Shown here: one piece after another, positions 1 through 30,272 of the stretch
How the letters are laid out: each line of letters opens with the position of its first letter
How positions within the stretch are numbered: the stretch's first letter is position 1
From: Escherichia phage S164
Sequence record: ON239131
Direction: 5' to 3' (one strand)
Length of the DNA: 30,272 nucleotides
Made by a program: the position numbers and the translations under genes
The notes under the pieces: generated by a model
Seen by the model: only the letters and a program-made list of their open reading frames with translations
Told to the model about the DNA's origin: nothing
Database searches by the model: none

Positions 1-19
1 GGCGAGGCGGGGAAAGCAC
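1..19. other. cos: cos cohesive-end sequence (left copy)
   Basis: GGCGAGGCGGGGAAAGCAC at the window start. I recall this as the 19-nt P2 cohesive end. Its first 18 nt are repeated at 30255..30272. Confidence 0.85.
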
Positions 20-161
20 TGCGCGCTGGCGGTGGTGCTGATTTTATTTTTTCAGCGTCTGAGCGCGTCGTGATGGCGTTTAGATTGTTCGCCGGGGCGT
101 TGGTGTGTCTGCGGGCTGTTTTGTGCGGTGGTGAGCGTGTGAGGGCGTGATGACGGGGTGT

Positions 162-183
162 AAAAAAGCCGCCCGCAGGCGGC
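162..183 (-). terminator. Rho-independent terminator downstream of Q
   Basis: On the minus strand, stem GCCGCC, loop TGCG, stem GGCGGC (168..183), followed by TTTTTT (162..167). It lies immediately after the Q stop codon. Confidence 0.75.
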
Positions 184-188
184 GATGT

Positions 189-1223
189 TCAGCCGTTGTC
201 AGTGTCCAGTGAGTAGTTTTTAAATCGGATGACCTCCTGACCGAGCCAGCCGTTTATCTCGCGGATCCTGTCCTGTAGCGGGATAAGCTCATTGCGGACA
301 AAGACCTTTGCCACTTTCTCAATATCTCCCAGTGACCCGACGTTCTCCGGCTTGCCGCCCATCAACTGAAAGGGGATGCGATGCGCGTCCAGCAGGTCAG
401 CGGCGCTGGCTTTTTTGATATTAAAAAAATCGTCCTTCGTTGCCACTTCACTGAGCGGGATAATTTTAATGCCGTCGGCTTTCCCCTGTGGGGCATAGAG
501 AAACAGATTTTTAAAGTTATTGCGGCCTTTCGACTTAACCATGTTTTCGCGAAGCATTTCGATATCGTTGCGATCCTGCACGGCATCGGTGACGTACATG
601 ATGTATCCGGCATGAGCGCCGTTTTCGTAATACTTGCGGCGGAACAGCGTGGCCGACTCATTCAGCCAGGCAGAGTTAAGGGCGCTGAGATATTCCGGCA
701 GGCCGTACAGCTCCTGATTAATATCCGGCTCCAGCAGGTGAAACACGGAGCCGGGTGCGAAGGCTGTCGGCTCGTTGAAGGACGGCACCCACCAGTAAAC
801 ATCCTCTTCCACACCACGGCGGGTATATTTTGCCGGTGAGGTTTCCAGTCTGATGACCTTACCGGTGGTGCTGTAACGCTTTTCCAGAAACGCATTACCG
901 AACACCAGAAAATCCAGCACAAAGCGGCTGAAATCCTGCTGAGAAAGCCACGGATGCGGAATAAACGTTGAAGCCAGAATATTGCGTTTAACGTAAATCG
1001 GCGAGCTGTGATGCACGGCAGCACGCAGGCTTTTTGCCAGACCGGTAAAGCTGACCGGCGGCTCATACCATCTGCCGTTACTGATGCACTCGACGTAATC
1101 CAGAATGTCACGGCGGTCGAGTACCGGCACCGGCTCGCCAAAGGTGAATGCCTCCATTTTCGGGGCGCTGGCGGTCATTGTTTTTGCCGCAGGTTGCGGT
1201 GTTTTCCCTTTTTTCTTGCTCAT
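189..1223 (-). CDS. Q: Portal protein
   Basis: 344-aa ORF. The sequence (MSKKKGKTPQPAAKTM...) matches my recollection of P2 gpQ. It sits next to the terminase gene, and its ATG overlaps the P stop codon. Confidence 0.93.
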   Translation of the reverse strand: MSKKKGKTPQPAAKTMTASAPKMEAFTFGEPVPVLDRRDILDYVECISNGRWYEPPVSFTGLAKSLRAAVHHSSPIYVKRNILASTFIPHPWLSQQDFSRFVLDFLVFGNAFLEKRYSTTGKVIRLETSPAKYTRRGVEEDVYWWVPSFNEPTAFAPGSVFHLLEPDINQELYGLPEYLSALNSAWLNESATLFRRKYYENGAHAGYIMYVTDAVQDRNDIEMLRENMVKSKGRNNFKNLFLYAPQGKADGIKIIPLSEVATKDDFFNIKKASAADLLDAHRIPFQLMGGKPENVGSLGDIEKVAKVFVRNELIPLQDRIREINGWLGQEVIRFKNYSLDTDNG

Positions 1224-2995
1224 CAGTAAAACTCCAGAATGGTGGATGTCAGCGGAGTGCTGATACCGGCGGTGAGTGGCTCATTTAACAGGGCGTGCAT
1301 GGTCGCCCAGGCGAGGTCGGCGTGGCTGGCTTCCTCGCTGCGGCTGGCCTCATAGGTGGCGCTGCGTCCGCTGCTGGTCATGGTCTTGCGGATAGCCATA
1401 AACGAGCTGGTGATGTCGGTGGCGCTGACGTCATATTCCAGACAGCCACGGCGGATAACGTCTTTTGCCTTGAGCACCATTGCGGTTTTCATTTCCGGCG
1501 TGTAGCGGATATCGCGCGCGGCGGGATAGAACGAGCGCACGAGCTGGAACACACCGACACCGAGGCCGGTGGCATCAATCCCGATGTATTCAACGTTATA
1601 TTTTTCGGTGAGTTTGCGGATGGATTCTGCCTGGGTGGCAAAGTCCATGCCTTTCCACTGGTGACGCTCAAGGATCCTGAATTTGCCACCGGCCACCACC
1701 GGCGGTGCCAGCACCACGCATCCGGCGCTGTCGCCACGGTGTGACGGGTCGTAACCAATCCATACCGGGCGGGAGCCGAACGGATTTGCGGCAAACGGTG
1801 CATAGTCTTCCCATTCTTCCAGCGTATCGACCATGCAGCGTTGCAGCTCCTCGAACGGGAACACCGACGCTTTGTCGTCAACAAATTCACACATGAACAG
1901 GTTTTTAAAATCGTCGGCGCTGTTTTCACGTTTGAGCTGCTCAATGTCGAACAGCGTGCAGCCGCCTTTCAGCGCGTCCTCAATGGTGACAATCTGCCGC
2001 CACTGGCCGTCCGCACAGAGAAGCCCACCGGCAAGGGCGTTATGACTGACGTCGATTTCCACGCGTTCGGCGGCGCTGGCGCGTCCCCGGTTGAACAGTT
2101 CACCCGACCAGAACGGGTAGGCGTCGTGCGCCAGCGTGGACGGGGTGGAGAAATAGGTCGAGCGCAGGTGACTCTGTGAGGCCATACCTGATGCCACCTT
2201 ACGCAGTACCTGAAAATTCGGGATCCAGAAAATCTCGTCGACGTACAGGTCGCCGTTATGGCTCTGTGCGGTGTTGGAGTTGGTGCCGAGAAAAATCAGT
2301 TTTGCACCGTTATTGCCCAGGACAATCGGGTCACCGGTCAGGTCAACGTCAACCAGCCGGGCAAAGGCAATGATGTATTCGCGGAACACATACGCCTGCG
2401 TTTTACTGGCCGACAGAAAAATCTGGTTATGGCCGGTTTTCAGGGCGCGCAGCAGCGCCTCGCGGGAAAAATAAAACGTCGCGCCAATCTGGCGGGATTT
2501 CAGGATATCGCGGATGCGGTGCTCAAGCCCGGCGCGATACCAGTGCAACTGATAGTCGAAAGACTGCTCAAAGAAAATCTGCTCCAGCTTTTCGATGGCC
2601 TCGTCACTGAAAAAATTCTTTTTCGGTTTGCGACGCCCGCCTTTGTTGCGGTTAGCGACGTTCGGATTAAGGTCTGCCTCGTTGCCGGTCTGACTGTAAC
2701 GGTTGACCCGTGCCAGTCGTTCAATCTGGCGTCCGAGCAGGTCAATTTCCTTGAAGTCACCGCCGGTTTTCTGCGGTTTGATGATGAGCTGGGTCAGCCT
2801 CGCTTCCAGACTCATTTCGACACGGCTGATGGGGGCAACGCTGTCCCAGCCGTCGCGCTGTTTCCAGCTCTGCACCGTCGGGCGTTTCATCTGCAACATG
2901 GCGGCAATCTGCGGCACGGAAAATCCCTGCCAGTACAGCAGCGCCGCCTGACGACGCGGGTCGTGTAAAAGAGTGGTGTCTGTGGTGATGGTCAT
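1223..2995 (-). CDS. P: Terminase large subunit (ATPase/nuclease)
   Basis: The track ORF is 600 aa. I chose the internal ATG at 2995 (MTITTDTTLL...), which has a GAGG Shine-Dalgarno sequence upstream and gives 590 aa, as in P2 gpP. Confidence 0.92.
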   Translation of the reverse strand: MTITTDTTLLHDPRRQAALLYWQGFSVPQIAAMLQMKRPTVQSWKQRDGWDSVAPISRVEMSLEARLTQLIIKPQKTGGDFKEIDLLGRQIERLARVNRYSQTGNEADLNPNVANRNKGGRRKPKKNFFSDEAIEKLEQIFFEQSFDYQLHWYRAGLEHRIRDILKSRQIGATFYFSREALLRALKTGHNQIFLSASKTQAYVFREYIIAFARLVDVDLTGDPIVLGNNGAKLIFLGTNSNTAQSHNGDLYVDEIFWIPNFQVLRKVASGMASQSHLRSTYFSTPSTLAHDAYPFWSGELFNRGRASAAERVEIDVSHNALAGGLLCADGQWRQIVTIEDALKGGCTLFDIEQLKRENSADDFKNLFMCEFVDDKASVFPFEELQRCMVDTLEEWEDYAPFAANPFGSRPVWIGYDPSHRGDSAGCVVLAPPVVAGGKFRILERHQWKGMDFATQAESIRKLTEKYNVEYIGIDATGLGVGVFQLVRSFYPAARDIRYTPEMKTAMVLKAKDVIRRGCLEYDVSATDITSSFMAIRKTMTSSGRSATYEASRSEEASHADLAWATMHALLNEPLTAGISTPLTSTILEFY

Positions 2996-3168
2996 GAATA
3001 CCTCGCCGTGATGAATACACGGCAAGGCTACTGAGTCGCGCCCCGCGATTCGCTAAGGTGCTGTTGTGTCAGTGATAAGCCATCCGGGACTGATGGCGGA
3101 GGATGCGCATCGTCGGGAAACTGATGCCGACATGTGACTCCTCTAATCACTATTCAGGACTCCTGACA
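2996..3168. promoter_or_regulatory. Divergent late-promoter region (PP leftward, PO rightward)
   Basis: 173-nt gap between the divergent P and O genes, which is where the Ogr-dependent PP and PO promoters lie in P2. At 3064..3085 it contains TTGTGTCAGTGATAAGCCATCC, which aligns 16/22 with a motif upstream of FI (14958..14979). Exact -10 elements and transcription starts were not resolved. Confidence 0.55.
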
Positions 3169-4023
3169 ATGGCAAAAAAAGTCTCAAAATTCTTTCGTAT
3201 CGGCGTTGAGGGTGACACCTGTGACGGGCGTGTCATCAGTGCGCAGGATATTCAGGAAATGGCCGAAACCTTTGACCCGCGAGTCTATGGTTGCCGCATT
3301 AACCTGGAACATCTGCGCGGCATCCTGCCTGACGGTATTTTTAAGCGTTATGGCGATGTGGCCGAACTGAAGGCCGAAAAGATTGACGATGATTCGGCGC
3401 TGAAAGGCAAATGGGCGCTGTTTGCGAAAATCACCCCGACCGATGACCTTATCGCGATGAACAAGGCCGCGCAGAAGGTCTATACCTCAATGGAAATTCA
3501 GCCGAACTTTGCCAATACCGGCAAATGTTATCTGGTGGGTCTGGCCGTCACCGATGACCCGGCAAGCCTCGGCACGGAATACCTGGAATTCTGCCGCACG
3601 GCAAAACACAACCCCCTGAACCGCTTCAAATTAAGCCCTGAAAACCTGATTTCAGTGGCAACGCCTGTTGAGCTGGAATTTGAAGACCTGCCTGAAACCG
3701 TGTTCACCGCCCTGACCGAAAAGGTGAAATCCATTTTTGGCCGCAAACAGGCCAGCGATGACGCCCGTCTGAATGACGTGCATGAAGCGGTGACCGCTGT
3801 TGCTGAACATGTGCAGGAAAAACTGAGCGCCACTGAGCAGCGCCTCGCTGAGATGGAAACCGCCTTTTCCGCACTTAAGCAGGATGTGACTGACAGGGCG
3901 GATGAAACCAGCCAGGCATTCACCCGCCTGAAAAACAGTCTCGACCACACCGAAAGTCTGACCCAGCAGCGCCGCAGCAAGGCCACCGGTGGTGGCGGTG
4001 ACGCCCTGATGACGAACTGCTGA
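3169..4023 (+). CDS. O: Capsid scaffolding protein
   Basis: Start taken at MAKKVSKFFRIG, inside track ORF 3103..4023, giving 284 aa as in P2 gpO. The C-terminal half looks coiled-coil and the gene lies just before the major capsid gene. Confidence 0.9.
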   Translation: MAKKVSKFFRIGVEGDTCDGRVISAQDIQEMAETFDPRVYGCRINLEHLRGILPDGIFKRYGDVAELKAEKIDDDSALKGKWALFAKITPTDDLIAMNKAAQKVYTSMEIQPNFANTGKCYLVGLAVTDDPASLGTEYLEFCRTAKHNPLNRFKLSPENLISVATPVELEFEDLPETVFTALTEKVKSIFGRKQASDDARLNDVHEAVTAVAEHVQEKLSATEQRLAEMETAFSALKQDVTDRADETSQAFTRLKNSLDHTESLTQQRRSKATGGGGDALMTNC

Positions 4024-4081
4024 CCGGCGTCAGTCAGTCCGGGAAAACCTTCACGATTAACCCTTAATTTCAGGAAAAACT

Positions 4082-5155
4082 ATGCGCCAGGAAACCCGCT
4101 TTAAATTTAATGCCTACCTGTCCCGTGTTGCCGAACTGAACGGCATCGACGCCGGTGATGTGTCGAAAAAATTCACCGTTGAACCGTCGGTCACCCAGAC
4201 CCTGATGAACACCATGCAGGAGTCCTCTGATTTTCTGACCCGCATCAACATTGTGCCGGTCAGCGAAATGAAAGGGGAAAAAATTGGTATTGGTGTCACC
4301 GGCTCCATCGCCAGCACCACCGACACCGCCGGTGGCACCGAGCGTCAGCCGAAGGACTTCTCGAAGCTGGCGTCCAGTAAGTACGAATGCGACCAGATTA
4401 ACTTCGATTTTTATATCCGCTACAAAACGCTGGACCTGTGGGCGCGTTATCAGGATTTCCAGCTCCGTGTCCGTAACGCCATTATCAAACGTCAGTCCCT
4501 TGATTTAATCATGGCCGGTTTTAACGGCGTGAAGCGTGCCGAAACCTCTGACCGCAGCAGCAATCCGATGCTGCAGGATGTGGCGGTCGGCTGGCTGCAG
4601 AAATACCGCAATGAAGCCCCGGCGCGCGTGATGAGCAAGGTTACTGACGAGGAAGGTCACACCACCTCTGAGGTCATCCGCGTGGGTAAGGGCGGTGATT
4701 ATGCCAGCCTCGATGCACTGGTGATGGATGCGACCAACAACCTGATTGAGCCGTGGTATCAGGAAGACCCTGACCTTGTGGTGATTGTGGGGCGTCAGTT
4801 ACTGGCGGACAAGTATTTCCCCATCGTTAACAAGGAGCAGGACAACAGCGAAATGCTGGCCGCTGACGTCATCATCAGCCAGAAACGCATCGGTAACCTG
4901 CCGGCGGTACGCGTCCCGTACTTCCCGGCGGATGCGATGCTCATCACGAAGCTGGAAAACCTGTCCATCTACTACATGGATGACAGCCATCGCCGCGTGA
5001 TTGAGGAAAACCCGAAACTCGACCGCGTGGAGAACTACGAGTCAATGAACATTGATTACGTGGTGGAAGACTACGCCGCCGGTTGTCTGGTGGAAAAAAT
5101 TAAGGTCGGTGACTTCTCCACACCGACTAAAGTGACCGCAGAGCCGGGAGCGTAA
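4082..5155 (+). CDS. N: Major capsid protein
   Basis: 357 aa, with the same length and position as P2 gpN. An AGGAAAAA Shine-Dalgarno-like sequence lies upstream. Confidence 0.93.
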   Translation: MRQETRFKFNAYLSRVAELNGIDAGDVSKKFTVEPSVTQTLMNTMQESSDFLTRINIVPVSEMKGEKIGIGVTGSIASTTDTAGGTERQPKDFSKLASSKYECDQINFDFYIRYKTLDLWARYQDFQLRVRNAIIKRQSLDLIMAGFNGVKRAETSDRSSNPMLQDVAVGWLQKYRNEAPARVMSKVTDEEGHTTSEVIRVGKGGDYASLDALVMDATNNLIEPWYQEDPDLVVIVGRQLLADKYFPIVNKEQDNSEMLAADVIISQKRIGNLPAVRVPYFPADAMLITKLENLSIYYMDDSHRRVIEENPKLDRVENYESMNIDYVVEDYAAGCLVEKIKVGDFSTPTKVTAEPGA

Positions 5156-5158
5156 CCG

Positions 5159-5902
5159 ATGACGAGTCCCGCACAGCGCCACATGATGCGGGTCTCGGCA
5201 GCGATGACCGCGCAGCGGGACGCCGCCCCGCTGCGACATGCAACTGTCTATGAGCAGATGCTGGTCAAGCTGGCCGCAGACCAGCGCACACTGAAAGCGA
5301 TTTATTCAAAAGAGCTGAAGGCCGCGAAAAAACGCGAACTGCTGCCGTTCTGGTTGCCGTGGGTGAACGGCGTGCTGGAGCAGGGCAAAGGTGCACAGGA
5401 TGACATTCTGATGACGGTCATGCTGTGGCGTCTGGATACCGGCGATATTGCCGGTGCGCTGGAGATTGCCCGTTATGCCCTGAAGTACGGTCTGACCATG
5501 CCGGGTAAACACCGCCGCACCCCGCCGTACATGTTCACCGAGGAGGTGGCGCTTGCGGCCATGCGCGCTCACGCTGCCGGTGAGTCTGTGGATCCCCGCC
5601 TGCTGACGGACACCCTCGAACTGACCGCCACGGCTGACATGCCTGATGAAGTGCGCGCAAAGCTGCACAAAATCACCGGTCTGTTTCTGCGTGACGCTGG
5701 TGATGCCGCAGGTGCGCTGGTACACCTGCAACGTGCGACACAGCTCGACTGTCAGGCAGGCGTCAAAAAAGAGATTGAACGACTGGAGCGGGAGCTGAAA
5801 CCGAAGCCGGAGCCGCAGCCCAAAGCGGCCACCCGCACTCCGCGTAAGACCCGGAGCGTGACACCGGCAAAACGTGGACGCCCGAAAAAGAAAACCAGTT
5901 AA
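5159..5902 (+). CDS. M: Terminase small subunit
   Basis: 247 aa, in the P2 gpM position. It has a basic, proline-rich C-terminal tail (KPKPEPQPKAATRTPRKTRSVTPAKRGRPKKKTS). Confidence 0.9.
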   Translation: MTSPAQRHMMRVSAAMTAQRDAAPLRHATVYEQMLVKLAADQRTLKAIYSKELKAAKKRELLPFWLPWVNGVLEQGKGAQDDILMTVMLWRLDTGDIAGALEIARYALKYGLTMPGKHRRTPPYMFTEEVALAAMRAHAAGESVDPRLLTDTLELTATADMPDEVRAKLHKITGLFLRDAGDAAGALVHLQRATQLDCQAGVKKEIERLERELKPKPEPQPKAATRTPRKTRSVTPAKRGRPKKKTS

Positions 5903-6001
5903 CAACCGAATGCGCCCCGCGCCAGGGCGGCACGCCGGTCAGTGAGGGTGAATCACCTGACACTGCACCGGCGTCCACCGCCCGACTTTTCAGAGGTGGT
6001 C

Positions 6002-6511
6002 ATGATGACGCTGATTATTCCGCGAAAGGAGGCTCCCGTGTCCGGTGAGGGTACGGTGGTCATCCCGCAACCGGCAGGCGACGAGCCGGTGATTAAAAAC
6101 ACGTTCTTTTTTCCCGATATCGACCCGAAGCGCGTCCGGGAACGTATGCGCCTTGAGCAGACCGTCGCCCCCGCCCGTCTGCGTGAGGCCATCAAGTCAG
6201 GCATGGCTGAAACAAATGCGGAGCTGTACGAGTACCGCGAACAGAAAATTGCCGCCGGTTTTACGCGTCTGGCGGACGTTCCGGCGGACGACATCGACGG
6301 TGAAAGTATCAAAGTTTTTTACTACGAGCGCGCCGTGTGTGCGATGGCGACCGCGTCGCTTTATGAGCGTTATCGCGGCGTGGATGCCAGTGCGAAAGGC
6401 GACAAGAAGGCTGACAGCATTGACAGCACCATTGATGAACTGTGGCGGGATATGCGCTGGGCGGTGGCGCGTATCCAGGACAAGCCGCGCTGCATCGTGA
6501 GTCAAATCTGA
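6002..6511 (+). CDS. L: Head completion / stabilisation protein
   Basis: Start taken at MMTLIIPRKEAP, inside track ORF 5942..6511, giving 169 aa as in P2 gpL. Confidence 0.85.
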   Translation: MMTLIIPRKEAPVSGEGTVVIPQPAGDEPVIKNTFFFPDIDPKRVRERMRLEQTVAPARLREAIKSGMAETNAELYEYREQKIAAGFTRLADVPADDIDGESIKVFYYERAVCAMATASLYERYRGVDASAKGDKKADSIDSTIDELWRDMRWAVARIQDKPRCIVSQI

Positions 6512-6714
6512 TGAAGACCTTTGCGCTACAGGGCGACACGCTCGACGCCATTTGTGTCCGGTATTACGGGCGCACTGAGGGCGTGGTTGAGACCGTGCTC
6601 GCCGCAAATCCGGGACTGGCTGAACTGGGTGCGGTGCTGCCACACGGCACCGCCGTCGAACTGCCCGACGTTCAGACCGCGCCCGTGGCTGAAACTGTCA
6701 ATCTGTGGGAGTAA
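6511..6714 (+). CDS. X: Tail protein X (LysM-like)
   Basis: 67 aa starting at MKTFALQGDTLDAICVRYYG, with the ATG overlapping the L stop (ATGA). The LysM-like motif and the position match P2 gpX. Confidence 0.88.
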   Translation: MKTFALQGDTLDAICVRYYGRTEGVVETVLAANPGLAELGAVLPHGTAVELPDVQTAPVAETVNLWE

Positions 6715-6717
6715 CGC

Positions 6718-6999
6718 ATGACAGCAGAAGAAAAAAGCGTCCTGTCGCTTTTCATGATTGGGGTGCTGATTGTTGTCGGCAAGGTGCTTGCCGGTGGTGA
6801 ACCCATCACCCCGCGTCTGTTTATCGGGCGCATGTTGCTCGGTGGTTTTGTCTCGATGGTTGCCGGTGTTGTTCTGGTGCAGTTTCCTGACCTGTCACTG
6901 CCTGCAGTGTGCGGCATCGGCTCCATGCTGGGTATCGCCGGTTATCAGGTGATTGAGATTGCCATTCAGCGCCGCTTTAAGGGCAGGGGGAAACCGTAA
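6718..6999 (+). CDS. Y: Holin
   Basis: 93 aa with hydrophobic segments and a basic C-terminus, located directly upstream of the endolysin gene as in P2. Confidence 0.88.
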   Translation: MTAEEKSVLSLFMIGVLIVVGKVLAGGEPITPRLFIGRMLLGGFVSMVAGVVLVQFPDLSLPAVCGIGSMLGIAGYQVIEIAIQRRFKGRGKP

Positions 7000-7496
7000 T
7001 GCCGGTAATTAACACGCATCAGAATATCGCCGCCTTTCTCGACATGCTGGCGGTATCCGAAGGGACGGCAAATCATCCGCTGACGAAAAACCGTGGCTAT
7101 GACGTGATAGTCACCGGACTGGACGGGAAGCCGGAAATTTTCACCGACTACAGTGACCACCCGTTCGCGCATGGCCGACCGGCGAAGGTGTTTAACCGTC
7201 GCGGTGAAAAATCCACGGCCTCCGGTCGCTATCAGCAGCTTTACCTGTTCTGGCCGCATTACCGCAAACAGCTTGCCCTGCCGGATTTCAGTCCGTTGTC
7301 ACAGGACAGACTCGCCATTCAGTTGATCCGCGAACGCGGTGCGCTGGATGACATCCGGGCGGGACGCATTGAGCGCGCCATTTCACGCTGTCGCAATATC
7401 TGGGCGTCCCTGCCGGGTGCCGGTTACGGTCAGCGTGAGCATTCACTGGAAAAACTGGTCACCGTCTGGCGTACCGCTGGCGGCGTACCGGCTTAA
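6999..7496 (+). CDS. K: Endolysin (lambda R-like lytic transglycosylase/lysozyme fold)
   Basis: 165 aa. The motifs FLDMLAVSEGT, GYDVIV, FTDYSDHP and NIWASLPGAGYGQ closely parallel lambda R and P2 gpK. Confidence 0.92.
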   Translation: MPVINTHQNIAAFLDMLAVSEGTANHPLTKNRGYDVIVTGLDGKPEIFTDYSDHPFAHGRPAKVFNRRGEKSTASGRYQQLYLFWPHYRKQLALPDFSPLSQDRLAIQLIRERGALDDIRAGRIERAISRCRNIWASLPGAGYGQREHSLEKLVTVWRTAGGVPA

Positions 7497-7510
7497 ACGG
7501 AGTAAACACC

Positions 7511-7936
7511 ATGAAGAAATTATCCCTTTCACTGATGCTGAACGTGTCGCTGGCGCTGATGCTGGCACTGTCCCTGATTTACCCGCAGAGCGTGGCCGTC
7601 AATTTTGTCGCCGCCTGGGCGATTCTGGCGATGGTTATCTGTGTGGTTGTCGGTGGTGTCGGCGTGTATGCCACTGAGTATGTGCTGGAACGCTACGGGC
7701 GGGAGCTGCCGCCGGAATCGCTGGCCGTGAAGATTGTCACGTCGCTGTTTTTGCAGCCGGTGCCGTGGCGCAGACGGGCGGCGGCTCTGGTAGTGATGGT
7801 GGCGACGTTTATCTCGCTGGTTGCCGCCGGGTGGATTTTTACTGCGCTGATTTATCTCGTGGCGTCGCTGTTTTTCCGGCTGATACGTACGGCCTGCCGT
7901 CAGCGTCTTGAGGGGCGGGAACTATGTCAAAGCTGA
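7511..7936 (+). CDS. lysA: Lysis-timing membrane protein LysA
   Basis: 141 aa, a multi-spanning hydrophobic protein in the P2 lysA position. Confidence 0.8.
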   Translation: MKKLSLSLMLNVSLALMLALSLIYPQSVAVNFVAAWAILAMVICVVVGGVGVYATEYVLERYGRELPPESLAVKIVTSLFLQPVPWRRRAAALVVMVATFISLVAAGWIFTALIYLVASLFFRLIRTACRQRLEGRELCQS

Positions 7937-8349
7937 TGATTGTGCTGGTCGTGTTGTTATCGCTGGCGGTGGCCGGTCTGTTTCTGGTGAAACACAAAAA
8001 TGCCAGCCTGCGCGCCTCGCTGGGCAGGGCGAATAACGTCGCCAGTGAACAGCTGACGACCATCACCATGCTGAAAAATCAGCTTCATGTTGCGCTCACC
8101 AGAGCAGACAAAAACGAGCTGGCGCAGGTGGCACTGCGTCAGGAACTGGAGAACACCGCGAAGCGTGAAGCACAGCGCGAGAAAACCATCACGAGGTTAC
8201 TCAATGAAAACGAAGATTTTCGCCGCTGGTACGGCGCTGGCCTGCCTGATGCTGTGCGCCGGTTGCACCAGCGCCCGGCCTGCACCGACGCCAGTGATTG
8301 TCGCCAACGCCTGCCCGAAAGTGAGCCTTTGCCCGATGCCGGGCAGTGA
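7924..8349 (+). CDS. lysB: Spanin, inner-membrane subunit (Rz-like) LysB
   Basis: 141 aa with an N-terminal TM helix followed by a charged coiled-coil region. It contains the embedded lysC frame. Confidence 0.85.
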   Translation: MSKLMIVLVVLLSLAVAGLFLVKHKNASLRASLGRANNVASEQLTTITMLKNQLHVALTRADKNELAQVALRQELENTAKREAQREKTITRLLNENEDFRRWYGAGLPDAVRRLHQRPACTDASDCRQRLPESEPLPDAGQ

Positions 8350-8494
8350 CCCGGAGACGAACGGCGATTTAAGTGCCGATATCCGACAGCTTGAGAACGC
8401 GCTGGCACGCTGTGCCAGCCAGGTAAAAATGATTAAACACTGTCAGGACGAAAACGATGCTCAAACCCGACAGCCTGCGCAGGGCGCTGACTGA
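8204..8494 (+). CDS. lysC: Spanin, outer-membrane lipoprotein subunit (Rz1-like) LysC, embedded/overlapping in the +1 frame of lysB
   Basis: ATG at 8204 with a GAGG Shine-Dalgarno sequence 8 nt upstream. The N-terminus is MKTKIFAAGTALACLMLCAGC, a signal peptide ending in a Cys, and the mature part is proline-rich. It is 96 aa, as I recall for P2 LysC. Confidence 0.8.
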   Translation: MKTKIFAAGTALACLMLCAGCTSARPAPTPVIVANACPKVSLCPMPGSDPETNGDLSADIRQLENALARCASQVKMIKHCQDENDAQTRQPAQGAD

Positions 8495-8924
8495 TGCCGT
8501 CACGGTGCTGAAAACCAGCCCCGAGATGCTGCGGATATTCGTGGATAACGGGAGTATTGCCTCCACACTGGCGGCGTCGTTGTCATTCGAAAAGCGTTAC
8601 ACGCTCAATGTGATTGTGACCGACTTTACCGGTGATTTTGACCTGCTCATCGTGCCGGTGCTGGCGTGGCTGCGGGAAAATCAGCCCGACATCATGACCA
8701 CCGACGAAGGCCAGAAAAAAGGTTTCACGTTTTATGCAGACATCAACAATGACAGCAGCTTTGATATCAGCATCAGCCTGATGCTGACCGAGCGCACGCT
8801 GGTCAGCGAGGTTGACGGTGCGCTGCATGTGAAGAATATCCCGGAACCCCCGCCGCCGGAGCCGGTCACCCGCCCGGTGGAGCTTTATATCAATGGCGAA
8901 CTGGTGAGCAAGTGGGATGAATGA
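8457..8924 (+). CDS. R: Tail completion protein
   Basis: 155 aa, matching P2 gpR in position and length. Confidence 0.88.
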   Translation: MLKPDSLRRALTDAVTVLKTSPEMLRIFVDNGSIASTLAASLSFEKRYTLNVIVTDFTGDFDLLIVPVLAWLRENQPDIMTTDEGQKKGFTFYADINNDSSFDISISLMLTERTLVSEVDGALHVKNIPEPPPPEPVTRPVELYINGELVSKWDE

Positions 8925-9369
8925 GTTTAAGCGTTTTGAAGACCGGCTGACCGGACTGACTGAATCGCTGTCACCGTCAGGGCGTCGGCGACTGAGCGCC
9001 GAACTGGCGAAACGTCTGCGTCAGAGTCAGCAGCGTCGGGTGATGGCACAGAAAGCCCCGGACGGCACACCCTACGCGCCACGCCAGCAGCAGAGCGCCA
9101 GAAAAAAGACTGGTCGTGTTAAGCGAAAAATGTTTGCGAAACTTATCACCAGTCGTTTTTTGCATATCCGCGCCAGCCCGGAACAGGCATCAATGGAATT
9201 TTACGGCGGGAAGTCGCCGAAAATCGCCAGTGTGCATCAGTTCGGTCTGTCGGAAGAAACCCGGAAAGACGGTAAGAAAATTGATTATCCGGCGCGTCCT
9301 CTGCTCGGCTTTACCGGTGAGGATGTGCAGATGATTGAAGAGATTATCCTGGCTCACCTCGACCGTTAG
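8917..9369 (+). CDS. S: Tail completion protein
   Basis: 150 aa, matching P2 gpS in position and length. It overlaps the end of R. Confidence 0.88.
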   Translation: MNEFKRFEDRLTGLTESLSPSGRRRLSAELAKRLRQSQQRRVMAQKAPDGTPYAPRQQQSARKKTGRVKRKMFAKLITSRFLHIRASPEQASMEFYGGKSPKIASVHQFGLSEETRKDGKKIDYPARPLLGFTGEDVQMIEEIILAHLDR

Positions 9370-9435
9370 TTGTGCCATCCCCGACACCTCATCGTCACAT
9401 TGCCGCCGGTATGACCCGGCGGCATCCTTCCCGTT
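9370..9435 (+). promoter_or_regulatory. S-V intergenic control region (candidate late promoter PV elements plus a perfect hairpin)
   Basis: TTGTGCCATCCC at 9370..9381 matches TTGTGTCATCCC upstream of FI at 11 of 12 positions. A perfect 9-bp hairpin, TGCCGCCGG-tatgac-CCGGCGGCA, lies at 9401..9424. P2 has a late promoter (PV) before V. The exact promoter architecture was not resolved. Confidence 0.45.
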
Positions 9436-10071
9436 ATGAACACTCTCGCAAATATTCAGGAACTCGCGCGCGCACTGCGCAACATGATTCGCACCGGCCT
9501 TGTCGTCGAAACCGACCTTAACGCCGGTCGCTGCCGTGTGCAGACCGGCGGCATGTGCACCGACTGGCTTCAGTGGCTGACCTGTCGTGCCGGGCGTTCG
9601 CGCACATGGTGGGCACCTTCCGTGGGGGAGCAGGTGCTGATTCTGGCCGTGGGCGGTGAACTTGACACGGCGTTCGTTCTGCCGGGGATTTATTCCGGTG
9701 ATAACCCCTCGCCGTCTGTGTCGGCGGATGCCCTGCATATCCGTTTCCCTGACGGGGCGGTGATTGAATATGAACCCGAAACCAGTGCACTCACGGTAAG
9801 CGGAATTAAAACGGCCAGCGTGACGGCTTCTGATTCTGTTACTGCCACGGTGCCTGTGGTCACGGTGAAAGCGTCAACCCGTGTCACCCTGGACACACCG
9901 GAAGTGGTCTGCACTAACAAACTGACTACCGGCACGCTGGAAGTGCAGAAGGGCGGGACGATGCGCGGCAACATTGAACACACCGGCGGTGAACTCTCAT
10001 CAAACGGTAAGGTACTGCATACCCATAAACACCCCGGCGACAGCGGCGGCACAACCGGGGGACCTCTATGA
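9436..10071 (+). CDS. V: Baseplate central spike/hub protein
   Basis: 211 aa, matching my memory of P2 gpV (MNTLANIQELARALRNMIRTG...). Confidence 0.92.
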   Translation: MNTLANIQELARALRNMIRTGLVVETDLNAGRCRVQTGGMCTDWLQWLTCRAGRSRTWWAPSVGEQVLILAVGGELDTAFVLPGIYSGDNPSPSVSADALHIRFPDGAVIEYEPETSALTVSGIKTASVTASDSVTATVPVVTVKASTRVTLDTPEVVCTNKLTTGTLEVQKGGTMRGNIEHTGGELSSNGKVLHTHKHPGDSGGTTGGPL

Positions 10072-10415
10072 CTGCGCGTTATCTCGGAATGAATCGCAGT
10101 GATGGCCTGACTGTCACTGACCTTGAGCATATCAGCCAGAGTATCGGCGATATCCTGCGCACACCGGTCGGCTCACGGGTGATGCGTCGTGATTACGGCT
10201 CGTTGCTGGCATCAATGATTGACCAGCCGCAGACCCCGGCGCTTGAGTTGCAGATTAAGGTCGCCTGTTACATGGCGGTGCTGAAATGGGAACCCCGCGT
10301 CACCCTGTCATCTGTCACCACGGCGCGCAGCTTTGACGGGCGAATGACGGTCACGTTAACCGGCCAGCACAACGACACCGGCCAGTCACTTTCGTTAACC
10401 ATCCCTGTGAGTTGA
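10068..10415 (+). CDS. W: Baseplate wedge protein (gp25-like)
   Basis: 115 aa in the P2 gpW position, with its start overlapping the V stop (ATGA). Confidence 0.9.
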   Translation: MTARYLGMNRSDGLTVTDLEHISQSIGDILRTPVGSRVMRRDYGSLLASMIDQPQTPALELQIKVACYMAVLKWEPRVTLSSVTTARSFDGRMTVTLTGQHNDTGQSLSLTIPVS

Positions 10416-10419
10416 AACC

Positions 10420-11328
10420 ATGCCGATTATCGACCTGAACCAGCTACCCGCACCGGATGTGGTCGAAGAGCTGGACTTTGAAACCATTCTTGCCGAACGC
10501 AAGGCGACACTGATTTCCCTTTACCCGGAAGACCAGCAGGAGGCGGTCGCCCGTACCCTGACGCTGGAATCCGAGCCTCTCGTCAAGCTGCTGGAGGAAA
10601 ATGCTTATCGTGAGCTTATCTGGCGTCAGCGTGTGAATGAGGCCGCACGGGCGGTGATGCTGGCCTGTGCCGCCGGTAATGACCTTGATGTGATTGGTGC
10701 CAATTACAACACCACGCGCCTGACTATCACCCCGGCAGACGATTCGACCATCCCGCCGACACCGGCAGTGATGGAATCTGACACCGATTATCGGTTGCGT
10801 ATTCAGCAGGCGTTTGAAGGTTTAAGCGTCGCCGGGTCGGTGGGTGCCTATCAGTATCATGGTCGCAGTGCTGACGGGCGTGTCGCCGATATTTCTGTCA
10901 CCAGTCCGTCTCCGGCCTGCGTTACTATCTCTGTGCTGTCACGTGAAAATAACGGCGTCGCATCCGAAGACCTGCTGGCTGTGGTGCGTAACGCCCTTAA
11001 TGGCGAGGACGTCAGGCCGGTGGCCGACCGCGTGACCGTGCAGTCTGCCGCCATTGTTGAATACCAGATAAACGCCACGCTTTACCTTTACCCTGGTCCC
11101 GAAAGCGAACCCATCCGCGCTGCTGCCGTGAAAAAACTGGAAGCGTACATCACGGCACAGCACCGGCTGGGGCGCGATATCCGTCTGTCTGCCATTTATG
11201 CCGCTTTGCATGTGGAAGGCGTGCAGCGTGTCGAACTGGCTGCACCGCTGGCCGACATCGTGCTCAACAGTACGCAGGCGTCTTTCTGTACCGAATACCG
11301 CGTCGTGACCGGAGGCTCGGATGAGTGA
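10420..11328 (+). CDS. J: Baseplate wedge protein J
   Basis: 302 aa, matching P2 gpJ in position and length. Confidence 0.9.
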   Translation: MPIIDLNQLPAPDVVEELDFETILAERKATLISLYPEDQQEAVARTLTLESEPLVKLLEENAYRELIWRQRVNEAARAVMLACAAGNDLDVIGANYNTTRLTITPADDSTIPPTPAVMESDTDYRLRIQQAFEGLSVAGSVGAYQYHGRSADGRVADISVTSPSPACVTISVLSRENNGVASEDLLAVVRNALNGEDVRPVADRVTVQSAAIVEYQINATLYLYPGPESEPIRAAAVKKLEAYITAQHRLGRDIRLSAIYAALHVEGVQRVELAAPLADIVLNSTQASFCTEYRVVTGGSDE

Positions 11329-11932
11329 TTCGCGCCTGCTGCCGACCGGCTCATCACCGCTTGAGGTCGCCGCCGCAAAAGCCTGTGCGGAAATTGAAAA
11401 AACGCCGGTCAGTATTCGTGAGCTGTGGAACCCGGACACCTGCCCGGCAAATCTGCTGCCGTGGCTGGCGTGGTCATTTTCGGTTGACCGCTGGGATGAT
11501 AAGTGGCCGGAAGCGACAAAACGCGCTGTTATCCGCGATGCGTATTTCATTCACTGCCATAAGGGCACTATAGGCGCAATCCGGCGTGTGGTGGAGCCGC
11601 TCGGCTATCTGATTGAGGTGAGGGAGTGGTGGCAACTCAACGAGGAGCCGGGGACGTTCCGCATCGTTGTTGGCGTGCTTGAGCAGGGTATTACCGAGGA
11701 AATGTATCAGGAGCTGGAGCGTCTCGTTGCTGATGCAAAACCTGCAAGCCGCCATCTGACGGGACTGGCTATCAGTTTAAGTACAACCGGCAACATTTTT
11801 GCCGGTGCGGGATGCTATCACGGCGACGCCCTGACGGTTTATCCCTACACCCCGGAGGCCATTATTGTCGGAGGGGATTATTTCCCGGCCTCGGCCATTC
11901 ATTTAATTGATAACCTGAGAGTAAACGCATGA
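11321..11932 (+). CDS. I: Baseplate / tail-fibre attachment protein I (variant C-terminus)
   Basis: The first ~100 residues match my memory of P2 gpI. From about EWW onward the sequence diverges, and the protein is 203 aa rather than the 176 aa I recall for P2. Confidence 0.85.
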   Translation: MSDSRLLPTGSSPLEVAAAKACAEIEKTPVSIRELWNPDTCPANLLPWLAWSFSVDRWDDKWPEATKRAVIRDAYFIHCHKGTIGAIRRVVEPLGYLIEVREWWQLNEEPGTFRIVVGVLEQGITEEMYQELERLVADAKPASRHLTGLAISLSTTGNIFAGAGCYHGDALTVYPYTPEAIIVGGDYFPASAIHLIDNLRVNA

Positions 11933-13344
11933 CAGTGAAATACTACGCCATTCTGACTAATCAGGGCGCGGCACGGCTGGCTAACGCGACGATGCTCGGA
12001 AGTAAGCTGAATCTGACGCAAATGGCCGTTGGTGATGCGAATGGTGTCTTGCCGACACCAGACCCGGCACAGACAAAGCTGATTAATCAGAAACGCATTG
12101 CACCGCTGAATCTTCTGAGTGTTGACCCGAACAACCAGAGCCAGATTATTGCGGAGCAAATCATCCCTGAGAACGAGGGCGGATTCTGGATCCGTGAGAT
12201 TGGGCTTTATGATGATGAAGGCGTACTCATTGCGGTGGCGAACTGCCCGGAAACGTACAAACCGCAGTTGCAGGAAGGCAGTGGTCGTACCCAGACTATC
12301 CGCATGATTCTGGTTGTCACGAACACCGAAGCCATCACGCTGAAAATCGACCCGTCGGTGGTACTGGCGACCCGTAAATACGTGGATGATAAGGTCCTGG
12401 AATTAAAGCTGTATGTGGATGACCAGATGAGAAACCACATTGCCGCACAGGATCCTCATACCCAGTATGCACAGAAACATAATCCGACATTTACCGGAGA
12501 ACCAAAAGCGCCGACGCCTGCCGCAGGAAATAACACCACGCGGATTGCGACTACTGCGTTTGTTCAGGCCGCTATTACCGCTCTGATTAACGGTGCGCCA
12601 GCCACGCTGGACACACTGAAAGAAATTGCCGCAGCCATTAACAATGACCCGAAATTCAGTACCACCATTAACAATGCGCTGGCACTAAAAGCCCCGCTGT
12701 CGAGTCCGGCACTCACCGGAACGCCAACAGCACCTACTGCGGCACAGTCGGTCAACAATACACAGATTGCCACCACGGCTTTTGTGAAATCAGCAATTGC
12801 GGCAATGGTGGGTTCTGCCCCTGCGGCACTGGATACACTGAATGAACTGGCGGCGGCGCTGGGGAATGACCCTAACTTTTCAACAACAGTGCTTAATGCA
12901 CTGGCAGGTAAACAACCGCTGGACAATACGCTGACTAATTTGAGTGGAAAGGATGTAGCTGGTCTTCTCGCATACCTTCAATTGGGAGAAGCGGCAAAAC
13001 GTAATGTCGGCACCGGTGCAAACCAGATACCGGACATGAACAGTTTTACGTCAGGAAGTACGACAACAGCAGACTGGTACAAGTTACCTGGTGGGTTGCT
13101 TATTCAGTCAGGGATTAATGCGGTTGGTTATATTGGTTCGCCGTTTACTATCGGTCTTCCGGTTGCATTTTCGAACGCCAATTACCGCATAGTTGCCAGT
13201 TATGACAACGCGAGAGCTAACGCAACCTACGGTTTTGCAATGTCTGCCCTCCCGTCAACTGCATCAGCATTCACAATTAACTCAAGTTCAAATGCATCAG
13301 TCGGGCCGGTTTACGCTTACTGGATTGCAATCGGTAAATACTAA
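11929..13344 (+). CDS. H: Tail fibre protein, currently expressed form (constant part 11929..12978 plus variable tip 12979..13344)
   Basis: 471 aa. The N-terminus carries the conserved GGFWIREIGLYDDEGVLIAVAN motif of P2 H / Mu S / P1 S-type fibres. There are two tandem fibre repeats, and an invertase crossover site lies inside the gene at 12965..12990. Confidence 0.9.
   Translation: MTVKYYAILTNQGAARLANATMLGSKLNLTQMAVGDANGVLPTPDPAQTKLINQKRIAPLNLLSVDPNNQSQIIAEQIIPENEGGFWIREIGLYDDEGVLIAVANCPETYKPQLQEGSGRTQTIRMILVVTNTEAITLKIDPSVVLATRKYVDDKVLELKLYVDDQMRNHIAAQDPHTQYAQKHNPTFTGEPKAPTPAAGNNTTRIATTAFVQAAITALINGAPATLDTLKEIAAAINNDPKFSTTINNALALKAPLSSPALTGTPTAPTAAQSVNNTQIATTAFVKSAIAAMVGSAPAALDTLNELAAALGNDPNFSTTVLNALAGKQPLDNTLTNLSGKDVAGLLAYLQLGEAAKRNVGTGANQIPDMNSFTSGSTTTADWYKLPGGLLIQSGINAVGYIGSPFTIGLPVAFSNANYRIVASYDNARANATYGFAMSALPSTASAFTINSSSNASVGPVYAYWIAIGKY
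12481..12921 (+). repeat. Tandem ~73-aa tail-fibre repeat inside H (2 copies: 12481..12699 and 12700..12921)
   Basis: NPTFTGEPKAPTPAAGNNTTRIATTAFVQAAITALINGAPATLDTLKEIAAAINNDPKFSTTINNALALKAPL aligns with SSPALTGTPTAPTAAQSVNNTQIATTAFVKSAIAAMVGSAPAALDTLNELAAALGNDPNFSTTVLNALAGKQPL. Confidence 0.85.
12965..12990 (+). promoter_or_regulatory. Left 26-bp DNA-invertase crossover site (hix/gix/cix-like) inside H
   Basis: TTCTCGCATACC-TT-CAATTGGGAGAA. It has TTCTC...GAGAA ends and a central TT, and it matches the reverse complement of the site at 14316..14341 at 17 of 26 positions. It resembles the Hin/Gin half-site TT(A/C)TCnnAAACC. Confidence 0.75.
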
Positions 13345-13356
13345 AAGGCAAATATC

Positions 13357-13779
13357 ATGGGTGAAACAGATTATATTTTCAGTGCGTTCCTGAATGGTTT
13401 TTTACCGCTGGCGTGGAAAGAAGAGAAAGAGGCAACAGGTTCGTGGCCTGATGACGCAATTGAAATAAGCTATGAAGATTATTTGAAGTTTACGACCGAT
13501 GCGCCGAAGGGAAAAATATTGGGTTCGGTTGACGGGCGACCGGCATGGGTTGATATCCCACCGCCGACACATGAAGAACTGATTGCCAGTGCAGAAGCAA
13601 CAAGATTAAGACTGAAGGCTAATGCAGATGCTGAAATCGGCTGGCGACAGGATGCCGTTGATGCGGGCATTGCGACGGACGAGGAAACCGCCATACTCGC
13701 CGAGTGGAAAAAATACCGGGTCTTGCTGATGCGCGTCGACACAGCAAAACCCGTATGGCCTACGCTTCCGACTGCATAA
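13357..13779 (+). CDS. Tail fibre assembly chaperone (Tfa; functional analogue of P2 G / Mu U)
   Basis: 140 aa. The C-terminal part (ATDEETAILAEWKKYRVLLMRVDTAKPVWPTLP) carries the W-K-x-Y-R-x-x-L-x-R-V-D signature shared by lambda Tfa, P2 G and Mu U. It lies directly after the fibre gene. Confidence 0.85.
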   Translation: MGETDYIFSAFLNGFLPLAWKEEKEATGSWPDDAIEISYEDYLKFTTDAPKGKILGSVDGRPAWVDIPPPTHEELIASAEATRLRLKANADAEIGWRQDAVDAGIATDEETAILAEWKKYRVLLMRVDTAKPVWPTLPTA

Positions 13780-13945
13780 TATCAATTAATATCGGTTCGC
13801 CGTTCTCATCGACGGCGAGCATTTTCCCAGCCGGTATTTCTGTTGCGGTAAAAAACCAGTTATCATCCGGCAGTTCTACGGCCCCTTCAGTGCTATGAAT
13901 GCCGGGGATAACTTCATTAAGTGTCTCAGGATTAAAAAGGCGCAT
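13760..13945 (-). CDS. Alternative tail fibre assembly protein, N-terminal domain only (61 aa; truncated or remnant)
   Basis: Start taken at MRLFNPETLNEV..., with the ATG at 13945 overlapping the end of the alternative fibre tip. It ends ...ENGEPILIDIMQSEA*, exactly where full-length Tfa proteins continue into the conserved C-terminal domain. Its last 20 nt overlap the 3' end of the plus-strand tfa. Confidence 0.6.
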   Translation of the reverse strand: MRLFNPETLNEVIPGIHSTEGAVELPDDNWFFTATEIPAGKMLAVDENGEPILIDIMQSEA

Positions 13946-14327
13946 AGCGAGCACTCCAATAAAAACCGTCAGCGGATGTTGTTCCATCAGATCGTAATAC
14001 AAGAAAAGTAGCTTTTGTTGCATCAGTTAAATCAGTTATGACCATCGGTACCCTGACCTTATAAGGGGTTGCTGATGACAATAACAGCGGAGTGGTAGTG
14101 ATAACCTGTGCAGGAGCAGGCAGAGAAATCGGATAATAAACCGCAGCATTTCCCGATATGTTAGCCACAGCATTTCCCCACACCTCTATAGTGCCATCGC
14201 TCCAGATTCGGTATTTACCATTCGCATTCGAGCCTGTTTTAGTCACCACGGCACATTTATCTGTATCGGTATTAACGTTACCAATCAGTGCCAATTTTCC
14301 ACTGGTATTTCCCGCTTCTGCTAAACG
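13932..14327 (-). CDS. Silent alternative tail-fibre C-terminal tip (Hv'), with no start of its own; expressed only after inversion
   Basis: The minus-strand frame reads RLAEAGNTSGKLALIGNVNTDTDK...FYWSARYAPF* (131 codons) from the crossover site. It is in the same codon phase as H at the left site, so inversion would produce a 481-aa fibre. Confidence 0.75.
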   Translation of the reverse strand, partial: RLAEAGNTSGKLALIGNVNTDTDKCAVVTKTGSNANGKYRIWSDGTIEVWGNAVANISGNAAVYYPISLPAPAQVITTTPLLLSSATPYKVRVPMVITDLTDATKATFLVLRSDGTTSADGFYWSARYAPF

Positions 14328-14341
14328 AACGTTTATGAAAA
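14316..14341 (-). promoter_or_regulatory. Right 26-bp DNA-invertase crossover site (inverted relative to the left site)
   Basis: On the minus strand: TTTTCATAAACG-TT-CGTTTAGCAGAA. The half-sites TTTTCATAAACG and TTCTGCTAAACG are near-symmetric and fit the Hin/Gin/Cin consensus. The central TT is identical to that of the left site. Confidence 0.8.
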
Positions 14342-14396
14342 TGCAGAGATAACGGGTAACTGGCATCATCTCCGGTTTTTATTCAGGGGGATGCTC

Positions 14397-14990
14397 ATGC
14401 TTATTGGCTATGTACGCGTGTCAACAAATGACCAGAACACGGAATTGCAGCGTAACGCGCTGGAGTGCGCGGGATGTGAGCGGATTTTTGAGGACAAAAT
14501 CAGCGGCACGAAGTCCGACCGACCGGGACTGAAAAAACTGCTCAGAACATTATCAGCAGGTGACACTCTGGTAGTCTGGAAGCTGGACAGGCTGGGGCGT
14601 AGTATGCGGCATCTGGTCATTCTGGTTGAGGAACTGCGCGAACGCGGCGTTAATTTTCGCAGCCTGACAGATGCTATTGATACCAGCACGCCGATGGGGC
14701 GTTTTTTCTTTCATGTGATGGGTGCCCTGGCTGAAATGGAGCGAGAACTCATTGTCGAGCGGACACGCGCCGGACTGGAAGCGGCCAGAGCTAAAGGTCG
14801 TATTGGTGGCAGACGTCCGAAACTCACCGCGAGTGAGTGGGAGCAGGCCGGGCGGTTGCTGGCTGCAGGGGAATCACGTCAACGCGTGGCACTGATTTTT
14901 GATATTGGCCTGTCCACGCTCTATAAAAAATTCCCCGCCTCAGTGACAAAAAATAAATTGTGTCATCCCTTAGCCAACCGGGACAAATAG
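14397..14990 (+). CDS. Serine DNA invertase (Hin/Gin/Cin/Pin family)
   Basis: MLIGYVRVSTNDQNT...DRPGL...GDTLVVWKLDRLGRSM...MGRFFFHVMGALAEMERELIVERT...GRIGGRRPKL...STLYKKFPA is collinear with Gin and Hin. The catalytic Ser is present in the YVRVST motif. I preferred the second ATG (14397) because of its spacing from the GGGGG Shine-Dalgarno sequence. Confidence 0.93.
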   Translation: MLIGYVRVSTNDQNTELQRNALECAGCERIFEDKISGTKSDRPGLKKLLRTLSAGDTLVVWKLDRLGRSMRHLVILVEELRERGVNFRSLTDAIDTSTPMGRFFFHVMGALAEMERELIVERTRAGLEAARAKGRIGGRRPKLTASEWEQAGRLLAAGESRQRVALIFDIGLSTLYKKFPASVTKNKLCHPLANRDK

Positions 14991-15049
14991 CCTGACATCT
15001 CCGGCACAACTGAAAATATCACTCACCCATTAACCACGGAGTTAAACGG
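14958..15049 (+). promoter_or_regulatory. Candidate Ogr-dependent late promoter PF region
   Basis: TTGTGTCATCCCTTAGCCAACC at 14958..14979 is shared with the PO and PV upstream regions. An AT-rich -10-like sequence, AAATATCAC, lies around 15014..15022, about 50 nt downstream. This is consistent with P2 late promoters, which carry an upstream activator site near -55. The region precedes FI. Confidence 0.5.
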
Positions 15050-16240
15050 ATGAGTGACTATCATCACGGCGTGCAGGTGCTGGAGATTAACGACGGCACC
15101 CGCGTCATTTCCACCGTATCCACTGCCATTGTCGGCATGGTCTGCACGGCCAGCGATGCGGATGCGGAAACCTTCCCCCTCAATAAACCGGTGCTGATTA
15201 CCAATGTGCAGAGCGCAATTGCAAAGGCCGGTAAAAAAGGCACGCTGGCGGCATCGTTGCAGGCCATCGCCGACCAGTCAAAACCGGTCACCGTTGTCGT
15301 GCGTGTGGAAGACGGCACCGGCGACGACGAGGAAACGAAACTCGCGCAGACCGTTTCCAATATCATCGGCACCACTGACGAAAACGGTCAGTACACCGGA
15401 CTGAAAGCCCTGCTGGCGGCGGAGTCGGTAACCGGTGTTAAACCGCGTATTCTTGGTGTGCCGGGGCTGGATACCAAAGAGGTGGCTGTTGCACTGGCAT
15501 CAGTCTGTCAGAAGCTGCGCGCTTTCGGATATATCAGCGCATGGGGCTGTAAAACCATTTCCGAGGTGAAAGCCTACCGCCAGAATTTCAGCCAGCGTGA
15601 GCTGATGGTCATCTGGCCGGATTTCCTCGCATGGGATACGGTCACCAGTACCACCGCCACCGCGTATGCCACCGCCCGTGCGCTGGGTCTGCGCGCTAAA
15701 GTCGACCAGGAGCAGGGCTGGCATAAAACGCTGTCCAACGTCGGGGTAAACGGTGTTACCGGCATCAGCGCCTCTGTATTCTGGGATTTGCAGGAGTCCG
15801 GCACCGATGCTGACCTGCTTAACGAGTCAGGCGTCACTACGCTGATTCGCCGCGACGGTTTCCGATTCTGGGGTAACCGTACCTGCTCTGATGACCCGCT
15901 GTTCCTCTTTGAAAACTACACCCGCACCGCGCAGGTGCTGGCCGACACGATGGCTGAGGCGCACATGTGGGCGGTGGACAAGCCCATCACCGCAACGCTG
16001 ATTCGCGACATCGTTGACGGCATCAATGCCAAATTCCGTGAGCTGAAAACAAACGGCTATATCGTGGATGCGACCTGCTGGTTCAGCGAAGAATCCAACG
16101 ATGCGGAAACCCTCAAGGCCGGAAAACTGTATATCGACTACGACTATACCCCGGTGCCTCCTCTCGAAAACCTGACCCTGCGCCAGCGTATTACCGATAA
16201 ATACCTGGCAAATCTGGTCACCTCGGTTAACAGCAATTAA
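15050..16240 (+). CDS. FI: Contractile tail sheath protein
   Basis: 396 aa, with P2 gpFI sequence and position. Confidence 0.93.
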   Translation: MSDYHHGVQVLEINDGTRVISTVSTAIVGMVCTASDADAETFPLNKPVLITNVQSAIAKAGKKGTLAASLQAIADQSKPVTVVVRVEDGTGDDEETKLAQTVSNIIGTTDENGQYTGLKALLAAESVTGVKPRILGVPGLDTKEVAVALASVCQKLRAFGYISAWGCKTISEVKAYRQNFSQRELMVIWPDFLAWDTVTSTTATAYATARALGLRAKVDQEQGWHKTLSNVGVNGVTGISASVFWDLQESGTDADLLNESGVTTLIRRDGFRFWGNRTCSDDPLFLFENYTRTAQVLADTMAEAHMWAVDKPITATLIRDIVDGINAKFRELKTNGYIVDATCWFSEESNDAETLKAGKLYIDYDYTPVPPLENLTLRQRITDKYLANLVTSVNSN

Positions 16241-16252
16241 GGAGCCTGACCG

Positions 16253-16771
16253 ATGGCAATGCCGCGCAAACTCAAGTTAATGAACGTCTTTCTGAACGGC
16301 TACAGCTATCAGGGCGTTGCAAAGTCCGTCACGCTGCCAAAACTGACCCGTAAGCTTGAAAACTATCGCGGTGCGGGGATGAACGGCAGCGCACCGGTAG
16401 ACCTCGGCCTTGATGACGATGCGCTGTCAATGGAGTGGTCGCTCGGGGGCTTCCCGGATTCGGTTATTTGGGAGCTTTACGCCGCAACCGGTGTGGATGC
16501 CGTACCGATTCGTTTTGCAGGCTCTTACCAGCGCGACGATACCGGCGAAACGGTGGCCGTCGAGGTGGTCATGCGTGGCCGTCAGAAAGAAATCGACACC
16601 GGCGAGGGTAAACAGGGAGAAGACACCGAGTCGAAAATCTCCGTGGTCTGCACCTATTTCCGGCTGACGATGGACGGTAAGGAGCTGGTCGAAATCGACA
16701 CCATCAACATGATTGAGAAGGTGAACGGCGTCGACCGGCTGGAGCAACACCGCCGCAATATCGGCCTGTGA
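16253..16771 (+). CDS. FII: Tail tube protein
   Basis: 172 aa, with P2 gpFII sequence and position. Confidence 0.93.
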   Translation: MAMPRKLKLMNVFLNGYSYQGVAKSVTLPKLTRKLENYRGAGMNGSAPVDLGLDDDALSMEWSLGGFPDSVIWELYAATGVDAVPIRFAGSYQRDDTGETVAVEVVMRGRQKEIDTGEGKQGEDTESKISVVCTYFRLTMDGKELVEIDTINMIEKVNGVDRLEQHRRNIGL

Positions 16772-16827
16772 TTTTCATCCGGTCAGCCAGGCTGACCGGT
16801 TAACCCTGATTCAGAAGTGAGAAAACC

Positions 16828-17103
16828 ATGAACAAAGAAAATGTGATTACCCTGGACAATCCGGTCAAACGTGGTGAGCAGGTTATCGAACAGGTCACGC
16901 TGATGAAACCCAATGCCGGGACGCTACGCGGTGTCAGTCTGGCTGCGGTTGCAAACTCCGAAGTCGATGCACTGATTAAGGTGCTGCCGCGCATGACGGC
17001 ACCGATGCTGACCGAGCAGGAAGTCGCCGCGCTGGAACTGCCTGACCTTGTGGCGCTGGCCGGTAAGGTGGTCGGTTTTTTGTCGCCGAACTCGGTGCAG
17101 TGA
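16828..17103 (+). CDS. E: Tail assembly chaperone E
   Basis: 91 aa, located upstream of the tape measure gene. It contains the slippery heptamer near its 3' end. Confidence 0.88.
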   Translation: MNKENVITLDNPVKRGEQVIEQVTLMKPNAGTLRGVSLAAVANSEVDALIKVLPRMTAPMLTEQEVAALELPDLVALAGKVVGFLSPNSVQ

Positions 17104-17255
17104 CGTTTCCGAAAAATCTCTCGGTCGATGACCTGATGGCGGATGTGGCAGTGATATTTCACTGGCCGCCATCAGAACTGTATCCCATGAGCCTGACCGA
17201 ACTCATCACATGGCGCGAAAAGGCGCTCCGGCGAAGCGGAAACACGAATGAGTAA
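16828..17255 (+). CDS. E+E': Tail assembly chaperone E+E' (programmed -1 frameshift product, 142 aa)
   Basis: After a -1 slip on T_TTT_TTG (17076..17082), the -1 frame is open from 17082 to the TAA at 17253..17255 (...VAELGAVTFPKNLSVDDLMADVAVIFHWPPSELYPMSLTELITWREKALRRSGNTNE*). That gives 85 + 57 codons, matching the P2 E+E' arrangement. Confidence 0.8.
17076..17082 (+). promoter_or_regulatory. -1 ribosomal frameshift slippery heptamer T_TTT_TTG
   Basis: ggT TTT TTG in the E zero frame. This is the canonical X_XXY_YYZ site found in tail chaperone genes. Confidence 0.8.
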
Positions 17256-19695
17256 CAATGTAAAATTACAGGTATTGCTCAGGGCTGTTGACCAGGCATC
17301 CCGCCCGTTTAAATCCATCCGTACAGCGAGCAAGTCGCTGTCGGGGGATATCCGGGAAACACAAAAATCACTGCGCGAGCTGAACGGTCAGGCATCCCGT
17401 ATTGAGGGATTTCGCAAGACCAGTGCACAGCTCGCCGTGACTGGTCATGCACTTGAAAAGGCACGGCAGGAGGCCGAAGCCCTTGCCACACAATTTAAAA
17501 ATACCGAACGTCCGACCCGTGCTCAGGCGAAAGTGCTGGAATCAGCAAAGCGTGCGGCGGAGGACTTACAGGCGAAATATAACCGCCTGACGGATTCCGT
17601 TAAACGCCAGCAGCGGGAGCTGGCCGCTGTGGGAATTAATACCCGCAATCTTGCACATGATGAGCAGGGACTGAAAAACCGTATCAGTGAAACCACCGCA
17701 CAGCTTAACCGTCAGCGCGACGCGCTGGCGCGTGTCAGTGCGCAACAGGCAAAACTTAACGCAGTCAAACAGCGTTATCAGGCCGGAAAGGAACTGGCCG
17801 GAAATATGGCCTCAGTAGGCGCTGCCGGTGTGGGGATTGCGGCGGCGGGAACGATGGCCGGAGTTAAGTTGCTGATGCCCGGTTATGAGTTTGCGCAGAA
17901 AAACTCAGAATTGCAGGCTGTGCTCGGTGTGGCAAAAGACTCCGCCGAAATGGCTGCACTACGCAAGCAGGCGCGCCAGCTCGGCGACAACACCGCCGCC
18001 TCAGCGGATGATGCGGCCGGTGCGCAGATTATCATTGCGAAAGCGGGTGGAGATGCTGCGGCTATTCAGGCGGCAACGCCGGTCACGCTGAATATGGCAC
18101 TGGCGAATCAGCGGTCGATGGAAGAAAACGCGCAACTGTTGCTGGGGACTAAAGCATCTTTTCAACTGTCAAATGATGATGTCAGCCATGTGGGCGATGT
18201 GTTGTCGGCAACGATGAATAAGTCGGCGGCTGATTTTCAGGGACTTAGTGATGCACTGACTTATCTTGGCCCGGTCGCAAGAACGGCAGGTGTAAGTCTT
18301 GAGCAGGCAGCGGCCATGACAGGTGTGCTGCATGACAATAACATCAGGGGGTCAATGGCGGGTACGGGTAGCAGTGCCGTTGTCACCCGATTACAGGCAC
18401 CGACTGGAAAAGCATGGGATGCACTCAAAGAGCTTGGCGTTAAAACCTCGGACAAAAAGGGAAATATGCGTCCGTTGTTCACCATTCTGAAAGAGATTCA
18501 GGCCAGCTTTGATAAACACAAGCTGGGAACGTCTCAGAAGGGGGAATACCTTAAAACCATTTTTGGTGAGGAAGCCCTGAAATCAGCGAACGTTTTACTG
18601 GCAGCGGCAGCAAGCGGAAAACTGGATACGCTGACCGCCACGCTGAAAGCCTCGGACGGTAAAACGGAAGAGCTGGTTAAAATCATGCAGGATAACCTCG
18701 GCGGTGACTTTAAGGAGTTTCAGTCCGCTTATGAGGCGGTGGGGACTGACCTGTTTGACCAGCAGGAAGGCGCACTGCGTAAGCTCACTCAGACGGCCAC
18801 AAAGTATGTGTTAAAACTCGACGGCTGGATCCAGAAAAACAAATCACTGGCGTCAACCATCGGCCTCATTGTCGGTGGCGCGCTGGCGCTTATTGGCATC
18901 ATCGGTGCCATTGGTCTTGTAGCCTGGCCGGTTATCACCGGCATCAATGCCATCATCGCGGCAGCAGGCGCAATGGGGGCAATCTTCACGACGGTTGGTA
19001 GTGCCGTTATGACGGCCATCGGGGCGATTAGCTGGCCGGTTGTGGCCGTGGTGGCCGCCATTGTCGCCGGGGCGTTGCTTATCCGTAAATACTGGGAGCC
19101 TGTCAGCGCATTCTTTGGCGGTGTGGTTGAAGGGCTGAAAGCGGCATTTGCGCCGGTGGGGGAACTGTTCACGCCACTTAAGCCGGTGTTTGACTGGCTG
19201 GGCGAAAAGTTACAGGCCGCGTGGCAGTGGTTTAAAAACCTGATTGCCCCGGTTAAAGCCACCCAGGACACCCTGAACCGTTGCCGTGATACGGGTGTCA
19301 TGTTCGGGCAGGCACTGGCTGACGCGCTGATGCTGCCGCTTAATGCGTTCAACAAACTGCGCAGCGGTATTGACTGGGTACTGGAAAAACTCGGTGTCAT
19401 CAACAAAGAGTCAGACACACTTGACCAGACCGCCGCCAGAACTCATGCCGCCACGTATGGCACCGGTGGTTATATTCCGGCGACCAGCTCTTATGCAGGC
19501 TATCAGGCTTATCAGCCGGTCACGGCACCGGCTGGCCGCTCTTATGTAGACCAGAGTAAAAACGAATATCACATCAGCCTGACGGGTGGTACTGCGCCGG
19601 GGACACAGCTTGACCGCCAGTTACAGGATGCGCTCGAAAAATACGAGCGGGATAAACGTGCGCGCGCCCGTGCCAGCATGATGCATGACGGTTAA
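17248..19695 (+). CDS. T: Tail tape measure protein
   Basis: 815 aa. It has an alpha-helical N-terminal part and glycine/alanine-rich hydrophobic segments, and it sits in the P2 gpT position. Confidence 0.93.
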   Translation: MSNNVKLQVLLRAVDQASRPFKSIRTASKSLSGDIRETQKSLRELNGQASRIEGFRKTSAQLAVTGHALEKARQEAEALATQFKNTERPTRAQAKVLESAKRAAEDLQAKYNRLTDSVKRQQRELAAVGINTRNLAHDEQGLKNRISETTAQLNRQRDALARVSAQQAKLNAVKQRYQAGKELAGNMASVGAAGVGIAAAGTMAGVKLLMPGYEFAQKNSELQAVLGVAKDSAEMAALRKQARQLGDNTAASADDAAGAQIIIAKAGGDAAAIQAATPVTLNMALANQRSMEENAQLLLGTKASFQLSNDDVSHVGDVLSATMNKSAADFQGLSDALTYLGPVARTAGVSLEQAAAMTGVLHDNNIRGSMAGTGSSAVVTRLQAPTGKAWDALKELGVKTSDKKGNMRPLFTILKEIQASFDKHKLGTSQKGEYLKTIFGEEALKSANVLLAAAASGKLDTLTATLKASDGKTEELVKIMQDNLGGDFKEFQSAYEAVGTDLFDQQEGALRKLTQTATKYVLKLDGWIQKNKSLASTIGLIVGGALALIGIIGAIGLVAWPVITGINAIIAAAGAMGAIFTTVGSAVMTAIGAISWPVVAVVAAIVAGALLIRKYWEPVSAFFGGVVEGLKAAFAPVGELFTPLKPVFDWLGEKLQAAWQWFKNLIAPVKATQDTLNRCRDTGVMFGQALADALMLPLNAFNKLRSGIDWVLEKLGVINKESDTLDQTAARTHAATYGTGGYIPATSSYAGYQAYQPVTAPAGRSYVDQSKNEYHISLTGGTAPGTQLDRQLQDALEKYERDKRARARASMMHDG

Positions 19696-19709
19696 GGAGG
19701 TGACGAAAA

Positions 19710-20189
19710 ATGATGCTCGCGTTAGGTATGTTTGTTTTTATGCGCCAGACGCTGCCACACCAGACCATGCAGCGTGAATCAGATTATCGCTGGCCGTCAA
19801 ATTCCCGTATCGGTAAACGGGATGCCTTTCAGTTTCTCGGTGTTGGCGAGGAAAACATCACGCTTGCCGGTGTGCTTTATCCCGAGCTGACCGGCGGAAA
19901 GCTGACGATGACTACGCTCAGGCTGATGGCAGAGGAAGGCCGGGCGTGGCCGTTGCTGGATGGCACCGGCATGATTTACGGCATGTATGTCATCAGCAGG
20001 GTGAGTGAAACAGGGAGTATTTTCTTTGCAGACGGCACACCCAGAAAAATTGATTTTACGCTGTCGCTCACCCGCGTTGATGAATCACTGGCCGCGCTTT
20101 ATGGCGATATCGGTAAACAGGCGGAATCGCTCATCGGTAAGGCTGGCAGTATGGCGACTAAATTCACGGGTATGACGGGGGCGGGATAA
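19710..20189 (+). CDS. U: Tail protein U
   Basis: 159 aa, with P2 gpU sequence and position. Confidence 0.9.
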   Translation: MMLALGMFVFMRQTLPHQTMQRESDYRWPSNSRIGKRDAFQFLGVGEENITLAGVLYPELTGGKLTMTTLRLMAEEGRAWPLLDGTGMIYGMYVISRVSETGSIFFADGTPRKIDFTLSLTRVDESLAALYGDIGKQAESLIGKAGSMATKFTGMTGAG

Positions 20190-21352
20190 TGCTGGATGCG
20201 CTGACATTTGATGCAGGCAGTACGCTGACGCCGGATTACATGCTGATGCTCGACAGCAGGGATATTACCGGCAATATCAGCGACCGTCTGATGAGTATGA
20301 CCCTGACGGATAGCCGGGGCTTTGAGGCTGACCAGCTTGATATTGAACTGAACGATGCCGACGGGCAGGTCGGGCTGCCGGTTCGTGGCGCTGTCCTGAC
20401 GGTGTATATCGGCTGGAAAGGTTTTGCCCTGGTATGTAAAGGGAAATTCACCGTTGATGAGGTTGAACACCGGGGCGCACCGGATGTGGTCACCATCCGC
20501 GCCCGGAGTGCAGATTTTCGCGGGACGCTCAATTCCCGCCGTGAAGGCTCCTGGCATGACACCACGCTCGGTGCGATTGTTGAGGCGATTGCCTCCCGTA
20601 ACAGGCTGGAAGCCAGTGTCGCTCCGTCACTGGCCGGAATTAAAATCCCGCACATCGACCAGTCGCAGGAGTCTGATGCTAAATTCCTGACCCGTCTTGC
20701 TGAACGCAACGGCGGTGAGGTGTCGGTAAAAATGGGAAAACTGCTGTTTCTCAAAGCGGGGCAGGGGGTGACGGCCAGCGGTAAAAAAATCCCGCAGGTC
20801 ACCATCACCCGCAGCGACGGTGACCGCCATCATTTTGCGATTGCTGACCGTGGAGCCTACACCGGCGTAACGGCAAAGTGGTTACACACCAAAGACCCGA
20901 AGCCGCAAAAGCAGAAGGTAAAACTGAAACGCAAAAAGAAAGAGAAACACCTGCGCGCACTGGAGCACCCGAAAGCGAAACCGGTCACGCAGAAGAAAGC
21001 GCCAAAAGTACCGGAAGCGCGCGAAGGTGAATACATGGCAGGTGAGGCTGACAATGTTTTTGCCCTGACCACGGTATATGCCACGAAAGCGCAGGCCATG
21101 CGCGCCGCTCAGGCGAAGTGGGATAAACTGCAACGGGGCGTTGTGGAGTTCTCCATCAGCCTGGCTACCGGTCGGGCTGATATTTACACGGAAACACCGG
21201 TTAAAGTGTCAGGCTTTAAGCGCGTCATAGACGAGCAGGACTGGACAATCACTAAGGTGACACATTTTCTGAATAATAGCGGCTTCACGACGTCCTTAGA
21301 GCTTGAGGTCAGGCTTTCTGATGTGGAGTACGAAACAGAAGATGATGAGTGA
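20189..21352 (+). CDS. D: Tail/baseplate hub protein D (late control D family)
   Basis: 387 aa, in the P2 gpD position. It contains the lysine-rich internal stretch KPQKQKVKLKRKKKEKHL. Confidence 0.9.
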   Translation: MLDALTFDAGSTLTPDYMLMLDSRDITGNISDRLMSMTLTDSRGFEADQLDIELNDADGQVGLPVRGAVLTVYIGWKGFALVCKGKFTVDEVEHRGAPDVVTIRARSADFRGTLNSRREGSWHDTTLGAIVEAIASRNRLEASVAPSLAGIKIPHIDQSQESDAKFLTRLAERNGGEVSVKMGKLLFLKAGQGVTASGKKIPQVTITRSDGDRHHFAIADRGAYTGVTAKWLHTKDPKPQKQKVKLKRKKKEKHLRALEHPKAKPVTQKKAPKVPEAREGEYMAGEADNVFALTTVYATKAQAMRAAQAKWDKLQRGVVEFSISLATGRADIYTETPVKVSGFKRVIDEQDWTITKVTHFLNNSGFTTSLELEVRLSDVEYETEDDE

Positions 21353-21370
21353 TGTTTTTATTTTATCTGT

Positions 21371-21399
21371 TTGTTTTATAAGGATAAATTGACTAAAAT
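21371..21399 (+). promoter_or_regulatory. Candidate sigma70 promoter of ogr
   Basis: TTGTTT (21371..21376), a 17-nt spacer, then TAAAAT (21394..21399). It lies 35 nt upstream of the ogr ATG. Confidence 0.45.
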
Positions 21400-21433
21400 G
21401 GCACCATCAACAAAACCGGAAGAGGTGCTCGCG

Positions 21434-21652
21434 ATGTTTCATTGTCCTTTATGCCAGCATGCCGCACATGCGCGTACAAGCCGCTATATCACTGACACGA
21501 CAAAAGAGCGTTATCACCAGTGTCAGAACGTGAATTGCAGCGCCACGTTCATCACTTATGAGTCGGTACAGCGATACATCGTGAAGCCGGGAGAAGTCCA
21601 CGCCGTCAGGCCGCACCCGTTGCCGTCAGGGCAGCAAATTATGTGGATGTAA
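21434..21652 (+). CDS. ogr: Late-gene transcription activator Ogr (Cys4 zinc finger)
   Basis: 72 aa starting at MFHCPLCQHAAHARTSRYITDTTKERYHQCQNVNCSATF, with a CxxC...CxxxxC zinc motif. It matches my memory of P2 Ogr. The longer track ORF start at 21371 was rejected. Confidence 0.92.
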   Translation: MFHCPLCQHAAHARTSRYITDTTKERYHQCQNVNCSATFITYESVQRYIVKPGEVHAVRPHPLPSGQQIMWM

Positions 21653-21664
21653 TTACAAACAGAA

Positions 21665-21690
21665 AGCCCCTCAGTCGAGGGGCTTTTTTT
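21665..21690 (+). terminator. Rho-independent terminator after ogr
   Basis: GCCCCTC-agtc-GAGGGGC at 21666..21683, followed by TTTTTTT at 21684..21690. Confidence 0.85.
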
Positions 21691-21868
21691 GTCGATGTGG
21701 TCAATGTGTGGACGTGACCAGAAATAAATCCTTTTATTTCATGCAATTAGATATCAAAAAATGTCACCAATAACTGACTTGGTAGCCCCCGCCGCAGCGG
21801 TATTTTCTGTTGTATTACAATTAGTTAAATTACTCATATCGCTTCAATTGGCTCTAGTTAACTCTGGT
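21691..21868. other. attP: attP region (core not pinpointed)
   Basis: Non-coding, AT-rich gap between the ogr terminator and the 3' end of int, as in P2. It contains direct TGTGG(T/A)C repeats (GATGTGGTCAATGTGTGGACG, about 21693..21713) and an 8-bp inverted repeat, GAAATAAA-tcct-TTTATTTC, at 21721..21740. I did not see the P2 core sequence I remember. Confidence 0.55.
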
Positions 21869-22864
21869 TTATGGACGCATTATGGACATTCCTGACACCG
21901 GGTTAAGAGTCACAGCATCTTGTAAGAAATCCGGTGCAAAGTGTGCGTAGGTCATAGTTTGCTGAATGTTAGAATGACCCAGGATGCGCTGCAATGTGAT
22001 TATGTTACCTCCATTCATTATAAAATGTGTGGCAAATGTATGCCTCAAAACATGCACTGCCTGTCCGTCAGGTAAATCGGGTTTTACTTCCCTGAGAGCG
22101 TTGCGCACTTTGTAGTAACTGGCATTAAAAAGCCTGCCTGAATTTTTGGTCTTGATCCGTTTAATCAGGTCCTGCGAAACGGGAATTGTCCTGCGCTTTC
22201 CGTTTTTAGTTTTCATAAACGTAACCATCTGGTTAATGATGTGTTCAGCTTTCAAATTAGACACTTCACTCCAGCGTCCACCAGTAGAAAGGCAGACCAG
22301 AGTTGCATTTAACTCATCACCATCAAGCATGGATAACAGCCGCGTAATCTCTTCACTGGACAAAAAAGCCATTTCCGTAACAGCTTCACGTAACCGCTTA
22401 ACCTCACGGAACGGGTTGTGAGAGTGATATTCACCGGCGTCAATTAACTTGGTGAACATCCCGCTCATTATTGCCAGATGCCGATTTACGCTGGCTGGTT
22501 TTAGGCCATCGTTCATCATTACAACGCGATAATCAGTTATCGTTTTCTTTGTTAGCTGGTCCGCCCTGGACACTCCCATCTCGGCAAATTTGGCGATTAT
22601 TGTCGTCAAACGCCCTCGTTCAATATCTCCACGCTCATGTGATTTTCCGTGATATATCCACCATCTGCCTAACAACTCTGTAAGAGTTCGGCGGTCGGCC
22701 GGCTTCTCCAACCACTCTTTGTTGTGGTAGTTAACCAGGACATGACGTTCGAATGCTTGAGCTTCACCTTTAGTTTTAAATTTCCGCCTGATACGTTTTC
22801 CATCTGCACCCTGCGGTCTGACGTCCACTTCATAACGACCATCATCGAGCTTTTTAATAGACAT
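21869..22864 (-). CDS. int: Tyrosine integrase
   Basis: 331 aa, collinear with P2 Int (MSIKKLDDGRYEVDVRP...; C-terminal HVLRHTFATHFIMNGGNIITLQRILGHSNIQQTMTYAHF with the R..HxxR..Y catalytic pattern) but clearly diverged in between. A GGAGGG Shine-Dalgarno sequence lies upstream. Confidence 0.92.
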   Translation of the reverse strand: MSIKKLDDGRYEVDVRPQGADGKRIRRKFKTKGEAQAFERHVLVNYHNKEWLEKPADRRTLTELLGRWWIYHGKSHERGDIERGRLTTIIAKFAEMGVSRADQLTKKTITDYRVVMMNDGLKPASVNRHLAIMSGMFTKLIDAGEYHSHNPFREVKRLREAVTEMAFLSSEEITRLLSMLDGDELNATLVCLSTGGRWSEVSNLKAEHIINQMVTFMKTKNGKRRTIPVSQDLIKRIKTKNSGRLFNASYYKVRNALREVKPDLPDGQAVHVLRHTFATHFIMNGGNIITLQRILGHSNIQQTMTYAHFAPDFLQDAVTLNPVSGMSIMRP

Positions 22865-22957
22865 AAAGCCCTCCGATGACGCTGTTTACTTCTACTACTT
22901 GAAAATTAATGCAATTTTCTTTCGTACATTTACTGCACACATATGCTGAATAAATCG

Positions 22958-23269
22958 TCAGCCAGTCTTTTGGTCTGAGTGGTGCAAGGTTGTTGAGTCT
23001 TGCCCAATGTGCGCGAGCGCCGGGGCTATTTGTCCGCCAGCGGGATCAGTTTCATCAAACATGAACCAGTCACGGTACTTGCGAAATCTTTCTGGCTTGA
23101 AAAATTTCATACCTGCGTCAAAAGACATCTTTACTTTTCCCTGCTCATATCCAGCATAGGTGTTGTAGTTAATTCCAGTTAATTCAGCAACTTGCTTCCT
23201 TGTCATTCTTTCTGATTCCCGAATAAGTGCGAGTTTCTCTGCTTGAGATGTGATTTGTGTATTTGACAT
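22958..23269 (-). CDS. C: Immunity repressor (P2 C-type, HTH)
   Basis: 103 aa. It has an HTH region (MTRKQVAELTGINYNTYAGYEQG) and a C-terminal GQIAPALAHIGQDSTTLHHSDQKTG that resembles the end of P2 C as I remember it. It is divergent from cox. Confidence 0.85.
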   Translation of the reverse strand: MSNTQITSQAEKLALIRESERMTRKQVAELTGINYNTYAGYEQGKVKMSFDAGMKFFKPERFRKYRDWFMFDETDPAGGQIAPALAHIGQDSTTLHHSDQKTG

Positions 23270-23291
23270 GAATTGTCGCGTAATTTATGTT
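23263..23291 (+). promoter_or_regulatory. Candidate early promoter Pe with a flanking inverted-repeat operator
   Basis: TTGACA (23263..23268), a 17-nt spacer, then TATGTT (23286..23291). The inverted repeat TGTCGC (23274..23279) / GCGACA (23296..23301) is centred on the -10 element. The -35 element overlaps the C start codon. Confidence 0.5.
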
Positions 23292-23368
23292 GTATGCGAC
23301 ACGCCAGAACAACGCAGAGCGGCTTCAAATAGCTCTGATTGAATGGCACCAAAGTTGAGGATATCAAA

Positions 23369-23725
23369 ATGAGTATTGGATCAGAAATGAATAACGATGT
23401 TGGAGAAAAAGTATCTGATCTCACAAAAAGTAAAAAATGTGACATCAAACTTGCAGCCGCACCGTCGGATTTGCTCTCGAAAGAGGGTTTTGCTCTTTAC
23501 ATCGGTAAGACGCCTCGTGCTGTTGCTGAAATGGCGAAAGCAGGCAAGTTACCAGCCTTTTATATGACGGACCCATTAAAGCCGGGCGGTCATGCTGAGT
23601 TATGGATTAATCGTCGTGAGTGGGACAAGTACGCAGCCCAGCTAGTTGATGAAGCTCCGACAGAATGGCATGACTGGAAAAATCGCATTAGTTACAGCAA
23701 ATCAAGACATGGCCGTGCGGCTTAA
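23369..23725 (+). CDS. cox: Cox-like excisionase / Pc repressor with an N-terminal extension
   Basis: ATG at 23369 with a GAGGA Shine-Dalgarno sequence 8 nt upstream; 118 aa. Residues ~40-110 (FALYIGKTPRAVAEMAKAGKLPAFYMTDPLKPGGHAELWINRREWDKY) parallel P2 Cox (FAKLIGKSTGAVRRMIDKGKLPVIDMTDP...). It is the first gene of the rightward early operon. Confidence 0.75.
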   Translation: MSIGSEMNNDVGEKVSDLTKSKKCDIKLAAAPSDLLSKEGFALYIGKTPRAVAEMAKAGKLPAFYMTDPLKPGGHAELWINRREWDKYAAQLVDEAPTEWHDWKNRISYSKSRHGRAA

Positions 23726-23735
23726 GGTGGAAAGG

Positions 23736-23906
23736 ATGAACGAGCCTCGTTGTATTGCTCAGTTATTGCGTAACGAAAGCCCCAGGGCGATTGACTTCAC
23801 CATCACCCACGGGAAGGGGCGCAAGGGAATCATTATCCGTACCAAAAAACAGAGTCCGTTAAAAAAGGCTCTGACCTTTCTGAAAAGCCGGAGGGTCTGG
23901 AAATGA
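23736..23906 (+). CDS. Small early protein (orf78 position), hypothetical
   Basis: 56 aa starting at MNEPRCIAQLL, with an AAGGTGGAAAGG Shine-Dalgarno sequence directly upstream. Its end overlaps the B start. The longer track start at 23646 lies inside cox and was not used. Confidence 0.6.
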   Translation: MNEPRCIAQLLRNESPRAIDFTITHGKGRKGIIIRTKKQSPLKKALTFLKSRRVWK

Positions 23907-24403
23907 CAGTGATGACGCTTAATCTCGTCGAAAAACAGCCAGCAGCTATGCGCCGGATAATTGGTAAGCATCTTGCCGTCCCTCGCTGGCAGGAGACATG
24001 CGATTATTATAATCAGATGATGGAACGCGAACGGCTAACGGTTTGCTTCCATGCGCAGTTAAAACAGCGTCACGCAACGATGCGTTTTGAAGAAATGAAT
24101 GATGTCGAACGTGAACGACTGGTATGTGCAATTGATGAATTGCGTGGGGCATTCTCAAAACGCCGTCAGGTTGGCGCAAGTGAGTATGCATATATTAGTT
24201 TTTTAACAGTCAGTCAGCGTCGTACTTTATTTATGCATGCCGGATTGACTGAAAAAGAATTCAACCAGCCATACTGGCGAATTAATGAAGAATCATGTTA
24301 CTGGCGTGATGCTTTATTCCGTGCATTACGTGAATTATTCAGCCTGTTTGAGTATGCACCGACAATTCTGACGTCGGTAAAACCAGAGCAATATCTGCAT
24401 TAA
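23903..24403 (+). CDS. B: Replication protein B (DnaB helicase loader)
   Basis: 166 aa, matching my memory of P2 gpB (MTVMTLNLVEKQPAAMRRIIGKHLAVPRWQ...). Confidence 0.9.
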   Translation: MTVMTLNLVEKQPAAMRRIIGKHLAVPRWQETCDYYNQMMERERLTVCFHAQLKQRHATMRFEEMNDVERERLVCAIDELRGAFSKRRQVGASEYAYISFLTVSQRRTLFMHAGLTEKEFNQPYWRINEESCYWRDALFRALRELFSLFEYAPTILTSVKPEQYLH

Positions 24404-24468
24404 GTAATTAACCAGAGTTTTTAACGCACTTAATTGTGCGGGGGGCTTCTTTTTGCCTGGAGAAAGTC

Positions 24469-24693
24469 ATGCATACAGTTTCTGAAAATCAGTGCGGTAA
24501 ATACGCATTACTGCTGCAACAGGCCAGAACCGAAGCACAGGCCGACGCAGCGACGCGCTTTTCTTCTCATCTTGACGCCATGATTCGCCACATCACAAAG
24601 GCGGAGTTATCCCGCGTGGAGATAGTCGAGCTGCTCAGTCAGGAGTCGGAAAAATTTCACAATATCGGATTGTCTCGCGGGGAGGTGCTTTGA
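24469..24693 (+). CDS. Hypothetical early protein (P2 orf80 position)
   Basis: 74 aa starting at MHTVSENQ, with a GGAGAAA Shine-Dalgarno sequence upstream. Confidence 0.7.
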
Positions 24694-24995
24694 TGTCCTG
24701 TTCTCGTTCAGTTGTATTACTGAATAACGCCTTAAAAATCGCCGTTATGAAAAATGGCGATTTATCTCTTATTCAACTTGGTCTTGATAAAGAAAAACGC
24801 GAAATAACTGAGTCTGTTATCGCGATTTATCAGAACGAATTAAATCTCCTGTCTGATGTGGTCAATTTACTTGTTAAACGCGCTGTATTTCACAAGCAAA
24901 TCTCCTCCGTGGATGAACTGACGAAATTAACGACAGAAATTGCCAGCTATTGCGCTGATGAATTTAAAAAACTTAACGACAAAAGGAGCTGGTAA
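24690..24995 (+). CDS. Hypothetical early protein (P2 orf81 position)
   Basis: 101 aa, with its start overlapping the upstream stop (ATGA). Confidence 0.7.
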
Positions 24996-25219
24996 TGCCG
25001 GACAACGTAGATTTTATTCAGAAACAACAGGCTGAATTACTGGAGCGCCAGATTAACGCGGCAAGGGTAAAGCATTGCGGTGTTTCTGCGCTGGTTTGCG
25101 AAGAGTGTGACGCGCCAATACCTGCTGCCCGTCGTGCGGCTTATCCGTCAGCCACGCGTTGTGTTTCCTGCCAGTCAGTCTTTGAAGCAAAAAACAAACA
25201 TTACCGGAGAACGTCATGA
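24995..25219 (+). CDS. TraR/DksA-type C4 zinc-finger protein (P2 orf82 position)
   Basis: 74 aa. It has the pattern CEECDAPIP...RCVSC, with two CxxC pairs separated by about 20 residues. Confidence 0.8.
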   Translation: MPDNVDFIQKQQAELLERQINAARVKHCGVSALVCEECDAPIPAARRAAYPSATRCVSCQSVFEAKNKHYRRTS

Positions 25220-25491
25220 GTATTCGTATTGAAATTGGCGAACGTTATGTCGTTACCAGTGACAGCTTTCAGTTTATTCTCCACGAGAAAAAGAGAGCTG
25301 AAAGCGGTAAAAACGCCGGTCAGGAATGGCTGGCGGTGGTTGGTTATTACCCGAAATTAAGCCAGCTTGTTTCCGGCCTGATGCATCACGATATTCTGAC
25401 CGGAAGCGCAAAGTCTTTTGCTGATTTAAACGCGCAGGTTGAGCAACTCAGCAAGCGTTGTTCAGAGGCTTTTGGCTCATATGGCCGTTAA
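25216..25491 (+). CDS. Hypothetical early protein (P2 orf83 position)
   Basis: 91 aa, translationally coupled at both ends. Confidence 0.7.
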   Translation: MSIRIEIGERYVVTSDSFQFILHEKKRAESGKNAGQEWLAVVGYYPKLSQLVSGLMHHDILTGSAKSFADLNAQVEQLSKRCSEAFGSYGR

Positions 25492-27766
25492 AGCCTCCGG
25501 GCGTTTTGTCCCTCCGTCAGCATTTGCCGCAGGCACCGGTGAGACGTTTACCGGTGCTTATGCATGGAACGCGCCACGCGAGGCCGTCGGGCGCGAAAGA
25601 CCCCTTACACGTGACGAGATGCGTCAGGTGCAAGGTGTTTTATCCACGATTAATCGCCTGCCTTACTTTTTGCGCTCGCTGTTTACTTCACGCTATGACT
25701 ACATCCGGCGCAATAAAAGCCCGGTGCACGGGTTTTATTTCCTCACATCCACTTTTCAGCGCCGTTTATGGCCGCGTATTGAGCGCGTGAATCAGCGCCA
25801 TGAAATGAACACCGACGCGTCGTTGCTGTTTCTGGCAGAGCGTGACCATTATGCGCGTCTGCCGGGGATGAATGACAAGGAGCTGAAAAAGTTTGCCGCC
25901 CGTATCTCATCGCAGCTTTTCATGATGTATGAGGAACTCTGCGATGCATGGGTTGATGCACATGGCGAGAAAGAATCGCTGTTTACAGATGAGGCGCAGG
26001 CGCATCTGTATGGTCATGTTGCTGGCGCTGCACGTGCTTTCAATATTTCCCCTCTCTACTGGAAAAAATACCGTAAAGGACAGATGACCACGAGGCAGGC
26101 ATATTCTGCCATTGCCCGTCTGTTTAACGATGAGTGGTGGACTCATCAGCTTAAAGGCCAGCGTATGCGCTGGCATGAGGCGTTACTGATTGCTGTCGGG
26201 GAGGTCAATAAAGACCGTTCTCCTTATGCCAGTAAACATGCCATTCGTGATGTGCGTGCACGCCGCCAGGCAAATCTGGAATTTCTTAAATCGTGTGACC
26301 TCGAAAACAGGGAAACCGGCGAGCGCATCGATCTTATCAGTAAGGTGATGGGCAGTATTTCTAATCCTGAAATTCGCCGGATGGAGCTGATGAACACCAT
26401 CGCCGGTATTGAGCGTTACGCCGCCGCAGAGGGTGATGTGGGGATGTTTATCACTCTGACCGCGCCGTCAAAGTATCACCCGACACGTCAGGTCGGAAAA
26501 GGCGAAAGTAAAACCGTCCAGCTAAATCACGGCTGGAATGATGAGGCATTTAATCCAAAGGATGCGCAGCGTTATCTCTGCCGCATCTGGAGCCTGATGC
26601 GCACGGCATTCAAGGATAATGATTTACAGGTCTACGGTTTGCGAGTCGTCGAGCCACACCACGACGGAACGCCGCACTGGCATATGATGCTTTTTTGTAA
26701 TCCACGCCAGCGTAACCAGATTATCGAAATCATGCGTCGCTATGCGCTCAAAGAGGATGGTGACGAAAGAGGAGCCGCGCGAAACCGTTTTCAGGCAAAA
26801 CACCTTAACCGGGGCGGTGCTGCGGGATATATCGCGAAATACATCTCAAAAAACATCGATGGCTATGCACTGGATGGTCAGCTCGATAACGATACCGGCA
26901 GGCCGCTGAAAGACACTGCCGCGGCTGTTACCGCATGGGCGTCAACGTGGCGCATTCCGCAATTTAAAACGGTTGGCCTGCCGACAATGGGGGCTTACCG
27001 TGAACTACGCAAATTGCCTCGCGGCGTCAGCATTGCTGATGAGTTTGACGAACGCGTCGAGGCTGCACGCGCTGCCGCAGACAGTGGTGATTTTGCGTTG
27101 TATATCAGCGCGCAGGGTGGGGCAAATGTTCCGCGCGATTGTCAGACTGTCAGGGTTGCCCGTAGTCCGTCGGATGAAGTTAACGAGTACGAGGAAGAAG
27201 TCGAGAGAGTGGTCGGCATTTACGCGCCGCATCTCGGCGCGCGTCATATTCATATCACCAGAACGACGGACTGGCGCATTGTTCCGAAAGTGCCGGTCGT
27301 TGAGCCTTTGACTTTAAAAAGCGGCATCGCCGCGCCTCGGAGTCCTGTCAATAACTGTGGAAAGCTCACCGGTGGTGATACTTCGTTACCGGCTCCCACA
27401 CCTTCTGAGCACGCCGCAGCAGTGCTAAATCTGGTTGATGACGGTGTTATCGAATGGAATGACCCGGAGGTTGTGAGGACGCTCAGGGGTGCATTAAAAC
27501 ACGGCCTGAAAACACCAAATCGTCAGCAAAGAAACGGAAGCCCGTTAAAACCACATGAAATAGCACCGTCGGCCAGACTGACCCGGTCGGAACGATTGCA
27601 AATTACCCGTATCCGCGTTGACCTCGCTCAGAACGGTATCAGGCCGCAACGATGGGAGCTTGAGGCGCTGGCGCGTGGCGCGACAGTAAATTATGACGGG
27701 AAAAAATTCACGTATCCGGTCGCTGATGAGTGGTCGGGATTCTCAACAGTAATGGAGTGGACATGA
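25481..27766 (+). CDS. A: Rolling-circle replication initiator (HUH endonuclease) A
   Basis: Start at MAVKASGRFVPP gives 761 aa, as in P2 gpA. It has the HUH motif (PHWHMMLF) and paired tyrosines (GYIAKYISK). Confidence 0.93.
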   Translation: MAVKASGRFVPPSAFAAGTGETFTGAYAWNAPREAVGRERPLTRDEMRQVQGVLSTINRLPYFLRSLFTSRYDYIRRNKSPVHGFYFLTSTFQRRLWPRIERVNQRHEMNTDASLLFLAERDHYARLPGMNDKELKKFAARISSQLFMMYEELCDAWVDAHGEKESLFTDEAQAHLYGHVAGAARAFNISPLYWKKYRKGQMTTRQAYSAIARLFNDEWWTHQLKGQRMRWHEALLIAVGEVNKDRSPYASKHAIRDVRARRQANLEFLKSCDLENRETGERIDLISKVMGSISNPEIRRMELMNTIAGIERYAAAEGDVGMFITLTAPSKYHPTRQVGKGESKTVQLNHGWNDEAFNPKDAQRYLCRIWSLMRTAFKDNDLQVYGLRVVEPHHDGTPHWHMMLFCNPRQRNQIIEIMRRYALKEDGDERGAARNRFQAKHLNRGGAAGYIAKYISKNIDGYALDGQLDNDTGRPLKDTAAAVTAWASTWRIPQFKTVGLPTMGAYRELRKLPRGVSIADEFDERVEAARAAADSGDFALYISAQGGANVPRDCQTVRVARSPSDEVNEYEEEVERVVGIYAPHLGARHIHITRTTDWRIVPKVPVVEPLTLKSGIAAPRSPVNNCGKLTGGDTSLPAPTPSEHAAAVLNLVDDGVIEWNDPEVVRTLRGALKHGLKTPNRQQRNGSPLKPHEIAPSARLTRSERLQITRIRVDLAQNGIRPQRWELEALARGATVNYDGKKFTYPVADEWSGFSTVMEWT
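27332..27351 (+). other. ori: Candidate origin / A-protein nick region inside the A gene
   Basis: GCGCCTCGGAGTCCTGTCAA lies about 1.85 kb into A. I recall that the P2 ori lies within A at about this relative position and contains this sequence. This rests on memory only. Confidence 0.35.
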
Positions 27767-28218
27767 TGGCAAAAATTCACGAGGTAAAGCTGCACGCAAA
27801 ATATTTCGACCTTGTGCTGGAAGGAAAGAAACGCGCAGAGTTTCGGAAAAATGACCGTAATTATGAGCGCGGGGACACGTTGATTTTGCATGAATGGGGG
27901 CAGGGTGTGTATACGGGGCGAAAGGTTGAAGCCCGGATAACAGATGTTACTGACCTGTCAGACTGGCTGGAAGATTATGTCTTGCTAAGTATTGAGCTGC
28001 TTAATACAGGCGCATATGAGATTGTGAACAGGAAAGAACTTAGTGAGCGTGGTCTGTTATTCAGAATTAATCATGAAATTATGCATAAGCTCGGCCTTGC
28101 TGTTATGTATGAACCAGAGACGGGAATGTCTGGCGGGGCAATGGTTGCCACGGATGGAGCATGGAACTATTCAGATGAACAGATGGAGCGTGCACAGCAA
28201 AACGGGTGGCTTGGATAA
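27763..28218 (+). CDS. ASCH/DUF3850-like (PUA-fold) protein with an extra ~70-aa C-terminal region
   Basis: 151 aa starting at MMAKIHEVKLHAKYFDLVLEGKKRAEFRKNDRNYERGDTLILHEW, which is the typical DUF3850/ASCH N-terminal pattern. The start overlaps the A stop (ATGATG). Confidence 0.7.
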   Translation: MMAKIHEVKLHAKYFDLVLEGKKRAEFRKNDRNYERGDTLILHEWGQGVYTGRKVEARITDVTDLSDWLEDYVLLSIELLNTGAYEIVNRKELSERGLLFRINHEIMHKLGLAVMYEPETGMSGGAMVATDGAWNYSDEQMERAQQNGWLG

Positions 28219-28424
28219 TGCACAGAATACCAGGCGAGATACCGCACCATAAAACTAAAAATATCAAGCTGATGGCTATTGTTCAGCGTTTACAGCGGAT
28301 TATGGTCAACGAAAATCTGACGCCCGATGAGCTAGTCGGGTGTGCCGAAATAGTCCGGGATAATTACGGGCGGTTTAACTATATCGGTCAGTCCAGAGTT
28401 GCGCCACCACCACGCAGACGATAG
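28218..28424 (+). CDS. Hypothetical 68-aa protein, translationally coupled (TAATG) to the ASCH gene
   Basis: MHRIPGEIPHHKTKNIKLMAIVQRLQRIMVNENLTPDELVGCAEIVRDNYGRFNYIGQSRVAPPPRRR. It ends at a TAG that is followed in frame by 24 sense codons. Confidence 0.55.
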   Translation: MHRIPGEIPHHKTKNIKLMAIVQRLQRIMVNENLTPDELVGCAEIVRDNYGRFNYIGQSRVAPPPRRR

Positions 28425-28426
28425 AT

Positions 28427-28495
28427 AACGCCGCCAGTCGTGAAACTTGTTTTCAGGGCTGGCGGCGTTGAACAACGAGTGAAGCGAGGCGTTAG
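28427..28495 (+). repeat. 69-nt element, copy A (11-bp perfect hairpin with a 21-nt loop, plus a 26-nt tail)
   Basis: AACGCCGCCAG (28427..28437) pairs with CTGGCGGCGTT (28459..28469). An ungapped alignment to 29399..29467 gives 51/69 identities. Confidence 0.8.
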
Positions 28496-28653
28496 TTGAC
28501 ATTCATATTTTTACTGCGTTGGTGCTGTTTTTTGACGGTTGAAAGGAGTTATCTCGGAGAGCTAAAGCTAACAACTTACAAATATTCAAAAGTAAGCTTC
28601 CTGTTGCTAACATAAGGTCGATTTTTTATGTGGATGATGCAAAAAGGATAGCT

Positions 28654-29385
28654 ATGGATACTATAATCGCTTTTCTATCACTCGCTTTTTTTGTTGCTTT
28701 TTTCATCGGGTTAATCAAGCCATCACTGGTGCGAATGCCAAGCCGCAAACGTGCAAGTGCGGTTTATCTCGGAGGAGGTTTTGTATTGAGCATAATTGGT
28801 TCAATACTCTATCCAACAGAAAAAAGCCAGCCAGTTGCTAAAACTGAAACATCAACCGTTGTAGAACACCAAGTCCAAAAAACATTCGAATATGGTGAAA
28901 AAACACTCAAGGAATATCGGAGCGAGCCAAAGAAAACTCGACACGATATTGTGAATAGTTACATTGACTTTAAGAAAGTTCCAGTCACCGCATCAGATGC
29001 ATTTTATGCCTGCATGAGTGAGTATACATTTACCAAAGATGATGAGTTGAAACTCGGTGATGTTCTTGGGTGGTGCTTTAATGATTATGAAAATGACCCG
29101 AGTTCACTAAATAATAAAATCAATCTTGATACATTTCAGAGTAATTTTAGTGGTTGGGATGGTTCTTATCGTCCATTGGAAAAACTAATTAAAGATAATA
29201 TGAACGATGATTCATCTTATAAACATGTATCAACGGTATATCATTTAGTTTTGAATAAAGACCCGCACGCCATTGTGAAAACGACGTTTCGCGGCACTAA
29301 TGCTTATGGTGGCATGGTCAAACAGACTGTAGCAGCGCGAGTTGACGTGCGAACGGGTGAGATCGATTCAATACTCGACAATTAA
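28654..29385 (+). CDS. Two-TM membrane protein with a predicted ~180-aa periplasmic C-terminal domain; cargo gene 1, function unknown
   Basis: ATG at 28654 with an AAAGGA Shine-Dalgarno sequence, preferred over the GTG at 28630; 243 aa. TM1 is IIAFLSLAFFVAFFIGLI, followed by a basic loop (KPSLVRMPSRKRAS), TM2 (VYLGGGFVLSIIGSILY) and then a soluble domain. The gene is AT-rich relative to the backbone. Confidence 0.75.
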   Translation: MDTIIAFLSLAFFVAFFIGLIKPSLVRMPSRKRASAVYLGGGFVLSIIGSILYPTEKSQPVAKTETSTVVEHQVQKTFEYGEKTLKEYRSEPKKTRHDIVNSYIDFKKVPVTASDAFYACMSEYTFTKDDELKLGDVLGWCFNDYENDPSSLNNKINLDTFQSNFSGWDGSYRPLEKLIKDNMNDDSSYKHVSTVYHLVLNKDPHAIVKTTFRGTNAYGGMVKQTVAARVDVRTGEIDSILDN

Positions 29386-29398
29386 ATAATATAGTGAC

Positions 29399-29467
29399 AG
29401 CTCCGTCAGTGATGAAACTTGCTTTTAGTCTTGGCGGGGTTGAGCAATGAGTCTTGCAAGGTGTTAG
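29399..29467 (+). repeat. 69-nt element, copy B (same hairpin geometry, 7 Watson-Crick plus 4 G.U pairs)
   Basis: AGCTCCGTCAG (29399..29409) pairs with TTGGCGGGGTT (29431..29441), with a 21-nt loop. It is 51/69 identical to copy A. Confidence 0.8.
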
Positions 29468-29507
29468 CATGCGTAGAATGGAAGCTGCTTGGACGTGGGG
29501 TATTCAT

Positions 29508-30125
29508 ATGAATTTAAAAATTTTCGGCATAATTGTCCTTTCTGCTTTGATGTTCGTTTTAGGTTTTTTTCTCGGTGGTTTTAATTGGGAATGGGCTGAT
29601 AAGAATTATGCAGGTGAGGTGGCGTTGTGGAGTATGTTAGGAGGGTGGTTATCCGCAATTGCAACTCTGTTTGCCGTGTTGGTTTCATTATATATGGCGT
29701 ATCAAGCTACTCAGAATGAGATTGAAAAAATCAGGGTTACTCATGGAGTAAGTATGAGTGTCACTCATGACAATGAGTTAAGTTGTAATCTCATTATTCA
29801 GAACTTGAGAAATATGAAAGTGAATATTACTGGTGTTTTTTTGTCTCTAGGTAAATCATCAGGTAAGTACTCTTTGGATAAAGTAATTGACAATTGTAAT
29901 ATAACGCTTTCATATAAAGGTGAAACAGAAAAGGTACAATTTGTAATCCATTCTGGGTATATTTGGTGGTCAATGTATAAATTATTCGATATGGATAAGA
30001 ACATAGGTTTTGAAAAGGGTAAGATCTTTATAACAACCAACCTCAATACATATGAATTTGATTTGCCAAAAGAATATTTAAGAGCTTTTGAGAAAGCTTA
30101 TTCGGAGTATCAGACAAAAAAATAA
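29508..30125 (+). CDS. Two-TM membrane protein with a predicted ~130-aa cytoplasmic C-terminal domain; cargo gene 2, function unknown
   Basis: ATG at 29508 (MNLKIFGIIVLSALMFVLGFFLGG...) is preferred over the TTG at 29454; 205 aa. The second TM helix is ALWSMLGGWLSAIATLFAVLVSLYMAY. The C-terminal domain is rich in N, K and I. The gene is very AT-rich. Confidence 0.75.
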   Translation: MNLKIFGIIVLSALMFVLGFFLGGFNWEWADKNYAGEVALWSMLGGWLSAIATLFAVLVSLYMAYQATQNEIEKIRVTHGVSMSVTHDNELSCNLIIQNLRNMKVNITGVFLSLGKSSGKYSLDKVIDNCNITLSYKGETEKVQFVIHSGYIWWSMYKLFDMDKNIGFEKGKIFITTNLNTYEFDLPKEYLRAFEKAYSEYQTKK

Positions 30126-30132
30126 TGAGCTG

Positions 30133-30154
30133 CATGCAAAAGGTGCATGTTTTT
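30133..30154 (+). terminator. Rho-independent terminator after cargo gene 2
   Basis: CATGCA-aaagg-TGCATG at 30133..30149, followed by TTTTT at 30150..30154. It starts 8 nt after the stop codon. Confidence 0.6.
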
Positions 30155-30254
30155 GCATGTGCTAAGTTCACTGGTTTTGTGTATATCGCTTCAGATCTAG
30201 CGTGGTTCCGGGGAGGGCATGCAACTGCATTAAAACCGCTCCATGAAGCGGGCG

Positions 30255-30272
30255 GGCGAGGCGGGGAAAGCA
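30255..30272. other. cos: cos cohesive-end sequence (right copy, first 18 nt)
   Basis: GGCGAGGCGGGGAAAGCA is identical to 1..18. The window ends one base short of the full 19-mer. Confidence 0.85.

What the first reader, a model, noticed from the sequence alone, without database searches (positions are those of the whole stretch)
12965..14990. Hin/Gin-type invertible host-range cassette grafted into a P2 backbone at the H-G-Z/fun position, with crossover sites in identical codon phase
P2 itself has a fixed H-G tail-fibre pair followed by Z/fun. This genome instead has a Mu G / P1 C-like switch.

The left site is TTCTCGCATACC-TT-CAATTGGGAGAA (12965..12990, inside H). The right site, read on the minus strand, is TTTTCATAAACG-TT-CGTTTAGCAGAA (14316..14341). 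The two sites are inverted relative to each other and share the central TT.

In both, the central TT occupies codon positions 2-3 (cTT in H, gTT in the silent frame). Inversion would therefore fuse the 350-aa constant part of H in frame to a different 131-aa tip (RLAEAGNTSGKL...ARYAPF), giving 481 aa instead of 471 aa.

The adjacent 197-aa recombinase has the catalytic YVRVST serine motif. The segment between 13780 and 14370 is visibly more AT-rich than its flanks. The cassette also displaces the Z/fun cargo locus.
Basis: partly seen in the sequence, partly recalled or inferred. Interest (0 to 1): 0.6.

Follow-up and report, generated by a model that had tools for sequence, protein, structure and literature searches.

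The report
Pin-type invertible tail-fibre switch, P2-like phage
This P2-like phage carries an ordinary, well-known kind of DNA flip-switch: a Pin/Gin-family invertase can turn a 1.35-kb segment around and so swap the receptor-binding tip of the tail fibre, and the same segment is found flipped both ways in related prophages.

Summary
Two 26-bp Din-family crossover sites (12965-12990 and 14316-14341) lie in inverted orientation. They are the only such sites in the window: 20.1 and 26.4 bits against a matrix built from published hix/gix/cix/pix/mix/bix sites, next best 7.4, and 0 of 200 shuffles reach 20.1. In-silico inversion at the central TT fuses the 350-aa constant part of H in frame to a 131-aa alternative tip, giving 481 aa. 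The 197-aa recombinase is 87% identical to PinE of e14 and 76-78% to Gin and Cin. Decisive comparative evidence: the inner 1349 bp (12979-14327) is 99.3-100% identical in other E. coli prophages, in both orientations, with exactly the predicted hybrid sites. Invertase cassettes at the H/G-Z/fun position are annotated in many Peduoviruses, and inversion in P2-like prophages has been shown experimentally. Two extras are worth noting. The identical segment sits in at least five different tail-module backbones, and identity stops at the crossover dinucleotide, which suggests invertase-mediated cassette exchange. The alternative tip is paired with a conserved 61-aa protein rather than a canonical Tfa.

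The parts
11929..12978 (+). Constant N-terminal part of tail fibre gene H (350 codons, ending ...LLAYL; the last codon cTT holds the crossover TT)
   Evidence: ORF 11929-13344. Pfam Phage_tail_fib matches residues 1-150, E=3e-62. The junction phase was computed.
12965..12990 (+). Left crossover site (pix-like): TTCTCGCATACC-TT-CAATTGGGAGAA, core TT at 12977-12978
   Evidence: 20.1 bits on the published-site matrix, second best in the window, and 0 of 200 shuffles reach it. It forms arm 1 of the longest inverted repeat.
12979..14327 (.). Invertible segment (1349 bp between the two core dinucleotides)
   Evidence: 99.3-100% identical in 11 other loci (L007 and L012-L021) and in both orientations, with identity ending at the core TT/AA. 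L006 is the window's own source contig.
12979..13344 (+). Expressed variable tip Hv (121 aa, QLGEAAKRNVG...IGKY)
   Evidence: Pfam Gp53-like_C matches residues 385-469 of H, E=1e-12. PHROG tail-fibre and virion-structural families match.
13357..13779 (+). Canonical tail fibre assembly gene (140 aa) cognate to the expressed tip
   Evidence: Pfam Caudo_TAP E=5.8e-31; phrog_188 E=2.5e-46.
13760..13945 (-). 61-aa gene immediately after the silent tip (MRLFNPETL...); probable tip-specific assembly factor ('mini-Tfa'). The mechanical 87-aa ORF runs to 14023.
   Evidence: Called as 61 aa in L006, L007 and others. It belongs to a family of 56-66-aa proteins (a few hits reach 86 aa) across Enterobacterales at 58-97% identity, with 12 invariant residues. 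It has no Pfam hit. The AF2 model has pLDDT 92.3, and its best fold hit is a 60-aa 'tail fiber assembly protein' of Pantoea phage LIMEzero at a marginal E=0.067.
13932..14327 (-). Silent alternative tip Hv' (131 aa, RLAEAGNTSGKL...ARYAPF, plus stop codon), promoterless in this orientation
   Evidence: In-silico inversion gives a 481-aa H'. A natural 481-aa protein, P0057, carries this tip and is 85% identical overall at 100% coverage; its tip residues are identical to the window's. The Gp53-like_C hit is weak, E=5e-4 and below the Pfam cut-off.
14316..14341 (+). Right crossover site: + strand TTCTGCTAAACG-AA-CGTTTATGAAAA, core AA at 14328-14329. The outer half is identical to the published pixR half.
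   Evidence: 26.4 bits, the best in the window. pixR sequence from PMC3241671 Table 3.
14397..14990 (+). Din-family serine DNA invertase (197 aa; catalytic Ser9 in YVRVST)
   Evidence: Pfam Resolvase E=8e-53 and HTH_7 E=5.5e-13. Gin structures 3UJ3 and 4M6F match at E=6.5e-95 and 1.7e-93 over residues 1-182. It is 87% identical to PinE, 78.5% to Cin and 76% to Gin.
14415..14486 (+). Putative Fis-dependent recombinational enhancer (nt 19-90 of the invertase gene)
   Evidence: It aligns without gaps to the annotated enhancer of P1 cin (NC_005856 31678-31749): 56 of 72 identical to cin and 59 of 72 to pinE. G-N13-C cores lie at nt 22-36 and 71-85, as in gin. Synonymous-codon identity is 0.61 here against 0.42 in the rest of the gene across 154 gene pairs. 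This is inferred, not shown.
14958..15049 (+). P2 late promoter pF region (activator-binding site and leader of FI), overlapped by the 3' end of the invertase gene
   Evidence: Alignment to P2 NC_001895 17555-17651; homology at 97.6% resumes here.

Best explanation
This is a Pin/Din-family site-specific inversion switch for tail-fibre host range, of the same kind as Mu G/Gin, P1 C/Cin and e14 P/Pin, carried by a P2-like phage (Escherichia phage S164 or a near-identical prophage).

Proposed mechanism. The 197-aa serine invertase binds as dimers to the two inverted 26-bp sites. By analogy with Hin, Gin and Cin, it synapses them on a Fis-bound enhancer lying in the first ~90 bp of its own gene. 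It makes 2-bp staggered cuts at the central TT/AA through Ser9, rotates one half of the tetramer by 180 degrees, and religates.

Consequence. This inverts 12979-14327. In the orientation present here, the late operon reads H(1-350) + 121-aa tip + a canonical 140-aa Tfa. After inversion it reads H(1-350) + an unrelated 131-aa tip + a 61-aa accessory protein. A lysogen population would therefore release virions with two receptor specificities.

Shown: the sites, the frames, the protein family, and the natural occurrence of both orientations with precise hybrid sites.

Inferred: Fis/enhancer dependence, activity in this particular phage, and that the two tips bind different receptors.
For: - The sites are unique and highly significant.
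- The fusion is in frame.
- The invertase is 87% identical to PinE and has an intact YVRVST motif. The residues that PMC3798978 describes as specific to Fis-dependent invertases are conserved: Hin K47/R48/K51 correspond to K46/K47/R50 here, and Q151/R154/L155 correspond to the Q, R and L of 'EQAGRLL'.
- L007 and L017 (E. coli) hold the same 1349 bp at 100% identity, inverted relative to the H constant part and the invertase. Their sites, TTCTCACATACC-TT-CGTTTAGCAGAA and TTCTCCCAATTG-AA-CGTTTATGAAAA, are the exact predicted products.
- L016 (orientation as here) and L017 (inverted) have flanks 99.3% and 98.4% identical, so they are essentially the same prophage lineage in both states.
- Of the 10 distinct places read for the identical Tfa, 6 are in one orientation and 4 in the other.
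- The half-site CAATTGGGAGAA occurs in 18 IMG/VR contigs, joined to constant-side or to invertase-side outer halves.
- Inversion in P2-like prophages has been shown experimentally elsewhere (PMC4272514).
Against: - No read-level data exist for this phage. Its own backbone (S164 and GCA_019368225.1) is seen only in the present orientation.
- The left site is the weaker one: its inner half has AATT where the consensus has AAAC.
- No sigma-70-like promoter was found upstream of the invertase by the simple scan.
- Conservation of the enhancer region is confounded by the strongly conserved N-terminal coding sequence.
- The alternative arm lacks a canonical Caudo_TAP chaperone.
- The two tips' receptors are unknown.
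Confidence: 0.88

Rival explanations
1. Locked or fossil cassette. The architecture is that of an inversion switch, but in this phage it no longer flips, because the left site is weak, the invertase is poorly expressed or the enhancer is defective. The silent arm would then be dead cargo.
For: Only one orientation is on record for this exact backbone. The left site scores 6 bits lower and departs from the AAAC core. No promoter-like site was found for the invertase.
Against: The invertase ORF is intact with all the conserved residues checked. L014 has outer half-sites identical to the window's on both sides and the same inner ones. Its close relatives L016 and L017 are seen in both states. The segment is 100% identical across elements, which implies very recent mobility.
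Confidence: 0.07
2. One-armed switch. Inversion occurs, but only the present orientation makes a working fibre. The alternative arm, a 131-aa tip plus a 61-aa protein without the conserved Tfa C-domain, is non-functional. The switch would then act as fibre ON/OFF rather than as a host-range alternation.
For: The 61-aa protein has no Pfam match and only a weak phrog_188 hit, E=3.8e-4. The alternative tip hits Gp53-like_C below the Pfam cut-off. No solved structure resembles the 61-aa model.
Against: The 61-aa family keeps its length (mostly 56-66 aa) and 12 invariant residues down to 58% identity across many genera, which indicates purifying selection. The model is confident, with pLDDT 92. Its best viral fold hit is a 60-aa annotated tail fibre assembly protein (marginal). 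Related pairs of tip plus 65-aa ORF sit in the expressed position in other prophages (L008-L011). The 481-aa H' is the expressed form in L007 and L017.
Confidence: 0.1
3. Chance inverted repeat between convergent tail-fibre genes, or a multi-site shufflon (Min-like) rather than a simple two-site switch.
For: None beyond the general abundance of short inverted repeats (42 pairs in 3.2 kb). A three-site shufflon does exist in one P2-like prophage of EPEC (PMC4272514).
Against: The two sites score 20-26 bits against 7.4 for the next best, and no shuffle reaches them. Only two sites exist. Natural inversion products have exact junctions.
Confidence: 0.01

Closest known systems
P segment / PinE invertase of the defective prophage e14 (E. 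coli K-12)
   Same: It has the closest invertase, at 87% identity over 184 aa. The invertase-proximal half-site CGTTTATGAAAA is identical to pixR. The layout is the same: constant fibre part, tip + Tfa, convergent Tfa' + tip', then an invertase outside the segment. Inversion of e14 has been shown by sequencing and PCR (PMC4272514).
   Different: The backbone differs: a Mu-like baseplate in e14 against P2 here. The tips differ. e14 has two canonical Tfa genes (tfaP, tfaE), whereas here one arm has a 61-aa non-Caudo_TAP protein. The inner half-sites differ (GGTTTGGGAGAA in e14 against CAATTGGGAGAA and CGTTTAGCAGAA here).
Invertase cassettes of other Peduoviruses (pro483, 'P2' of E. coli O157:H43 T22, Cartapus, 500465-1, Klebsiella P2-like phages; also Fels-2/Fin, from my own knowledge)
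   Same: The position is the same, between I/H and FI, replacing G-Z/fun. The invertase of pro483 is 95.9% identical and the backbone 97.4% identical. pro483 and the T22 phage carry what the gene order indicates is one cassette in opposite orientations. The literature notes a DNA invertase as frequent in this hotspot.
   Different: The variable cargo here (both tips, the Tfa N-domain and the 61-aa gene) has no close DNA match in 50,697 phage records or in 5,426 complete E. coli genomes. pro483 and its relatives have the canonical inner half-site GGTTTGGGAGAA and two canonical Tfa genes.
Mu G segment / Gin and P1 C segment / Cin
   Same: These are the founding examples of the mechanism. They have a constant Sc part with alternative Sv/Sv' tips and U/U' chaperones, a 26-bp gix/cix site with a 2-bp core, and an enhancer inside the invertase gene (annotations). 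Gin is 76% and Cin 78.5% identical. The Gin structures 3UJ3 and 4M6F are the best solved relatives.
   Different: Their segments are larger (3.0 and 4.2 kb against 1.35 kb). The gix core is GA rather than AA. In P1 the invertase is on the other side of the segment. The phage backbones differ.
Hin / H segment of Salmonella
   Same: It belongs to the same invertase family and has the same Fis/enhancer-dependent invertasome mechanism (PMC3798978). The residues contacting Fis and the enhancer are conserved.
   Different: Hin flips a promoter, not a coding tip, and hin lies inside the segment. Identity is only about 65%, and the Hin sequence used was recalled from memory.

Membership tests
Din family of Fis-dependent serine DNA invertases (Hin, Gin, Cin, Pin, Min) | Small serine recombinase: N-terminal catalytic (resolvase) domain plus C-terminal HTH, about 185-200 aa | tested here: met
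   Pfam Resolvase matches residues 3-135 (E=8e-53) and HTH_7 residues 138-181 (E=5.5e-13); the protein is 197 aa.
Din family of Fis-dependent serine DNA invertases (Hin, Gin, Cin, Pin, Min) | Catalytic serine in the Y-x-R-V-S-T motif, and high identity to founding members | tested here: met
   MLIGYVRVST with Ser9. Identity is 87% to PinE, 78.5% to Cin and 76% to Gin. Gin 3UJ3 matches at E=6.5e-95.
Din family of Fis-dependent serine DNA invertases (Hin, Gin, Cin, Pin, Min) | Two 26-bp sites (12-bp imperfect half-sites around a 2-bp core) matching the dix consensus, in inverted orientation, with the same core dinucleotide | tested here: met
   26.4 and 20.1 bits on the matrix of 13 published sites, on opposite strands, both with core AA/TT; 0 of 200 shuffles reach the lower score.
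Din family of Fis-dependent serine DNA invertases (Hin, Gin, Cin, Pin, Min) | Recombinational enhancer with two Fis sites, in cis (inside the 5' end of the invertase gene in gin, cin and hin) | tested here: inconclusive
   nt 19-90 aligns ungapped with the annotated cin enhancer (56/72), and G-N13-C cores lie at the same positions as in gin. Synonymous sites are more conserved here than in the rest of the gene, 0.61 against 0.42. The coding constraint and the non-independent gene pairs prevent a firm call, and Fis binding was not tested.
Din family of Fis-dependent serine DNA invertases (Hin, Gin, Cin, Pin, Min) | Invertase-specific residues that contact Fis and the enhancer (Hin K47, R48, K51; Q151, R154, L155) | tested here: met
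   K46, K47 and R50, and the Q, R and L of 'EQAGRLL', are conserved in the alignment. The residue list comes from PMC3798978.
Din family of Fis-dependent serine DNA invertases (Hin, Gin, Cin, Pin, Min) | The segment actually inverts | not testable with these tools
   There are no reads for this phage. Comparative surrogate: the identical segment occurs in both orientations with exact hybrid sites in related and unrelated prophages.
Invertible tail-fibre host-range cassette (Mu G / P1 C / e14 P type) | A constant N-terminal fibre part outside the segment, two alternative C-terminal tips inside it in opposite orientation, fused in frame at the crossover | tested here: met
   350 + 121 aa against 350 + 131 aa, with the same codon phase. 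The natural 481-aa counterpart P0057 exists.
Invertible tail-fibre host-range cassette (Mu G / P1 C / e14 P type) | Each tip followed by its own Tfa (Caudo_TAP) chaperone gene | tested here: not met
   The forward arm has a canonical Tfa (Caudo_TAP, E=5.8e-31). The reverse arm has only a 61-aa protein with no Pfam match. The architecture is otherwise the same, so this is a variant arm and not grounds to exclude the mechanism.
Peduovirus (P2-like phage) | P2 gene order and sequence: V-W-J-I-H ... FI-FII-E-T, with pF promoter | tested here: met
   97.4% identity over 92% of 25 kb to pro483, and 96-98% to other Peduovirus records. The Pfam families are in P2 order. The pF region is 97.6% identical to P2.
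Caudo_TAP tail fibre assembly proteins (for the 61-aa gene) | Conserved C-terminal Tfa domain (PF02413) | tested here: not met
   There is no Pfam hit. phrog_188 matches only at E=3.8e-4, to the profile's middle part. Fold searches of the PDB are negative. I therefore do not file it as a Tfa; its chaperone role is inferred from position only.

The most novel reading that the evidence does not exclude
The invertible segment is itself a mobile cassette that invertases swap between unrelated prophages.

The same 1349 bp (99.3-100% identical) sits in at least five backbones:
- the S164-type P2 phage of this window;
- a second P2 lineage whose flanks are 82-95% identical to the window's;
- a third P2-like lineage with a Min-like outer half-site;
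- an e14/Mu-like tail module;
- a third kind of myovirus baseplate module.

One of the flanking invertase genes (L012) is only about 56-58% identical at the DNA level to the window's. In every case identity stops within 0-4 nt of the 2-bp crossover core on both sides. This is the footprint expected of double site-specific recombination (a natural 'recombinase-mediated cassette exchange') and not of homologous recombination.

It would give clean, recent, base-pair-resolution support for Sandmeier's 1994 hypothesis that Din invertases drive horizontal exchange of tail-fibre tips.

A second, smaller novelty: a conserved 61-aa, non-Caudo_TAP accessory protein may be a new minimal class of tail-fibre chaperone.
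Probability: 0.55. Interest if true: 0.45.

Novelty: new member of a known kind. Interest (0 to 1): 0.25.

Why it matters
For this phage, it means lysates should be a mix of two host-range types. It also means the deposited annotation ('tail protein', 'hypothetical protein') misses a second, silent receptor-binding tip, which is relevant to anyone using S164-like phages or P2-type tailocins for typing or therapy.

More generally the finding is ordinary. It adds one more tip pair to a long-known class of switches.

The by-product may be of wider use. An identical segment in several unrelated tail modules, bounded at the crossover dinucleotides, is a good natural test case for whether invertases move receptor-binding modules between co-resident prophages, and not only flip them. 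It also suggests a simple way to re-target P2, Mu or e14-type tails by cassette exchange.

Tried and rejected
- Exact look-up of the predicted 481-aa H' found nothing. The homology search then found P0057, which carries the same tip on an H constant part that brings overall identity to 85%.
- No place in 5,426 complete E. coli genomes covers 80% or more of 12700-14700 or of the inner segment. The phage collection has only short Tfa C-domain matches. The orientation census therefore had to come from draft assemblies, through the look-up of encoding contigs.
- The genome-contig scan for the inner left end found nothing. The viral-contig scan found 18 contigs that share only the half-site plus the 'QLGEAAKR' linker, not the segment. 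That is useful for the half-site but not for the census.
- A third crossover site (shufflon) is rejected: the next-best score is 7.4 bits.
- I considered that the 61-aa ORF is a truncated Tfa pseudogene, because phrog_5400 is a 145-position profile of which only positions 1-62 match. I rejected this because the homologues found (down to 58% identity in the aligned set) are almost all 56-66 aa.
- The two tips are not detectably similar to each other (BLASTP E=8.6).
- The promoter scan found no sigma-70-like site for the invertase.
- The literature search for 'S164' was unproductive, and PMC1347348 (Fin of Fels-2) is not held.

Full report
**What the window is.** The 30.3-kb window is a P2-like (Peduovirus) genome. 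92% of its first 25 kb matches Escherichia phage pro483 at 97.4% identity, and other Peduovirus records match at 96-98%. The H protein is identical to 'tail protein, Escherichia phage S164' (URP83679.1), and the same DNA lies on a contig of E. coli assembly GCA_019368225.1. The gene order around the finding is V-W-J-I-H, then a Tfa gene, two minus-strand ORFs, a recombinase, and then FI-FII-E-T.

**Check of the observation: the sites.** The repeat finder returns them as the longest inverted repeat of the region. So as not to rely on a remembered consensus, I built a position weight matrix from 13 published hix, gix, cix, pix, mix and bix sites (PMC3241671, Table 3).
- The window scores 26.4 bits at 14316(+) and 20.1 bits at 12965(-).
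- The best unrelated position scores 7.4 bits.
- None of 200 shuffled windows reaches 20.1 bits.
- The two sites score best on opposite strands, so they are inverted.
- Both have the core AA/TT, and there is no third site.

**Check of the observation: frames and composition.**
- Inverting 12979-14327 in silico joins H residues 1-350 (...LLAYL) in frame to RLAEAGNTSGKL...ARYAPF, giving 481 aa against 471 aa.
- The core TT is at codon positions 2-3 in both frames.
- The composition claim is only half right. The silent arm is 44-48% GC against 51-58% for the invertase and backbone, but the expressed tip is equally AT-rich.

**The recombinase.**
- The 197-aa protein has Resolvase and HTH_7 domains.
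- It matches the solved Gin invertase structures 3UJ3 and 4M6F at E=6.5e-95 and 1.7e-93 over residues 1-182.
- In an alignment with genes fetched from Mu, P1 and e14, it is 87% identical to PinE, 78.5% to Cin and 76% to Gin.
- Ser9 sits in YVRVST.
- The residues that McLean et al. (PMC3798978) describe as uniquely conserved in Fis/enhancer-dependent invertases are all kept. These are the basic helix-B residues Hin 47, 48 and 51, and Gln151, Arg154 and Leu155.
- The invertase-proximal half-site CGTTTATGAAAA is identical to the published pixR half-site.

The system is therefore Pin-type rather than specifically Hin- or Gin-type.

**The enhancer.** P1's record annotates the Cin enhancer at nt 19-90 of cin. 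The same stretch of the window's gene (14415-14486) aligns without gaps, with 56 of 72 bases identical to cin and 59 of 72 to pinE. It has G-N13-C Fis-core-like 15-mers at nt 22-36 and 71-85, the same positions as in gin. This stretch also encodes the most conserved part of the protein, so I compared synonymous codons at conserved residues across 19 invertase genes. Identity is 0.61 in codons 7-30 against 0.42 in codons 31-135, pooled over 154 non-independent pairs. This is consistent with an overlapping cis element, but I rate it as inconclusive.

**Evidence that the segment really flips.** The predicted H' is not in the protein collection as an exact sequence. A homology search, however, found a natural 481-aa E. 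coli protein (P0057) that carries the same tip, 85% identical overall at 100% coverage.
- Its locus (L007) has H', then the 61-aa gene, a convergent 140-aa Tfa, an uncalled silent tip, and an invertase.
- BLAST shows the inner 1349 bp is 100% identical to the window but inverted, while the H constant part and the invertase side are only 91.7% and 87.0% identical.
- The sites in L007 are TTCTCACATACC-TT-CGTTTAGCAGAA and TTCTCCCAATTG-AA-CGTTTATGAAAA. These are exactly the half-site combinations that inversion at the core would create.

Looking up the identical 140-aa Tfa gave ten distinct places, six in the window's orientation and four inverted. L016 (forward) and L017 (inverted) have flanks 99.3% and 98.4% identical, so they are one prophage lineage in both states. 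In addition, the unusual inner half-site CAATTGGGAGAA occurs in 18 IMG/VR contigs, joined to either constant-side or invertase-side outer halves.

I take this as strong comparative evidence for precise, recent inversion at these sites. It is not a demonstration for this particular phage, whose own backbone is on record in one orientation only.

**Position in the P2 genome.** Reference P2 has H, G, a terminator, fun(Z) on the opposite strand, the pF activator site, and FI. In the window, homology to P2 resumes at about 14958-14970, inside the pF activator-binding site, and continues at 97.6% into FI. The last 16 codons of the invertase overlap that region.

**Comparison with what is known.** This arrangement is common.
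- pro483, the 'P2' of E. coli O157:H43 T22, MET_P1_103_31, Cartapus, 500465-1 and a large set of Klebsiella Peduoviruses carry annotated sets of tail fibre, two Tfa genes, second fibre piece and DNA invertase at the same place.
- By gene order, pro483 and the T22 phage look like one cassette in opposite orientations.
- A 2024 preprint on phage hotspots states that a DNA invertase is often seen in the Z/fun hotspot, with inversion of the adjacent genes.
- Goldberg et al. detected phase variation by inversion in two P2-like prophages of EPEC by whole-genome sequencing, one of them a three-site shufflon (PMC4272514).

The finding is therefore a new member of a known kind. What is particular to it is the cargo. 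The inner segment has no close DNA match in 50,697 phage records or in 5,426 complete E. coli genomes.

**The alternative arm.** The two tips are unrelated by BLASTP (E=8.6). Both hit Pfam Gp53-like_C, the silent one only weakly at E=5e-4. The forward tip is followed by a canonical Caudo_TAP protein. The silent tip is followed, with a 14-nt overlap, by a 61-aa gene (13760-13945, minus strand) with no Pfam match.
- It is not a decayed Tfa. Its homologues across Escherichia, Citrobacter, Salmonella, Yersinia, Enterobacter, Hafnia, Cronobacter, Kosakonia and Erwinia are almost all 56-66 aa.
- In the 30-sequence alignment, which spans 58-93% identity to the window's protein, 12 residues are invariant.
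- AlphaFold gives a confident small beta-rich fold with pLDDT 92.3 that has no PDB relative.
- Its best viral match is a 60-aa annotated 'tail fiber assembly protein' of Pantoea phage LIMEzero (E=0.067, TM 0.54), which is only suggestive.

I infer a tip-specific assembly factor from position and co-inheritance. This is not shown.

**A by-product: the segment as a mobile cassette.** The same 1349 bp, with 0-10 differences, lies in at least five backbones:
- the S164-type P2 phage;
- a second P2 lineage (L014, L016, L007, L017);
- a third P2-like lineage (L019), whose H-side half-site equals a p15B mix half;
- an e14/Mu-like tail module (L012, L020);
- a module with Sheath_initiator, Baseplate_J and Phage_Wedge1 genes (L013, L015, L018, L021).

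Outside the segment, the non-P2 loci give no BLAST match to the window's flanks. The L012 invertase gene is only about 56-58% identical at the DNA level to the other invertase genes. On both sides, identity ends within 0-4 nt of the core dinucleotide.

Homologous recombination cannot easily explain breakpoints at a 2-bp core between otherwise dissimilar flanks. Double site-specific recombination between cassettes of co-resident prophages can. The idea that invertases drive tail-fibre exchange goes back to Sandmeier (1994), as cited in PMC3945230 and PMC8986868, so this is support for an old hypothesis and not a new concept. I could not test co-residence of two copies in one genome.

**Verdict.** It is a Pin-family invertible tail-fibre switch in a P2-like phage, probably active. 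It is ordinary in kind, with an uncharacterised pair of tips and a non-canonical 61-aa accessory gene. Interest is low to moderate.

Noticed in passing
window 12979-14327; loci L007, L012-L021: The 1349-bp invertible segment is 99.3-100% identical in at least five different tail-module backbones (three P2-type lineages, one e14/Mu-like, one Sheath_initiator/Phage_Wedge1 type). Identity ends within 0-4 nt of the crossover core on both sides. This looks like invertase-mediated cassette exchange between prophages.
   Followed up: partly
window 13760-13945 (-): A 61-aa gene follows the silent tip. It belongs to a conserved family of mostly 56-66-aa proteins across Enterobacterales, has no Pfam domain, a confident AF2 model (pLDDT 92) and no PDB fold match. 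It may be a minimal tail-fibre assembly factor.
   Followed up: yes
window 13395-13408 and 13845-13858: A perfect 14-nt inverted repeat (TGGTTTTTTACCGC / GCGGTAAAAAACCA) lies inside the invertible segment, one arm in the Tfa gene and the other in the 61-aa gene. By my rough estimate (not a tool result), about 0.02 such pairs would be expected by chance in 3.2 kb. Its significance is unknown.
   Followed up: no
window 14943-14990 and 14958-15049: The invertase carries a 16-aa C-terminal extension (SVTKNKLCHPLANRDK, shared with pro483). Its codons overlap the P2 pF activator-binding site and promoter region, so the 3' end of the gene and the late promoter of the FI operon are superimposed.
   Followed up: partly
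L001 (KC618326, 'P2' of E. coli T22) 4398-4439: The invertase-proximal site of this phage is the exact reverse complement of its H-side site (TTCTCCCAAACCAAGGTATGCGAGAA). It is followed by GACC and then the usual outer half CGTTTATGAAAA, as if a copy of the H-constant end had been inserted. Its invertase gene is also short at 495 nt.
   Followed up: no
L018 3122-3204: In this copy of the segment, all 10 differences from the window cluster in the first 82 nt of the forward tip. This is a small mosaic patch inside an otherwise identical cassette.
   Followed up: no
IMG/VR loci L026/L037 and L034/L042: Two pairs of viral contigs come from the same IMG genome (2791354791 and 2924970400). Each carries a tip starting with the same half-site and linker (TT|CAATTGGGAGAAGCGGCAAAACG) next to different outer half-sites, so co-resident prophages can share this junction motif.
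   Followed up: no
L004 (E. coli EC11) 2638-3350: Another P2-like cassette has a 77-aa 'hypothetical protein' in place of a second Tfa, after a gp53-like silent tip that begins QLGEAAKRDVG. Short non-Tfa genes after such tips are therefore recurrent.
   Followed up: partly

Follow-up and report, generated by a model that had tools for sequence, protein, structure and literature searches.

Organization of the invertible fibre cassette

The window analysed here, the whole 30,272-nt stretch of DNA from Escherichia phage S164 (sequence record ON239131), is an apparently complete P2-like (Peduovirus) prophage. Over positions 1-12899 it shares 97% identity with E. coli phages of the P2 family. This similarity stops within the tail fibre gene H, about 65 nt before a recombination site bordering an invertible segment of ~1.35 kb (12977-14329). 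The features of the region are the following:

11929-13344, plus strand: complete H ORF of 471 aa, composed of a Phage_tail_fib N-terminal domain and a Gp53-like_C tip
11929-12976, plus strand: constant N-terminal part of H, a P2-type tail fibre (Pfam Phage_tail_fib over residues 1-150, E 3e-62; 97% identity to P2-like phages until ~12899)
12965-12990, within H: left 26-bp crossover site, TTCTCGCATACC TT CAATTGGGAGAA (inverted repeat I1), whose TT centre pairs with the AA of the right site
12977-13344, plus strand: fibre tip A, expressed in the window orientation, which ends the 471-aa H ORF (Gp53-like_C, E 1e-12)
13357-13779, plus strand: tfa, coding a full Tfa of 140 aa with N-domain and conserved C-module (Caudo_TAP over residues 14-138, E 5.8e-31; phrog_188, E 2.5e-46)
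13760-13945, minus strand: gene of a 61-aa protein homologous only to the Tfa N-terminal domain, named mini-Tfa (residues 1-56, conserved domain; residues 57-61, unconserved tail read from the tfa 3' end in antisense)
13932-14329, minus strand: fibre tip B, silent in the window orientation and in frame with H once inverted (weak Gp53-like_C match, E 5e-4)
13932-14369, minus strand: the tip-B ORF as read in the window, 145 aa, with the same weak Gp53-like_C match
14316-14341: right 26-bp crossover site, TTCTGCTAAACG AA CGTTTATGAAAA, inverted repeat partner of the left site
14391-14990, plus strand: serine DNA invertase of the Hin/Gin/Cin/Pin type (Pfam Resolvase PF00239, E 8e-53; HTH_7 PF02796, E 6e-13)
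from 15050: sheath gene, after the invertase

The longest inverted repeat of the window pairs positions 12965-12998 with 14308-14341. The crossover cores that it contains (TTCTCGCATACC-TT-CAATTGGGAGAA on the left and, read on the reverse strand, TTTTCATAAACG-TT-CGTTTAGCAGAA on the right) are identical at 17 of 26 positions and share the central dinucleotide. They match at 14 to 19 of 26 positions the sequences that we take to be those of hix, gix and cix. The codon phase is the same at the two sites, and recombination between them thus fuses the fibre in frame. The in silico flip of 12977-14329 creates an in-frame fibre of 481 aa ending in ...GFYWSARYAPF*, directly followed by the 61-codon ORF with a 14-nt overlap at the fibre stop. 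Inversion is observed in relatives: the two orientation states of one prophage (loci L012 and L013), 99.1-99.9% identical, differ by a 1.6-kb segment flipped in one piece, and related cassettes are found in either orientation among the retrieved relatives. A cassette nearly identical to the one of the window is absent from the E. coli complete genomes searched, which carry mosaic pieces of it covering at most 22%.

The cassette resembles the Mu G, P1 C and e14 P segments and the switch of KC618326, the closest phage backbone (P2-like), in having a serine invertase, 26-bp inverted sites within the fibre gene, a constant N-terminal fibre part with alternative C-termini and, at the centre of the segment, helper genes that converge. 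Those systems provide a full Tfa with both tips. In contrast, one of the two partners is reduced to the N-domain in the window and in many related cassettes, and both are in Yersinia. The premise of the original prediction, two complete chaperones per switch elsewhere, is borne out by KC618326, whose Tfa proteins have 200 and 147 aa.

The 61-codon ORF and its relatives

The minus-strand ORF 13760-13945 reads MRLFNPETLNEV...GEPILIDIMQSEA* and has a GGAG sequence 8-11 nt 5' of its ATG at 13945. A longer version of 87 aa, starting at the upstream in-frame ATG 14023, was discarded: the homologues begin with MRLFNP and the position of the RBS favours the ATG at 13945. The last residues of the N-domain, ...GEPILIDI, are followed by MQSEA*. 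The overlap with the tfa 3' end is 20 nt long, comprising two nt of codon 56, the five MQSEA codons and the stop codon. The break aligns between ...GRPAWVDI and PPP of the product of the adjoining tfa and between ...EPVLQDI and PAPTP of the full-length relative from Cronobacter phage JK004. According to these alignments, the N-domain of Tfa ends and its C-module begins at this point.

Relationship of the ORF product to Tfa was found at several levels. It is 31% identical to the N-terminal part of the adjoining Tfa (up to ...GRPAWVDI) and 43% identical over 56 residues (E 2e-15) to JK004 gene_1, a full-length, Caudo_TAP-positive protein of 128 aa. It also matches positions 1-62 of the 145 of PHROG 5400 (E 6e-17). 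Alignment of the short-ORF family profile with a full-length Tfa profile using hhalign gave a 98.7% probability over columns 2-61 of 136, a test that is partly circular as the Tfa profile contains members with the same type of N-domain. The conserved C-terminal helical module (W..Y....VD....WP motif) is missing, the stop codon being found five codons past the N-domain. The ORF product has no Pfam match at E <= 1 and none in NCBIfam, scores below the Pfam gathering threshold for Caudo_TAP (PF02413), and yielded nothing meaningful in a search of PDB chain sequences. It shares with the Caudo_TAP Tfa family (lambda Tfa, P2 gpG, Mu U/U', P1 U/U') the gene position directly after the fibre gene, a homologous N-domain and the service to one tip family, but differs from it by the lack of the helical C-module (...W.KYR..L.RVD...WP), by the absence of a Pfam match and by its size (~60 aa versus 130-200 aa).

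The anatomy of the locus as originally predicted is upheld. ORF calls, PHROG 5400, JK004 and hhalign agree on an asymmetric switch whose alternative tip has a partner of 61 aa with the N-terminal domain only. The plus-strand tfa is complete with its C-module, the minus-strand ORF does extend by five codons into the tfa 3' end, read in antisense, and the alignments to the adjoining tfa and to JK004 place the break where it had been proposed, at the limit between the variable and conserved modules.

A search of 5.8 billion proteins identified 78 related clusters (58-97% identity), all with a length of 56-86 aa and all annotated as "hypothetical", in Citrobacter, Escherichia, Yersinia, Enterobacter, Hafnia, Cronobacter, Kosakonia, Salmonella, Pseudescherichia and Erwinia. 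Conservation spans residues 1-56, and the 1-12 residues found past ...GEP.L.D are unrelated between lineages. These cluster lengths rest on gene calling; a check independent of it is provided by a tblastn search of IMG/VR viral contigs, which retrieved 65 loci. All 62 complete copies are open ORFs of 58-69 codons without internal stops, a fusion to a C-module occurs in none of them, and the start codon is ATG or GTG in 60 (the start is atypical or disrupted in L041 and L090). The comparison with relatives proposed originally, aimed at full-length versions of the gene, thus retrieved short copies only: neither among the protein clusters nor among the tblastn loci does a relative at >=58% identity carry a Tfa C-module.

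The pattern of codon changes indicates that the short ORF is under purifying selection. The median pairwise dN/dS is 0.15 (range 0.07-0.34 in 40 pairs; Nei-Gojobori method, codons 2-55 of 14 distinct sequences), a value to be read with the saturation of synonymous sites between most lineages in mind. Among informative pairs the closest, the window and locus L008, has a dN/dS of 0.12 with 10 synonymous and 5 non-synonymous differences. An AlphaFold2 model based on the family alignment (pLDDT 91.1, pTM 0.72) has residues 1-56 ordered and beta-rich and the tail disordered. The mini-Tfa is thus predicted with confidence to be an autonomous beta-rich domain.

The family is scarce in collections of phage genomes. 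No close homologue of the short ORF or of tip B was found in 50,697 phage records (INPHARED), and in the phage and plasmid collections only JK004, which is distant and full-length, and one Enterobacter phage-plasmid match the short ORF. A match of tip B to Xanthomonas phage DIBBI was set aside as uninformative.

Genomic contexts of the short gene and distribution of the N-domain

The short gene is always found directly 3' of one family of fibre tips and in the same orientation (89 loci with 40 distinct upstream ends). The tips of this family end with ...F[SY]W[RS]V.Y.AP[VFI]* or a close variant. The 14-nt overlap with the fibre stop is usual across loci, as is the GGAG provided by the conserved Trp codon and the codon that follows it (Ser or Arg). 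This gene pair is present in P2-like, Mu-like, wedge-type and lambda-like (gpJ) prophages and in a P1-like plasmid.

Three arrangements were distinguished. In the first, the short gene is part of an invertible cassette, in either orientation, and converges with a full-length tfa of various types (131-203 aa). In the second, found in Yersinia, both partners are short: a 57-aa member of the family faces a 73/74-aa N-domain-only relative of the phrog_188 Tfa and a bidirectional terminator lies between the two. In the third, neither an invertase nor a full-length tfa is present and the short gene occupies the position of P2 gene G. In Erwinia aeris and Ca. Erwinia dacicola (L006, L007) no other gene separates H from the sheath gene, which starts ~140-150 nt downstream of the short gene. 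In Kosakonia (L029/L030) an intrinsic terminator lies between the short gene and the sheath gene, and in Cronobacter turicensis (L028) a terminator lies between it and host genes. In at least eight more IMG/VR loci no invertase is present and 330-510 nt separate the short gene from the sheath gene downstream. The existence of this stand-alone arrangement shows that the short form is independent of a neighbouring tfa.

In all cassettes where a full tfa converges on the short ORF, the tfa stop codon falls on nt 167-169 of the latter. This junction is the same in all eight lineages compared, although at least four types of C-module with different last codons are involved. A stop (TAA or TAG) occupies nt 167-169 in 45 of 45 loci with a detected convergent C-module; among the remaining complete loci it is found in nine and not in eight. 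The simplest reading of the fixed junction would be common descent followed by divergence and modular exchange.

The N-domain was found in different combinations by a profile search of 1.8 billion representative proteins. It occurs alone, with 55-70 aa, including in distant lineages (P0085, P0086, P0091, P0102). It is also found fused to the canonical Tfa C-module (P0092, P0099 and P0112, with Caudo_TAP E values of ~1e-20, as well as JK004) and to other C-terminal regions, for example Phage_tail_APC in P0100. The full-length form closest to the short ORF shares ~45% identity with it, too little to tell loss of the C-module from its gain. The N-only form can be said to be old and maintained.

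Other short proteins are found in equivalent positions. In the E. coli cassette L001 the place of the short gene is taken by a different ORF of 77 aa with a weak N-terminal match to the phrog_188 Tfa family. Its own family has 34 clusters, of which about two-thirds are 77-80 aa long, the shorter ones being N-terminal pieces. Counting the MRLFNP family, the 77-aa E. coli EC11 family and the 74-aa type from Yersinia, at least three unrelated N-only families seem to be found beside Gp53-like tips. ORF47 (60 aa) of the lytic, cultured Pantoea phage LIMEzero, named "tail fiber assembly protein" in RefSeq, is one more N-only protein encoded directly after a fibre gene. ORF47 is the top structural match to the mini-Tfa model among viral predicted structures (Foldseek probability 0.96, TM 0.55, E 0.078). 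It ends with ...GDNGPTLDLI, at the same domain boundary, and is 45% identical to the N-termini of full-length Tfa from SfII, SfV and related phages. Like the mini-Tfa, it is a stand-alone protein of ~60 aa encoded after the fibre gene and homologous only to the N-termini of full-length Tfa, but it belongs to another N-domain sequence family (35% identity over 40 residues, E 0.002) and is found in the non-invertible context of a podovirus.

Possible role of the mini-Tfa in the flipped orientation

The reading that we consider probable is that the 61-codon ORF is a real, conserved gene whose product acts as a stand-alone, N-domain-only mini-Tfa, cognate partner of tip B, and that the flipped orientation of the cassette works. 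By flipping the 12977-14329 segment, the invertase would create an in-frame fusion of tip B with the constant part of H and bring the mini-Tfa gene directly 3' of the fibre gene, with the 14-nt overlap and the GGAG supplied by the Trp codon and the next one. Due to this organization it would be co-transcribed, and probably translationally coupled, with the new fibre.

Passages of PMC9608196 and PMC7882524, both citing North et al. 2019, attribute to the Tfa N-domain the binding to the fibre C-terminal region and to the conserved C-domain a role in multimerization (Mu Tfa, Pam3 gp25). According to a passage of PMC9608196, Mu Tfa remains attached to the tip of the fibre in virions and takes part in receptor recognition. 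By analogy, the mini-Tfa may bind the C-terminal tip of the fibre that carries tip B, aid its folding and/or stay there as a cap. It would correspond to the "tentacle" (the fibre-binding beta domain) of the Pam3 gp25/Mu Tfa model as presented in that part of PMC9608196. It differs from the model by having no helical trimerization domain, and its AlphaFold2 structure has no detectable similarity to solved structures, 5YVQ included. The trimerizing C-module used by canonical Tfa proteins would be dispensable for tip B. Comparative genomics is what points to tip binding, to chaperone or cap activity and to this dispensability. If the mini-Tfa serves tip B in this way, the flipped orientation would be a working state and not a dead end.

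A counterpoint to this reading is that the passages of PMC9608196 and PMC7882524 give fibre oligomerization to the very module that is missing here. The data suggest that the tip-B kind of fibre tip manages without the C-module of its chaperone. Tip A is also Gp53-like_C but is accompanied by a full Tfa, so the tip fold alone does not explain why the C-module would be dispensable. Prophages in which the mini-Tfa is the only Tfa could be defective, or tailocins. Whether N-only helpers of ~56 aa, natural and widespread, are fully sufficient for assembly and/or capping of one tip family is in our view evenly balanced.

The question bears on the current two-domain model of Tfa, which predicts that an N-only protein is unfit as a chaperone. 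The short family challenges the generality of this model, and a conserved N-only family that provides the sole helper gene in some prophages offers a direct natural test of the purpose of the C-module. If such N-only helpers are fully sufficient, the C-terminal "oligomerization" module of Tfa is dispensable for some fibres and the N-domain is an independently evolving mobile module, used alone, with a Caudo_TAP C-module or with Phage_tail_APC. In the literature searched no description of N-domain-only Tfa proteins was found; the present family is a conserved, previously unannotated one. There are also practical consequences. The genes of this family, annotated everywhere as "hypothetical protein", could be omitted when fibres are transplanted to retarget phages or tailocins, and invertible cassettes that look "degenerate" should not be counted as dead ends in host-range prediction.

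An alternative function, which we consider rather unlikely, is that tip B folds unaided and the short protein has a non-folding role: it might alter receptor specificity as a structural cap or adhesin subunit, or regulate or block the fibre. It would fit the compact domain predicted with confidence, the strict linkage to one tip family and the persistence of Mu Tfa at the fibre tip, with its contribution to receptor recognition, described in part of PMC9608196. However, this role is computationally indistinguishable from the one favoured here, and the two overlap since a chaperone may also stay bound.

The original prediction had offered three outcomes for the short partner: supply of the conserved module in trans by the other tfa, a deletion leaving one orientation as a dead end, and sufficiency of the N-domain. 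The last one is the best supported by comparative genomics. A split chaperone, in which the N-only protein needs a C-module provided by the neighbouring Tfa, by an orphan C-module ORF or by the Tfa of other resident prophages, has a low probability. A full tfa does adjoin the short ORF in most cassettes, with a strikingly fixed junction, and an orphan Caudo_TAP C-module ORF of 46 aa is found downstream of the invertase in Yersinia L025 and L027. Enterobacterial hosts, moreover, usually carry several prophages with conserved Tfa C-modules. Nevertheless, supply in trans is unlikely because the neighbouring tfa is antisense to the late transcript in the flipped state, no sigma-70-like promoter was found in 12900-15100, and a dozen or more loci lack a nearby tfa or C-module. 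The orphan C-module is missing in L024 and L026 and looks like a remnant of a replaced lambda-type tfa. We know of no fibre on which an untethered C-module acts.

The deletion reading, in which removal of ~240 nt deprived tfa' of its C-module and left a non-functional fragment, the flipped state producing particles without fibres or with misfolded ones, is less probable still. Its basis is that full-length relatives with the same N-domain exist (JK004 gene_1, P0092, P0099, P0112), that KC618326 carries two complete Tfa proteins, and that the short ORF enters the tfa antisense without a spacer. It is contradicted by the shortness of every relative at >=58% identity, by the low dN/dS of ~0.15 (with synonymous sites saturated), by the 62 complete copies devoid of internal stops, and by the occurrence of the gene alone, equipped with an RBS and a terminator of its own, in prophages that lack an invertase and any tfa. 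An ancient loss of the C-module is possible, the remaining gene having been maintained by selection since then. The prediction had named as evidence against its deletion reading that ~60-aa stand-alone versions be the norm and functional: they are the norm, and comparative genomics argues for their being functional. What endures of the prediction is its description of the locus, and what is abandoned is the dead-end deletion.

Finally, a nested switch, with a second pair of sites around the tfa C-module whose flipping would complete either N-domain, is highly improbable: a break exactly at the domain boundary, where an AT-rich palindrome is found, could evoke it, but no third crossover-like site (>=15 of 26 matches to either core) exists in 12800-14450, no inverted repeat connects 13550-13570 to 13775-13795, full-length versions of this N-domain are missing among close relatives, the L012/L013 pair differs by inversion of the whole segment only, and the palindrome is not conserved. 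The palindrome itself, ATATCAATTAATAT, is present as reported originally, one nucleotide further (13779-13792 instead of 13778-13791). Its proposed significance was rejected: as a candidate recombination or breakpoint signal it is incidental, consisting merely of the I-L-I-D-I codons, which are not kept in relatives.

Junctions of the short ORF with its neighbours

In all cassettes where a full-length tfa converges on the short ORF coding for the N-domain-only mini-Tfa, the stop codon of tfa occupies exactly nucleotides 167-169 of that ORF. Its position in the window is:

13777-13779: tfa stop codon, inside the short ORF (13760-13945, minus strand), overlapping short-ORF codons 56/57

This fixed junction is found in the window, in the loci retrieved from relatives L003, L004, L005, L008, L012, L016 and L020, and in most of L034-L095. 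It is kept across at least four C-module types that differ in their final codons. A single ancestral junction, or some constraint, may lie behind it. At the 5′ end of the short ORF, the 14 nt at 13932-13945 are read for both proteins: the final four codons and stop of tip B (YAPF*) share them with codons 1-5 (MRLFN) of the short ORF, whose GGAG ribosome-binding site is formed by the codon for the conserved Trp of the tip and the codon that follows it.

The window also carries a 16-nt direct repeat (15/16 identical), with one copy within tip A (13130-13145, ATATTGGTTCGCCGTT) and the other antisense to the short ORF (13789-13804, ATATCGGTTCGCCGTT); it is probably a chance occurrence.

Exchange of cassettes and of chaperone C-modules

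The closest P2-like phage backbone, KC618326, is 97% identical to window positions 1-12899 and carries the following cassette:

L033 (KC618326) 2219-3236: symmetric fibre cassette, two complete convergent Tfa proteins

These proteins of 200 and 147 aa overlap by 29 nt. Tfa is thus complete on both sides of the KC618326 cassette, whereas one side of the window cassette is N-domain-only. The presence of a symmetric cassette on a backbone so closely shared shows that one backbone exchanges symmetric and asymmetric cassettes.

The N-domain is also found joined to another C-module. In the representative-library protein P0100, an N-domain of the short-ORF type is followed by a C-terminal Phage_tail_APC domain (PF16778; E 1.3e-9) in place of Caudo_TAP. 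P0095 has the same N-domain and a weak Phage_tail_APC match (E 0.008, under the Pfam threshold), while P0101 resembles P0100 as judged by eye only. The fusion to Phage_tail_APC instead of Caudo_TAP points to a shuffling of domains that involves two kinds of chaperone C-module.

Other N-domain-only proteins

Short proteins of this kind or a similar one were found in three further settings:

L001 2440-2673, minus strand: 77-aa short ORF, E. coli EC11
L024 3001-3434, L025 4628-4768, L027 2732-2872: Yersinia enterocolitica lambda-like prophage cassette
L032 8277-8459: ORF47 of Pantoea phage LIMEzero, 60-aa N-domain-only Tfa-like protein

The EC11 cassette is built as in the window, but its short ORF, which shares 20 nt with the tfa 3′ end, is unrelated to that of the window. 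Its relatives form 34 clusters, mostly of ~77 aa, the shorter members being N-terminal pieces. Its match to the phrog_188 Tfa family is weak and confined to the N-terminus. It appears to represent a second N-domain-only family.

The invertible Y. enterocolitica cassette has two short partners, of 57 aa and 73/74 aa, separated by a bidirectional terminator; the longer one matches the N-terminal part of phrog_188. In some copies (L025, L027), a 46-aa ORF encoding an orphan Caudo_TAP C-module lies on the downstream side of the invertase gene. In LIMEzero, a cultured lytic podovirus, ORF47 lies directly 3′ of the fibre gene and shares 45% identity with full-length Tfa proteins from SfII and SfV at their N-termini.

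A 65-aa member of the mini-Tfa family (L099 3501-3698) is encoded by the Enterobacter hormaechei plasmid p60214CZ_1 (90.8 kb, non-mobilizable), which has phage genes for tail, holin, lysis and head proteins. The region around this ORF, which may be of the multi-inversion type, contains several fragments of fibres and of Tfa.

Follow-up and report, generated by a model that had tools for sequence, protein, structure and literature searches.

A strand-specific hairpin-and-tail element found after genes and at module junctions in P2/186-type phages

The DNA analysed here (the window) is a 30,272-nt stretch of Escherichia phage S164 (record ON239131), and the features described below lie near its right end (Table 1). 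Two diverged copies of a 69-nt element, A and B, alternate there with phage genes on the same strand. An orf91 homologue and an orf92-family ORF precede copy A, gene 1 separates the two copies, and gene 2 follows copy B. The window closes on a right cohesive end, a probable match to the P2 cos sequence (GGCGAGGCGGGGAAAGCA); cosR is annotated as the last 19 nt of the P2 record. The block just left of the cohesive end (30131-30253) shares homology with the right end of phage 186. Gene 1 is homologous to orf97 of 186, which is semi-conserved and belongs to the SOS operon, and a note in the 186 record states that orf97 blocks 186 infection when expressed from a plasmid.

Table 1. Coordinates of the element copies and neighbouring features in the S164 window
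Feature	Position	Strand	Details
orf91 homologue, DUF3850/ASCH-domain (RNA-binding-like) protein	27730..28218	+	Part of the orf91-orf92-element module of P2-type phages
orf92-family ORF, PHROG 11386, C-terminal PPPRRR	28206..28424	+	TAG stop (28422-28424) 2 nt upstream of copy A
Element copy A, 69 nt	28427..28495	+	Covariance model 90.6 bits, E=6e-25
Copy A hairpin	arms 28427-28445 and 28451-28469; loop 28446-28450	+	Loop CTTGT
Copy A tail	28470-28495	+	GAACAACGAGTGAAGCGAGGCGTTAG
Gene 1, phage 186 orf97 homologue, PHROG 3403	28630..29385	+	Likely ATG 28654; stop 13 nt upstream of copy B
Element copy B, 69 nt, diverged	29399..29467	+	Covariance model 62.3 bits, E=1e-16
Copy B hairpin	arms 29399-29417 and 29423-29441	+	Loop CTTGC
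Copy B tail	29442-29467	+	Includes AAGG 7 nt upstream of the gene 2 ATG
Gene 2, PHROG 16957	29469..30125	+	ATG 1 nt past the end of copy B
Intrinsic-terminator-like hairpin and T-run after gene 2	30132..30160	+	In the conserved cos-proximal block
Right cohesive end (cos), P2-like genome; window end	30254..30272	.	

The two copies lie within a gap-free direct repeat of 72 nt (28424-28495 and 29396-29467, 74% identity) with starts 972 nt apart, and the pair of 69-nt copies reported in an earlier, sequence-only reading of this DNA is confirmed inside it. A covariance model (R1), trained on 113 distinct family members, recognised both copies and found no third one in the 30-kb window. Copy A contains an inverted repeat and folds at -33.5 kcal/mol (z=-4.4 vs. 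shuffled sequence). For copy B alone, the fold is no better than that of shuffled sequence (z=-0.96), so the argument for structure rests on the family and not on copy B by itself. Checking the letters upheld the pairing first described for the lower stem, with 11 Watson-Crick pairs in copy A and 7 Watson-Crick plus 4 G.U pairs in copy B, and the double change from G-C in A to U.G in B is real. The original picture of an 11-bp stem with a 21-nt loop was right about the 11 pairs but not about the loop, which is itself paired, giving ~19 pair positions and a 5-nt loop.

The sequence-only reading had proposed a search for further copies, and many were found in P2-like phages and Enterobacterales genomes. 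We collected ~200 copies from IMG/VR, GenBank phages, and Enterobacterales genomes (195 in 167 loci retrieved); part of this set was gathered by sequence patterns, and conservation of the columns covered by those patterns is inflated. The element is widespread in P2/186-type phages of Enterobacterales and had not been catalogued before. Matches include Wphi, 186, and PSP3, as well as phages of Erwinia, Klebsiella, Salmonella, and Yersinia. Every copy inspected lay in a P2-like phage or prophage, with one or two copies per phage, and plasmid-borne copies sit within an integrated P2-like prophage. When species-representative genomes were scanned with the exact tail pattern, 18 Enterobacterales records matched with one copy each, along with one Clostridiales-labelled and one Chryseobacterium-labelled record that fall outside the inspected contexts. 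Among E. coli genomes, 515-538 of 5426 match, each in one to three places. A dispersed chromosomal repeat is ruled out by this copy number and context, and the element is not a REP, BIME, or ERIC repeat, an identity that had been put forward as the finding that would count against a structured RNA. The sole Rfam 15 match in 27000-30272 at E<=10 was a spurious group II intron in gene 1 (18.6 bits vs. a threshold of 40). The 186 element with its terminator region gave only chance hits in Rfam, and ARAGORN reported no tRNA or tmRNA.

Among 76 close relatives, 35 (~46%) carry the element and 41 do not, and P2 itself lacks it. Any role it plays is therefore accessory, and this distribution excludes an essential replication or packaging signal. 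Decayed copies also occur. Presence is tied to orf92, the most frequent gene upstream of the element, which was found at 24 of 35 loci with it vs. 2 of 41 without. The element is 84% identical between S164 and 186, and gpA of a 186-like phage is ~37% identical. Copies sharing a genome showed no sign of homogenisation, their identity being 0.79 vs. 0.82 for random pairs.

Across the family, the element consists of a ~19-bp hairpin capped by a loop of 5 nt (CUNGY) and, after it, a tail of 26 nt that is mostly unpaired and conserved in sequence (GAACAACGAG-NNNN-GCGAGGCGTTAG). It starts with AAC and finishes with GTTAG. At the hairpin apex, one side is rich in A and the other in U, and pair 4 is a G-G mismatch in 82 of the 113 sequences. 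A covariation test, also proposed at the outset, revealed structure-preserving double changes in the main hairpin across these 113 distinct sequences. Paired cells amounted to 91%, vs. 28-47% when the partners were slid, and 10 of the 19 hairpin pairs showed changes on both sides. There were 73 double-change cells vs. 16.5 in shuffles, a value reached in 0 of 500 shuffles. RNAalifold recovered the same hairpin independently. Members ascertained by the tail only have unrelated stem sequences, yet five of six fold a hairpin at the same position; the tail is likewise conserved among copies ascertained by the hairpin alone. Within the tail, the second 4-bp stem (AACG/CGTT) that had been described as maintained showed no covariation across the family, and neither did CTCGC/GCGAG, which is paired in only 65% of cells. 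An alternative closing helix (AACGCC/GGCGTT), possible in 91% of cells, was rejected, as it showed no double changes and did no better than shuffles.

The structure is specific to one strand. G.U cells outnumbered A.C cells by 256 to 23 (11:1), and in 109 of 113 sequences the plus strand folded more stably, with the same preference under DNA parameters. At 80 loci picked by gpA similarity only, 42 of 42 hits lay on the gpA strand, and orientation goes with the phage backbone and not with single cargo genes. The sequence-only reading had concluded from the G.U pairs that the element works as RNA and not as a DNA site. Its strand-specific, structured, and conserved nature holds up, but the step to RNA was overstated because folded single-stranded DNA (ssDNA) would show an identical asymmetry between strands through its G.T wobbles. 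Both the G.U/A.C asymmetry and the fixed orientation are equally expected for an ssDNA hairpin. Where the element is 90-91% identical, third codon positions of orf92 are only 58-74% identical, and codon positions 1 and 2 are similar to the element. It is thus under purifying selection, changing at about the rate of codon positions 1 and 2 of the neighbouring gene.

Nearly all copies directly follow a gene. In 164 of 177 cases (93%), an ORF on the same strand, at least 50 codons long, ends no more than 60 nt, and usually 1-17 nt, ahead of the element. These ORFs belong chiefly to the orf92, orf97, and Tum/DinI families; their stops are TAG, TAA, or TGA, and the gaps span 1-54 nt in all phases. 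In the 186 record, the element occupies 30344-30412, between the orf97 stop and t95b, the annotated terminator of the p95 transcript. This places it within the mapped p95 transcript and indicates that it is transcribed in 186. For a 186-like prophage of Salmonella, tum has been reported as the top-expressed prophage transcript. Downstream of the element, ~69 of 116 contexts run into a same-strand ORF, and 26 of 116 contain a separate intrinsic terminator within 120 nt, mostly beginning ~25 nt past the element. These same-strand ORFs and separate terminators indicate that the element is read through rather than terminating transcription. No intrinsic terminator was called at either S164 copy on either strand, the stem being followed by GAACAACG without a U-tract. 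A portable ribosome-binding site, with the tail GAGG as Shine-Dalgarno sequence, was also considered; this is not general because only ~9 of 116 contexts, gene 2 included, start a gene 0-3 nt from the junction.

The 3′ edge of the element is also where genome modules meet. Homology of the window to Wphi and other P2-type phages ceases at 28497, and homology to 186-type phages, which covers orf97 and the element, ceases at 29468. Family-wide, homology breaks sharply after GTTAG, with a jump in entropy at +1 and a pyrimidine at that position in 30 of 38 downstream contexts. The flanks fall into 18 clusters upstream and 38 downstream, which reassort around the element; the hairpin columns of the alignment follow the upstream flank, and the tail columns follow the downstream flank. 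The sequence-only reading had suggested comparing cargo boundaries with the element, and module boundaries do coincide with its 3′ edge, where the reassorted accessory modules, often anti-phage ones, meet. From this we infer recombination within or at the element. That the 3′ boundary is so sharp in 38 unrelated contexts suggests that joining is precise, in a way that homologous recombination would not by itself account for. The left edge of the orf97 module lies elsewhere, at 28604-28622, which is 109-127 nt past copy A. In some phages, gene-plus-element arrays occur in direct orientation, including tum-element-orf92-element and, in the S164 window, orf92-element-orf97-element. The initial description of copies bracketing a cargo gene is overstated as a general pattern; most phages are single-copy, and the supposed cargo, gene 1, is the orf97 homologue.

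We give about even chances to the reading that the element is a transcribed 3′-UTR or intercistronic RNA element that doubles as a recombination joint. The element belongs to the rightward-transcribed replication/SOS arm, and its RNA would form the 3′ UTR of orf92, tum, or orf97 or a spacer between cistrons there. In this place it could act as cis RNA punctuation, with the stable hairpin defining or protecting the upstream message at its 3′ end, perhaps as a barrier to exonucleases or as a processing site for RNase III or RNase E, comparable to T7 intercistronic sites and REP stabilisers, and the tail would be read by a putative factor. The placement is that of an intercistronic RNase III site or 3′ stabiliser, namely an imperfect ~20-bp hairpin directly after a cistron. 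As DNA, the element is near-constant across lineages whose replication proteins are ~37% identical and thus forms an island of homology that borders the variable region on the left. This island and the conserved cos-proximal block could between them provide homology arms for swaps of accessory or defence modules. Still, a simple stabiliser or processing hairpin leaves the strong conservation of the unpaired tail unexplained.

Other explanations account for parts of this evidence. One holds that the element is a recombination site acting as folded plus-strand ssDNA, in the manner of an integron attC site or an HUH hairpin-plus-nick site. Exposed, for example, during rolling-circle replication, it would let DNA be cut and rejoined precisely behind GTTAG, so that defence modules could be inserted or swapped in the P2 hotspot, and the tail would be the binding and cleavage sequence of a putative recombinase. 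The sharp junction ahead of 38 unrelated contexts, the unit-like arrays, the strand-specific folding with its conserved pair-4 mismatch, and the AAC...GTT ends all agree with this idea, as does the annotation in the P2 record that rolling-circle replication is initiated by an HUH nickase. Nilsson et al. (2004, Mol Biol Evol 21:1) reportedly argue for site-specific recombination in this region. Even so, we regard such a site as unlikely. It calls for a hypothetical recombinase partner, and the end of the tail is unlike the gpA nick site CTCGG/AGT. We found no similarity between the element and the P2/186 nick region (GCGCCTCGG/AGTCCTGTCAA), their sole relation being a 7-nt reverse complementarity that is at chance level and lost in 186. 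Furthermore, the attC R′′/R′ boxes are lacking, folding is on the sense and not the bottom strand, and the tail sequence is much more conserved than in a typical attC. Some module junctions, such as the left edge of the orf97 module, fall off the element, and its boundaries could owe their sharpness to coding constraint alone, given the genes that closely flank it on either side. We also judge it improbable that the element acts on RNA polymerase, whether as a non-canonical attenuator, pause site, or terminator or as a put- or boxB-boxA-like antitermination signal, setting how much early/SOS transcription enters the downstream modules or crosses cos. In some 186-like phages it does follow tum, where 186 has the partial terminator t95a, and the order of a hairpin followed by a conserved single-stranded block resembles rrn boxB-boxA. 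Furthermore, UUGAACAA agrees with the 3′ part of boxA (UUUAACAA) at 7 of 8 positions, and the end of the tail, GGCGTTAG, is one base off ops (GGCGGTAG). However, that mismatch falls on a critical base of ops, and on inspection against the consensus the boxA core GCUC is absent, so the element does not qualify as a nut or rrn boxB-boxA signal. A U-tract after the stem is missing, nothing terminator-like was called at the element on either strand, a separate intrinsic terminator follows soon after it in 26 contexts, and the element stands at operon ends rather than starts. The ops-like GGCGTTAG and a Chi-like GCTGGCGG, each with one mismatch, are probably coincidences.

Freely reassorting flanks, dispensability, and decayed copies would all be expected if the element were functionless, a passive linker left from an ancestral right-end module and copied on by inter-phage recombination. 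We find this quite unlikely. Compensatory changes keep the hairpin, the stem is wholly replaced in distant members, G.U is in 11:1 excess over A.C, and the element evolves as slowly as non-synonymous positions beside much faster synonymous sites. Somewhat similarly placed in our estimation, and very unlikely, is a trans-acting small RNA or sponge derived from the 3′ UTR, made up of the element and the following terminator, with the tail as seed. The 186-type ends have a hairpin, a conserved single-stranded tail, a ~25-nt spacer, and a terminator with a U-run (t95b), which is the usual architecture of a ~125-nt Hfq-dependent sRNA, and the tail contains AAC-AAC repeats. By contrast, a terminator lies within 120 nt in only 26 of 116 contexts (186-type terminal ones) and after neither S164 copy, tail-complementary partners in the phage are not above chance, and Rfam offers no match. 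Finally, we give almost no credence to a micro-peptide encoded by the element or a C-terminal extension produced by stop-codon read-through. The observations behind it were accurate for the window, in that in-frame start codons are present at 28440 (GTG) and 29412 (ATG) and copy A shares the frame of the orf92 TAG. The family does not bear the idea out: 49 of 113 members lack a canonical start at the two in-frame positions (64 of 113 have one), 21 of 113 have frame-breaking changes in length, and some contain in-frame stops. The 113 members would yield 91 distinct peptides, and a Shine-Dalgarno sequence is absent. Amber read-through likewise fails as a general feature, given that the upstream stop varies among TAG, TAA, and TGA and its distance and phase are variable.

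Among reservoirs of anti-phage defence genes, the stretch from gene A to cos in P2-like phages counts as one of the best studied. The element stands at the left edge of this variable DNA and is 80-95% identical between genera whose replication genes share ~37% protein identity. The most recent survey of the hotspot leaves the mechanism of module exchange open (PMC13586616). The element offers a testable candidate for it, as either a homology arm or a specific site for module swapping, and also a testable candidate post-transcriptional signal on early/SOS-operon messages, including the tum antirepressor mRNA. Covariance model R1 can serve as a sequence-and-structure marker of hotspot boundaries across thousands of prophages. 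Should the element prove to be only a 3′ stabiliser, the known phage cis-RNA elements would gain a modest new entry.

The locus corresponds to the "TO region" of P2, the defence hotspot between gene A and cos, which is variable, carries anti-phage genes, and is rapidly swapped. Two papers on this hotspot (PMC9122126 and PMC13586616) mention no hairpin, stem-loop, DNA repeat, or conserved intergenic element at the locus. In the other literature on P2-like phages that was searched, the element is not described and its sequence strings were not found. Among known systems, it resembles the RNase III hairpins of T7 early mRNA (R0.3-R1.3) and lambda sib, conserved and imperfect structures spanning about two helical turns. 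All of these lie right after genes in polycistronic phage transcripts, are repeated within a genome, and are specific to the sense strand. With the T7 and sib hairpins, the upstream message is left with a protective hairpin at its 3′ end, and by analogy the element may have the same effect. Unlike them, it has only one or two copies per genome, carries a 26-nt conserved unpaired tail, is dispensable, and sits at a module junction. REP/BIME 3′ stabilisers are also GC-rich repeated hairpins right after stop codons and can block 3′-5′ exonucleases, but REP sequences number hundreds of dispersed copies per chromosome, whereas the element has one to three per genome and lay inside a P2-like prophage in all inspected contexts.

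As a DNA site, the element is most readily compared with integron attC (59-be) sites. Like these, it follows a gene in the same orientation and keeps its structure while the stem sequence varies; the two also share single-strand folding with a conserved imperfection, AAC...GTT ends, tandem gene-plus-site units, and exact junctions. The attC boxes R′′ (RYYYAAC) and R′ (GTTRRRY) do not appear, as the 4 nt before AAC do not read RYYY and a pyrimidine is usual after GTTAG, and the two flanks of the element are not complementary in the way that R′′ and R′ are. The element differs further in folding its sense (top) strand, in having a G-G mismatch rather than an extrahelical base as its imperfection, in the strong sequence conservation of its tail, and in forming no more than two units per phage. 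P2-like phages carry a phage-type tyrosine integrase that acts at attP and are not known to use IntI. A last parallel is with the "boundary" or linker sequences between lambdoid modules, short stretches of conserved intergenic DNA that join unrelated modules and are candidates for homologous exchange. Unlike those linkers, the element shows structure-preserving covariation and strand specificity, which indicates selection for a function of the element itself, beyond mere shared homology.

The two copies in the window form a 72-nt direct repeat, gap-free and 74% identical with starts 972 nt apart. The repeat proposed by a sequence-only reading of this DNA is real, and every base-level statement of that reading was correct when checked against the sequence. 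The hairpin it described also held, but its 21-nt loop did not: the supposed loop pairs with itself, giving ~19 pair positions and a 5-nt loop, and a 26-nt tail ending in GTTAG follows (together, element E). Copy A folded much more stably than shuffled sequence (z = -4.4), and copy B by itself did not (z = -0.96). R1, a covariance model of E, found exactly these two copies in the window, which comes from the right-hand side of a P2-like phage genome. Homology with the right end of phage 186 reaches 30253, and we take the window end to be the right cohesive end (cos). None of the four ORFs tested (orf91, orf92, gene 1 and gene 2) matched a PADLOC defence model. A weak Rfam match to a group II intron catalytic domain within gene 1 (28738-28812; 18.6 bits vs. 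a gathering score of 40, E-value 2) was regarded as noise.

Layout of genes and elements from gpA to the window end
Feature	Position
gpA, rolling-circle replication nickase	25439-27766
Orf91 homologue, DUF3850/ASCH domain	27730-28218
orf92-family ORF	28206-28424
Copy A of E	28427-28495
Gene 1, homologue of phage 186 orf97	28630-29385
Copy B of E	29399-29467
Gene 2	29469 (ATG)-30125
Terminator-like hairpin, then cos	30132-30150

By BLAST, we detected further copies in ~80 GenBank phage records (Wphi, 186, PSP3, and P2-like phages of Salmonella, Klebsiella, Erwinia, and Yersinia). Two pattern scans of IMG/VR, one with the hairpin top and right arm only and one with the tail only, yielded 165 loci. 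With the 186 and Wphi loci added (167 loci), a profile search counted 195 copies, one in 139 loci and two in 28, and paired copies were always in direct orientation, spaced ~405, 431, or 972 nt apart. Among species-representative genomes, the tail pattern matched 20 records with one copy each; 18 were Enterobacterales, and the other two bear the labels Clostridiales and Chryseobacterium. E occurred in 515-538 of 5426 complete E. coli genomes at 1-3 places per genome, and copies on IncC plasmids sit within an integrated P2-like prophage. This rules out a dispersed repeat of the REP/BIME/ERIC type, an identity that the sequence-only reading had raised against itself; no Rfam family matched E. 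One IncC conjugative plasmid (locus L266, NZ_CP025141.1 27244-37312) carries a complete-looking integrated P2-like prophage with a convergent reverse-transcriptase gene right after E in its hotspot, the variable, defence-gene-rich region between gene A and cos. About 12 similar plasmid records of ~120-216 kb (Klebsiella, E. coli, Enterobacter, and Citrobacter) gave the same 87% match. Many “complete” E. coli RefSeq chromosome or plasmid records start inside a P2-like prophage, with gpA at ~720-2220 and E at ~2620-3015 (e.g., NZ_CP135722.1 2944-3015, NZ_AP021890.1 720-2220, and NZ_CP104682.1 2623-2691). Apparently these assemblies had been rotated so that the phage “replication endonuclease” gene, not dnaA or repA, comes first.

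In an alignment of 113 distinct E sequences (A2), the 19-pair hairpin was paired in 91% of cells vs. 28-47% with slid partners, and RNAalifold recovered the same helix. Both sides had changed in 10 of the 19 pairs, with 73 double-change cells observed vs. 16.5 in shuffles (0 of 500 shuffles reached 73), so the main hairpin shows the structure-preserving covariation that had been proposed for it. Covariation was absent from both proposed tail stems and from an alternative closing helix, and the 4-bp tail stem said to be kept through wobble pairs is not supported. The fourth pair was a G-G mismatch in 82 of 113 sequences. The strongest single evidence for structural selection comes from members found by the tail pattern only, whose stem sequences are completely different, some AT-rich, although five of the six tested fold into a hairpin with its end at the same place.

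At three stem positions, G.U occurred more often than any other state. Because G.U pairs far outnumbered A.C (256 vs. 23 cells) and the + strand was the stabler in 109 of 113 sequences, folding is selected on the sense strand only; the pattern also makes a palindromic protein-binding site in double-stranded DNA less likely. Strand-specific folding was thus read correctly from the two copies, but not the step from G.U to RNA: DNA parameters gave the same asymmetry (108 of 113), so it is no guide to whether the folded strand is RNA or single-stranded DNA.

The tail is strongly conserved even in copies found by the hairpin alone, except for 3-4 hypervariable bases, and entropy jumps from ~0.2-0.4 to 1.6-1.9 bits exactly one base past GTTAG. 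Across phage pairs, E was 90-91% identical where orf92 third codon positions were 58-74% identical, about equal to codon positions 1+2, in data that are partly pattern-ascertained. With the same qualification, E is under purifying selection. E is 84% identical between this phage and 186, and gpA of a 186-like phage is ~37% identical at the protein level; the DNA shared by the window and 186 comprises only the orf97+E block, E itself, the cos-proximal block, and a few gene A patches. Decayed or shortened copies were seen at five survey loci (L125:686-721, L133:6135-6170, L232:8609-8688, L189:8087-8150, and L222:6320-6383), some with the hairpin deleted and the tail retained. A short-tail variant (hairpin + GTGAAGTAAGGCGTTAG) lies 3′ of a GNAT acetyltransferase gene and occurs in 11 E. 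coli genomes. The right arm at 28457-28464 (GCTGGCGG) is one mismatch off Chi (GCTGGTGG), oriented so that RecBCD would read it on entering at the right cos end, and the tail end at 28488-28495 (GGCGTTAG) is one mismatch off the RfaH ops core (GGCGGTAG); both matches are probably coincidental.

E is found closely behind a limited set of rightward genes: 164 of 177 copies were ≤60 nt past the stop of a same-strand ORF (≥50 codons), mostly 1-17 nt. These ORFs belong to ~10 families, dominated by orf92 (119 copies), orf97 (46), and Tum/DinI-like genes (40), and end in TAG, TAA, or TGA; the micro-ORF and amber read-through once suggested were rejected. In 80 loci picked by gpA similarity only, all 42 copies were on the gpA strand, and E was present in 35 of the 76 with ≥4 kb of sequence after gpA. 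Its presence tracks orf92, orf97, and full-length orf91, and E is missing from P2 itself, in which a short orf91 is followed by tin and old. The element therefore belongs to the rightward arm of the backbone as an accessory component and does not travel with arbitrary cargo genes. It is also dispensable. Members of the orf92 family have a C-terminal polyproline motif (PPPRRR or PPPRRP), a few codons ahead of a stop 2 nt from the hairpin base (28400-28426); a ribosome stalled there would cover the 5′ arm and could couple translation to folding after orf92 only.

Among 116 distinct downstream contexts, ~69 ran on into a same-strand ORF, ~21 had a convergent nearest ORF, in many ending within a few nt of E, and 26 had a canonical intrinsic terminator, mostly starting ~25 nt after E, as 186 t95b does. 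By the annotation of the 186 record, E is transcribed there, since it falls after orf97 and before the terminator annotated for the p95 (SOS) transcript. The most divergent hairpins (L082, L085, L155, and L097) all follow Tum/DinI-like antirepressor genes, which suggests that E was originally located at the 3′ end of tum, within the SOS operon. Among the transcripts of a 186-like Salmonella prophage, that of tum is the most abundant, and 186 itself has a partial terminator, t95a, at the position after tum. Directly 3′ of copy A is a perfect -35 hexamer, TTGACA (28496-28501), with no good -10 after it; within 29456-29471, the tail of copy B has a Shine-Dalgarno-like AAGG (GAGG in the family consensus) 7 nt 5′ of the gene 2 ATG.

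E also marks a sharp boundary between reassorting modules, in line with the cassette exchange that the sequence-only reading had listed as one possibility. Homology to Wphi and other P2-type phages stops at 28497, two bases past copy A, and homology to 186-type phages at 29468, one base past copy B. Family-wide, 18 upstream and 38 downstream flank clusters combine freely around E, all 38 of the latter starting immediately after GTTAG, and the 186-type terminator/cos block, for instance, is found behind seven of the upstream clusters. Linkage with the upstream flank is stronger for hairpin columns and linkage with the downstream flank stronger for tail columns, as expected with exchanges within or at E. 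Not all junctions are at E; the left edge of the orf97 module is at 28604-28622. Given its conservation, E with the cos-proximal block would provide a homology arm for module exchange.

A single-stranded-DNA site-specific recombination site, attC-like or HUH-like, is a less probable reading, kept because an RNA punctuation role leaves the sequence constraint on the unpaired tail unexplained and the 3′ junction is extremely sharp; however, we found no consensus match and no enzyme. The title of Nilsson et al. 2004 reportedly invokes site-specific recombination in the same region, and that paper may already note a conserved sequence there. A mimic of the gpA nick site was rejected: the tail's CGAGGCG (28486-28492) is the reverse complement of CGCCTCG at the ori nick site (27329-27335), a 7-nt match at chance level and lost in 186. 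A terminator, an antisense partner, an essential replication or packaging signal, and a portable RBS were likewise tried and rejected. The exchange mechanism at the hotspot has been stated to be unresolved (NAR 2026). Leaving Nilsson et al. aside, E appears to be uncatalogued so far: two hotspot papers mention no hairpin, stem-loop, DNA repeat, or conserved intergenic element at its locus (Rousset 2022; NAR 2026). On the RNA reading, which we favour, E would act in cis, either by setting or shielding a 3′ end or as a site of processing, and it most resembles the T7 intercistronic RNase III sites, lambda sib, and REP stabilisers.

Follow-up and report, generated by a model that had tools for sequence, protein, structure and literature searches.

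We analyzed a 30,272-nucleotide stretch of DNA from Escherichia phage S164 (record ON239131), hereafter the window, and looked into the cargo located between its replication gene A (25439-27766) and the P2-type cos sequence, GGCGAGGCGGGGAAAGCA, which closes the window according to a reading of its terminal sequence. The ORF listing of the window gave two plus-strand ORFs in this cargo segment, gene 1 (28654-29385) and gene 2 (29508-30125), at the coordinates and with the peptide motifs given in an original prediction made from the sequence letters alone. The segment and its borders comprise the following features:

28424..28495, + strand: junction element copy 1 (72-nt direct repeat, covariation, RNA fold)
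28496..28653, + strand: spacer upstream of gene 1, ~95% conserved in orf97-bearing P2-type phages
28654..29385, + strand: gene 1, orthologue of coliphage 186 orf97, 243 aa (BLASTP, phrog_3403 profile)
29396..29467, + strand: junction element copy 2, degraded (direct repeat; site as in 186-type phages)
29508..30125, + strand: gene 2, small uncharacterized phage family phrog_16957, 205 aa (profile match)
30132..30160, + strand: intrinsic terminator, with hairpin and T-run at 30132-30150 (7-bp stem plus T-run, terminator scan)
30218..30272, no strand assigned: conserved cos-proximal backbone, which resumes here (homology with 9W, P22H4, P24A7b, and IMG/VR P2-type loci restarts at 30218-30219)

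The two genes occupy the gpA-cos/gpQ hotspot of a P2-like phage, which the original prediction had recognized as the tin/old cargo position of P2, and the restart of the backbone at 30218 sets the right edge of the variable region. In 186, the segment at 30501-30623, past the terminator t95b (30436-30463), aligns to positions 30131-30253 of the window. The G+C content is 0.388 in gene 1 and 0.332 in gene 2, versus 0.539 for bases 1-25000, and the earlier hand counts for two 60-nt lines (16/60 and 18/60) proved exact. Like P2 old and tin, the window genes are AT-rich accessory cargo in the slot between gpA/orf91 and cos. The two P2 proteins are soluble, Old being an ABC-ATPase/TOPRIM nuclease and Tin acting on the replication of T-even phages, whereas both window proteins are membrane proteins without a match to a PADLOC model. 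The A-to-cos hotspot is well established as a store of anti-phage systems, home to old, tin, and many validated defense systems (PMC9519451), and it also bears non-defense cargo, e.g., partitioning systems and a cytolethal distending toxin (Rousset et al. 2022). The exact four-gene arrangement found here is already catalogued in Table S5 of Rousset et al. 2022, untested there, and gene 1 belongs to a recorded family, orf97/phrog_3403, so the description of the cassette as undescribed had to be dropped. The AT-rich segment before cos is ordinary hotspot cargo and not a new two-gene defense module.

Gene 1 and coliphage 186 Orf97

By BLASTP, the gene 1 protein is 78% identical to Orf97 of coliphage 186 (CP97; U32222, AAC34191.1) over 243/243 aa without gaps (E 9e-152). 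It also matches phrog_3403 over 243/243 profile positions (E 7e-144), and the nucleotide identity of the gene 1 region to 186 is ~76%. On this sequence evidence, gene 1 is a full-length orthologue of 186 orf97. Its ATG at 28654, preceded by an AAAGGA ribosome-binding site, is backed by the near-invariant length of 243 aa among the homologues. The Orf97 family (phrog_3403) covers 158 protein clusters across Enterobacterales, and its members, with 53-95% identity, are far more conserved and far more widespread than typical hotspot cargo. The A-to-cos/portal position is common to 80 IMG/VR loci and the window; tum lies directly upstream of orf97 in 59/80 loci, and a P2-type context without tum, like that of the window, is found in 21/80. 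Among 5426 E. coli genomes, 87 carry orf97, versus 1585 with a match to the neighboring backbone; orf97 is therefore non-essential, since most P2-like prophages lack it.

The original prediction could match neither gene to anything named. This view was wrong for gene 1, which is 186 orf97. PADLOC-DB v2 returned no family at E<=1 for either, NCBIfam gave nothing above cut-off for either, and a PDB sequence search with both yielded nothing significant. Pfam gave nothing for gene 1 and, for gene 2, one sub-threshold chance match. Across Pfam, PADLOC, and NCBIfam, Orf97 has no homology to any characterized Sie or defense protein.

The GenBank record of 186 (U32222) states for Orf97 that "expression from plasmid blocks 186 infection", and literature searches for Orf97 returned further passing mentions only. 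Because its orthologue bears this annotation, the exclusion role that had been proposed from the sequence is plausible, by analogy, for gene 1; the block, which is the sole functional evidence for Orf97, is recorded as a one-line note and could be an artefact of membrane-protein over-expression.

We then turn to the architecture of the protein. The gene 1 model has two N-terminal TM-length helices (TM1, residues 2 to 21; TM2, residues 31 to 52), with a predicted N-out orientation, joined by a conserved basic loop (GLIKPSLVRMPxRKR, charge +5/0) that is predicted to be cytoplasmic. The predicted periplasmic domain of ~190 aa, with a disordered linker at residues 56 to 74, is modeled as a helical subdomain (residues 85 to 163) followed by a C-terminal helix and a four-stranded sheet. 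The sole cysteines of the protein, C120 and C141, lie in the helical subdomain and are both invariant in the Orf97 alignment (33-34 members), as are G19, L20, P23, V26, M28, R31, and other residues. The best fold matches are the periplasmic proteins HdeA, HdeB, and YmgD and the T6SS immunity proteins Rap1a and Tai4. Because of the +5 loop, the invariant cysteine pair, and the fold matches to periplasmic proteins, we predict that the C-terminal domain is periplasmic and disulfide-capable. The resemblance to HdeA/HdeB, Rap1a, and Tai4 is at the fold level only (5-16% identity, ~65/243 residues covered); unlike these proteins, gene 1 is membrane anchored and has an extra C-terminal subdomain, and no functional inference can safely be drawn from folds of this type because small helical bundles match easily. 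For gene 1, Foldseek against BFVD gave only weak matches of ~70 columns to small phage "lipoproteins", which do not suffice to put a name to its C-terminal domain.

Gene 1 resembles 186 orf97 in its two TM segments and predicted periplasmic domain, in the same two cysteines, in its A-cos position, and in the junction element that follows its stop codon. In 186, orf97 is the second gene of the LexA-controlled p95 "SOS operon" (tum-orf97), with the order p95-tum-t95a-orf97-t95b, and its GenBank record describes t95a as only a partial terminator ahead of orf97. The window differs from this operon in several respects. It has no p95, no tum homologue was found upstream of gene 1, there is no LexA box near gene 1 or gene 2 (the window-wide count being at chance), and the t95a stem has decayed. 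Moreover, gene 1 lies in a P2-type (non-SOS) backbone, after the backbone copy of the junction element, and gene 2 is found between orf97 and the terminator, where 186 has nothing. LexA control is a feature of the 186 operon and not of the Orf97 protein family.

Gene 2 and the expression signals

Residues 1 to 205 of gene 2 match positions 14-221/223 of the phrog_16957 profile (PHROGs v4; E 2.2e-94). The start at ATG 29508 (205 aa) is common to the whole gene 2 family; the RefSeq start is ATG 29469 (218 aa). The protein is predicted to be N-in, with TM1 at residues 2 to 22, a short acidic/aromatic periplasmic loop (+1/-3), and TM2, where conservation is highest and small residues abound (MLGGWxSxxATLxAVxVSL). 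A domain of ~130 aa, modeled as a beta-sandwich of generic fold, is predicted to face the cytoplasm. In line with the original prediction, both proteins are modeled with two N-terminal helices of TM length, their predicted topologies fit the charge distribution of the loops, and the two are unrelated to each other (hhalign probability, 13%). Relatives of gene 2 occur in Salmonella phage BIS20, Peduovirus P24A7b, and 9W. The window carries the E. coli variant, which shares 62-65% identity with the copies from Klebsiella, Salmonella, and Citrobacter. Down to ~20% identity, the family retains its full length and a strongly conserved TM2, which indicates purifying selection. Its contexts so far are phage or prophage only; in unrelated phages of ~56-60 kb, distant relatives lie within the head-morphogenesis module, where morons are typically found, and a profile scan of genome contigs recovered two loci only.

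Homology of the window with 186 begins at 28604, and the alignment identifies positions 28604-28632 as a decayed homologue of t95a, with a stem of -21.7 kcal/mol in 186 versus -7.5 in the window. The suggestion that the cassette has its own promoters was not borne out. At a threshold of 9/12 consensus matches, both candidates fell short and no promoter was called at 28585-28613, the proposed -10 element TAACAT falls in the t95a homologue, and the region contains 7 promoter-like sites, versus 6.1 +/- 2.4 expected from shuffled sequence. The proposed terminator (30133..30154) fared better, as a hairpin and T-run are present at 30132-30150; the fold (-15.4 kcal/mol, z -2.4) is the positional counterpart of 186 t95b. 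The terminator scan found none between gene 1 and gene 2, which are on the same strand with a gap of 122 nt, and the two genes are probably co-transcribed up to the terminator at 30132-30150. As for the timing of expression, we infer that read-through from the early operon into orf97 is plausible, because the t95a stem is decayed and the window offers no credible promoter of its own.

The junction element and the separability of the two genes

Two copies of a 72-nt direct repeat (74% identity), which we call the junction element, bracket orf97. The element, ~70 nt long and present in P2, Wphi, 186, PSP3, EtG, and other phages, consists of a 19-bp hairpin followed by a near-invariant tail, GAACAACGAG-N4-GCGAGGCGTTAG. 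The hairpin is supported by covariation, with 93% of cells paired, compensatory changes in 9/19 pairs, and 0/500 shuffles scoring as high, and the RNA fold of copy 1 reaches -35.1 kcal/mol (z -4.7). The plus strand of copy 2 still forms the hairpin by means of G-U pairs (-21.9 kcal/mol), whereas its minus strand does not (-8.2 kcal/mol). Copy 1 begins at the stop codon of a small backbone ORF (28218-28424), and homology to P2 and Wphi stops at its 3' end (28497). Copy 2 occupies the same place as the element of 186-type phages, which sits 10-18 nt past the orf97 stop; the variable slot opens after it, and P2-type relatives diverge at 29372-29385. Judged from these alignments, the junction element marks the site of cassette exchange and provides a concrete sequence handle on this process at the hotspot. 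Cassette exchange is also a topic of a 2026 survey on the evolution of P2/P4 hotspots, which names no such site.

We rejected the element as an intrinsic terminator, since its hairpin is followed by GAACAACGAG and not by a U-tract and the terminator scan was silent there. The idea, prompted by its hairpin and conserved tail, that the element serves the HUH rolling-circle nuclease A as a secondary substrate was likewise rejected for lack of support. The element has no k-mer of 8 or more in common with the 186 origin region and shares only one isolated minus-strand 10-mer, CCTGAAAACA at 27505, with the 3' part of gene A of the window. An Rfam scan of 28100-30272 gave no match for the element and, elsewhere, a chance-level snoRNA (E 0.82).

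The original prediction had joined the two genes into a single module. Evaluation of their distribution revealed that each occurs alone and that their divergence is decoupled. A gene 2 relative is found downstream of orf97 in 19-20/80 Orf97 loci; the other ~60 have a 260-aa, 311-326-aa, 429-aa, or DUF262-like cargo or none at this place, gene 2 relatives being the most frequent among the many cargo types that alternate in the slot. Orf97 is absent from 19 of the 35 gene 2-family loci, where lone gene 2 relatives are located after A, after tum (loci L014 and L022, respectively), or in unrelated phages, and 186 harbors orf97 without gene 2. The two proteins show no co-divergence (Spearman 0.24): Orf97 alleles 93-96% identical to that of the window adjoin gene 2 relatives of 23-32% identity, and the orf97 stop codon is precisely where homology with relatives ends. 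Gene 2 relatives are frequently adjacent to orf97, in 16/22 P2/186-context loci. Furthermore, gene 1 is adjacent in all 29/29 E. coli genomes with gene 2, which represent essentially one lineage since their gene 2 copies are 97-100% identical, and at least four divergent gene 2 subfamilies (~100%, 61-78%, 31-36%, and 23-28% identity) lie directly after orf97 in P2-type and 186-type phages. This distribution argues that gene 1 and gene 2 are separable cassettes and no obligate pair, between which there may be some functional cooperation, given their frequent adjacency.

Candidate functions of the two cassettes

We propose, with a probability of roughly 0.55, that the segment carries two separately exchangeable membrane cassettes of the exclusion type, each preceded by one copy of the structured ~70-nt junction element, with Orf97 blocking genome entry and gene 2 acting independently. 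Orf97 would most likely be an inner-membrane superinfection-exclusion factor with a disulfide-capable periplasmic domain, which would stop genome entry of P2/186-type phages, and possibly of others, at the periplasm or inner membrane. Because P2-like phages adsorb to LPS-associated structures (PMC13622650), a block by an Orf97 protein located in the inner membrane would fall after adsorption to LPS. Its likely route would be to bind or obstruct ejected tail-tip or tape-measure proteins, or their membrane site. Gene 2, with its putative helix-packing TM2, would most plausibly act on its own at the membrane, as a second exclusion or abortive factor and no obligatory partner of Orf97.

T4 Imm and Sp, P22 SieA, and HK97 gp15 are membrane-anchored superinfection-exclusion proteins that block DNA entry. 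By analogy, gene 1 would resemble them as a small inner-membrane, periplasm-exposed, post-adsorption blocker. It is unrelated to them in sequence, with no match in Pfam, PADLOC, annotated PHROGs, or NCBIfam, and its fold differs, since it combines a helical subdomain of HdeA type with a small alpha/beta one. With the link to orf97 comes a cheap, immediate hypothesis, in which entry of P2/186 genomes would be blocked at the membrane. It concerns a family that is conserved across Enterobacterales, comes under SOS control in 186-type phages, and has lacked a mechanism since the 1990s; the family is relevant to recent ideas on how a phage may limit re-infection by its progeny. Gene 2, as a clean single-gene candidate, lends itself to functional screening.

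Orf97 could instead serve the induction or lytic program of the phage itself, with Tum under SOS or, here, by early-operon read-through, and not the defense of the lysogen. It could, for example, guard the induced cell from sister progeny ("anti-Kronos", a concept described together with Kronos in PMC13622650) or change the envelope before lysis, and the plasmid-borne block of 186 would be the same activity or an artefact. We consider this unlikely, although tum immediately precedes orf97 in most of the 80 loci, orf97 is SOS-induced along with the antirepressor gene tum in 186 from LexA-controlled p95 through the partial t95a (which suits such a program no less than lysogen defense), read-through is plausible in the window, and the conservation and spread of Orf97 exceed those of typical cargo. 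P2-type phages carry orf97 without tum or a LexA box, in a cargo-like position beyond the backbone junction element; its scarcity relative to the backbone in E. coli indicates that it is not essential; and such a function would overlap mechanistically with superinfection exclusion. It is similarly doubtful that the role of gene 2, and perhaps that of gene 1, is the one of a host-directed moron (envelope physiology, fitness/virulence) or of selfish filler without selectable function. The lack of defense-family matches, the generic beta-sandwich, the distant relatives in a moron slot, and the non-defense cargo known from the hotspot are consistent with such a role, but the purifying selection on TM2 and length, the confinement of the family to phages and prophages so far, and the dominance of anti-phage systems in this slot speak against it.

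Quite improbable, in our view, is a two-component, envelope-spanning exclusion or abortive module in which both proteins are needed, Orf97 as sensor or blocker and gene 2 as its partner or effector. The single terminator after two closely spaced genes, the complementary predicted topologies, and the adjacency in E. coli and across the divergent subfamilies would fit such a module. However, the E. coli genomes count as one lineage, cargo of the 186-type hotspot lies "after orf97" by construction, most Orf97 loci and about half of the gene 2 loci are unpaired, near-identical Orf97 proteins adjoin highly divergent partners, and 186 has orf97 alone and yet a recorded infection-block phenotype.

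Our preferred reading of independent cassettes leaves a small chance for two further ideas, both of which could hold. The first is an envelope-spanning exclusion device in which periplasmic Orf97 would engage ejected tail-tip or tape-measure proteins and a cytoplasm-facing partner would close or abort entry, the partner being swapped to retarget specificity. The other is that the junction hairpin works as a dedicated signal at the RNA or DNA level, which could be a processing or stabilizer element or a recombination-promoting site and no passive patch of homology; if so, the hairpin would define where P2/186-like phages exchange their defense cargo.

The cargo region between gene A and cos

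The window spans the whole genome of a P2-like phage and has a P2-type cos (GGCGAGGCGGGGAAAGCA) at its 3' end. The region from replication gene A onward is organized as follows:

25439-27766, replication gene A
27763-28218, gene at the orf91 position, DUF3850/ASCH
28218-28424, small backbone ORF
28424-28495, junction element, copy 1
28654-29385 (+), gene 1, 243 aa
29396-29467, junction element, copy 2
29508-30125 (+), gene 2, 205 aa
30132-30150, hairpin and T-run (terminator)

The original prediction, which interpreted genes 1 and 2 as an undescribed exclusion or defense module, had both ORFs at the right positions and lengths, and its terminator (near 30133-30154) corresponds to the hairpin and T-run. 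Genes 1 and 2 have G+C contents of 38.8% and 33.2%, respectively, versus 53.9% over the first 25 kb, and the hand counts of 16/60 and 18/60 for two lines were exact on recount. The composition profile contains two more low-G+C stretches (0.42-0.45 versus ∼0.55), which are probably the immunity/integrase region together with the second P2 hotspot, Z/fun (21500-25000), and the tail-fiber region (13000-14500). The two proteins are indeed unrelated (hhalign probability, 13%), and their AlphaFold models, which are confident (mean pLDDT of 83.5 and 85.8), both start with two transmembrane (TM)-length helices, as claimed. The charge distribution also fits the proposed topologies, the inter-TM loop carrying +5/0 in gene 1 and +1/-3 in gene 2.

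The placement in the cargo hotspot of P2/186-like phages was borne out, and this hotspot is already well described (Rousset et al. 2022, PMC9122126; Vassallo et al. 2022, PMC9519451). Table S5 of Rousset et al. contains the exact arrangement, DUF3850/ASCH plus three hypothetical proteins, including the gene 1 accession WP_042002655; it is absent from the P2-hotspot systems named as validated in that study (PMC9122126). Neither gene belongs to Old or Tin, and both fall outside every PADLOC system, in keeping with the prediction of no named defense family. "Undescribed" was nevertheless too strong, given the Table S5 entry: gene 1 is a known gene with a recorded phenotype, and gene 2 is an uncharacterized member of a catalogued PHROG (phrog_16957). 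The gene at the orf91 position immediately borders the hotspot on its upstream side; its product joins a DUF3850/ASCH domain (RNA-binding type) to DUF7415 and has a weak, subthreshold PADLOC match to PDC-M11B (E = 0.027).

Gene 1 is an orthologue of coliphage 186 orf97

The original prediction could not match gene 1 to anything named, which was wrong. Megablast against phage records showed ∼76% nucleotide identity with orf97 of coliphage 186, and the proteins are 78% identical over 243/243 residues without a gap; gene 1 is thus the orthologue of orf97. The family (phrog_3403) comprises 158 clusters, is widespread in Enterobacterales, and has a near-invariant length; a Pfam search found no domain in it. 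An alignment of 33-34 diverse members revealed a near-invariant cytoplasmic loop, GLIKPSLVRMPxRKR, and the strict conservation of the only two cysteines, C120 and C141. Together with the positive-inside rule, the loop and the cysteine pair support a periplasmic location of the C-terminal domain. Viral predicted structures yielded weak, domain-sized matches only, to small phage "lipoproteins."

The GenBank record of 186 (U32222) gives the operon order p95, tum, t95a, orf97, and t95b; p95 is under LexA control, and transcription from it reaches orf97 through the partial terminator t95a. The same record states that "expression from plasmid blocks 186 infection," a phenotype known from this database note alone. 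The 186 SOS operon, tum plus orf97, is also described in a paper on the Salmonella prophage BTP5 (PMC5322425). We propose, with a probability of about 0.55, that gene 1 is a post-adsorption superinfection-exclusion protein directed against P2/186-type phages and that gene 2, next to it, is another, independent cassette that also acts at the membrane. Orf97 would act after adsorption, at the periplasm or the inner membrane, and would keep P2/186-type genomes from entering the cell; gene 2 may or may not have an anti-phage role of its own. A serious rival explanation is that orf97 serves the phage's own program by stopping sister progeny from reinfecting induced cells, which would suit both its SOS control in 186-type phages and its conservation, unusually high among hotspot cargo. 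A recent preprint has cast phage-encoded superinfection exclusion as "anti-Kronos" factors (PMC13622650).

We found neither tum nor a LexA box in the window. Both predicted promoters score below the consensus threshold, and the region contains 7 promoter-like sites compared to 6.1 ± 2.4 in shuffled sequence. The segment just upstream of gene 1 (28604-28632) is a decayed homologue of t95a that has lost its G+C-rich stem (-7.5 kcal/mol versus -21.7 kcal/mol in 186), so that transcripts arriving from upstream would reach orf97 unattenuated; the predicted -10 hexamer falls within this remnant. Since a terminator scan found none between the two genes and one 3' of gene 2, they are likely cotranscribed. 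Transcription could come from a weak promoter of the cassette itself or from early-operon read-through past the hairpin, and it may take place in the lysogen or in the lytic cycle.

In E. coli strain E1 (NZ_CM145183.1, 3174-4682, hit H137), the gene 1 match is in two pieces with an IS1A-family transposase annotated beneath, apparently a natural knockout of the orf97 homologue by insertion, with gene 2 downstream left intact.

Genes 1 and 2 as separately exchangeable cassettes

Over its full length, gene 2 matches the profile of phrog_16957, and searches of Pfam, PADLOC, NCBIfam, and PDB sequences returned no match. Its family is small: an indexed search gave 18 clusters, and an exhaustive profile search gave 41 representatives (50% identity). 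RefSeq places the start at ATG 29469, for a protein of 218 aa; the 13-residue extension (MRRMEAAWTWGIH, 29469-29507) is kept in the closest relatives (proteins P0122 to P0124), yet the Klebsiella and Citrobacter members, at 205 aa, lack it, so the choice between 29469 and 29508 is ambiguous. ATG 29469 directly adjoins the 3' end of copy 2 of the junction element.

We then evaluated the association of the two genes, which the original prediction had treated as a module. Gene 2 occurs in 29 of 5,426 complete E. coli genomes and adjoins gene 1 in all 29, as expected for a pair; these copies are 97-100% identical to each other and therefore represent essentially one lineage. Gene 1 is found in 87 E. 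coli genomes, thus mostly without gene 2. The order A, tum/DinI, orf97, gene 2 homologue (62-65% identity), and portal recurs in Klebsiella prophages and Salmonella phage BIS20, and in P24A7b and 9W, orf97 is followed by a 232-aa protein of the gene 2 family (about 23-31% identity). Among 80 IMG/VR loci, a gene 2 relative lies downstream of Orf97 in only 19-20; the position is otherwise occupied by a 260-aa family (n = 16), 311- to 326-aa families (n = 12), a 429-aa protein, or a DUF262-like protein, or it is empty. Phage 186, unlike the window, has nothing between orf97 and t95b.

The converse also holds, as 35 loci of the gene 2 family include 16 with Orf97 directly upstream, 6 that occupy P2/186-type hotspots lacking Orf97 (such as L014, a Serratia prophage, where the gene immediately follows A, and L022, where it immediately follows tum), and 13 distant ones in unrelated phages. 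The last, with profile E values of about 1e-40, are in larger phages (L035 to L047). In one of these, an IMG/VR contig of ∼60 kb (L039, 4962-5555), the relative sits within a head-morphogenesis module (portal DUF4055, Mu F-like, DnaT_2-like, gene 2 relative, major capsid). Divergence of the two proteins is decoupled (Spearman, 0.24): Orf97 alleles 93-96% identical to that of the window adjoin gene 2 relatives of 23-32% identity, and alleles of 78-79% adjoin relatives of 61-78%. Nucleotide homology with P2-type relatives (95-96%) breaks off precisely at the stop codon of orf97 (29372-29385) and restarts at 30218, and 28604-30272 is collinear as one block with 186-type phages at 72-73% identity. 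The predicted two-gene module is thus not borne out; genes 1 and 2 are adjacent cassettes, each exchangeable separately, and some cooperation is possible without being needed for either to persist.

In a Klebsiella prophage (L011, GCA_029541645.1), a 495-aa reverse transcriptase (RVT_1; 1760-3247, opposite strand) lies between A and tum-orf97-gene 2, so in 186-type prophages the SOS operon can also have cargo inserted on its upstream side.

A structured element at the left edge of the cargo

The least expected result, which merits follow-up in its own right, was a 72-nt direct repeat (74% identity) ahead of each gene, absent from the original prediction. It belongs to a junction element of ∼70 nt, composed of a 19-bp hairpin and a near-invariant tail, GAACAACGAG-N4-GCGAGGCGTTAG. 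Many P2/186-like phages (e.g., 186, P2, Wphi, PSP3, EtG, and BIS20) have a single copy, as at the following positions:

3772-3842, junction element in phage 186 (L001)
1801-1865, junction element in Wphi (L128)

The element is also present at many IMG/VR loci and in 514 of 5,426 complete E. coli genomes, where the median copy number is one. A search of Rfam gave no match to it, the 186 and Wphi records do not annotate it, and a 2026 NAR study on how P2/P4 hotspots evolve does not mention it. Its place in 186-type phages is 12-18 nt 3' of the orf97 stop codon and, in P2-type phages with orf97 and no gene 2 relative, about 155 nt upstream of orf97; when both genes are present in P2-type phages, it is found on both sides in 6/8 loci, including the window. 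Between phages with differing cargo, homology runs up to the motif CGAGGCGTTAG at the 3' end of the element and no further, and the element delimits the variable cargo region on the left.

Across 34 distinct copies, the hairpin is 93% paired, with compensatory double changes in 9 of its 19 pairs; none of 500 shuffles scored as high, and slid controls fell to 34-51% paired. The consensus contains three G-U pairs and the hairpin of copy 2 folds on the plus strand only, which suggests that the structure forms in sense-strand RNA. A classical intrinsic terminator is ruled out, since no U-tract follows the hairpin. A resemblance to the A-protein origin found no support either: no k-mer of at least 8 is shared with the 186 origin region, and one isolated minus-strand 10-mer is all that the element has in common with the 3' part of gene A in the window. 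Our working reading is that this structured element would form the 3' terminus of the conserved operon, where it might act as a barrier or processing site for mRNA 3' ends, and, because it is conserved, would double as a homology anchor for cargo exchange. The conserved 3' arm of the hairpin (28457-28464) includes GCTGGCGG, which differs from the E. coli Chi octamer GCTGGTGG at a single position, and the copies at L125 and L088 read CTGGTGG, seven of the eight Chi bases; from the sequence, a link to recombination is possible.
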